Positions 1 to 25,696 of a stretch of DNA of 25,696 nt are shown one piece after another. Numbering within the stretch: the stretch's first letter is position 1; the number at the start of each line of letters is the position of its first letter. This stretch comes from an uncultured archaeon. GTDB lineage: Archaea > EX4484-52 > B79-G9. The stretch lies in the NCBI GenBank assembly GCA_965370705.1, contig CBDUVR010000001.1, positions 1-25,696 on the forward strand, in the 5' to 3' direction. The translations under genes were made by a program, and so were the position numbers. The notes beneath the pieces were generated by a model. It ran no database searches. It had not been told where the DNA came from and saw only the letters and a list, made by a program, of their open reading frames with translations.

Positions 1-2295
1 ACAGCCATGCTTCTTACAACAATCAACGTAACTACAATCGTAGATAATGGTACGATATGGCATTACAATGACAGTTATCTGGACGCAGAAGCGCCTGATG
101 ACAGCTTTGGCTACAGGTGGTATGAACCAAACTACACTCTTGAATCTGAATGGTCTGCAGGAAATGCTGTTTTTGGTGCCGGAGCAGGTTCAGTACCAAT
201 AGTAACGGCACTCGCGACAGGAGGCATTAACGGGAATATAAGTTATGTGGACCTGTGGGATGATAACCTGACTACAATTCCTGTCAGTTTTGAGACGGGG
301 TATAATTCGACTGGTAACACATTCGGATGGAATAATGGAGATGATGGGTGGGACTATGACCCGCAGGATAACAGTGGTCCCTATGACTATGATGACAATA
401 TTGATTATAATCATGTAGTCAATGAAATGTTGGAATTTGACACAAGAACCGGTGCCCCTGCACGAAACAGATGTGATGACTATAACTGTTCCGGAGCGTA
501 TGGCATTCAGGTAAACATAACGCAGCAACAGTATGATATATTATTCAATAATGGCATGGCAAGAGTATCATTCAGGTATGAATGGGATGATAATGATGAA
601 GGTCCCGGCAATCACTTCGAACCAAATGATGAAGTATGGATAAAAGCACGATGGACAAGCCCTACTACTGGCGTTCACTGGCTTGGGACAGAGCTGTCTA
701 GCGAAGGAGGGGATACCACCCCTGAAATAGACCGTGTTAATAATCCTGATAATGATATCTATCCGCCGAGAGATACAACGCAGTATATATCAAATTGGAT
801 TGAAGGACCCGGAACATACTATCTAGATATAGGAGGTAAAGTATACGCAACACAAAACAGAGAGTGGGGTTATTTCAGGTTCGATGATATACTTCTTGAG
901 ATAAGGAATGGGACAAGTGCGTATTATTTCAGGAAAAATTTCACAGTGGATGATATGGGCAAGGTTGGCAGAGGTTTTTTGAAAGTCGTCTCTGATGACA
1001 TGGCAGACATATACCTGAACGGACAGCTTATAGATGCAGACCCTGGCCCGAGCCACTATGCAGACTACTGGAACCGGATAGAATTAATTGACAGGTCATA
1101 TTTCAAGGAAGGCAACAATACGATTGCAGCCAGATTATATAACAGCGACAGCACCACGAGATTCGACCTGAGACTTGAAATATTCAATGAATCCAGAAAC
1201 AAAGCAATGCTTGTGATGAGTGACGGGGAAGCAAACAGATGCGATTCACCTCTAGTATCGAATTGTGGTAGTACAGCAGCAAAACAACAGGCAATAGATT
1301 TTGCATGTTATGCTTATGAAAACTATGGCATAATAGCGCATGCAGTTGGTTTTGGCAGTGGTGCGGACAACGATACGCTTCGGGCTATTGCTGACTGCGG
1401 GCGGGGCATGTACCGCTCAAGCAATAACGTAGACGAACTAAAACAAATATATCTGGACATTGCAAATGCGATGATCAGCTACAATACTCAGAAATCAGAT
1501 ATCAGTGGAACATATACAATCACAACGCTTTATCCGGACTCGTACATTGAATATAATTATACACCAACAGCAGACTTAGATTATGGTGAAATTTCGCTCA
1601 CATTCGATAGCGCCACGTTTGGTGAAACGTCAGGAAATCCAAATGTAGAGAGCCCGAAAAACGGCTCATACTGGATTCCGCCCTCGGTGGGAGTGGTTGA
1701 TGCAAAAGCTACATCGTATTCATCGGAATTCTGGGCAAGTGTACTTAACATGAAAAATGAAACATCCGGCTGGACAAATGTTTACAACCTGAGCACATAC
1801 CAGGAAAGATTCACTAAATTAGGTGACCCATATATCATCTTCATGCCGCCTGCCCTGATAGGACAAAACCAGACCAATTATGTACAAATAGATACAGGTA
1901 TTAATGAGACATATTTCACTGGCGGGTCACCTCACAGCAAAGTAATCTACACACTCAAAATCAAAGGGACTGCAAGCTACAGCGAGATATCGCCGAAAGC
2001 AGATGGCTGCGAATGGAATGTAGAGCAGTACAATGGCAAGAATGCCACAATAAAGATACCTACAGACTATAATGGCACAAAGAACTGTGAGTTTTCGAGT
2101 GCGCAAATAATCTATGATCACGATGACTCGATAGACCGTGCAGCAATCTTATTATTGCAGCAGCTTGATGTTACAGGCGACAACAGGATCGACATTGCAC
2201 TTGACCAGACAAATATAGACATACGGATAATAAAGGTAACTGACATACCATGGATGTGGGGACCTGCAATTCTAAAACTGGAAATATGGAAGTAA
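1..2295 (+). CDS. vWA-domain pilus-associated adhesin-like protein with inserted beta-sandwich/jelly-roll modules (5'-partial)
   Basis: The frame is open to base 1 (ACA GCC ATG), so the gene starts upstream of the window. C-terminal vWA strands are present (KAMLVMSDGEAN; IIAHAVGFGSGADNDTLRAIADCGRGMYRSSNNVDELKQIY) but no DxSxS in the window. A galactose-binding-like jelly-roll motif is present (YYFRKNFTV...VVSDDMADIYLNG). The sequence is N/D/T/Y/G-rich like an extracellular protein, and the stop lies 4 bp before a class III signal protein. Confidence 0.7.
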   Translation, partial: TAMLLTTINVTTIVDNGTIWHYNDSYLDAEAPDDSFGYRWYEPNYTLESEWSAGNAVFGAGAGSVPIVTALATGGINGNISYVDLWDDNLTTIPVSFETGYNSTGNTFGWNNGDDGWDYDPQDNSGPYDYDDNIDYNHVVNEMLEFDTRTGAPARNRCDDYNCSGAYGIQVNITQQQYDILFNNGMARVSFRYEWDDNDEGPGNHFEPNDEVWIKARWTSPTTGVHWLGTELSSEGGDTTPEIDRVNNPDNDIYPPRDTTQYISNWIEGPGTYYLDIGGKVYATQNREWGYFRFDDILLEIRNGTSAYYFRKNFTVDDMGKVGRGFLKVVSDDMADIYLNGQLIDADPGPSHYADYWNRIELIDRSYFKEGNNTIAARLYNSDSTTRFDLRLEIFNESRNKAMLVMSDGEANRCDSPLVSNCGSTAAKQQAIDFACYAYENYGIIAHAVGFGSGADNDTLRAIADCGRGMYRSSNNVDELKQIYLDIANAMISYNTQKSDISGTYTITTLYPDSYIEYNYTPTADLDYGEISLTFDSATFGETSGNPNVESPKNGSYWIPPSVGVVDAKATSYSSEFWASVLNMKNETSGWTNVYNLSTYQERFTKLGDPYIIFMPPALIGQNQTNYVQIDTGINETYFTGGSPHSKVIYTLKIKGTASYSEISPKADGCEWNVEQYNGKNATIKIPTDYNGTKNCEFSSAQIIYDHDDSIDRAAILLLQQLDVTGDNRIDIALDQTNIDIRIIKVTDIPWMWGPAILKLEIWK

Positions 2296-2299
2296 TAAA

Positions 2300-3406
2300 A
2301 TGCCAAAAGGATTTACATATACATTGTTCGCATTGATAATAATGCTATCGTTGATTACGCTGATAAATATACAATCAGTATCTCAAAATAGCCTTGAGAC
2401 GTCCTCGAAAATCAGAAGTAACCTGTTGCAGAATAGTTTAAATGATATAAATGATGACTTATCAAGAAGCTCATACATTGCAACCAAAAGAGCTATCTTA
2501 AGCCTGATTGATTTTACGGTAACCAATGGGACGTTTATCAATAATACTGAATCCACTATATTTGATGTCAGCACTACAGGAGAATATAATGGAACAATGC
2601 TTCAGTTAATGGAAAACACTACAATTAATGACTGGACTGTATCAATACATAACATCCTGAACAAAATGGGGATAGATAACACAATATCTCTTAAAAACTA
2701 CACTATCAGGCAGGGAGACCTATATGATATAGAACTAACTACTGTTTATGAACTTGATATTTATGATCCGGTTTCCAAAATCCGTGTGAAAAAGAACACA
2801 ATACAAGAGATAACTGTAGACTATAACTCATTTGAAGATCCCCTGAATACTGTCAGAAGCAACCTGGTGTTCAGTACGGCAATAATTTCATGCAACTTAA
2901 CCGGAACATACGGGAAGGCGCTTACGTCAAAGACCAATGCAACCAACTGGACTGTCGGCAAAGTATTTAAATCAGCTGATTCCAGTGGAATCGGTTCGCT
3001 GTCAGCTTCCCTGAGAGCGGAGAAAATTCTTGTTACACATAACATCTCAAACTACAGTGTGTCTGATATAAATCAGTTCAAGGGTGTAATATCTGAAACG
3101 TCCGATGACCTTGCAGGTGCTACAATTCCAAAAATCATTGATACAAATGATGCATATTCCAATACAGATAATTCGTACATTGCAGCAATGAGTGATGAGA
3201 CTGACGAATGGATAAACAATATCTTAACGGATCAGGGAACGACCTGTTTCATAGAACATGAGCACGGTCCAACGCTTTTCGATCGCATGGAAGGGAATAC
3301 AACGTACGGCAAATACAGCGGGCCTGGTATTGCAACATTTATAGACCCGACGATTCTTCCGAAAAATCCGCAGAAAGAGCTTGATTTCATATACTGGAGC
3401 CAGTAA
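2300..3406 (+). CDS. Class III signal peptide (prepilin-like) protein, minor pilin/pilus accessory
   Basis: N-terminus MPKG|FTYTLFALIIMLSLITL has K-G followed by a hydrophobic helix, then an N/T/S/D-rich extracellular region with many N-x-S/T sequons. Confidence 0.7.
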   Translation: MPKGFTYTLFALIIMLSLITLINIQSVSQNSLETSSKIRSNLLQNSLNDINDDLSRSSYIATKRAILSLIDFTVTNGTFINNTESTIFDVSTTGEYNGTMLQLMENTTINDWTVSIHNILNKMGIDNTISLKNYTIRQGDLYDIELTTVYELDIYDPVSKIRVKKNTIQEITVDYNSFEDPLNTVRSNLVFSTAIISCNLTGTYGKALTSKTNATNWTVGKVFKSADSSGIGSLSASLRAEKILVTHNISNYSVSDINQFKGVISETSDDLAGATIPKIIDTNDAYSNTDNSYIAAMSDETDEWINNILTDQGTTCFIEHEHGPTLFDRMEGNTTYGKYSGPGIATFIDPTILPKNPQKELDFIYWSQ

Positions 3407-3413
3407 TTAAGAA

Positions 3414-5570
3414 TTAATCGATTATCACAGGTATTTCTTCTTTCTGCTGCAGGATTTCAAAATATAAACTTTTTATTTTTTCAAGTTCCTGCTTTAAAAT
3501 TTCGTTTTCATACTGTATCGAGCGAATCCCTTTTGCCAGTGCTCTGGTATCCTGCATTTCAGCATCTTTGGATGCGCTGCTTTCATGTTGGATTGCTTCT
3601 ATCTTTTTTGCAAGTTCTCTGAACTTGCTCCCGTATTTCTTCTGAATTTCGTCTGCAACAGCTACTTCTGCAGACGCTGTCTCGCCAAATTTCTTCTTTA
3701 AATCATTATTTTCGCTTTGAAGAGCATTGATCTTTGCCTGATTCATTTTTACAAAATGCTCCATTTCCTGCCTGAAAGTGTCTTTCTCATTTTGTATCGC
3801 AACGATGCTTTTTTTCAGGGCTGTTATCTCTTTTGCATCAATGCCTTCTGATGCGCCGCTCTCATGTTGGATTGCTTCTATCTTTTTTGCAAGCTCTTTG
3901 AATTTGCTCCCGTATTTCTTCTGAATTTCGTCTGCAACTGCCGTTTCTGTAGATGCTGCCTGATCCTGTTTCTTTTTTAAATCCTTATTATCGCTTCGAA
4001 GAACATTGATCTTTGCCTGATTCATCCTTACAAGCTGCTCCATTTCCTGCCTGAAAGGGCCTTTCTCATTTTGTATCGCAGCGATGCTTTTTTTCAGGGC
4101 TGTTATCTCTTTTGCATCAATGCCTTCCGATGCGCCGCTTTCATGAACTCTTTCAATCATTTCCTTTAGTTCCTTAAACTTCGTGTCATATTTTTCTTCA
4201 AGCTTTCTGGTGCTTATATTCGCGTCTGCTTTTTCTTTCCCTGACTGGTCCAATATTGCTGTAATGTCGTCTACGAGGTCCACTCTCATATCTTTCAGTA
4301 GATTTAGTTCGCTTTCGATTTGCGAAATCCTATCTATTATTGACTTAACTGAGGTGTTAATTTTTTCATGTGTGTTCTTACTGACCTCCAAGTGCTTCTG
4401 CTCAACTTTCCTGTTCAATAATGCCAGGGATTTTGCAATCTTATCCTGATTAGAGACATGGGGAGTGAGCTTATTGTCTACAATGTTTTCAAGCTCACCA
4501 GAGGATATTCTCTTCTCGAACTCTTTTGTATCTTTTCTTAGCTGATCTATTTCATTCAACATTCTTGCCCTGAACTCGGCGAACTCCTCATAATTATATG
4601 ATTTTGCATTTCCATTTTTCTTTTGAACTCCGGCAATTTCTGATTCCAATGAATGTATCCTGGTTTCATAGTCTTTTTTGAGTGTATCTATCAAAGTGTT
4701 CTGCTTCCCTATCTCGCCTACAATCTGCGATCTGATGTCTGCAGTTAGTGTGTTGATATTCTCAAGAACTTCTTTTAGTTCATAGTCGACTGTTTTTTTA
4801 ACAGCCTCATTCAAAGCGGATGGCACTGACGCTGCCGGATTCTTTTTCAATGCTTCGATTTCATTAATATTGTTCTCGATATCATTTACTCTTTTTTCGG
4901 TCCTGTTGTATACTTTGTATAATTTCGAGATGTTTTCTTTTATTACCGGGACATATTTCAGATAATCTCCGGATGCATTTTCGCTGCTTAATTTGTTCAA
5001 AGACTCTTTTGGCAACTGGACGCCGGCTAATTTCTTGTCAAGATCATAAATGTGTTTCTCAAGGTTTTCGGCTTTGTCAACTGCAGTTTTAAGTGAAGTG
5101 ACTTCTTTTCTGAGTGAATCAACATCTGACTTTAGTGACAATGTCATCTTTTCAATATTTGCAGCGCCCTTTTTTGTGTCCTGACTTACAAGCTTCGGGG
5201 TCTCTGTAATCTTTGTACTAATCATCTTTATGGCGCCTGAAAGCAAATCAACTTTTGTCTTCAGGGTTCCTATGCCATCTGTAAGATCGTGCACATCATC
5301 CTGGGTCTGTATTGCCTCAAGCTTTGTTATCAGTTCCAAATCTTCTATTTCGCGCAATTTATCTTTAATTTGCGACAGCGCTGCTAATGATTCTTTTATA
5401 TTTTTGATCTCTGATGCTGTAGCAAAGTCTCCTTTGAGATTGCTAATGGAATCTTCCAGAACAAGAATATTTTTTTCAATATCTGATTCATGACGCTTTT
5501 TTTGGATATTAGACTGCTCACTATCTGTTGATACAGCTTCCGGGGAATTCTCATTTTTTCCAAACATCAT
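3414..5570 (-). CDS. Long coiled-coil hypothetical protein with 93-aa internal tandem repeat
   Basis: 718-aa ORF, K/E/L/I-rich heptad pattern throughout, no Walker A motif, short hydrophobic tail EEIPVIID. Confidence 0.8.
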   Translation of the reverse strand: MMFGKNENSPEAVSTDSEQSNIQKKRHESDIEKNILVLEDSISNLKGDFATASEIKNIKESLAALSQIKDKLREIEDLELITKLEAIQTQDDVHDLTDGIGTLKTKVDLLSGAIKMISTKITETPKLVSQDTKKGAANIEKMTLSLKSDVDSLRKEVTSLKTAVDKAENLEKHIYDLDKKLAGVQLPKESLNKLSSENASGDYLKYVPVIKENISKLYKVYNRTEKRVNDIENNINEIEALKKNPAASVPSALNEAVKKTVDYELKEVLENINTLTADIRSQIVGEIGKQNTLIDTLKKDYETRIHSLESEIAGVQKKNGNAKSYNYEEFAEFRARMLNEIDQLRKDTKEFEKRISSGELENIVDNKLTPHVSNQDKIAKSLALLNRKVEQKHLEVSKNTHEKINTSVKSIIDRISQIESELNLLKDMRVDLVDDITAILDQSGKEKADANISTRKLEEKYDTKFKELKEMIERVHESGASEGIDAKEITALKKSIAAIQNEKGPFRQEMEQLVRMNQAKINVLRSDNKDLKKKQDQAASTETAVADEIQKKYGSKFKELAKKIEAIQHESGASEGIDAKEITALKKSIVAIQNEKDTFRQEMEHFVKMNQAKINALQSENNDLKKKFGETASAEVAVADEIQKKYGSKFRELAKKIEAIQHESSASKDAEMQDTRALAKGIRSIQYENEILKQELEKIKSLYFEILQQKEEIPVIID
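3571..4196. repeat. In-frame tandem repeat, 279-bp (93-aa) period, about 2.25 copies
   Basis: GATGCGC(C/T)GCT(C/T)TCATG recurs at 3571, 3850 and 4129. The protein repeat runs KKYGSKFKELAKKIEAIQHESGASEGIDAKEITALKKSI(A/V)AIQNEK...MNQAKIN. Confidence 0.9.
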
Positions 5571-5876
5571 ACCAGTCTCTTGATAAGCAATATCGTCCTT
5601 GCATCAGCGCCTAACTATGTAAATAATAGTTGACCAGATATATATAATTTATCCGGAACAGCCTGTGTTCTGTCCAAAACACACGGATCCGGATATTTTC
5701 AGATAAATCGTATCTTTGAGAGACAATTTCTCTATTTTACTTCATCTCATCGTGTACGACGACACAAAACAATCATATTTTCCTCTTGGAACAAGTGCCC
5801 TTTATTAATTCTTCGGTACGATAACTTCTTAGTAAAAACAATAGAGATGGCTTCGAACTGGTGGAGATAGTTGCGT

Positions 5877-7202
5877 ATGTATTGGATAGATGGTTCTGTA
5901 TTTGAAAAAAAAGTCAGAGATAAAAAGGCCAGCATTGCAGTCGTAGGACTAGGGTATGTAGGGCTGCCGATTGCGATGACTTTTGCTAAAAAGGGGTTCA
6001 AGGTCTATGGCTATGATATTGACAAAAGTAAAATAAAGTCTCTGAAACAGAAGAGAAATTTTCTTGATGATGAAATGTGGATTGACAAAATACTTCAAAA
6101 AGCGCATACATTCAGCGCATCAGCCAATGTCGAGAATGCAGGAGCTCATGATGCAATCATTGTCGCTGTTCCCACTCCTGCTGACCCGGCAACTAAAAAG
6201 CCGATTTATGATTTTGTGGCATCTGCAGCAAAATATGTCGGCTGCAGCTTAAAAAAGGGTGCTTTGGTCATCCTGGAGTCAACAGTGGGACCCGGTACAA
6301 CAGAGGGCATATTCAGAAAAACGCTTGAGGATGTTTCCGGCCTCAAGGCAGGGATGGATTTCGGGTTATCGTATTCACCTGAGCGCATCAACCCGGGTGA
6401 TGATAAGCACAGGATCGATAAGATCCCAAAAGTTGTGAGCGGCATTGATGATTTGAGCGCTCGCGCATGCGCATGCCTATACCTGCAGATTGTGCCTTCT
6501 GTGTATAGAACATCAATGCTAAAGGAAGCGGAACTTACTAAACTCCTTGAAAATATCCAGAGGGATATGAATATTGCCCTTGCTAATGAATTTGCAAAGA
6601 TATGCGATATACTCGGTGCTGATGTGAAAAATGTCATTGAAGCAGCATCAACGAAATGGAATTTCTATAGGGTATTACCCGGATGCGGGGTCGGGGGGCA
6701 CTGCCTGCCTGATGACCCGTGGTTTTTGATTCATGAACTGGAAAAGAAAGGATATACATCGAATTTAATTAAAACTGCAAGAAAGACGAATGAAGAGATG
6801 CCTGCGTATACTGCACGCAAGGCAGCGAACCTTTTATGCAAGAAGCCAAATGGCTCTAAAATTGCGATTGTCGGGCTTGCCTACAAAGACAATGTTTCTG
6901 ATATGAGAAACTCTCCTGCTGAGGCAATCATCAAGGAAATGAAGAGCATGGGATACACAAATATCTTAGCTCATGACCCGCATGTTGGCAAGGTGGACTG
7001 GATAAAGACAGACAATTTTGAGAATACTCTAAAAGATGCAGAACTGGTGATAGTGGCAACACCTCACAAGCACATAAAAAACCTGTCTGCGAGGAATATA
7101 AGGAAACTTGCACCCCGTGCATCTGTTGTTGACGGCAGGAATGTACTTAACAAAAACGACTTTCTTTCAGAGAAGATAAAATATGCAGGTATAGGGCGGT
7201 GA
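5877..7202 (+). CDS. Nucleotide-sugar dehydrogenase, UDP-N-acetylhexosamine 6-dehydrogenase (WecC/WbpA/TviB) type
   Basis: Motifs GLGYVGLP (NAD), IVAVPTP, ILESTVGPGTT, YSPERINPG, catalytic GVGGHC and GLAYKDNVSDMRNSP. Start is ATG 5877 or TTG 5871. Confidence 0.9.
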   Translation: MYWIDGSVFEKKVRDKKASIAVVGLGYVGLPIAMTFAKKGFKVYGYDIDKSKIKSLKQKRNFLDDEMWIDKILQKAHTFSASANVENAGAHDAIIVAVPTPADPATKKPIYDFVASAAKYVGCSLKKGALVILESTVGPGTTEGIFRKTLEDVSGLKAGMDFGLSYSPERINPGDDKHRIDKIPKVVSGIDDLSARACACLYLQIVPSVYRTSMLKEAELTKLLENIQRDMNIALANEFAKICDILGADVKNVIEAASTKWNFYRVLPGCGVGGHCLPDDPWFLIHELEKKGYTSNLIKTARKTNEEMPAYTARKAANLLCKKPNGSKIAIVGLAYKDNVSDMRNSPAEAIIKEMKSMGYTNILAHDPHVGKVDWIKTDNFENTLKDAELVIVATPHKHIKNLSARNIRKLAPRASVVDGRNVLNKNDFLSEKIKYAGIGR

Positions 7203-8500
7203 TTGTTGTGGGTATGCCACTAATCGTGCCCATTCTCGGCACGCAGGTAGTTCTCGGTGCTTATGCCAAACTCAGGAAAAAGCCTTATGCTTTGCATAAT
7301 AAACCAGGTTACAGGCCGTCTCTGAGCGTCATAATCCCGGCTAAAAACGAGGGGCAGCGCATACAGTATGCTCTGGCGTCGCTTGAGATGCAGACATATC
7401 CTATCGAAAAGGTGTATATCATTGATGACTATTCGACAGACAATACTATTGAAGTTGTCAGAAAGATGCACTTTTTGACAAAAAAGTTTGAGATTGAATT
7501 GTACCATAATGAAAAATCAGTTGGCAAGACCCCTGGTGTCAAATTCGGCGCAAGGATTGCAACTACTGATAAAATAATGGTGCTTGATGCGGATACAATC
7601 CTTTCTGACCCGAAATACATTGAAAAGATTGTGAGAGCGCATTCAGATTCTAAAACAGGAAGTTCTTACGGCACTGTAAGGCCATTCTCAAAAAAGGAGC
7701 AGTTGAAGACACTTTTTGAAATGCTTCTTCTAAAGCATTATCCTGCTTCAAGAGAGCTTGTGATGCACTATAAAAACAAGGCAGAGATGCGCCCGCTGCA
7801 AAAACTGAAATATTATCTTCTCCGCTGGCCTGTTGAGAGGTACCGGGAGGCACTTTATCTTACTGACCAGTATTTTGCAAAAGACAGTGCGCTTCGTATG
7901 TTCGGGACAACCCTGTTCCCGATCGGATGCGGGGTGATGTATGACAGGAAGCTGCTGGAACAGGTTTTTGACTATTATGAATCCACACTTGGGGACAACC
8001 TCACGACATCAGAGGACATATTCATCGGATTTTCTCTTGTAAACATGGGCTACACAAACATACAGGTGCCGGATGCAACGATGATAAGCGCGGAACCGCG
8101 CGTTGACAGGCTACCGAAACAGCTTTTCCTGTGGAATTCTTCATTTCTGCAGAGTGCTTATTATTTTAAGAACATGACTCTTTCGCTGAAACCTAAAAAA
8201 GACAAGCCTGCTTACGGGTGGATAATCCTTGCGCCCATTTTTGAAAAAATCACATATCCTCTTGCGCTGGCATACCTTATCTGGTTTGACTGGATATATG
8301 CAGTGCTTACGATGATGATAGAATATCTCGCATATGTCTTTATATTGCGCATGTCAGACCCTAAGATGGGGAAGATACACTATTTGAAAATATGCGCTGT
8401 TGCGCTCCCGCTCAGGATTCTTAATCTTCTTTTGGATGTTTATGTGACCTTTCGATTTTTGGCAGACCTTGCTATTGGGAGGAGGAACTGGAGAAAATGA
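7199..8500 (+). CDS. Processive membrane GT2 glycosyltransferase (hyaluronan/chitin/PNAG synthase-like architecture)
   Basis: SVIIPAKNE, IDDYSTD, VLDAD (DxD), TTSED and QLFLW (QxxxW variant of QxxRW), with an N-terminal hydrophobic segment and several C-terminal TM segments. GTG 7199 overlaps the upstream TGA; GTG 7208 or ATG 7214 may be the real start. Confidence 0.85.
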   Translation: MIVVGMPLIVPILGTQVVLGAYAKLRKKPYALHNKPGYRPSLSVIIPAKNEGQRIQYALASLEMQTYPIEKVYIIDDYSTDNTIEVVRKMHFLTKKFEIELYHNEKSVGKTPGVKFGARIATTDKIMVLDADTILSDPKYIEKIVRAHSDSKTGSSYGTVRPFSKKEQLKTLFEMLLLKHYPASRELVMHYKNKAEMRPLQKLKYYLLRWPVERYREALYLTDQYFAKDSALRMFGTTLFPIGCGVMYDRKLLEQVFDYYESTLGDNLTTSEDIFIGFSLVNMGYTNIQVPDATMISAEPRVDRLPKQLFLWNSSFLQSAYYFKNMTLSLKPKKDKPAYGWIILAPIFEKITYPLALAYLIWFDWIYAVLTMMIEYLAYVFILRMSDPKMGKIHYLKICAVALPLRILNLLLDVYVTFRFLADLAIGRRNWRK

Positions 8501-9480
8501 ATGCTGAAAAAATAGTGGTCACCGGAGGCGCCGGGTTTATCGGCAGGCATCTTGTCCAGAGGATTCTTTCAATGAAAGACGATGTGTCCCTGACTGTTCT
8601 TGACAATTTTTCTGTTGGAATGAAAGAGAATCTCGCAGCGATTGATATGAATGGCAGAAAGTTTGATGTTGTGCGCGGCGACGTCAGGGATGAGAAAGTG
8701 CTGGATAAAGTACTGGATGGTGCAGATACAGTGTATCACATGGCTGCTGTTGTCGGTGTCGACAGGGTGCTTGCGATGCCTGAGGAGACATGGGATGTAG
8801 AGGTCAATGGCACGAGAACCCTTCTTGAGAAGTGCGAATGCTTTGGAGTAAAGCGGTTCTTTCTGGCATCATCTTCGGAATGCTATGGGAAATATGATGT
8901 CTCGAGGCTGCCTATGAAGGAGAGTGATTTCGTAGTGCCGAATACAAATTACGGGAAAGCTAAGCTTGAGTGCGAGAAGATGTGTGCAGAGTATGGCTCA
9001 CGGGGGGGGATGAGCTGCGTGGGTGTGAGGTATTTTAATGTTTACGGCAAATTGCAGAGTTTCAATGGGTATGTGATACCGAACATGATATGGCAGGCAT
9101 TGAATGGTGAGCCTGTTAAAGTACACGGGCATGGCAGGCAGCTGCGCGACTTTATGTATATTGACGATGCTGTTGACGCTACTATTAAGCTTGCAGAGAG
9201 CAAAGTTGATGGTGTGTATAACGTGGGCGCGGGAAAGCCTGTGAGCATCATGGATATCGCAAAGATGATAATACATCTTACCGGCTCAAGATCACAGGTA
9301 ATGCATGTCCCTATCAGGCGCCCGACAGATATTGAAAGCAAATCAGGGGATAATACGAAAATCAAAGAAGCAGTCGGGTGGACACCGGTACACGATATAC
9401 AATCGGGACTGGTGAAGACCATTGAGAATTATAAGAGGTGTTTAGATGAACGTAGTTGCAATATGTGCGCATCCGGATGA
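8497..9480 (+). CDS. NAD-dependent sugar epimerase/dehydratase (extended SDR)
   Basis: VTGGAGFIG, YHMAAVVGV, ASSSECYG, YxxxK (YGKAK), RYFNVYG and RDFMYIDD. ATGA overlap with the GT2 gene. Confidence 0.92.
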   Translation: MNAEKIVVTGGAGFIGRHLVQRILSMKDDVSLTVLDNFSVGMKENLAAIDMNGRKFDVVRGDVRDEKVLDKVLDGADTVYHMAAVVGVDRVLAMPEETWDVEVNGTRTLLEKCECFGVKRFFLASSSECYGKYDVSRLPMKESDFVVPNTNYGKAKLECEKMCAEYGSRGGMSCVGVRYFNVYGKLQSFNGYVIPNMIWQALNGEPVKVHGHGRQLRDFMYIDDAVDATIKLAESKVDGVYNVGAGKPVSIMDIAKMIIHLTGSRSQVMHVPIRRPTDIESKSGDNTKIKEAVGWTPVHDIQSGLVKTIENYKRCLDERSCNMCASG

Positions 9481-10096
9481 TATTGAATTTAATTGTGCAG
9501 GGACTCTTTTGAAGCACAAAGAGCAGGGGGATGAAGTTGTGATGATAACAGTGTCTAACGGTGCTACAGAAAATCACAGGCATGAAATCATCAGGAGCGA
9601 GAAAAACGCTATATTGGAAGCAAAGAGGGCTGCCTCTGTTATCGGTGCAAAACTTTACATCCTTGACTACAAAGCGCTTGATATTCCCTGCAATCACAAA
9701 ATCATTGGGGAGCTTGAGTCTATTATCAATAAAAATCATGCTGATACTGTGTATACGCATTGGCATGGCCATACGAACCAGGATCACAGGAGAGTAAGCA
9801 TGGCCAGCCTTGCTGCTGCAAGATGCGTCGAGCGGGTGCTGATGTGGGAAGAAGGGATACCGCACTCATCCTGCACTTCAGGGTTTAGCCCGCAGTTGTA
9901 CGTGGACATAACCGACCAGATGGATAAGAAGATAGAGGCCGTTCGTGCGCATGAGTCGCAGGTTGAGAAATATGGGAAAGAACTGATGGATGGGATTCTC
10001 GCACGTGCACGATACAGAGGATACCAGATTCGCGTGAAGTATGCTGAATGCTTCCAGGTAAATAGACTCGTAAATGACGGCTTTTTAAGCAAATAA
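9446..10096 (+). CDS. LmbE/PIG-L family N-acetylhexosamine deacetylase
   Basis: AHPDDIE metal motif, HxDH-like NQDH, and YVDITDQMDKKIEAVRAHESQ. Confidence 0.9.
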   Translation: MNVVAICAHPDDIEFNCAGTLLKHKEQGDEVVMITVSNGATENHRHEIIRSEKNAILEAKRAASVIGAKLYILDYKALDIPCNHKIIGELESIINKNHADTVYTHWHGHTNQDHRRVSMASLAAARCVERVLMWEEGIPHSSCTSGFSPQLYVDITDQMDKKIEAVRAHESQVEKYGKELMDGILARARYRGYQIRVKYAECFQVNRLVNDGFLSK

Positions 10097-10106
10097 TGGC
10101 GATATA

Positions 10107-11750
10107 ATGAATGTATGTCCAACAATTGGTTCAATGAAAACAGTGGATTCTTTAGCGAATGCGGTGTATGAATCTTACGTTCGCACAAATGAAAGGCTGA
10201 ATAATGACCCTATGTGGAAAAAAAGGGTGCTTTCCAACAGGAAAAAGATTGCGAGCCACATAAAGAAGTTCCATAAGGATTCCGGTACACTGACTTTTGG
10301 GGTGCGGGAAAAGCTGGAGATACTGCGCAGTAAAAATGACTGCATATTCCTGATGAGTGCACATCAGACAAATTTTGTACCTTACTCCGGGGTTGTGAGG
10401 AAAACTACGCTGATGCATGCTGTAAAAGAAAAGCTTGCGCGGTTGAGTGGCGTGGAGGTGGTTGAGTTCTACGGGGTTGCCAACCAGGACATCGCATCAT
10501 CATGGCCATGGCTGAAAATGACACAATTTCCCAGCATCTTCCATAAAAACGGTGTTTTTGAACTTTCATATGAAATGAAAAAAGAGTATGAAATGAAGAT
10601 GCATGCTGCTGTCCCTAATCCTGATTGGAGCGATATCTTAAAATGGGGCGGTGATACGAGAGAATGGATGAAAGTCTGCCTGAATTATATTGAAAATAGC
10701 GGATGCACTGTTGAGCCTGATAGCAAAAATGAACTTTATCGCAATTATGAACTGTTTATGGGTATATTCAAGGAGTCAATGGAGTCTGCCCGGAATTTTG
10801 CTGAGTTTAATGCCATCATGCTTTCAAAGATTGTGAATAATCATTTTTGCCATGACACTCTTTTTTCACTTTTTACTGACTGCCAAAAGGTTTTTGACAA
10901 AGAGTTCCTGTTTTTGCTTGAAAATTACAGGAAATATTATTCGTGTCTTGCTGATATCAATGGTATACAGAAGCAAGATATGATTGCTCCGTTCTGGTAT
11001 CATTGCGAGTGTCTTGGAAAGGTTGAGCTTGGGATTATGGAAGAGAAGGATGTGCTGAAGTTATCCGGAAAGTGTCCGGCATGCGGCAAAGTGCATTCTT
11101 TCGCGCTTAGTAAGGATAATATGGCTTCGGATTTTTCAATGATTTCGAAGCATATATCTGCAAGGGCAAGGCCTATGACTATTGTGTTTTTCGAGGGGCT
11201 TTCAGTGAATATGTATGTCGGGGGCGCACTTGCAGGCAAATGCTATTTGAAAGAAGCAAAACATATTGCTGATAACATGAAGCTGAATTTCCCGCCTGTT
11301 GCTGTCTGGCGGCCGAAGGATACGTATAGTGGTCTTGGCCAGCTTTCGTGTGAATTGTTTGAAAAGAGCGCATGTGACGGCCGCAGTCTTGAGGATACTA
11401 TTTACTGTCTTGGAAGTGAGATTAATATGATTAATGAGCGGATTAGCGGGATTGATGCGCTTATAAAACGCACAACTTCGATGCATGAGCGCAATAAGCT
11501 TATCGCAGAAAAAAACAGTATTCGCAAAGAGTATGATCTGAAACTGTATTCAAAGAAATTGTCTGATCTGAAGAAGATTCCAAACGCGCAGTCTGTAATT
11601 CCGTCTATCATGGATTATGCGATAAATATCGGACTTGAGAGGACGCGCGACAAATGGCGCGAACATCTGATGAACAACGGCAACCTGGCAGAGGACATAA
11701 TCATGGATTCAGTATTAAAATACAGAGGTAATGAACATGGCGCACAATGA
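10107..11750 (+). CDS. BshC-like putative amine-acylating (amino acid) ligase with Zn ribbon and C-terminal coiled coil
   Basis: Motifs colinear with BshC as recalled: EKLEILRSKNDCIFLMSAHQ (cf. ENIExLxxxxxxvvtGQQ), PYSGVVRK (cf. PLYTxxK), VEVVEFYGVANQD (cf. vPVFWiAxEDHD), ARP...YVGG (cf. RP...ayvGG), FPPVAVWRP (cf. MPxvvPR). Similar length to BshC and a late coiled coil. HQTNFVPY also resembles the WbqC HQPNFxPW motif. Confidence 0.6.
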   Translation: MNVCPTIGSMKTVDSLANAVYESYVRTNERLNNDPMWKKRVLSNRKKIASHIKKFHKDSGTLTFGVREKLEILRSKNDCIFLMSAHQTNFVPYSGVVRKTTLMHAVKEKLARLSGVEVVEFYGVANQDIASSWPWLKMTQFPSIFHKNGVFELSYEMKKEYEMKMHAAVPNPDWSDILKWGGDTREWMKVCLNYIENSGCTVEPDSKNELYRNYELFMGIFKESMESARNFAEFNAIMLSKIVNNHFCHDTLFSLFTDCQKVFDKEFLFLLENYRKYYSCLADINGIQKQDMIAPFWYHCECLGKVELGIMEEKDVLKLSGKCPACGKVHSFALSKDNMASDFSMISKHISARARPMTIVFFEGLSVNMYVGGALAGKCYLKEAKHIADNMKLNFPPVAVWRPKDTYSGLGQLSCELFEKSACDGRSLEDTIYCLGSEINMINERISGIDALIKRTTSMHERNKLIAEKNSIRKEYDLKLYSKKLSDLKKIPNAQSVIPSIMDYAINIGLERTRDKWREHLMNNGNLAEDIIMDSVLKYRGNEHGAQ

Positions 11751-12348
11751 ACTTGTAATCAAAAACTACAACACATGGATAAAAGAAAACCCCGGCATAA
11801 GCATAATGGGCTACGGCAGTGAACAGTCACAGGACATACGGTTTAATATGCTTTTTAAGGTCGGTGATATGAATGAGAGGACGATTCTTGATGTCGGATG
11901 CGGAAGAGGTGATTTTGCAGCAAAAGCAACACAGAAAGGAATAAAATACAAAAAATACTTAGGTACAGACATAGTCCCGAAGATGATAGAGATTGCAAAA
12001 AAAACAAATACTGCCAAAAATACTGAATTCAAAGTAATGGATATTTTGAATTGCAGTGAAAAGCTGTCTTTTGATTATGTTATCATGTGCGGTCCAATGA
12101 ATCTCAAGACACCGCATACTGAGGATATTGCAAAAAAGCTAATAAAAAGGGCATTTGAGATTGCAAAAATCGGTGTTGCATTTAATATGACCAGTGTTTT
12201 TGGTGATGTCGAGTACAGGACAGATCATACGCACTACTTCGACCCGTTTGATGTCCTGCGGTTTTGCAGTACTATGACGAGGAATCTGGCTTTTGACCAT
12301 ACGTATCTGCCGCACGATTTTACGGTTTTTATGTATAAGAAATCATAG
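11731..12348 (+). CDS. Class I SAM-dependent methyltransferase (glycan-locus type)
   Basis: ILDVGCGRGD, YLGTDIVPKMI and FDYVIMCG. Overlaps the upstream gene by 20 bp. Confidence 0.9.
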   Translation: MNMAHNELVIKNYNTWIKENPGISIMGYGSEQSQDIRFNMLFKVGDMNERTILDVGCGRGDFAAKATQKGIKYKKYLGTDIVPKMIEIAKKTNTAKNTEFKVMDILNCSEKLSFDYVIMCGPMNLKTPHTEDIAKKLIKRAFEIAKIGVAFNMTSVFGDVEYRTDHTHYFDPFDVLRFCSTMTRNLAFDHTYLPHDFTVFMYKKS

Positions 12349-12433
12349 GATATTGGTGATAATTGGAGAATCCTAAGCTTTTTGATTGCCGGTTCATACT
12401 TTATATGCAATAAAAAAGGGAAATATGAGTGAA

Positions 12434-12718
12434 CTATTCTGATTCATCGTCTAAGTTGGGTTGCGCAACCTGCGCCGCCCTTAGCATTATGTCATCTTTG
12501 TGGGCTGCGCTTTCTTTTATTTTTTCTGCAAATTCTATTGCCTTTTCTGTGTTGCCGAGTTTGAGATAATTGTCTGCTATGTGCCAGATAAGAAATTCGT
12601 CATCGGGATGGTTTTCAAGCATGGATAGGTTGATTTTGAGGATTTCGCCCCAGTTTTTTTGAAAATGTGCTTCAGTTGCTCTCTTAAGTGTTTCTGCATC
12701 ATATATCGGATGGACCAT
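12434..12718 (-). CDS. Small TPR-like helical protein
   Basis: HPDDEFLIWHIADNYLKLGNTEKAIEFAEKI fits a TPR pattern. GGGAGGTG SD lies 5 nt before the ATG. Confidence 0.7.
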   Translation of the reverse strand: MVHPIYDAETLKRATEAHFQKNWGEILKINLSMLENHPDDEFLIWHIADNYLKLGNTEKAIEFAEKIKESAAHKDDIMLRAAQVAQPNLDDESE

Positions 12719-12723
12719 TACAA

Positions 12724-12731
12724 CACCTCCC
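12724..12731 (-). promoter_or_regulatory. Shine-Dalgarno GGGAGGTG for the TPR gene
   Basis: Near-perfect complement of the archaeal 16S 3' end, 5 nt from ATG 12718. Confidence 0.7.
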
Positions 12732-12952
12732 TTTATATAGGATCTAAGATAAAATAATATATAGAAGTAGAAGTATTAATATTTATTACTCATATTTTTT
12801 ATCGTATATAAACTATACACGATAAAATCTGCGGAAATTCAATGCAATTTGTGCATTTCCTGTACCTTTCATCTATGCTATTGTTGCGAAAGGAAGCTTA
12901 AAATTGAAATTGGAGAATCATATGGTTATTTTATGATTTTAGGGTGATTTGT

Positions 12953-13483
12953 ATGGTCTGGGCAAGGACGAAACTCGTAATATTTGATAATCTTTATGAA
13001 CAGGGAGAAAAGGATATTCTTTTTAATTATTCGGGGCCGCACCCTGAAAAGTTCTATAATAAAGTGCGGGCCATGATGCACGATATTTTTAATGTGCCTG
13101 CAGGGCGCATCCAGGAGATGAACTATACATGGGAAACACAGAATAATGCAGACAAGTTCAACATACGGTGGCGTACTGTTAAAGAAATGGATATTTACAC
13201 GTACTTGAGATATGATGTGATAATTACCGGCACTTCTTCTAACGGGGAAGGATCTGTTTCCATAAGGCTAAAGCCAAGAATTGTAACTGAATATCCACAG
13301 GATACATTGATTCAGCAGTCTATACTGTATGAGATGGCGCGGCGTTTCTGGCATAATATGTTTTATGCCAAACAGAGGCAAAAGTGGATGGAGATGGGCA
13401 GGGACCTGGCTTCTGAGTTTGAAAACACTTTAAAGGAATACGGGGAGGAGTTGAGGCATCATGCCCGTGTTAAAGTACAGTGA
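12953..13483 (+). CDS. Hypothetical protein, first of a tandem paralog pair
   Basis: GGTGA at 12943-12947 plus a 5-nt spacer places the start at ATG 12953 rather than GTG 12944. Alpha/beta pattern shared with the next ORF. Confidence 0.75.
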   Translation: MVWARTKLVIFDNLYEQGEKDILFNYSGPHPEKFYNKVRAMMHDIFNVPAGRIQEMNYTWETQNNADKFNIRWRTVKEMDIYTYLRYDVIITGTSSNGEGSVSIRLKPRIVTEYPQDTLIQQSILYEMARRFWHNMFYAKQRQKWMEMGRDLASEFENTLKEYGEELRHHARVKVQ

Positions 13484-13970
13484 TGAACTCACTCACGAGA
13501 CAGACAATGTTGTCATAAGCTACAAGGGGAAGGAACCGTTTCGCATCAGACGGCATGTGGAAAGTATTCTCAGGTCTACGCTTGAAATTGATGCGCCGAA
13601 GTTTTATCTGCATTATATTGCATGGGATGTTACCGATGGTGCTTATAAGGGTGAGTGGAGAGCTTATAAGCCCTGGGACAGATGGACAGGCATAAATATA
13701 ATTGTGCGAACATGGGGACAGCAGACGCTGGGGGATCCTGAAAAGAACGGGTGGATGAAACTGAAACTGATAGGCACACTTGATACAAAATATGAATACA
13801 CACACAGCATTCAAAAGAGTTTGTGGTGGTCGTATAATTATCTTTTTTATAATAAGAATCGCTCGAATACATTTGAGGAAGCGAGGGATTTTTATTTCAG
13901 GGTTCTTGCTGAGATAAAAAAGCTTTACGGGATATACAGGAAAGAAGAGGCTGTGGCACCGAAGATTTAA
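13461..13970 (+). CDS. Hypothetical protein, second of a tandem paralog pair
   Basis: 169 aa, overlaps the upstream paralog by 23 bp. Shared pattern: ISYKGKEP vs FNYSGPHP, YIAWD vs YTWE, LDTKY vs IVTEY, IQKSL vs IQQSI, YLFYNKNR vs NMFYAKQR. Confidence 0.8.
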   Translation: MPVLKYSDELTHETDNVVISYKGKEPFRIRRHVESILRSTLEIDAPKFYLHYIAWDVTDGAYKGEWRAYKPWDRWTGINIIVRTWGQQTLGDPEKNGWMKLKLIGTLDTKYEYTHSIQKSLWWSYNYLFYNKNRSNTFEEARDFYFRVLAEIKKLYGIYRKEEAVAPKI

Positions 13971-14476
13971 TCTCCTCTGAGCCTGTCCTGTATGTTCTTC
14001 AGAAGGTCAAGTATGTGCTCGTTTTGGGTTCTTAAGTCTTTTATTTCCAGAAGAATTGTGTTCACATCTGCCTGTCCGGTGCCTGCTCCGCTTGTTATTC
14101 GAGACTGATTGAAAAATTCTCTTTTTTGTTCATCTGTTGAGTGGTTGGTTTCTGGCATTTGCAAGGGCTTGTCTGGTTGTGGGGGGGGTCTGTCGGCGCC
14201 TTTTGGAAGCGTAAGCGGGTCATTGATGTCAAGCATTTGTTGATTCTGTACTCCTGGTTCCATTAGCGCGGTGGGGGGTTCCGCCTGGTTCTCAAGTTTG
14301 TAGTTGCTGCTTAGCTGCTCTTTTTCCGGGGACTGTCTGCTGCTGCCTTCCAGTACTTTTTTTGAGTATGAACCGGAGTCGTCAAATGCCTCGTCTATTT
14401 CCTGATCTATGCTTTTTTTGTGGAATTTTGTTTTCAACTTGTCTACAAAGCCGAGGTTTAGACTTATTATGATCAC
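13967..14476 (-). CDS. Hypothetical protein: basic N-terminus, disordered P/Q-rich middle, short C-terminal coiled coil
   Basis: Open 169-aa frame ending ILLEIKDLRTQNEHILDLLKNIQDRL. Start uncertain because the GTG lies inside a GGTGA SD-like motif. Confidence 0.7.
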   Translation of the reverse strand: MIIISLNLGFVDKLKTKFHKKSIDQEIDEAFDDSGSYSKKVLEGSSRQSPEKEQLSSNYKLENQAEPPTALMEPGVQNQQMLDINDPLTLPKGADRPPPQPDKPLQMPETNHSTDEQKREFFNQSRITSGAGTGQADVNTILLEIKDLRTQNEHILDLLKNIQDRLRGD

Positions 14477-14565
14477 CTGTCTCTATTCAAAAATTATTTA
14501 TTCTGGCTAATGTAATATATTATTATTATGTTGGATTATATATATTTTGGATTTTTGTGTGAAGT

Positions 14566-16632
14566 ATGGATGAAAAATTGAGGGAAAAGTTTGTTGATGA
14601 GAGATGGACGAAAAGCAATGAGCCTGTGGGCTATATTGTAGGGGTTACCCCGGGGTTTTCGCAGTTTGAGCAGGGTGAGGAGAAGCTCACGAACATGGGG
14701 CTTGCAAGAAAAATAATGAAAGCTGCCCGTCTCGGGTTTGATTTCTGCCAGATTGATTATGAAGCTCTTTCTGAGATGTTTGAGGCTGATATTAAAGAGC
14801 AGATTGCGCATATCAAGAGCAGCCAGGGGAATATTGATACAGGCAGGAAGTTCGAGGTTGGCCTGCACCTCCAGACAGACCTTGATCTGTGCATTGCAGG
14901 GGCTTATGAATGGAAGATCATGCATGATCGACTTACCAAGGGCGCGTATTCTGCAAGAAGGCTGGTTGAGGCAAAATATTTCCTGTTTCATACTTCGTCG
15001 CGCATACGCCCGCATGTGACGTTTGATGTAGGGCAGCAGGAGCCGAGGGTTGCTTTGTATTCATTTGACGGGAAGAATCTGGCGCAGTTCATGCAGGAGG
15101 TAGATGATGGCACATACGTGGATCCTGCAAGAGGCTCGGTAACATGCCCCACATCAACTCCTGACGGTACAAAATTCGTAAGCATGCAGGATTGGTTCAT
15201 GGGCCGGTTCATAACCATACTTTTCAATGCTATGGGTGCGCCAGCGGATGTAAGCAGTGTCGCATTCTTCGATAACTTTATGCTAGAACAAAACGGTACT
15301 GGTTTTCAAGAGGGATATGACAAAAATGTAGTACAGTACCAGAAACTTATAGCTGAATTGACCAAAGAAATTAATATACGAAAACGTAATATGAGCATTG
15401 AATGGAAAAATAAACAAACGCAACTTTTAATGCAAAAGCAATATCTTCAACAAAAAAATATAGTAGTACCCGCACAAATTGAAATTGATCTTAAAGAGAT
15501 CGAAACAGAGATACAAACCTTAAATTCTGGCTCTATGGAGACTGAAATACAAAATAGAGTATTAACAGAAAGAAAAGATATTGAACAAGGAATCAAAGAT
15601 GTTAACACCGTAAGACAATATCTCGAGAGAACCGACTTCAACGACGTCTTCGACTTCTGGCGCAGGCACGGCTCAGAAGCAGAAGAGCAGGTGGCATACC
15701 GCATCATTGCAAAGTACATGTGGCTGACACATGACCCGTTGTGGGCAGATATCGTCGGCATGCAATATGACCCGGACCAGATAACGTGGCGCAATGAACT
15801 CGGGTATGAATACTACTCAAAAGACAAAAAATCACAGGAGAAGAATGGCCCTACACTAAAAATACTTGTTGAAAAACTGATCACTGCTGTTGCTGCGAAG
15901 TATATCCAGGGGCATCTTTTTGTGAAACATGAAAGATGGTCTATGAAAATGGATGACAAGGAGTTAACATCTGACATATCTGTATATGAATACACTAAGG
16001 AATCCGGTATGAAGATATATATTGAAACAGCAATGCCGCCGCAGGGACAGGAAGGGCAGCTGAGGATCATGAGCGCCAATGACCATGTGAAACTTGTGAA
16101 AAATCTTGATAAAGGCGTTATCACTTCATATTGCGTTGACTTTGAGCACCTTACAGTAAACTACATCCGCGTCAATGAGGACATAGAATCCCTGAAAGAC
16201 GGCGACGCCAAATATATAACTATGGTGCATATTAATGCGCCGCGCCCTATCATGGGCGCCCATGCCCCGGTCGAGAGGCTGTCGCGCGATATGCAGGTAA
16301 TATATCGCTGGCTGTACCTGATGAGACAGAAGGGGATGAAAAATTCTTATCTTATATGGGAGATGGGCTCATATGGTGTAAAGGAAAGCGCGGTGGCTTT
16401 CAGGAACCTTATGCATGAGTTAAGCAAGGATACTGACCCGCTCAAGCTGCCAAAGGAATTTTACGGGATTGATGAGATGTTTGAACAGCAGCAGTGGGTA
16501 AATATGAGAGAGCATGCGTATGATGCGCTCAAGGGTGTGATAGCAAACCCTGAAGAGGATCATGGCCTCTTGTCTACTGAGGCTGTGAAGAAGAACAAGC
16601 TTGCTGAGTGGCTTGCCGGCAGGTACAAGTAA
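14566..16632 (+). CDS. Endonuclease IV/xylose isomerase-like TIM-barrel metalloprotein with a large internal insertion
   Basis: Ordered metal-ligand motifs EVGLHL, LFHTS, YIETA, CVDFEH, MVHIN, GAHAP and IWEMG. About 340 aa, including a coiled coil, lie between FHT and IET. Confidence 0.7.
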   Translation: MDEKLREKFVDERWTKSNEPVGYIVGVTPGFSQFEQGEEKLTNMGLARKIMKAARLGFDFCQIDYEALSEMFEADIKEQIAHIKSSQGNIDTGRKFEVGLHLQTDLDLCIAGAYEWKIMHDRLTKGAYSARRLVEAKYFLFHTSSRIRPHVTFDVGQQEPRVALYSFDGKNLAQFMQEVDDGTYVDPARGSVTCPTSTPDGTKFVSMQDWFMGRFITILFNAMGAPADVSSVAFFDNFMLEQNGTGFQEGYDKNVVQYQKLIAELTKEINIRKRNMSIEWKNKQTQLLMQKQYLQQKNIVVPAQIEIDLKEIETEIQTLNSGSMETEIQNRVLTERKDIEQGIKDVNTVRQYLERTDFNDVFDFWRRHGSEAEEQVAYRIIAKYMWLTHDPLWADIVGMQYDPDQITWRNELGYEYYSKDKKSQEKNGPTLKILVEKLITAVAAKYIQGHLFVKHERWSMKMDDKELTSDISVYEYTKESGMKIYIETAMPPQGQEGQLRIMSANDHVKLVKNLDKGVITSYCVDFEHLTVNYIRVNEDIESLKDGDAKYITMVHINAPRPIMGAHAPVERLSRDMQVIYRWLYLMRQKGMKNSYLIWEMGSYGVKESAVAFRNLMHELSKDTDPLKLPKEFYGIDEMFEQQQWVNMREHAYDALKGVIANPEEDHGLLSTEAVKKNKLAEWLAGRYK

Positions 16633-16634
16633 CG

Positions 16635-16736
16635 AGTTGTGTTCTTATGTGTCCTGATGAGACTGACGGTTATCTCGATGAGCATGCGAGAAAGAAAAAG
16701 AAAGGCAGCGTGTGGGAAAGAGAGAAATACAGGTGA
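16635..16736 (+). pseudogene. Relic or cryptic diverged copy of the C-terminal tail of the upstream TIM-barrel gene
   Basis: This frame reads (SC)VLMCPDETDGYLDEHARKKKKGSVWEREKYR* and aligns without gaps to VIANPEEDHGLLSTEAVKKNKLAEWLAGRYK*. The two stop codons are 104 nt apart, and an in-frame ATG sits at 16647. Confidence 0.65.
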
Positions 16737-16744
16737 GCTTAGTG

Positions 16745-17959
16745 TTAGCGCACAAGTTCAGGGCTTGGCTTCCAGTCTGCTTTGTTGTATTCGTCTATGA
16801 TTCTTTCATATGTGCTTTTTGTCATGTTTGCAATGTTCTGCCAGTTGTATGTGCTTTTTACAGTATTGTATGCGTTGGTCACTATATTTTCTTTTAAGCC
16901 ATTGTCTTTGAGAACCCGACTGATCCCGATCGCGAGTGATTCTGAGTGGCCGGACCATACTTTCAGACCGTTTACTTCATGCTGGATTATTTCTGATAAT
17001 CCCCCTGTGTCTGATGCCACGACGGGCGTCCTTGATGCCATACCTTCAAGCGCTACAATGCCGAAGGGCTCATAGCGCGAAGGAATAACAACTACATCTG
17101 AGATGTGCAAGAGCGCATCAAGGGTATCATCATCTGTATAGCCTGTGAATAAGACTTTGTTTCCCAAGCCCATCTGGTTTGTCAGGTCCCTGCATTTTTC
17201 GGTCATGTAGCCTTCGCCTGTAATTACGAATTTTGCTTCAGGAACTTCTTTCAGTACAGACCCGACTGCTCCAACAAGCACGTCAACACCTTTTTCCCAT
17301 ACGTGCCTCCCGACGAAGAATACGATTTTCTCATACGGGAGGGCAAACTTGTTTCTTATTTCTGCATAGCGATCATAATTGAAATCATATTTGGACATGT
17401 TCACTCCGTTGGGTATTACATCGATTTTATCCCATGGTGTGTAGAATGATGAGCATACGCTTTGCTTCATGAAATTTGAGCAGGTGATTACACGCCATGA
17501 TTCATATACCATCTTCCTTTCTATGTCGCGTATCAGTTCCTGGCGGTCTTCATATATCCCGCCGCGGCGGCCTTCTTCAAGTGAATGTATTGTCGAGAGT
17601 AATGGGATTCTGTAGATATGCTTGAGGCCAATTGCTGCTGTTGCAACAAGCCAGTCATGCGCATGTATCAAGGAGATATCTTTGAATTCTTCGATGACTT
17701 TGCTTGCCTGGTTCTGCATCAGGACATTCATCTGGAGTGCCCATGAGGGGAAGTCTTCTGCAGGTATGTTGTCTGCATCAAAGCGGAATACATGAACCCC
17801 GTCTATGTTTTCATAGCCCTGGCTGCCTGAGAAAGCGCATGCAATGACGATGGGCTCTATCCCTGCTTTTACCTGTGCACGTGTCAGGTCATCTACATGC
17901 GTTCCAAGCCCGCCTACTTTATGCGGTGGATATTCTGATGTCAGGTGAAGTATTTTCAT
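16745..17959 (-). CDS. GT4 glycosyltransferase, probable alpha-glucan/glycogen synthase-type
   Basis: SEYPPHKVGGLG, IHAHDWL, FVGRHVWEKG and PSRYEPFGIVALE (EX7E). Confidence 0.9.
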   Translation of the reverse strand: MKILHLTSEYPPHKVGGLGTHVDDLTRAQVKAGIEPIVIACAFSGSQGYENIDGVHVFRFDADNIPAEDFPSWALQMNVLMQNQASKVIEEFKDISLIHAHDWLVATAAIGLKHIYRIPLLSTIHSLEEGRRGGIYEDRQELIRDIERKMVYESWRVITCSNFMKQSVCSSFYTPWDKIDVIPNGVNMSKYDFNYDRYAEIRNKFALPYEKIVFFVGRHVWEKGVDVLVGAVGSVLKEVPEAKFVITGEGYMTEKCRDLTNQMGLGNKVLFTGYTDDDTLDALLHISDVVVIPSRYEPFGIVALEGMASRTPVVASDTGGLSEIIQHEVNGLKVWSGHSESLAIGISRVLKDNGLKENIVTNAYNTVKSTYNWQNIANMTKSTYERIIDEYNKADWKPSPELVR

Positions 17960-18711
17960 ATGTTATCCTTTTGTTCTTTTTTCGGGGTATACTCAGAGGT
18001 GTCCCAGTTTTTGAGCACCCATGAATAATCTCTTACTATGTCCTTTGTCCATGTCGATGCTTCAGGACTGAAGACATTGACTTTGGATTCCTCTGGCGAA
18101 TAGAACCGGATAAGGGCGTGCTTCATCCATTCTTTGTTTACATGTATGCTGTTTGAGCTCTGGCTTGCACGCCATTCTATTTGTTTTACTGCTTCTGTGA
18201 ACCCGTTTGTTACGCCGGGGGTGCGCTGTTCCTGCAGGGAATAATAGCTTGTTATCAGGGGTTTTCTCAGCGCGTTTTGGAGTGTTATGCCTGCAGGGAA
18301 CATCTGCCATTCATGGGTGTGAATAAGGTCTATGTTTCCTTCGTGATGGTAGATGTCTGCTACGACCCTGCCGATTTCCATGTTTAATGTGATTGCCCAT
18401 GTGAGGGGTGAGTATGATTTGACGGCGTTGCCGACGTAGTGGATTTCTGCGCCGCCGATGTTTGAGGTCTGCCCTTCTTTCCAGGGGTCAAAAGATACTA
18501 CGTGCGTGTTTATGCCTCTCTGGACAAGGCCTTCTGCAAGATTCTTGCACTGGAGGGAGATTTGGGTTATGTCTCTTGGGAGGTATTCTGCGGTGATTAT
18601 TACGACGTTTTTTGGCTTTTTCTCGTATGCAACGTCTGAGGGACCTACGCGAAGCTGTTTTAGGATTTTTTCAATTATTTTCTGGTTCATCTGATTTAAT
18701 GTGTTTGGCAT
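17956..18711 (-). CDS. GT4 N-terminal (acceptor) domain-only protein, paralog of the adjacent GT4
   Basis: ITAEYLP, IHTHEWQ and LITSYYSLQEQR parallel TSEYPP, IHAHDWL and LLSTIHSLEEGR. No C-terminal donor domain or EX7E. 4-bp overlap with the downstream gene. Confidence 0.75.
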   Translation of the reverse strand: MPNTLNQMNQKIIEKILKQLRVGPSDVAYEKKPKNVVIITAEYLPRDITQISLQCKNLAEGLVQRGINTHVVSFDPWKEGQTSNIGGAEIHYVGNAVKSYSPLTWAITLNMEIGRVVADIYHHEGNIDLIHTHEWQMFPAGITLQNALRKPLITSYYSLQEQRTPGVTNGFTEAVKQIEWRASQSSNSIHVNKEWMKHALIRFYSPEESKVNVFSPEASTWTKDIVRDYSWVLKNWDTSEYTPKKEQKDNI

Positions 18712-18870
18712 AGAAATTCACGGTTTATCTAATGTATTCCCTTGTAGAATATTTAGTTTGAGAGTTTATAAATGTGTGAGATTGGGAAGTTTGGAAGATG
18801 ATTTTTGCTTGGGTTTGTCTACATCTTTAAATCAATTTATCTGGTAAAAGCAGTGTGTGCTGCCCGGTGT

Positions 18871-19311
18871 TTACCAGTCTCTTTTGATGGTGATGAATTT
18901 GTCCTGCCCGTTCTTTTTGATTTTTTTGAGGTTTTTTAGGTTTGCATCTTTGTGGATGGGTTTCAGGAAGTCAAATTTTTTGCATGTTTGGAATTCTTCG
19001 CATTCAAAGCAGCCGCGAATTTCTTTTTTCTGGCAGCATTTCCTGATTTTGCAGTTCGGGTTTCCACCGCCGTTTATGCATGCTTTTTTGCAGCGCAGCC
19101 TTACCATGCTTCCAAGTACACGGTAGCATGTCTCGTAGTCTTTGAAGTCTTTGAAATATTTCGAGAGCCCTTCTGAGGCGCACTCGAATTTTGATTCTCT
19201 TAGCTTTTTTCTCAGGTCTCTTGCGAGGTCTGCTATTTCGCCCTTGTAGTTGAAGCAGTCGCCGCAGTAGAGTCCGCAGTACGCGATCAGATTTTTGTCA
19301 TTTTTGGTCAT
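18871..19311 (-). CDS. DUF3795-type Cys-rich metal-binding protein
   Basis: IAYCGLYCGDC ... CKIRKCC...GCFECEEFQTC. Confidence 0.85.
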   Translation of the reverse strand: MTKNDKNLIAYCGLYCGDCFNYKGEIADLARDLRKKLRESKFECASEGLSKYFKDFKDYETCYRVLGSMVRLRCKKACINGGGNPNCKIRKCCQKKEIRGCFECEEFQTCKKFDFLKPIHKDANLKNLKKIKKNGQDKFITIKRDW

Positions 19312-19364
19312 TTCAGGTGCCTTCGAATGGTTCTCTTTTTATTTCTTTTATGTTCTAAGTGCTA

Positions 19365-19961
19365 CTATAAGTTAAAAGATTGCTTAACTTTGGGGGCAAC
19401 CAGCATATTCTTTCCCCGACATTCTACTATTTTGAAAAAGCCTGTACTTTCCACAATTTCTCTTGCTATTGACGTTTTCAGATGTCCGGAATCCATGAAG
19501 AGAGTGCCGTCTGGTTTTAGTATTCGGTGAATCTCCTGAAACAGTGCATGGTAGTCGTTAATCATGTGAAACGTGTCAATGAGCAGGATCAGGTCGATAT
19601 TTGAATCTTTAATTCCTGTGTTATAGGAATCGACCAAGATTGTCTCTATATTTGTTAAACCTTGTTCGGATGCTTTCTCTTTTACAGTCCTGATAGCTAA
19701 TGGGTGGATATCTACTGCAAAAACCTTGCCTTTCGGACCAGTTAACTTGCTTATAGGCAGCGTATAGCGTCCGGGTCCGCATCCATAATCGACTACAGTC
19801 ATCCCTTCTTTTAATGGAATCTTTTTCAAATGTCGTTGCGGGTTCCAGATGAAATCTGTGAGTTTATAAAACAAGAGATTGATATTATAAACAAAATCAG
19901 GCTCTGGTTTAAGTTTGGTCTCCATAATCCTAATCAGATTTTGAATTTCTTGCAAAATCAT
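19365..19961 (-). CDS. Class I SAM-dependent methyltransferase
   Basis: VVDYGCGPGRY, VFAVDI and EIHRILKPDG. The start may be ATG 19925. Confidence 0.9.
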   Translation of the reverse strand: MILQEIQNLIRIMETKLKPEPDFVYNINLLFYKLTDFIWNPQRHLKKIPLKEGMTVVDYGCGPGRYTLPISKLTGPKGKVFAVDIHPLAIRTVKEKASEQGLTNIETILVDSYNTGIKDSNIDLILLIDTFHMINDYHALFQEIHRILKPDGTLFMDSGHLKTSIAREIVESTGFFKIVECRGKNMLVAPKVKQSFNL

Positions 19962-20037
19962 GACAATTTATGTCAAGCTTTTCCATCATCAGTATATATA
20001 TGATGAAAAACTCAGCCAAAAGGCAACCAGAAGCAAT

Positions 20038-21870
20038 TTACCTGACTTTTTTCAGGGCTTTGTTGTGCGCTATAATATAATTTTTCGCAAGGTTCTTCCA
20101 GTCTGCAAGTTTTGAGAGTCTTTTGGCATGATATTTTCTTGAGATCATCTCGCTTTTGTCTAATTTCACAACTTCCAGAAGCATGTTTTTCAAATCATCA
20201 GTGGTTTCTTCATATTTCTTTGTGCTCCTGTTGAGGATGTATATCCCGGGATTTGCATGGGTCTTTACTTCTTTTTCCATGAATTTTCCGTAGCCGGATA
20301 CGTCTGTTGTTATTGTGAGGGCGCCGTTTGATATGACTTCAAGGGGTGTGTAGCCCCATGGCTCATACAGTGACGGGAACACCCCGAGGCTGCAGCCGAT
20401 TGCAAATGAATTGTAGCTGAGGGAGAGCATCCTGTCTGAATTTGAAAGGTATGCAGGGTAGAATATTATCTTCACCCTGTCTTCTTCCCTGTTCAGAAGG
20501 CTGTTTTCTTTAAGCATCCTGATTATTATGTCAGAGCCCTGATCATGCAGTTCGAATGCGCACAGGGGCGCGCTGCCACCGTTTCTTGATTTGAAGGATG
20601 CCGCGAGTTTTCTGATGTCTATTTTCTGGTATTCTGTAAGATAATCTGAGAGCTTTATGTCTGTGTTTCCGGATGTGAGTGAGTCTACTATGTTTGCGCT
20701 GATGTCTACAGAAAGGTCATCCACGTATTCTTTTATGCCGGAGAACAGGGATATGTTTTCAAGAACCTCGTGGTTCTCGCTTTTTGTGTTTGCAGGTATT
20801 AGTATGAACGCGAATACGTCAGTGTTATCCTTTTTTTCTTTGAGTTCATTGTTCAGTTTCCCGAGACTCTGGATGAACATGTCTATGCCTTTGTTGCGGA
20901 CCTCGTACCTGCCGGAGATGAACATGATTCTCGGGTCTATCAGGTTGATTTCGTAATATGGCTTGAAGTAGCCTGAAAGGAAATCCATTATCTTTTCCTT
21001 GTATTTGCGGTGGAGATAGATGCATTCCTCCATTGACGGGTATTTCCCGAGATTGAGGCCGTTTGGAAGTATGACGTCCGGCTTTTTTGAGAGTATATAT
21101 TCTGCTTCCCTCCCGGTTGTCTCTGATACTGTTGTGAAGGTGTCACATGCTTTTGCGCATGCGCATTCTGTCTGGTGCTTTGCTTCGACATTGTATTCGT
21201 AGGCTTTTTTCGGGTCTACTACCCTGCCGCTGTTCAGCCCGGTTTCTATTTCATTAAGCAGGTTATCGCTGTAGCTTGCCATGGTCCTGCCGAGCATTGT
21301 GGCGTGCGTGGTAAAGACTGTTGCAATTTTTGATTTTTTTGATTTTAGGTAGAGAAGAGCTACTCCTGCCATCCATTCGTGAAACTGGGCTACGACATTC
21401 TTAAGGCGCAGGTCTTTTTCCAGGTTTTCCAGAAGGATTCCTGCTGCATATGACCAGACTACCGGGTCCCCAAACCAGGAATCAGAGCGGATCGAGTCTA
21501 TTTTGTGATTCATCCATAATTCTTTCTTGATGTCATTCAGGTGGTCTCTGTACCCGTCGATGTCCAGCAGTATGCAGTTTGGCCTGGCTCTCGCGGAGGT
21601 CCAGATGCCAAAATGGCATATAATGCCCTTGCTTTTTAGCTTTTTAAATGTCGGCTTTAGTATTTTTGACTCTTTTTCCTCGAATTCAACTTTTGCCTTA
21701 TCAGGATTGTAGATGCCGATTGTATAGTACTTATCACCATAATGCTTTGCCATCTGCTCTGACTTGCTGTGAATTACGGTGTAGATGCCGCCGACTTTGT
21801 TTGCAACTTCATATGACACTTCAAAAAGATACTCTCCTTTGGCTGATATGTCATTCATGAGCTTTAACAC
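20038..21870 (-). CDS. GT3-family glycogen synthase (eukaryote/Bacteroidota-type)
   Basis: FEVSYEVANKVGGIYTVI, FHEWMAG, FTTHATMLGR, SGRYEVRNKGIDMF and GVFPSLYEPWGYTPLE. Confidence 0.92.
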   Translation of the reverse strand: MLKLMNDISAKGEYLFEVSYEVANKVGGIYTVIHSKSEQMAKHYGDKYYTIGIYNPDKAKVEFEEKESKILKPTFKKLKSKGIICHFGIWTSARARPNCILLDIDGYRDHLNDIKKELWMNHKIDSIRSDSWFGDPVVWSYAAGILLENLEKDLRLKNVVAQFHEWMAGVALLYLKSKKSKIATVFTTHATMLGRTMASYSDNLLNEIETGLNSGRVVDPKKAYEYNVEAKHQTECACAKACDTFTTVSETTGREAEYILSKKPDVILPNGLNLGKYPSMEECIYLHRKYKEKIMDFLSGYFKPYYEINLIDPRIMFISGRYEVRNKGIDMFIQSLGKLNNELKEKKDNTDVFAFILIPANTKSENHEVLENISLFSGIKEYVDDLSVDISANIVDSLTSGNTDIKLSDYLTEYQKIDIRKLAASFKSRNGGSAPLCAFELHDQGSDIIIRMLKENSLLNREEDRVKIIFYPAYLSNSDRMLSLSYNSFAIGCSLGVFPSLYEPWGYTPLEVISNGALTITTDVSGYGKFMEKEVKTHANPGIYILNRSTKKYEETTDDLKNMLLEVVKLDKSEMISRKYHAKRLSKLADWKNLAKNYIIAHNKALKKVR

Positions 21871-21980
21871 CTTTTTTTACGGAATATTTTTTTCACTATA
21901 GAATCGTCTTTATCTCAAATCAAGCTGTTTTAGGACTCTAACGTGATAATCCTGCGGATATAACCCCTCTTTTAGTTAGA

Positions 21981-21988
21981 TATATATA
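21981..21988. promoter_or_regulatory. Palindromic TATA-like box in the divergent glycogen synthase/debranching enzyme intergenic region
   Basis: TATATATA inside a 172-bp divergent spacer. No clear BRE assigned. Confidence 0.3.
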
Positions 21989-22042
21989 CATCTTCGTTTA
22001 AATAGTTTTAGTGAATGTTTCTGATATTCGTCAGGCGATTTT

Positions 22043-24103
22043 ATGTTAAGCTGGACTGTTGATAGTAAGGATCTTGGAGCGAAAGAGTATAATGCTTCTG
22101 GTTTGCATTCCTTTATTAACCGCTTTGCAGATGGGGGATTTAAAACGAAATGGTGTGGTGTGTGGGTTCCGCCAATCAAGGTGTTTGAGTATTTTGCCTA
22201 TAGAATAAACGGGACCTGGCTTTCTTCAGAAAATTGTTCAAAGTGCGTTGTAAAACCGTGGGGGGTTAAGCATTATTTTTCCAGTGATGATCTTGATGTG
22301 ACTGAAATTGTTTTTGCGCCTGATGATTATCCATCGGTGATATCTGTAATTTATCTGAAGAACAGGACCACGAGAGAAAAAAAGGTGCGCATTGACCTTG
22401 AAGCAGCAGTCAATTTGAGATACAAGCAGGAGAATGTTCATGGCAGGAAATACGAGGCAGTATTTAATGAACTTAGGAGGTCTGTGTCAGTTGGATCGGA
22501 TGCGGGGCGATGTATGTTCGGTGTTGGTAAAACAGAAAAAAATGTTGATGTTGCAAGCAGCCTTTGCCGGAAGTATAAGAATCATTCTCCTGGTTCGCCG
22601 CAGTGCTGCTTTATTCCTTCTGAATATACTGTTAGTTTTAAACTTGGACCTCACGAGGAGATAAAAGTACCGTTTGTGTATTGCGGGAGCGGTAAAGAGA
22701 GTGGCATGCTGATTGATATATACGATAAATGCATGCAGAACTGGGACCGGCTCCTGGCTTCAAAAGTGAAGAGGTCTGTGAAAAGATATCATGACCATGA
22801 TATTAATACTCCGTGGGACCGGCTGGATAAGGCGTATATCTGGGCACAGTACAGCCTTTTTGGACTTGTGAATAAATCGGATCTGGGTTTGGGTATTTTT
22901 GCCGGGTACCCGTGGTTTCTTGAGTTCTGGGGAAGGGATGTCTTCTGGAGCCTGCTCGGGCTTGTTGATATGGGTGAGTTTGAATCTGCAAGGAAGATAT
23001 TTGTGACGATGGCAAAATTCCAGAAGAAGAGGATGCCATGTATTGTTCACCCGGACGGAAGGACTGAGTATCATGGCGCCGATGTTGACCCGCTGTTTTT
23101 GATTGCACTACAGGATTATGAGAAAAAGAGCGGTGATTTGACGCTCAAAAAAGAACTTAACGGAGTGATAAAGAAAGTGCTTAAGAACCTGGAGGTGATG
23201 GATTATGTTGTTGCCCATGAGCCTTCTGAGACATGGATGGATTCTATTGAGAGGCGCGGGAGTGCAGTTGAAGTACAGGCGATGTGGAGCGAAGCGTTAA
23301 AGACAATTGAGCCTAAACTCTCGATGAAGATGAATAAGAGACTGAATCAAAGATTCTGGAATCATGAGAAGAAGATATATTATGATTCGTATTCAAAGCT
23401 GCCTGACCCTGAGGTGACTGCTAACGGGCTGGTGCCGGTATTTTTCGGCCTGACTCCGGATACAAAGGCGGAGTCTGTGCTGAAGATTGCGGAAAAAGAG
23501 TTGAAGAGCCTTTATGGCATCAGGACCAGATCAAAAATGAGCAGGAATTATAGCCCGTCAGGATATCATACGGGGTCCTGCTGGGGGCTTACGACAGGGT
23601 GGGGTGCCGCGGCTTTTTTGAGGTATGGCATGATTCACGATGGGTTGAACTGTCTTGATGATTTCGCGTATGACTGCGAAAAGTTCCAGCCGGGAGCGCT
23701 ATCGGAAGTCGTGGATGCTGAGACTGGAAAGCTACTTGGTGCAACTGACCAGGCATGGTCTTCTTCGCTTTTTATTTATGCTGTTGATGATTTTCTTTTT
23801 GGCATCAGGCCGGAGATGCAGAAGAAAGTTATTGTAATCGAGCCGAAGGTTTCTGATTACTGGGGGCATATGTATAGACACGGCAAAATCGTGGGAAATG
23901 ATATATTTGATATGAAAATCGAGAGGACATCTTCGGGCATTGAAGTAAGAGTTGATTTTGGACAAAAGCCCAAAAGCCTTGCCTGTGAGCTGATTTTGCC
24001 TGAATGGATTAAACATGTTCAACATGAAGGAAAAAAGGTTTCTGGCAGGAAGATTAGGTTCACTTTTAAAAGGGAGAATATTGTTGCCGGGTCCAGTGAG
24101 TGA
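22043..24103 (+). CDS. Amylo-alpha-1,6-glucosidase / glycogen debranching enzyme (GDE_C-type alpha6/alpha6 barrel)
   Basis: AGYPWF..FWGRD, TWMDS, AVEVQAMW, YHTGSCWG and LSEVVD...QAWS. Divergent from glycogen synthase. Confidence 0.85.
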   Translation: MLSWTVDSKDLGAKEYNASGLHSFINRFADGGFKTKWCGVWVPPIKVFEYFAYRINGTWLSSENCSKCVVKPWGVKHYFSSDDLDVTEIVFAPDDYPSVISVIYLKNRTTREKKVRIDLEAAVNLRYKQENVHGRKYEAVFNELRRSVSVGSDAGRCMFGVGKTEKNVDVASSLCRKYKNHSPGSPQCCFIPSEYTVSFKLGPHEEIKVPFVYCGSGKESGMLIDIYDKCMQNWDRLLASKVKRSVKRYHDHDINTPWDRLDKAYIWAQYSLFGLVNKSDLGLGIFAGYPWFLEFWGRDVFWSLLGLVDMGEFESARKIFVTMAKFQKKRMPCIVHPDGRTEYHGADVDPLFLIALQDYEKKSGDLTLKKELNGVIKKVLKNLEVMDYVVAHEPSETWMDSIERRGSAVEVQAMWSEALKTIEPKLSMKMNKRLNQRFWNHEKKIYYDSYSKLPDPEVTANGLVPVFFGLTPDTKAESVLKIAEKELKSLYGIRTRSKMSRNYSPSGYHTGSCWGLTTGWGAAAFLRYGMIHDGLNCLDDFAYDCEKFQPGALSEVVDAETGKLLGATDQAWSSSLFIYAVDDFLFGIRPEMQKKVIVIEPKVSDYWGHMYRHGKIVGNDIFDMKIERTSSGIEVRVDFGQKPKSLACELILPEWIKHVQHEGKKVSGRKIRFTFKRENIVAGSSE

Positions 24104-24238
24104 CGTATATTGTCGTCAGATAAGTAGGTGAAATCATCTCCTGCATAAGCATAGATCATGTCACCTCCTTGTCATCATCAGACATCTGCCTGCATTGTTC
24201 TTTTATCAGAATTATTAAATACTTTTGTTTGCCTGCGT

Positions 24239-24661
24239 CTATGTGACTCCTGTGATATTCACACCATAGTCTATAGCTTCGACGCATATCTTATGTGTAC
24301 CGGATGTCGCTGGCAGGCTGCCTGTGACATTGAAGTCCACCATCGCAGGTATATCGTTCGGTAATGATTTATAGTTTAGTGTTATGATTATCGTCTGGTG
24401 TGAAACGTTGGTCCCCATTATGTTCCCGGGAAATTTAACTTTTCTTGTCATTCTTGCAGGCGGGCCCTGCGCATAAACAATTTGTGACATCTCTTTTATC
24501 TGGTCCACAGCGTCCTGTGCAATTACATTCTCTGAAGTGTGTTTCAGGTCCACTAAAGCGTTGTTCCCTATCAGCATTATGGGCGTCAAAAGGAGTAGTG
24601 AAATGCCAATCACTATGAGATATTCTGTTGAAGCTTGTCCGTTCTTTTTTAATTTTTGCAT
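24239..24661 (-). CDS. Archaeal type IV pilin-like protein (class III signal peptide)
   Basis: MQKLKKNG|QASTEYLIVIGISLLLL has a basic tail, G|Q cleavage site, +5 Glu and a hydrophobic helix. Confidence 0.88.
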   Translation of the reverse strand: MQKLKKNGQASTEYLIVIGISLLLLTPIMLIGNNALVDLKHTSENVIAQDAVDQIKEMSQIVYAQGPPARMTRKVKFPGNIMGTNVSHQTIIITLNYKSLPNDIPAMVDFNVTGSLPATSGTHKICVEAIDYGVNITGVT

Positions 24662-24744
24662 GTATATATTTCTTATATAAAACTACTTTATATTATTATA
24701 TGTATAATTATAATAATTGCTGATTTGTTCGGAAGGTGAAATGT

Positions 24745-25497
24745 TTGGCGCAATGGAAAGAAGCTATGCTGGAGACAGGTATTGACCAAATGCTCGAAAT
24801 TGTGTCAGAAAGGAAAACTATCTCCGCCAGTGAACTTTCAAAGGAACTGTCTGTCCCTGTCGAGACTATTGAGACGTGGGCTGAAATATTGAGCAAAGAA
24901 AACATAATCTCAGTAGAATATAATCGTCTTGGGAAACTCATAATTACCAATAAGATAAAAAACGTAAAAGAGAAAAAAAAGCGTGTTGAGGGGCTGAGAG
25001 ATGATATAGACAGCGAAATCGCCGGTATTGAACAGAATGTCAAAGAAGAATCAAAAATGGTGGATGAAGAACATAAATCCATCGCAAAGTTTGAGGAAGT
25101 GATTAAAAGAGAATACGGTGAGTCACTGAGTCTTGAAAGCAGGTTAAAAGAAATCGACGTGCGTGAAGAGCATTTGAAAAACTTTCTCACGGTAATTGCA
25201 GATGAAGAATCCAAGATTAAAAAAGAGTATATTTCAGCTAATCAGATTATCGAAAATAAAATGAAACAAATAAAAAAAACAGAAGAGAACTTAAAGTCCT
25301 ACGAGATACAGAAGGATAGGTTATTTAAAGATATTGAAATCATAAAAAGACTCTCAAAGGCGATTAATAAAGAGCATCCTGCTGATATGGCAGTCAAGAT
25401 TGAAGAAATTGAGAAAGATATCCTGGAGATTAGAAAACAAAGCAGATCTCTTGACAAGAAATACGGTGTTATCAGAAAGCTGATAACTAAAATATGA
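24745..25497 (+). CDS. N-terminal winged HTH-like domain plus coiled-coil hypothetical protein
   Basis: TGIDQMLEIVSERKTISASELSKELSVPVETIETWAEILSKENIISVEY is wHTH-like and is followed by E/K heptads. GGTGA (24735-24739) plus 5 nt points to TTG 24745; ATG 24766 is an alternative. Confidence 0.75.
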   Translation: MAQWKEAMLETGIDQMLEIVSERKTISASELSKELSVPVETIETWAEILSKENIISVEYNRLGKLIITNKIKNVKEKKKRVEGLRDDIDSEIAGIEQNVKEESKMVDEEHKSIAKFEEVIKREYGESLSLESRLKEIDVREEHLKNFLTVIADEESKIKKEYISANQIIENKMKQIKKTEENLKSYEIQKDRLFKDIEIIKRLSKAINKEHPADMAVKIEEIEKDILEIRKQSRSLDKKYGVIRKLITKI

Positions 25498-25509
25498 TGG
25501 GTGAACAAT

Positions 25510-25602
25510 GTGCCTTGCGGCAAAAAAAGAAAATCTTCAAAGATGAGAAGACATAAACTAAAGAAAAAGAGTAAAAAGATGAGGCATAGGAAGAAAAGAT
25601 AG
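25510..25602 (+). CDS. 30-aa basic protein resembling ribosomal protein bS22/mS38 (AURKAIP1/COX24 domain)
   Basis: Manual translation GTG...TAG gives MPCGKKRKSSKMRRHKLKKKSKKMRHRKKR. GGTGA SD at 25500-25504 with a 5-nt spacer, and a T5 tract after the stop. Gap-free MPxG(K/R)KRKxxKxxxHKxKKxxxxxRHxK pattern. Below the ORF track cutoff. Confidence 0.8.
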   Translation: MPCGKKRKSSKMRRHKLKKKSKKMRHRKKR

Positions 25603-25607
25603 TTTTT
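25603..25607 (+). terminator. Possible oligo-T terminator
   Basis: TTTTT immediately after the TAG of the small basic ORF; archaeal intrinsic terminators are oligo-T. Confidence 0.3.
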
Positions 25608-25696
25608 CGCTGTAGTTAAGTAAAGATGATTCTGTTCTAAGTTTGTTTCTGATGTTTTGTCGATAAGAAGTAATTCTTCGAAACAGGTTATATCTA

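Follow-up and report, generated by a model that had tools for sequence, protein, structure and literature searches.

A distant archaeal relative of BshC that probably aminoacylates a deacetylated sugar of a surface glycan

Results and Discussion

The window, a stretch of 25,696 nucleotides from an uncultured archaeon, encodes a protein distantly related to BshC, an enzyme of bacillithiol synthesis in bacteria. Because its gene lies in a sugar-chain operon beside those of a deacetylase and a methyltransferase, the protein, referred to here as the ligase, probably acts on a glycan or glycolipid of the cell surface, where it would put an amino acid in place of a sugar's acetyl group, rather than taking part in the synthesis of an antioxidant thiol. 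The ligase falls into a separate subfamily, confined almost entirely to archaea, whose hallmarks are a Cys4 zinc ribbon and, following strand beta1, an HQ(P/T)N motif. This subfamily is unnamed, and its HQ(P/T)N motif, its PFWYHCxC...CxxC ribbon and the adjacent PIG-L gene are all present in the window. The features of the ligase gene are the following.

10107..11750, + strand: predicted BshC-superfamily ligase of the archaeal HQ/Zn-ribbon subfamily, class-I-aaRS-like; 547 amino acids, ATG start
10359..10403, + strand: motif AHQTNFVPYSGVVRK (residues 85-99), right after strand beta1; counterpart of the BshC GQQ and WbqC HQP motifs
10983..11111, + strand: predicted Cys4 zinc-ribbon beta-hairpin subdomain (residues 293-335) with C300, C302, C323 and C326
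11388..11591, + strand: C-terminal helical (coiled-coil-like) hairpin (residues 428-495); counterpart of the BshC dimerisation domain

Homology and fold of the ligase

The ligase protein has no match in Pfam (searched to an E-value of 10) or NCBIfam (to an E-value of 1), and the cut-offs of the BshC models TIGR03998 and PF10079 are not reached. A phmmer search of PDB sequences yielded nothing meaningful, the best match being alpha-hemolysin (E 0.12), and a profile of 23 ligase-family sequences found BshC among the PDB sequences at an E-value of only 0.21. Fourteen of 23 ligase homologs match PF10079, with a best E-value of 2.8e-9, and these matching homologs are 33% identical to the ligase. 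The preliminary description of this gene, made from the sequence alone, reported BshC-like motifs in the expected order and proposed comparisons with the BshC profile and with the B. subtilis structure. The order of the motifs was confirmed by profile-profile alignment of the ligase family with BshC, in which 156 family representatives and 11 true BshC sequences gave an hhalign value of 97.4% (E 1.1e-11) over 317 columns.

The structural comparison points the same way. The AF2 model of the ligase (pLDDT 90.5) has B. subtilis BshC (4WBD) as its best Foldseek match in the PDB (E 6.6e-16, TM 0.56, full length); the class I enzymes LysRS, MetRS, GluRS and CysRS come next. Among Swiss-Prot models the best 30 matches are all BshC, with TM scores of 0.52-0.59. 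The model is predicted to contain a Rossmann core, CP subdomains and a C-terminal coiled-coil domain within about 540 amino acids, as in BshC. The hairpin of this last domain is formed by helices at residues 428-455, 459-476 and 478-495, and the Foldseek alignment with BshC extends to residue 534.

Conserved motifs and the zinc ribbon

The GQQ signature that follows strand beta1 in BshC is not present in the ligase, which has AHQ instead. In the profile-profile alignment AHQTNFVPYSGVVRK is placed opposite GQQ..GPLYT.YK of BshC, and three further motifs are paired, FYGVANQD with FW.A.DDHD, ISARA with SPNALLRP, and YVGG..G..Y with V.GPGE..Y. The residues of the HQ motif show extensive conservation among the 156 representatives: H86 is found in 154, Q87 in 153, N89 in 148, G95 in 149 and K99 in 141. 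The replacement of GQQ by AHQ had been likened to the motif of WbqC, and the likeness holds, as real WbqC proteins (PF08889 above cut-off) carry (A/V/I)HQP.(Y/F)LPW.

The ribbon cysteines C300, C302, C323 and C326 (nucleotides 11004-11084) are invariant in 155-156 of the 156 representatives, and the model has four beta strands at residues 293-335. The preliminary description had read this CxC...CxxC element as an added insertion. However, hhalign sets the ribbon opposite a segment of BshC of similar length that lacks cysteines, and for this reason we do not read it as an insertion. In low-probability alignments the ribbon also aligns with the CxxC...CxC knuckle of class I LysRS. Judged by sequence, the zinc ribbon looks retained in the ligase family, not added.

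Relationship to BshC, WbqC and class I aminoacyl-tRNA synthetases

BshC (YllA; 4WBD; PF10079, TIGR03998), a putative cysteine-adding enzyme, shares with the ligase its fold, length, order of motifs and a PIG-L/LmbE partner. However, the identity is only 10-15%, GQQ in BshC stands against HQ(P/T)N in the ligase, and the Cys-less segment of BshC against the invariant four cysteines. The ligase family is essentially archaeal and forms a clade separate from BshC on a long branch. The context also differs, being BshA and thiol redox genes for BshC but glycan and lipid-carrier synthesis for the ligase.

It had been suggested that the ligase family bridges BshC and WbqC, and the profile comparisons bear this out. 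In addition to the match with BshC, hhalign gave 88.3% with WbqC in one comparison and 94.9% (E 4.7e-8, 153 columns) in another, whereas five unrelated families used as controls reached at most 1.5%. The bridge appears real because the BshC and WbqC profiles do not detect each other, while the archaeal family matches both. The ligase itself has no direct match to PF08889, and shape searches with Foldseek (AFDB clusters) and in the ESM Atlas listed BshC-like and LysRS-like clusters and no WbqC. The link to WbqC therefore rests on the profiles, the motif and the common PIG-L partner.

WbqC-like proteins (PF08889) have in common with the ligase a homologous N-terminal domain with an N-terminal HQP.(Y/F).P..G...K motif. 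They likewise occur in glycan clusters, as at locus L115 with GT2, GT4, methyltransferase and DegT genes, and a PIG-L gene lies directly downstream of WbqC in 11 of 26 loci. Matches to WbqC are also present in two control genomes, those of Caulobacter vibrioides and Bacteroides thetaiotaomicron. However, WbqC is a single-domain protein of about 230 amino acids, less than half the length of the ligase, and has neither the zinc ribbon nor the helical C-terminal domain. WbqC is regarded as a putative glycyl transferase, and our literature search on it found no functional paper.

The class I aminoacyl-tRNA synthetases (LysRS-I, 1IRX, PF01921) have the same Rossmann catalytic fold with a CP1 insertion (Foldseek E 2.8e-8). 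LysRS clusters of the ESM Atlas match the ligase with TM scores of 0.49-0.51, and hhalign puts the cysteine knuckle of class I LysRS at the matching place in the connecting-peptide region. The comparison of the family with class I LysRS by hhalign is unstable, giving 68%, 7% and 8.5% with 5, 4 and 16 LysRS sequences, and we therefore use it only as a hint about the zinc knuckle. In contrast to the synthetases, the ligase has no HIGH or KMSKS signature (in the low-probability hhalign alignments HIGN of LysRS falls opposite PYSG) and no evident anticodon-binding domain. Use of ATP by the ligase is therefore an assumption.

Genomic context

Five further genes on the same strand make up the operon.

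5871..7202, + strand: NDP-sugar 6-dehydrogenase, UDP-HexNAc type (WecC/TviB/WbpA-like); three Pfam UDPG_MGDP_dh domains
7199..8500, + strand: membrane GT2, synthase type; Pfam Glycos_transf_2 and Glyco_tranf_2_3; 4-nt overlap with the dehydrogenase gene
8497..9480, + strand: NAD-dependent sugar-nucleotide epimerase/dehydratase (SDR); Pfam Epimerase, 191 bits
9446..10096, + strand: PIG-L/LmbE-family de-N-acetylase with AHPDD motif; Pfam PIG-L, 70 bits
11731..12348, + strand: class I SAM-dependent methyltransferase; Pfam Methyltransf_25 and Methyltransf_31; 20-nt overlap with the ligase gene

The dehydrogenase matches the NCBIfam model NDP-sugDHase with 401 bits. Its best specific models, archaeal UDP-ManNAc dehydrogenase (275 bits) and TviB (232 bits), are both below cut-off, as are the NCBIfam matches of the SDR (RmlB, LegB, GalE and TviC). 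The hydropathy profile of the GT2 indicates one N-terminal and about three C-terminal transmembrane helices, and the protein has QLFLW where QxxRW is expected. Its AF2 model (pLDDT 86) resembles PcManGT (6YV7, E 3e-16), hyaluronan synthase (TMq 0.62) and BcsA in Foldseek, with TM scores of only about 0.32 for GtrB, ArnC and DPMS.

The order deacetylase, ligase, methyltransferase is as first described, with a 10-nt gap between the PIG-L and ligase genes and the 20-nt overlap that follows. The deacetylase is the single PF02585 match in the genome, and its best PDB match is diacetylchitobiose deacetylase (E 8e-17). PDB matches of the methyltransferase (e.g. ToxA) are limited to the SAM-binding region and the ESM Atlas lists only generic class I methyltransferases, such that these structure and shape comparisons give no clue to the acceptor atom. 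Methyltransferase orthologs (65-92% identity) occur only on contigs with ligase orthologs (loci L001-L007). In one natural fusion (P0047) a methyltransferase ortholog (36% identity, E 4e-33) forms the C-terminus of a ligase homolog that lacks the C-terminal helical hairpin. A complex prediction for ligase and methyltransferase scored 0.00, which is not evidence either way. No transmembrane helix or signal segment was found in the ligase, deacetylase or methyltransferase.

As claimed previously, no BshA-type GT4 is encoded in the operon. One GT4 gene is found 5 kb away (16745-17959); it is encoded on the other strand and has the glycogen synthase and debranching genes as its neighbors.

Five of the six operon genes, all except that of the dehydrogenase, are partly covered by contigs from two cold-seep RNA libraries, which are 90-97% identical to the window. 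One contig spans the ligase-methyltransferase junction (11508-12008). We do not count these data as proof of transcription, since the contigs miss most of the ligase gene (about 10400-11500) and may stem from carried-over DNA.

In 56 of 80 loci, nearly all of them archaeal, the ligase homolog has a PIG-L gene directly beside it in the same orientation. The other neighbors are lipid-carrier or glycan enzymes and include PF00953 polyprenyl-phosphate HexNAc-1-P transferases, an AglJ-like Dol-P glycosyltransferase, a DUF1616 membrane protein, and VimE-like and FemAB-like genes, the last in 14 loci. The homologs thus adjoin deacetylases and sugar-nucleotide or glycan genes, in agreement with the preliminary description. 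The clade of the window retains the full set of UDP-HexNAc dehydrogenase, synthase-type membrane GT2, SDR, PIG-L, ligase and methyltransferase, and the operon is shared by relatives with ligases of 40-92% identity; the dehydrogenase is kept in loci L001-L005 and L008. The operon is present in all seven other species of the genus and in none of the 33 genomes searched from other genera. Its restriction to a single genus, within a lineage that has small genomes and comes from marine sediments and cold seeps, suggests that the operon is an acquired surface trait. A link to archaeosortases was also considered. There are three PF09721 matches in the genome; however, 35 of the 41 genomes searched in this order, the present one included, also match, most without a ligase, and there is therefore no specific correlation between archaeosortase and ligase.

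Proposed function

The explanation that we favor, and hold to be somewhat better than an even bet, is that a cytoplasmic, class-I-aaRS-like amide ligase re-acylates, and probably aminoacylates, a deacetylated amino sugar of a membrane-bound glycan, which is then methylated. It is based on homology, fold, motif conservation, the pairing of the genes, the structure of the operon and the methyltransferase fusion. The ligase and the upstream-encoded PIG-L deacetylase would act as a pair. The dehydrogenase may convert a UDP-HexNAc to its uronic acid and the SDR may epimerise it, and the synthase-type GT2 would move the sugar onto a membrane-bound acceptor, for which a lipid carrier, a glycolipid and a growing chain are candidates. 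The deacetylase would expose the 2-amino group at the cytoplasmic face, the ligase would couple this amine to an activated carboxylic acid, for which an amino acid is the likeliest choice, after carrying out the activation itself, and the co-translated methyltransferase would methylate the new residue.

We know of no member of the BshC superfamily for which a biochemical activity has been shown. In the reaction of MshC, Cys-AMP is formed and then attacked by the amine of GlcN-inositol, and MshC may serve as a mechanistic model for the ligase. By analogy with MshC and the aminoacyl-tRNA synthetases, the ligase would proceed through ATP-dependent adenylation; the donor acid, the acceptor and the methylated atom are assigned in the same provisional manner.

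Two roles had been put forward initially, aminoacylation of a deacetylated surface-glycan sugar and synthesis of a low-molecular-weight thiol. The former fits better and is supported, since the glycosyltransferases that accompany the ligase family are of the membrane or lipid-carrier type and no genes for redox partners of bacillithiol were found. In the thiol pathway, which we regard as unlikely for this operon, a glycosyltransferase would make GlcNAc-X, the PIG-L protein would act like BshB, the ligase would add cysteine like BshC, and the methyltransferase would N-methylate the cysteine like NmbA, giving a relative of N-methyl-bacillithiol. The gene order does mirror BshB, BshC and NmbA, and BshB1 is the best NCBIfam model of the deacetylase (74.5 bits). 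The GT4 resembles BshA (125 bits) and MshA (132 bits). However, all scores for bacillithiol-family models are far below the curated cut-offs (182 for BshB1, 274 for BshA), and searches of the genome with PF10079 and TIGR03998 gave no match. The genome, which is 89% complete, has no bacilliredoxin (PF06491) and no Bdr/YpdA at cut-off. The glycosyltransferase of the operon is a membrane synthase-type GT2 accompanied by a UDP-HexNAc dehydrogenase and an epimerase that bacillithiol synthesis does not need, while the GT4 is on the other strand beside glycogen genes. Homologs in other archaea adjoin lipid-carrier transferases. A class I methyltransferase lies directly beside bshC in 8 of 11 true bshC loci (one bacterial phylum), and this keeps the thiol reading alive. 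However, the methyltransferase of the operon resembles these bacterial ones in the SAM-binding motif only (26% identity over 83 amino acids). Archaeal homologs of BshA and BshC have been noted and proposed to make bacillithiol (PMC7278568), but the thiol has never been detected in archaea.

We find it similarly improbable that tailoring takes place on the sugar nucleotide, such that cytoplasmic enzymes would deacetylate, N-aminoacylate and methylate UDP-HexNAc(A) before the GT2 polymerises or transfers the finished sugar. All three tailoring enzymes are soluble, and a synthase-type GT2 would need a finished donor. Enzymes of this type normally extrude the polymer during synthesis, which would hardly allow tailoring in the cytoplasm; a sugar nucleotide or a soluble glycoside may thus be the acceptor instead. 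However, the characterised PIG-L/LmbE enzymes (PIG-L, MshB, BshB, Dac, HpnK) to our knowledge use GlcNAc glycosides, not UDP-sugars, and the partner encoded at many of the homolog loci is a polyprenyl-phosphate transferase, an enzyme that gives a lipid-linked HexNAc before tailoring. Modification of the nucleotide follows the logic proposed for the bacterial Wbp/Vim linking-sugar pathway, in the published scheme of which VimE deacetylates and VimA aminoacylates the Wbp product UDP-GlcNAc(3NAc)A (PMC7468200), and VimE-like and VimA-like genes are found near the Methanomicrobiales and Archaeoglobales homologs.

This pathway of Porphyromonas gingivalis and Tannerella forsythia resembles the operon in that the 2-N-acetyl group is removed from a hexosaminuronic acid and Ser or Gly is placed on the amine (PMC7468200), and a WbpA-type UDP-HexNAc dehydrogenase step is found in both. 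However, the enzymes are unrelated, VimE being a CE4 protein where the operon has PIG-L, and VimA FemAB-type where the operon has the BshC-like ligase. There is no vimA or vimE homolog in the window, and the methylation step has no counterpart in Wbp/Vim. A role of the operon product as a sortase acceptor would be speculation.

Least likely among these alternatives is that the protein uses another activated donor, such as an aminoacyl-tRNA or acyl phosphate, or has no catalytic role and serves the deacetylase or methyltransferase as a scaffold or specificity subunit. Such a role would agree with the missing HIGH and KMSKS signatures, with tRNA-binding enzymes as structural neighbors and with the co-occurring FemAB-like genes, FemAB being a family known for tRNA-dependent transferases. 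However, no anticodon-binding domain is evident, and H86, Q87, N89, G95 and K99 are near-invariant at the canonical class I active-site loop, a pattern that would argue for catalysis. The addition of L-cysteine to GlcN-malate by BshC had itself resisted reconstitution in vitro as of a 2015 review, in which its open active site was suggested to require an unknown partner or cofactor (PMC4360819).

A broader proposal, which we consider doubtful when all of its parts are taken jointly, concerns the whole group. BshC, WbqC and the archaeal HQ/Zn-ribbon family would form one superfamily of amino-sugar N-aminoacyl ligases descended from a class-I-LysRS-like ancestor, the archaeal branch having kept the zinc knuckle. 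The product of the operon would be a hexosaminuronic acid with an N-(methyl)aminoacyl group, carried by a membrane glycolipid or a surface polymer. This residue would be an archaeal, non-homologous counterpart of the Wbp/Vim 'linking sugar', possibly providing an amine handle for surface proteins or host-derived lipids.

Conclusions

BshC is needed for bacillithiol synthesis, although its reaction had not been reconstituted in vitro by 2015 (PMC4360819), and WbqC is merely a name. The family described here is a third, archaeal branch that joins the two by sequence and is hard-wired to a deacetylase. Its near-invariant HQPN loop and zinc ribbon offer concrete residues, and possibly better-behaved proteins, with which to study the chemistry of this fold. 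The version in the window is compact, its six genes including those of a dehydrogenase, a synthase-type GT2 and a methyltransferase, and the family as a whole points to a widespread, uncharacterised tailoring of archaeal envelope glycans and glycolipids by deacetylation followed by aminoacylation.

Organization of the operon

The window is one entire contig of a 1.56-Mb metagenome-assembled genome (MAG; 306 contigs, 89% complete). Six tightly packed genes form an operon in which the gene for the BshC-like ligase is the fifth; the genes overlap by 4, 4, 35 and 20 nt, and the sole gap, of 10 nt, precedes the ligase ORF.

Genes of the operon, in order (coordinates, strand, product)
5871-7202, +, NDP-sugar dehydrogenase, UDP-HexNAc type
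7199-8500, +, GT2 glycosyltransferase
8497-9480, +, SDR epimerase/dehydratase
9446-10096, +, PIG-L/LmbE deacetylase
10107-11750, +, ligase ORF, 547 aa
11731-12348, +, class I SAM methyltransferase

By hydropathy the ligase, deacetylase and methyltransferase have no hydrophobic segments, and the GT2 carries one TM helix at its N-terminus and about three at its C-terminus. The predicted GT2 model (pLDDT 86) is similar in structure to PcManGT, a minimal cellulose-synthase-like mannosyltransferase (E 3e-16), and to hyaluronan synthase (TMq 0.62) and BcsA, and does not resemble GtrB, ArnC or DPMS (TM ~0.32). The position of its QxxRW motif reads QLFLW. Orthologs of the methyltransferase are confined to contigs with ligase orthologs. 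In addition, the 718-aa metagenomic protein P0047 consists of a ligase homolog without the helical hairpin fused to an ortholog of the window methyltransferase (36% identity, E 4e-33), which is a Rosetta-stone link between the two enzymes.

Metatranscriptome contigs from two cold-seep libraries (90-97% identical, related strains) fall at window positions 6848-10102 and 11508-12008 and match stretches of the genes for the dehydrogenase, GT2, SDR, PIG-L and methyltransferase, with DNA carry-over possible. One of them crosses the ligase-methyltransferase junction, and the bulk of the ligase gene (~10400-11500) is uncovered. Just 3' of the methyltransferase stop, at 12340-12420, contigs in the metagenomes of several samples end or part ways, leaving loose ends at 12340, 12375 and 12417, which marks the 3' boundary of the operon as a strain-variable junction. 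Six ORFs at 7-3406 and 12944-16632 (762, 368, 179, 169, 169 and 688 aa) lack a significant Pfam or NCBIfam match. Synteny of the first two upstream of the operon is kept in two related loci (L004, L005) with ligases 64-65% identical, and the last four are conserved in the closest relatives only (L001, L002). At 16745-18711 on the minus strand, a complete GT4 gene (404 aa) is followed by a 251-aa gene retaining just the GT4 N-domain, and adjoining this pair, at 20038-24103, are genes for a glycogen synthase of the eukaryote type (PF05693) and for an amylo-alpha-1,6-glucosidase (GDE_C).

Relationship of the ligase to BshC and WbqC

The ligase sequence alone has no match in Pfam, NCBIfam or PDB sequences, and its homologs supply the link to BshC. 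These form one family, with 50 word-indexed matches and 280 clusters in an exhaustive phmmer search, and 14 of 23 aligned homologs match the BshC Rossmann-like domain (PF10079; best E 2.8e-9). The top PDB match found by Foldseek for an AlphaFold2 model from the 23-member alignment (pLDDT 90.5, pTM 0.89) is B. subtilis BshC (4WBD; E 6.6e-16, TM 0.56, matched over the full length), followed by class I LysRS, MetRS, GluRS and CysRS. Among Swiss-Prot models, the 30 best matches all bear the name "putative cysteine ligase BshC" and have 10-15% identity. When a profile of 156 archaeal family representatives was aligned by hhalign to 11 true BshC genes, taken from bacteria and scoring above the TIGR03998 cut-off, the match had a probability of 97.4% (E 1.1e-11, 317 columns). 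The BshC-like motifs that the preliminary description had recognized in order are each matched one to one in this alignment.

That description had also placed the ligase between BshC and WbqC, in part through an HQP motif. Genuine WbqC genes, defined by PF08889 above cut-off and drawn from two bacterial phyla, indeed encode N-termini with (A/V/I)HQP.(Y/F)LPW. The archaeal profile matched WbqC with a probability of 88.3% using nine sequences and 94.9% using 16 (E 4.7e-8, 153 columns, query residues 79-271). The BshC and WbqC profiles do not match each other (0.1%), and five unrelated control families from the same loci (PIG-L, SDR, GT4, DUF354, GT2) reached at most 1.5% against all three profiles. 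The archaeal family thus links, at the level of sequence profiles, two families that are blind to each other, as had been suggested. WbqC was not listed in structure searches with the ligase (Foldseek clusters, ESM Atlas).

In 11 of 26 WbqC loci from two bacterial phyla (L097, L100, L102, L103, L105, L107, L108, L118, L119, L122, L123), the gene directly downstream of WbqC, in the same orientation, encodes a PIG-L protein, and of the relatives of the window deacetylase that we noticed these are the closest (94-117 bits). In L115 the WbqC-PIG-L pair sits inside a glycan cluster (1633-11814) together with genes for a GT2, two GT4, a methyltransferase and two DegT aminotransferases.

Within the archaeal family H86 is kept in 154 and Q87 in 153 of the 156 representatives, and each of the cysteines C300, C302, C323 and C326 in 155-156. 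In the ligase model the ribbon segment (residues 293-335) is predicted to form a four-stranded beta unit. The CxC...CxxC zinc ribbon had been described as an addition. A simple insertion does not fit, because BshC has a Cys-less stretch of similar length that hhalign aligns to it; the ribbon is thus best read as the metal-binding form of a subdomain shared with BshC. When class I LysRS sequences of the window archaeon's relatives were aligned to the family in three ways, the ribbon falls on the CxxC...CxC knuckle, the HQPN loop on TPSG and PYSG on HIGN. The probabilities of these alignments are low (68%, 7% and 8.5%), and retention of the ribbon from an aaRS-like ancestor is therefore offered as a hint rather than a result.

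Genomic context and distribution

We examined 80 loci of ligase relatives in species-representative genomes, nearly all archaeal MAGs, of Nanohalarchaeota-labelled organisms, Bathyarchaeia, Methanomethylicus, Methanomicrobia, Methanoperedens, Archaeoglobales, Syntrophoarchaeum, Altiarchaeota and Thermoplasmatales. A same-strand PIG-L gene adjoins the ligase in 56 (18 upstream, 38 downstream). Nine of the other 24 are cut within ~700 nt of the gene, and several are second copies in genomes where the deacetylase is beside the other copy. Clustering of neighbours, annotation of representatives and mapping on a tree rooted with BshC gave four contexts.

Contexts of the ligase family
Methanomicrobiales/Archaeoglobales/Methanoperedens: PF00953 polyprenyl-phosphate HexNAc-1-P transferase, DUF1616 small membrane protein, ligase, PIG-L, DUF354; VimE-like (NF053580, 98 bits), FemAB-like (TIGR03019, 52 bits), often VanZ
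Bathyarchaeia: short AglJ-like Dol-P glycosyltransferase, PIG-L, ligase
Peat Methanomicrobia group: archaeal GlmU, ligase, PIG-L, SDR, radical SAM enzyme, GT4
Window's clade: dehydrogenase, membrane GT2, SDR, PIG-L, ligase, methyltransferase

All four are contexts of sugar-nucleotide, glycan or lipid-carrier chemistry. With PIG-L frequent and glycan genes throughout, the census agrees with the earlier expectation that homologs keep company with deacetylases and sugar-nucleotide genes.

In Methanomicrobiales, Archaeoglobales and Methanoperedens (loci L042-L080, for example L052:8208-15925) the ligase-deacetylase pair belongs to a conserved block with PF00953 (WecA/MraY-type), a small 3-TM DUF1616 protein, DUF354, a VimE-like gene and one to three FemAB-like genes; this block looks like a lipid-linked glycopeptide-type pathway. 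Several archaea have two family copies per genome (L014/L015, L029/L033, L027/L036, L035/L041, L030/L047, L054/L065), one beside a deacetylase and the second without; the second copy at L015 is directly followed by a GT4. An association with archaeosortase was tested and is not specific.

The ligase occurs in all seven other species of the genus and was not found in eight genomes of the two other genera of the family or in 25 genomes from the rest of the order, which suggests that it was acquired by this genus. The DNA runs holding the stretch derive from marine sediment and cold seep metagenomes.

Proposed function

We propose, with somewhat more confidence than doubt, that the ligase is a soluble, class-I-aaRS-like enzyme that would use ATP to activate an acid (an amino acid being the likeliest) and would amidate the 2-amino group exposed by the neighbouring PIG-L enzyme. 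The acceptor sugar would be a HexN or HexNA residue set on a membrane-bound acceptor by the membrane GT2, and the methyltransferase would act afterwards on the ligase product, methylating it. The analysis demonstrates the fold, the homology, the residue conservation, the pairing with the deacetylase and the fusion to the methyltransferase; use of ATP, donor, acceptor and site of methylation are inferred.

A low-molecular-weight thiol pathway, the other possibility raised initially, is unlikely. The order of BshB-like, BshC-like and methyltransferase genes counts for it, as does the class I methyltransferase directly beside bshC in eight of 11 true bshC loci, all in one bacterial phylum (L086, L088, L089, L090, L091, L093, L094, L096). 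The latter enzymes, with an N-terminal motif W(Y/F)..WFG..YL.VY.HR, may be N-methyl-bacillithiol synthases; their likeness to the window methyltransferase is limited to the SAM-binding motif. A bacillithiol-like thiol is disfavoured since we found no bacilliredoxin and no Bdr match above cut-off in the 89% complete MAG, which has a single PIG-L gene and BshA and BshB scores all far below cut-offs, since the only GT4 is on the strand opposite to the operon, with the glycogen genes, and since the operon's glycosyltransferase is a membrane enzyme. Archaeal homologs of BshA and BshC seen in InterPro have been suggested to make bacillithiol (BSH), a compound never yet detected in any archaeon (PMC7278568), and in a RefSeq survey no archaeal genome had the complete BSH pathway (bioRxiv 10.1101/2025.07.06.663066). 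As of a 2015 review, ligase activity of BshC had not been shown in vitro (PMC4360819). We consider tailoring at the UDP-sugar level just as improbable as a thiol pathway, and a non-ATP or non-catalytic role of the ligase slightly more so.

The chemistry proposed for the ligase has a precedent in Porphyromonas and Tannerella, in whose Wbp/Vim pathway VimE takes the 2-N-acetyl group off a di-N-acetyl hexuronic acid and VimA, of the FemAB family, then attaches Ser or Gly. The result is a "linking sugar", and secreted proteins are joined through their C-termini to its amine (PMC7468200). Archaeal loci pair BshC-like and PIG-L genes with VimE-like and VimA-like genes, and the window operon opens with a UDP-HexNAc dehydrogenase.

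Follow-up and report, generated by a model that had tools for sequence, protein, structure and literature searches.

A conserved 29-codon archaeal gene homologous to an enzyme family's C-terminal tail: a candidate tail-mimic microprotein

Separately encoded protein segments and the locus

MicroProteins of plants and animals are small, single-module relatives of larger proteins, which act via a shared interaction surface (PMC9638782). In vivo, fragments of a protein can block interactions in which the parent protein takes part, and the inhibitory (dominant-negative) fragments found in bacteria by tiling screens and FragFold illustrate that a peptide with the sequence of a segment can occupy the interface of that segment (PMC9245647, PMC11831152). 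The small open reading frame (small ORF) described here, which lies behind the gene of a TIM-barrel enzyme in an uncultured archaeon, is likewise small (29 codons at 13 loci), single-module, and related to part of a larger protein. It differs from the microProteins in being archaeal, in its length of 29 residues, and in its apparent derivation from a C-terminal tail instead of the dimerisation domain of a transcription factor; moreover, genes of its type usually adjoin a gene of the parent family, and its binding and any effect are putative. Unlike the man-made fragments of the tiling and FragFold work, it is natural, separately encoded and selected.

Other arrangements known from bacteria resemble the locus in part. 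In CdiA-CT/Rhs polymorphic toxin loci, orphan C-terminal modules are found downstream of the full-length gene, and the small ORF, too, is an extra C-terminal coding piece behind a full-length gene. An earlier note on this DNA had pointed to this parallel, which does not extend further: the locus has no upstream homology block, immunity gene, or strain polymorphism, its parent is a TIM barrel of metabolic type, there is no recombination block, both tails are conserved, and the stop codon of the convergent GT4 gene is only 8 nt away from that of the small ORF. Internal in-frame starts in bacteria give free C-terminal isoforms beside the full-length protein, whereas the small ORF is a diverged gene of its own outside the parent ORF. 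Regulators of the fragment type are known to occur naturally in plants and animals, and bacterial ones have been made by engineering; as conserved archaeal genes, they have to our knowledge not been described.

Annotation almost always misses proteins of fewer than 30 residues. Here, comparative data alone show that the small ORF is under selection, and its ancestry in an enzyme tail suggests a testable mechanism, i.e., mimicry of that tail. If this mechanism held true for a whole family of such genes, decoy tails would be a natural prokaryotic counterpart of the eukaryotic microProteins, and the family would have been overlooked because its genes lie at or below the length limits of gene callers. 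In addition, a tail with an invariant Ala, an invariant Trp, and a fixed end points to a functionally important element of a widespread, uncharacterised DPANN enzyme.

The window, i.e., the whole stretch of DNA that was analysed, is 25,696 nt long. The features of concern here are:

14566-16632, plus strand: parent gene P0001, encoding a xylose-isomerase-like TIM-barrel protein of 688 aa; stop codon TAA at 16630-16632
16537-16632, plus strand: the enzyme's own C-terminal tail, V658 to K688 (16537-16629) followed by the TAA; homologous to the small ORF
16633-16646, plus strand: spacer of 14 nt between the stop codon of the enzyme gene and the ATG of the small ORF
16647-16736, plus strand: small ORF (ATG, 28 more codons, TGA), encoding a tail-like peptide of 29 aa
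16745-17959, minus strand: convergent GT4 glycosyltransferase gene (assigned by Pfam), which delimits the small ORF on the right

The small ORF takes up most of the 112-nt gap between two convergent genes. Its frame (position mod 3 = 0) consists of the codons 16641-16733, followed by TGA at 16734-16736, and reads V-L-M-C-P-D-E-T ... W-E-R-E-K-Y-R; the peptide itself can be summarised as M-x-P-D-E ... L ... A-x-K-K-K-K ... W-x-x-E-x-Y-x. The last two codons of the spacer, GTT CTT (V-L, 16641-16646), match the V/L-L that precedes the Met in the tail alignment of the family, and the frame upstream of 16641 is unrelated to the enzyme. The earlier note had placed the ATG at 16647 correctly, but let the second tail begin at 16635, two codons before the homology starts.

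Homology to the enzyme tail and purifying selection

The parent enzyme is predicted to adopt a xylose isomerase-like TIM-barrel fold. Its AF2 model (pLDDT 87.8) was matched by Foldseek to D-tagatose/D-allulose 3-epimerases and xylose isomerases with a probability of 1.0, and the matches, among them UlaE and endonuclease IV, have probabilities of 0.97-1.0 and E-values from 4e-4. A long helical insertion (about residues 247-460) interrupts the barrel. P0001 itself has no match in Pfam or NCBIfam; its 67 homologues are found in DPANN-type archaeal assemblies, and many of the distant ones carry PF01261 according to precomputed annotation. Within the C-terminal tail of the enzyme, A673 and W682 are invariant family-wide, and P662 and E663 nearly so. 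Residues 651-688 reach a pLDDT of 56-77 in the monomer model, and such low values would fit a segment that requires the surface of a partner, which may be a further subunit, for its folding or docking. A predicted complex between enzyme residues 1-657 and the 31-residue tail ORF obtained a score of 0.00 in a run without controls, which speaks neither for nor against binding.

The window around P0001 holds genes of glycogen type (GT4, half GT4, glycogen synthase, and GDE_C glucosidase, by Pfam). A divergent upstream gene (13967-14476, minus strand), whose product of 169 aa has no Pfam match, accompanies the enzyme gene over several genera, with identities of 29-58% between genera and up to 94% within the genus. 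The convergent GT4 neighbour is found in the genus clade only, which places the small ORF at a synteny breakpoint. In distant lineages, the enzyme gene closes an operon of genes for proteins of ~113 aa and ~560-615 aa, none of which has a Pfam match, and two genes for ~168-aa proteins lie divergently upstream of that operon. Inside the enzyme gene of the present locus, G+C dips to 0.295 at 15300-15600; since this part encodes the Lys/Glu/Ile/Gln-rich helical insertion (helices 247-355 of the model), the dip can be explained without foreign DNA. The earlier note had linked the second tail to a mosaic composition of the gene, a link without support in the G+C profile, which stays flat at 0.465-0.475 and has no compositional junction where the tail meets the small ORF.

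The small ORF is homologous to the C-terminal tail of the enzyme family, as sequence comparisons at several distances show. It aligns without gaps to the last 31 residues of the neighbouring enzyme, with 11 of 31 residues identical (i.e., 35%) and the stop codons in register (BLASTP, 22.7 bits; E 5e-4, as a single comparison), which confirms the original observation of a second tail in another frame. In register, 45% of the nucleotides agree, and shared words do not exceed 5 nt, so that the resemblance resides at the protein level; the synonymous codon differences that had been listed for shared residues (GGC/GGT, GCT/GCG, AAG/AAA) are indeed present, and the description as a diverged protein-level homologue is borne out.

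The small ORF was also compared with the rest of the family. A profile of the C-terminal 45 residues, based on 55 distant homologues and excluding this gene and ten close relatives, was searched against all 55,676 six-frame stop-to-stop ORFs of the 1.56-Mb genome. The frame of the small ORF scored 29.5 bits (E 1.5e-6), the enzyme's own tail had an E-value of 6e-18, and the next match had E = 6. With such a value genome-wide, the homology is real; insignificance against a C-terminal profile of the family had been named in advance as what would overturn the idea. In tblastn searches, 10 of 12 distant homologues matched the small-ORF frame; nine of them did so over 16641-16733 (to 16730 in one of these nine) with their last 30-31 residues, at identities of 37-45%. 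In an alignment with 25 enzyme tails, which contains no gaps, the Ala and the Trp are invariant. A paralogue whose body ends in the second tail, as had been envisaged, was not found in this genome: tblastn with the 12 distant homologues detected no second copy or fragment of the enzyme body, and the genome search gave one copy.

To assess selection, the DNA downstream of the enzyme gene was scanned for the small ORF in relatives. The 13 related loci referred to here are those with a detected copy, and their enzymes are 70-92% identical to the present one. All 13 have exactly 29 codons and a stop codon, without any indel; 12 begin with ATG and one with GTG behind a GAGGAGTGA motif. M1, P3, D4, E5, L10, A14, K16-19, W23, E26, and Y28 are invariant, and pairwise peptide identities range from 55 to 97%. 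Variation is concentrated at third codon positions: mean pairwise differences at positions 1/2/3 are 0.152/0.166/0.490, and the variable sites number 11, 12, and 26 of 28, respectively. While dN is 0.15-0.38, dS is saturated in most pairs. A codon model yields an omega of 0.06, a value that, given the small alignment, is to be taken as a strong direction and not as an exact figure, and fixing omega at 1 costs 2ΔlnL = 110. The same DNA gives omega values of 11.5, 1.9, and 5.8 in three other open frames, and the last 28 codons of the enzyme gene give 0.027. Strong purifying selection on the small ORF across a genus-level clade is thus shown by the sequences, and the possibility raised in the earlier note, that a 29-aa peptide starts at ATG 16647, is supported as that of a conserved coding gene with constant length, start, and stop.

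The surroundings of the small ORF are far less constant. Among the relatives, spacers of 10, 14, 20, 25, 32, 44, 139, and 978 nt occur, which are unalignable, and with such varying lengths the small ORF has no constant frame relative to the enzyme gene. The spacer of 978 nt, in one species, contains an inserted gene for 296 aa, and the small ORF is unchanged there. A search of metagenome contigs for related loci returned two loci only; related metagenome contigs have indels at 16737-16745 and none inside the small ORF. The small ORF occurs once per genome in six of the eight genomes of the genus; of the remaining two, one is without the enzyme gene, and the contig of the other ends 559 nt after it. 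Taken together, it is very probable that the small ORF is a selected protein-coding gene derived from the tail of the enzyme family.

Free-standing tails in other archaea and the origin of the small ORF

Orphan tails behind homologous enzyme genes, which the earlier note had proposed to look for, were found not only at the 13 related loci. In a distant clade of enzymes (36-39% identical), free tails of 22-26 codons with an ATG or GTG of their own are present at three loci: the first is 52 nt downstream of the enzyme gene, the second follows an inserted gene for 61 aa, and the third lies 1.1 kb away, behind two genes on the opposite strand and with an AT-rich upstream region. Profile searches in a second archaeal phylum revealed tail ORFs with a start codon in at least eight of 371 genomes, two of the eight being located on a contig other than that of the enzyme gene. 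One of these free tails starts in a TAATG overlap with the stop codon of the enzyme gene, a classic coupling arrangement. Free-standing tail ORFs outside the genus are 22-33 codons long, and in one group of three genomes the differences at the three codon positions amount to 8/5/20, with dS saturated. Within the phylum of the present genome, the free form occurs in this genus only (42 genomes). Most lineages with the enzyme have no detectable free tail, which is therefore dispensable.

Common to all free forms are the Leu, the Trp, the Glu, the penultimate Tyr/Leu, and the same end position, and most of them also have the Ala. All of them are without the His/aromatic residue of the enzyme motif P-E-E-x-H/W-T/G-F-L, and most are more basic. 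In reciprocal profile scores, the free forms rank near the top but are interleaved with enzyme tails; the best match of the genus profile is a free form unlinked to the enzyme gene in another genome (G070, 37.8 bits). The recurrence of tail-only mini-genes in small-genome archaea suggests a peptide that replaces the enzyme's tail or competes with it. Tentatively, all free tails could belong to one old, phylum-spanning DPANN family of decoy tails that controls assembly or activity of the TIM-barrel enzyme by taking up the docking site of its tail, though the odds are against so broad a reading. An open frame of 149 residues in one assembly (L139, G115:C1:21484-21933) ends in a complete tail of enzyme type, including the His/aromatic residue; it could represent a shortened enzyme gene, or else a C-terminal paralogue of greater length.

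With respect to its origin, the small ORF resembles distant tails more than that of the adjacent enzyme. The tail of the neighbouring enzyme is only the 49th of 66 in its likeness to the small-ORF peptides, and reaches 12.5 bits with the small-ORF profile, compared to 24-29 bits for several distant tails. In whole-genome searches, this profile matched the enzyme tails of three other genera; the enzyme tail of the genus itself was not among the matches at E <= 0.01. The sister genus possesses the derived tail type of the neighbouring enzyme, and the second tail is absent there. These likenesses suggest that the source of the small ORF was most likely a consensus-like tail, acquired either by an older partial duplication or as a copy that was foreign or had been displaced. 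In either case, a family member's 3' end would have become a gene, the conserved internal Met of V/L-L-M-V/I-P-E-E serving as the start. The scar of an allele replacement, as had been suggested, is possible as an origin, given the resemblance to foreign or consensus tails. As a description of the present state it fails, since a neutral scar would not outlast saturated synonymous divergence. That a donor supplied the tail along with the GT4/glycogen genes is not supported: at the three distant loci that were inspected, the adjacent genes are different ones, and 38-aa ORFs beside two of them are unrelated to the tail.

Proposed tail mimicry, expression, and competing explanations

The favoured reading is that the small ORF encodes a translated tail-mimic microprotein derived from the family tail; with the mimic mechanism included, it is assigned a probability of about 0.55. 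The peptide keeps the anchors of the tail (Pro-acidic-Glu, Leu, Ala and Trp as the two invariant residues, Glu, Tyr in the penultimate position, and the C-terminal end), whereas it has lost the conserved His/aromatic residue and gained a run of Lys. As the anchor residues and the end are preserved, the peptide probably occupies the site where the tail of the enzyme docks, be it on the enzyme, on a neighbouring subunit, or on a shared partner; as a mimic or decoy of the tail, it would then adjust the assembly or the activity of the enzyme. An HbYX-like C-terminal docking to the proteasome by the K/R-Y-R end was also considered and set aside: in this mode of docking, the residue before the Tyr is expected to be hydrophobic, and here it is basic.

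Enzyme and small ORF probably share a transcript and are expressed together. A Shine-Dalgarno-like motif, AAGGTAA, is located 6-8 nt before the ATG in six loci, and other genes in the window have motifs of the GGAGG/AGGTG type or none. At the small ORF of the present genome such a motif is absent; with the ATG 14 nt after the stop codon of the enzyme gene, translation here would require co-transcription with the enzyme gene, followed by re-initiation. In an RNA library (metatranscriptome), a contig from a ~93% identical relative spans 16606-17238, which is a weak hint at transcription, as the strand is not shown and the template may be DNA. Among ~15 billion predicted proteins, one of seven versions of the peptide is present, without a name and from JGI data, and a profile search of 1.84 billion protein representatives returned only that 29-aa cluster and one spurious partial match.

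The main rival to tail mimicry accepts a real small protein but gives it a different target: its job, e.g., binding to nucleic acid, to the ribosome, or to some other partner as a basic peptide, would be unrelated to the tail-docking site. This is considered somewhat unlikely, although several observations speak for it. The free forms share a Lys/Arg run, which replaces an acidic-Lys-Gly-Lys stretch, as well as the loss of the His/aromatic residue, features not shared by enzyme tails. Two free forms are encoded on contigs other than that of the enzyme gene, from which it follows that the target need not be the enzyme, and in two genomes a free form is the only match of the small-ORF profile. 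However, the conserved Pro, Leu, Ala, Trp, Glu, and Tyr and the exact C-terminal end are the very positions that are conserved in enzyme tails, and this coincidence points to the same binding mode. Moreover, 16 of the 18 inspected free forms of known position lie just downstream of the enzyme gene on the same strand. By contrast, it is highly improbable that the small ORF is a neutral relic, i.e., an old 3' end left behind by gene replacement or displaced by an insertion, with no function today. Such a relic would account for the greater closeness to distant or consensus tails (49 of 66; 12.5 versus up to 29 bits), for the two in-frame residues before the ATG that still match the family, and for the position at a synteny breakpoint, but it is at odds with an omega of 0.06, with 2ΔlnL = 110 against neutrality, and with the dominance of third-position variation. 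Nor would a relic be expected to persist in 13 lineages without indels, internal stops, or loss of the start, next to unalignable spacers with indels and at saturated synonymous sites. Furthermore, the sister genus shares the derived tail type of the neighbour and has no relic, and peptide identities of 55-97% argue against 13 recent transfers of one sequence.

The two remaining alternatives do without a separate gene product. An element of the DNA or RNA, such as a structure in the 3' UTR or a terminator between convergent genes, would explain why nearly the whole 112-nt gap is filled, yet is more improbable still: Rfam gave no match at E <= 1, the fold is not unusually stable (z-score 0.20), a search for terminators detected no such site, no compensatory base-pair changes are seen across the 13 loci, and the variation is codon-periodic in one frame only. 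The least credible of all is an alternative C-terminus of the enzyme, which would be attached by programmed frameshifting or readthrough or be stored as a silent recombination cassette. It takes its appeal from the location directly behind the gene with the stop in register, and from two metagenome contigs (one per DNA run) that align with a spacer of 13 or 14 nt (16630-16645) skipped; a skip of 14 nt, if it were a true deletion, would remove the TAA and fuse enzyme and small ORF in frame. However, the letters between these joints are not known, and at 88% likeness the contigs may stem from relatives with another spacer; among the related metagenome contigs, none was found that joins the gene body to the second tail, a joint that the earlier note had proposed to look for. 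The spacers, of 10-978 nt, represent all three phases, and most loci have a stop codon within two codons upstream of the ATG, which opposes frameshifting or readthrough. The cassette for tail swapping, another suggestion of that note, lacks the DNA homology needed for recombination (45% identity, no shared word above 5 nt); both tails are conserved and not polymorphic (omega 0.027 and 0.06), and each genome has one of each.

Several observations concern the DNA around and opposite the small ORF, which seems to lie in an insertion-prone gap. The inserted gene in the 978-nt spacer (G003, L002:3582-4472, plus strand) encodes 296 aa with an N-terminal hydrophobic signal or anchor and many Cys, and has no NCBIfam match. 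Two other relatives have acquired genes in the interval from the small ORF to the GT4 gene (L037:4769-5242 and L040:4029-5665): a HicB/HicA toxin-antitoxin pair in one, and a Pol-beta-type nucleotidyltransferase together with a methyltransferase in the other. ORFs that by eye are HicA/HicB-like also adjoin the unlinked free tail of G070 (L129). On the opposite strand, public gene calls place ORFs of 156 aa (L034:4497-4967, minus strand) and 93 aa (L038:4616-4897, minus strand) across the small ORF; as the codon-position variation fits no antisense frame, both calls are probably spurious.

What the first reader, a model, noticed from the sequence alone, without database searches (positions are those of the whole stretch)
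25510..25602. Unannotated bS22/mS38-like ribosomal microprotein in an archaeal genome
MPCGKKRKSSKMRRHKLKKKSKKMRHRKKR aligns without gaps to the bS22 pattern I recall from Bacteroidota (MPSGKKRKRHKVATHKRKKRARANRHKKK) and Borrelia (MPCGRKRK...HKRKK...RHKK). Established: bS22 and mitochondrial mS38 occupy a small-subunit pocket near h27/h44/h45 that eL41/eS32 fills in eukaryotes and some archaea. A bacterial-type occupant in an archaeon would imply horizontal transfer, or an unrecognised archaeal branch of the family missed by gene callers because it is 30 aa with a GTG start. The SD, its spacing and the terminator support expression.
Basis: partly seen in the sequence, partly recalled or inferred. 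Interest (0 to 1): 0.85.

Follow-up and report, generated by a model that had tools for sequence, protein, structure and literature searches.

The report
Bacterial-type ribosomal microprotein bS22 in archaea
A real, uncalled 30-codon gene in this small-genome (DPANN-like) archaeon matches bS22, a tiny small-subunit ribosomal protein so far reported only from bacteria, and the same gene recurs in four archaeal phyla that show no gene for the usual archaeal occupant of that ribosomal pocket (eL41/eS32).

Summary
Observation confirmed. Window 25510-25602 (+) is a 30-codon GTG-start ORF with a GGTGA Shine-Dalgarno 5 nt upstream and a T5 run after the stop. There is no hairpin terminator.

It is a real gene. 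Full-length orthologs occur in 25 of 42 genomes of its phylum, pN/pS is 0.05-0.25, and ATG, GTG or ATT sits at the same start position.

The genome and its relatives are archaeal. In two relatives the gene shares a contig with an archaeal rRNA operon.

The only solved proteins it matches are bS22 of Borrelia, Flavobacterium and a third ribosome. The alignments are gapless and full length (profile E 6e-8; z about 9 against composition-preserving shuffles). It does not resemble archaeal eL41/eS32.

Holders per phylum searched: 25/42, 26/29, 60/198 and 1/42. No convincing eL41 gene was found in any holder. The archaeal copies share signature residues, and one archaeal clade is not rejected. This favours an unrecognised archaeal branch over a recent transfer or a chimera.

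Binding to the ribosome is inferred, not shown. In the papers searched, bS22 is described only from bacteria.

The parts
25500..25504 (+). Shine-Dalgarno GGTGA, 5 nt upstream of the start codon
   Evidence: A GGTG(A)/GGAGG motif is kept at the same distance in orthologs of families f1, f3, f4, f5 and f6 while the rest of the upstream DNA differs. It is complementary to the 16S 3' end ...GGATCACCTCCT of same-genus genome G003.
25510..25602 (+). Coding sequence of the 30-aa bS22-type microprotein (GTG start, TAG stop)
   Evidence: Orthologs. pN/pS 0.05-0.25. PDB matches only to bS22 chains. Shuffle test z about 9. AF2 model is a helix over residues 4-29, pLDDT 89.
25603..25607 (+). T5 run directly after the stop codon, a candidate archaeal-type termination signal
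   Evidence: Most orthologs also have oligo-T after the stop. No hairpin terminator was found.
24736..25497 (+). Upstream 253-aa gene (N-terminal HTH-like region plus coiled coil) ending 12 nt before the microprotein start; probable co-transcribed, syntenic neighbour
   Evidence: The same pair occurs in same-genus G007 and in family f3 genome G017, where a 250-aa protein with an alignable C-terminus (E 3e-5) precedes the microprotein gene. Only weak HTH hits in Pfam.

Best explanation
The ORF is the archaeal ortholog of the MPxGKKRK-type small-subunit ribosomal protein bS22. It is translated from a GTG start positioned by a GGTGA Shine-Dalgarno, probably on one transcript with the upstream 253-aa gene.

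By homology with the solved bacterial ribosomes, the peptide would sit in the rRNA pocket between 16S helices h44 and h45 (with h27 nearby), next to the decoding centre and P site. Its basic C-terminus would reach the large subunit as an extra intersubunit contact. That is the place eL41/eS32 fills in other archaea and eukaryotes and mS38 fills in mitochondria.

Shown here: it is a selected protein-coding gene, it lies in archaeal genomes, it belongs by sequence to the bS22 family, and no convincing eL41 gene is detectable in its holders. Inferred only: ribosome binding and the pocket it occupies.
For: Gene reality:
- Full-length orthologs in 25 of 42 genomes of the phylum.
- Synonymous sites are near saturation while the peptide is kept (pN/pS 0.05-0.25).
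- The SD is conserved in otherwise divergent upstream DNA, with ATG, GTG or ATT at one position.

Family:
- At E up to 10, the only PDB matches to the window peptide are bS22 chains 8fmw_V (E 0.0026), 9i5v_10 (0.017) and 7jil_5 (0.04). All are gapless over the full length.
- With the archaeal profile these become E 5.8e-8, 6e-8 and 4.6e-7, and mS38 8a22_BC appears at 0.07.
- Shuffle test: z about 9, 0 of 3000 shuffles as high.
- The nearest ESM Atlas cluster is a set of 31-aa proteins, 26% of which carry PF08213.
- The AF2 model is one long helix, pLDDT 89.

Archaeal host:
- The rRNA is best matched by the archaeal SSU and LSU models.
- The gene shares a contig with the rRNA operon in the single-contig genome G254 and in G449 contig C2.
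- The TFB gene is a neighbour in G079.
- In family f6 the gene is followed by tRNA-Pro, and in one genome it lies between tRNA-Val and tRNA-Pro.

Vacant niche:
- A long-form eL41 profile finds 103 of 251 archaeal genomes but 0 of 41 in this phylum and 0 of 198 in the third phylum. No convincing hit falls in any bS22 holder.

Role of bS22 in bacteria.
Against: There is no experimental evidence of expression or ribosome association; no RNA run was listed. Pfam and NCBIfam give no hit, though they also miss solved bS22.

The peptide is short and highly basic, so any RNA or DNA could be a target. Many relatives have neither this gene nor a detectable eL41: 138 of 198 in one phylum and five high-quality genomes of the own phylum even at E up to 5. 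Two same-genus relatives of a holder keep the neighbouring gene but lack the microprotein. The gene is therefore dispensable, and the either/or pattern is incomplete.

The archaeal pocket has not been compared with the bacterial one.
Confidence: 0.75

Rival explanations
1. It is a real polycationic microprotein related to bS22, but in archaea it does another job: general RNA or DNA binding, a role in ribosome assembly, or a role tied to its neighbours. It would not be a stoichiometric occupant of the h44/h45 pocket.
For: Presence is patchy even within a genus. Many relatives lack both this gene and eL41, so the pocket may simply stay empty. Genomic context varies: an HTH/coiled-coil gene, tRNA genes, a phosphoesterase or TFB.
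Against: The residues conserved between archaeal and bacterial copies are the whole N-terminal hook plus H15-K16 and R25-H26. These are the same columns kept among the ribosome-bound bacterial proteins. bS22 is also non-essential and easily lost from 30S in bacteria, so patchiness is expected of a true bS22.
Confidence: 0.14
2. It is a strongly diverged archaeal eL41/eS32 that only resembles bS22 by convergence on the same pocket.
For: The pocket is the same, both are short basic helices, and long-form archaeal eL41 also has an N-terminal hook. Authors have suggested a common name for bS22, mS38 and eL41.
Against: The gapless score against Thermococcales-type eL41 equals the shuffle expectation (z 0.3). 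hhalign probability between the two archaeal profiles is 0.65%. No eL41 chain appears in the PDB search even at E 10. The invariant RWKW core of archaeal eL41 is absent, while the MPCG, HK and RH positions are identical to bacterial bS22.
Confidence: 0.05
3. It is a recent horizontal acquisition from bacteria confined to this lineage, or a bacterial contig or chimera binned into an archaeal MAG.
For: The gene lies 94 nt from a contig end in a 306-contig MAG with 2.5% contamination. bS22 of this type is very common in bacteria that share sediment habitats, such as Bacteroidota, Spirochaetota, Omnitrophota and Ignavibacteriota.
Against: Same-genus genomes carry the identical gene in the same gene order. 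It occurs in four archaeal phyla, in two cases on the same contig as an archaeal rRNA operon, one of them a single-contig genome. Archaeal copies share residues rare in bacteria: L17 in 29 of 34 archaeal versus 1 of 72 bacterial sequences, M24 in 23 of 34 versus 0 of 72, and R/K13. The tree needs 2 changes of domain against about 32 for shuffled labels, and one archaeal clade is not rejected (AU p 0.66). In the second and third phyla most copies have an AT-rich, TATA-like stretch upstream and no SD.
Confidence: 0.04

Closest known systems
bS22 of the MPxGKKRK type (Flavobacterium johnsoniae Fjoh_1533, PDB 7JIL; Borrelia burgdorferi, PDB 8FMW; Porphyromonas gingivalis; PDB 9I5V)
   Same: Same length (28-31 aa). 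Gapless alignment over the whole protein, with identical M-P-C/S/N-G-K/R-K-R-K start, K11, H15-K16, K18-K19 and R25-H26. About 60% identity. Like the Borrelia and other spirochaete copies, it has a GTG start and is missed by annotation.
   Different: The host is an archaeon with archaeal rRNA. Archaeal copies carry their own signature (K-M-R/K-x-H-K-L-K-K ... K-M-R-H, against bacterial K-I-A-T-H-K-R-K-K-R-L-R-K-N-R-H). Binding to the ribosome has not been shown.
Actinobacterial bS22 and mitochondrial mS38 (AURKAIP1/COX24, Pfam PF08213)
   Same: Small basic helix in the same small-subunit pocket according to the literature. The archaeal profile reaches mS38 chain 8a22_BC at E 0.07, with a shared K-H-K-L-R/K-K-R-R-K core. 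One archaeal copy hits PF08213 in register at E 0.63. The nearest Atlas cluster is 26% PF08213.
   Different: No significant PF08213 match for the window peptide. The N-terminus differs (MPCG against MGSV...). mS38 is a much longer protein.
Archaeal eL41/eS32 (37 aa in Pyrococcus, PDB structures of P. abyssi and P. furiosus 30S)
   Same: This is the protein expected in that pocket in Archaea: a short basic helix with an N-terminal hook between h27, h44 and h45. Its distribution in this sample did not overlap with the new gene apart from one weak partial hit.
   Different: No detectable sequence relationship. It lacks the R-W-K-W core.

Membership tests
bS22, MPxGKKRK type (Bacteroidota/Spirochaetota) | 28-33 aa peptide with about 60% Lys+Arg | tested here: met
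   30 aa, with 12 K, 6 R and 2 H.
bS22, MPxGKKRK type (Bacteroidota/Spirochaetota) | N-terminal M-P-x-G-[KR]-K-R-K motif plus conserved H15-K16 and R25-H26 | tested here: met
   All are present in the window peptide. P2, H15, K16 and K19 are invariant, and C3, G4, K6, R7, K8, K11 and K18 are at least 90% conserved across 27 archaeal sequences. The same residues occur in 8fmw_V, 9i5v_10 and 7jil_5.
bS22, MPxGKKRK type (Bacteroidota/Spirochaetota) | Sequence similarity to structurally verified members beyond composition | tested here: met
   phmmer E 0.0026-0.04. Profile E 5.8e-8 to 4.6e-7. Shuffle z 9.0-9.4, 0 of 3000 shuffles as high.
bS22, MPxGKKRK type (Bacteroidota/Spirochaetota) | Physically bound between h44 and h45 of the small subunit | not testable with these tools
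   There is no ribosome structure or proteome of any holder. The AF2 model of the free peptide is one helix, which is compatible but not discriminating.
bS22, MPxGKKRK type (Bacteroidota/Spirochaetota) | Bacteria-specific distribution (the 'b' of the name) | tested here: not met
   The hosts have archaeal rRNA. This is the point of the finding: it bears on the name, not on homology.
AURKAIP1/COX24 (Pfam PF08213; actinobacterial bS22, mS38) | Match to PF08213 at or above the gathering score | tested here: inconclusive
   No hit for the window peptide or in the genome's six frames. The model also misses solved Bacteroidota-type and Borrelia-type bS22. Weak in-register signals are noted.
eL41/eS32 (Pfam PF05162) | Match to PF05162 or to a long-form archaeal eL41 profile, with the R-W-K-W core | tested here: not met
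   No hit. hhalign probability 0.65%. Shuffle z 0.3. The core motif is absent.

The most novel reading that the evidence does not exclude
The bS22/mS38 family is not a bacterial invention. It would be an ancient occupant of the h44/h45 pocket shared by Bacteria and Archaea: either present before the two domains split, or exchanged very early. Small-genome (DPANN-like) archaea would have retained it, while most other archaea and eukaryotes replaced it with eL41/eS32. It would then deserve a universal 'u' name. These archaeal ribosomes would be the first known to carry a protein otherwise classed as bacteria-specific.
Probability: 0.25. Interest if true: 0.85.

Novelty: new member of a known kind. 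Interest (0 to 1): 0.7.

Why it matters
Ribosomal proteins with the prefix 'b' are treated as absent from Archaea. A survey of 122 archaeal genomes found none of 21 bacteria-specific ribosomal proteins. The papers read here describe bS22 only from mycobacteria, Cutibacterium, Bacteroidia and Borrelia.

A conserved archaeal branch in four phyla would extend this family across domains. For part of the small-genome archaea it would also explain why the distribution of L41e in Archaea is called 'uncertain'. It gives structural biologists a concrete prediction for the first ribosome structure from such an archaeon.

It also shows that standard gene callers and profile libraries miss this gene almost completely. 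Only 1 of 8 archaeal sequences is present, unnamed, among about 15 billion predicted proteins.

Tried and rejected
- **Pfam and NCBIfam scans of the peptide:** no hits. These are rejected as evidence against, because solved bacterial bS22 also gives no hits.
- **Six-frame search of PF05162 and PF08213 in the genome:** nothing found, and the controls are weak.
- **RNA evidence:** no RNA run was listed. DNA holders are marine sediment, cold seep and brine metagenomes.
- **Earlier scan notes:** none bears on this gene.
- **Synteny in non-holder relatives:** a DNA-level search was too divergent to use. A protein-level search worked.
- **Naming the other three phyla:** A TFB neighbour only gave a weak 'Thermoplasmatota' lead from the Atlas. 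I leave them unnamed.
- **Not run:** Fold search on the single-helix model, because any helix would match; complex prediction with rRNA, because it gives no verdict for RNA; and the search of protein representatives, because it gives no taxonomy.
- **Antisense ORF 25299-25694:** its long form is not kept in the same-genus locus, where a convergent TtuA-like gene lies further downstream. I treat it as spurious.

Full report
**1. What is there.** The window is the whole of contig C1 of a 1.56-Mb, 306-contig genome bin that is 89% complete with 2.5% contamination.
- At 25510-25602 (+) a GTG opens a 30-codon frame closed by TAG. The product has 12 Lys, 6 Arg and 2 His.
- GGTGA lies at 25500-25504, 5 nt before the start. 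It is complementary to the 16S 3' end GGATCACCTCCT read in a same-genus genome.
- A T5 run follows the stop. No hairpin terminator is present.
- The upstream 253-aa gene ends 12 nt before the start, so co-transcription is likely.

**2. It is a gene under selection.**
- A six-frame search found full-length, stop-free matches in 23 of 40 relatives, in frames of 28-58 codons. The first profile found the gene in 25 of the 42 genomes held for the phylum.
- The peptide is kept while flanking DNA differs. An SD-like GGTG(A) or GGAGG stays at a fixed distance.
- The start position carries ATG, GTG or ATT in different genera.
- Nei-Gojobori counts give pS 0.6-1.1 against pN 0.03-0.20, a ratio of 0.05-0.25.
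- Only 1 of 8 archaeal versions exists, unnamed, in a collection of about 15 billion predicted proteins. Gene callers almost never report it.

**3. The host is archaeal and the locus is native.**
- The rRNA genes of this genome and of relatives are best matched by the archaeal SSU and LSU models, with a tRNA in the spacer.
- A same-genus genome has the same order: pilin-like gene, 253-aa gene, identical microprotein. It then continues into a TtuA-like tRNA thiolase and a KsgA/Dim1 rRNA dimethylase.
- One family member carries the NCBI title 'Candidatus Aenigmatarchaeota archaeon'.
- In other phyla the gene shares a contig with an archaeal 16S-23S operon: G254, a single-contig genome, and G449 contig C2.
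- The gene lies next to TFB in G079. In family f6 a tRNA-Pro gene follows it, and in one genome it sits between tRNA-Val and tRNA-Pro. In G038 it lies on a contig with a Hef-type helicase-nuclease.
- A bacterial chimera is therefore excluded.

**4. Family.**
- Against all PDB sequences at E up to 10, the peptide matches only three chains: bS22 of Borrelia (8fmw_V, E 0.0026), a chain named AURKAIP1/COX24 domain protein (9i5v_10, E 0.017), and bS22 of F. johnsoniae (7jil_5, E 0.04). Each alignment runs from residue 1 to the end without gaps.
- A profile of 27 archaeal sequences raises these to E 5.8e-8, 6e-8 and 4.6e-7. It also brings in mitochondrial mS38 (8a22_BC) at E 0.07.
- Composition does not explain this. 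Gapless scores of 89-97 stand against shuffle means of 38-42 (sd about 6), and 0 of 3000 shuffles reach them.
- The nearest ESM Atlas cluster is a set of 31-aa proteins, a quarter of which carry PF08213.
- Pfam and NCBIfam return nothing. They also return nothing for Borreliella and Bacteroidota bS22, so this negative has no weight.
- AlphaFold2 with the archaeal alignment gives one helix over residues 4-29 at pLDDT 89. This is compatible with bS22 but not specific.

**5. It is not eL41/eS32.** I recovered long-form archaeal eL41 genes from other archaeal genomes: the 37-aa Thermococcales-type form and relatives with an invariant RWKW core.
- The window peptide scores no better against the 37-aa form than shuffles do (z 0.3).
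- hhalign between the two archaeal profiles gives probability 0.65%.

**6. Distribution.**

| Archaeal group searched | Genomes with the gene |
|---|---|
| Own phylum | 25 of 42 |
| 360 genomes outside the own phylum | 22 |
| Second phylum (at least 85% complete) | 26 of 29 |
| Third phylum (at least 85% complete) | 60 of 198 |
| Fourth phylum (at least 85% complete) | 1 of 42 |

- In the third phylum the pattern follows families: 8/8, 15/15, 7/7 and 18/21 in some, against 0/41, 0/16, 0/14 and 0/13 in others.
- None was found in the other families sampled, including the groups rich in eL41.
- The eL41 profile finds 103 of 251 archaeal genomes. It finds 0 of 41 in the own phylum and 0 of 198 in the third phylum. 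The only overlap with a bS22 holder is a weak partial hit inside a 117-codon frame.
- So no genome convincingly has both, but many have neither.
- Loss is real. Two same-genus relatives of holder G017 keep the upstream gene but have no such ORF after it. One of them (G024) has no match anywhere at E up to 5.
- This fits bS22 being non-essential and loosely held in bacteria.

**7. Evolution.**
- The Cys-type motif is very common in bacteria: Bacteroidota, Spirochaetota, Ignavibacteriota, Omnitrophota, Planctomycetota and others.
- Archaeal copies from different phyla share residues rare in bacteria: L17 in 29 of 34 archaeal versus 1 of 72 bacterial sequences, M24 in 23 of 34 versus 0 of 72, and R/K13 in 33 of 34 versus 11 of 72.
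- The ML tree needs 2 changes of domain label against about 32 for shuffled labels. A tree with all archaeal copies held together is not rejected and is even better than the free search (AU p 0.66).
- With 31 columns the tree cannot be rooted or dated. The data fit one old archaeal branch, inherited vertically or moved among small-genome archaea, and not repeated recent imports.
- One bacterial bin (AUK226, with a NamZ gene in its context) carries an archaeal-like copy.
- In the second and third phyla most copies have an AT-rich, TATA-like stretch some 20-30 nt upstream and no SD, as in archaeal leaderless genes.

**8. How it most likely works (inferred).** In the solved bacterial ribosomes, bS22 lies between h44 and h45 beside the decoding centre. 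It touches 23S H68-H70 with its basic C-terminus, so it acts as an extra bridge and may modulate h44. The columns conserved between domains are the N-terminal MPxG-KKRK stretch and the HK and RH pairs. I therefore expect the archaeal protein to occupy the same pocket. That pocket is the one eL41/eS32 uses in Pyrococcus, where its N-terminus contacts modified bases near the P site.

**9. Prior knowledge.** In the library searched, bS22 is described from mycobacteria, Cutibacterium, Bacteroidia and Borrelia only. Archaeal genomes are said to lack bacteria-specific ribosomal proteins. The distribution of L41e in Archaea is called uncertain. I found no report of an archaeal bS22.

**10. Limits.**
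- There are no expression or binding data.
- Three of the four phyla remain unnamed.
- 'DPANN-like' rests on genome sizes of 0.5-2.4 Mb and one NCBI title.
- Related genomes are not independent samples.
- The tree rests on about 30 columns.

Noticed in passing
L011:1445-1534, L013:1501-1590 (-), L020:1501-1590, L080: In one genus of the window's family and in family f5, the microprotein frame has ATT at the start position. It sits behind an SD-like purine run (GGTGA at the window's 5-nt spacing in L020), and no ATG, GTG or TTG lies between the preceding stop and the Pro codon where the open frame is 35 codons. This is a candidate AUU start codon in archaea.
   Followed up: partly
L167, L168, L176, L177 (eL41 loci of family f31 genomes): The long-form eL41 frame of these genomes (IKRSSRRWKKKGRMRWKW...) has GGTGA followed after 4 nt by ATA, and no canonical start before the internal Met. 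Either the conserved N-terminal extension starts at a non-canonical codon or only the short form is made.
   Followed up: no
L143:1404-1685; L017, L019, L144: In family f6 a tRNA-Pro gene follows the microprotein gene 20-40 nt downstream on the same strand. In one genome the microprotein gene is sandwiched between tRNA-Val and tRNA-Pro, suggesting transcription with tRNAs.
   Followed up: partly
L003:1708-3089 (same-genus genome G007, downstream of the identical microprotein gene): A convergent TtuA-like tRNA 2-thiolation gene is followed by KsgA/Dim1 (RrnaAD, E 6e-31). KsgA/Dim1 dimethylates the two adenines of h45, part of the pocket where bS22 and eL41 bind. This may be coincidence. The window's contig ends before this region.
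   Followed up: partly
L165:1530-1613 (-) (G091) and L146:1501-1563 (G021): These are divergent 'MPNL' variants of the peptide. One is 28 aa. The one in the window's own phylum stops after 21 codons. More diverged forms may hide in the genomes scored as lacking the gene.
   Followed up: no
L093:669-761 (MAG 'bacterium isolate AUK226'): A bacterial contig (NamZ muramidase, isocitrate/isopropylmalate dehydrogenase) carries a bS22 with the archaeal-type H-K-L-K-K-R-R-K core, and it groups with the archaeal copies in the free tree. A calcineurin-like phosphoesterase gene is adjacent, as in two archaeal loci (L154, L157).
   Followed up: partly
Third phylum, genomes G270-G290 and others: 138 of 198 genomes of this phylum show neither the bS22-type gene nor long-form eL41. 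What fills the h44/h45 pocket there, if anything, is unknown.
   Followed up: no
window 24239-24661 (-): A 140-aa protein starts MQKLKKNGQASTEYLIVIGISLLLL. From memory this resembles an archaeal class III (pilin-type) signal peptide. Pfam gives no hit at E up to 1.
   Followed up: partly
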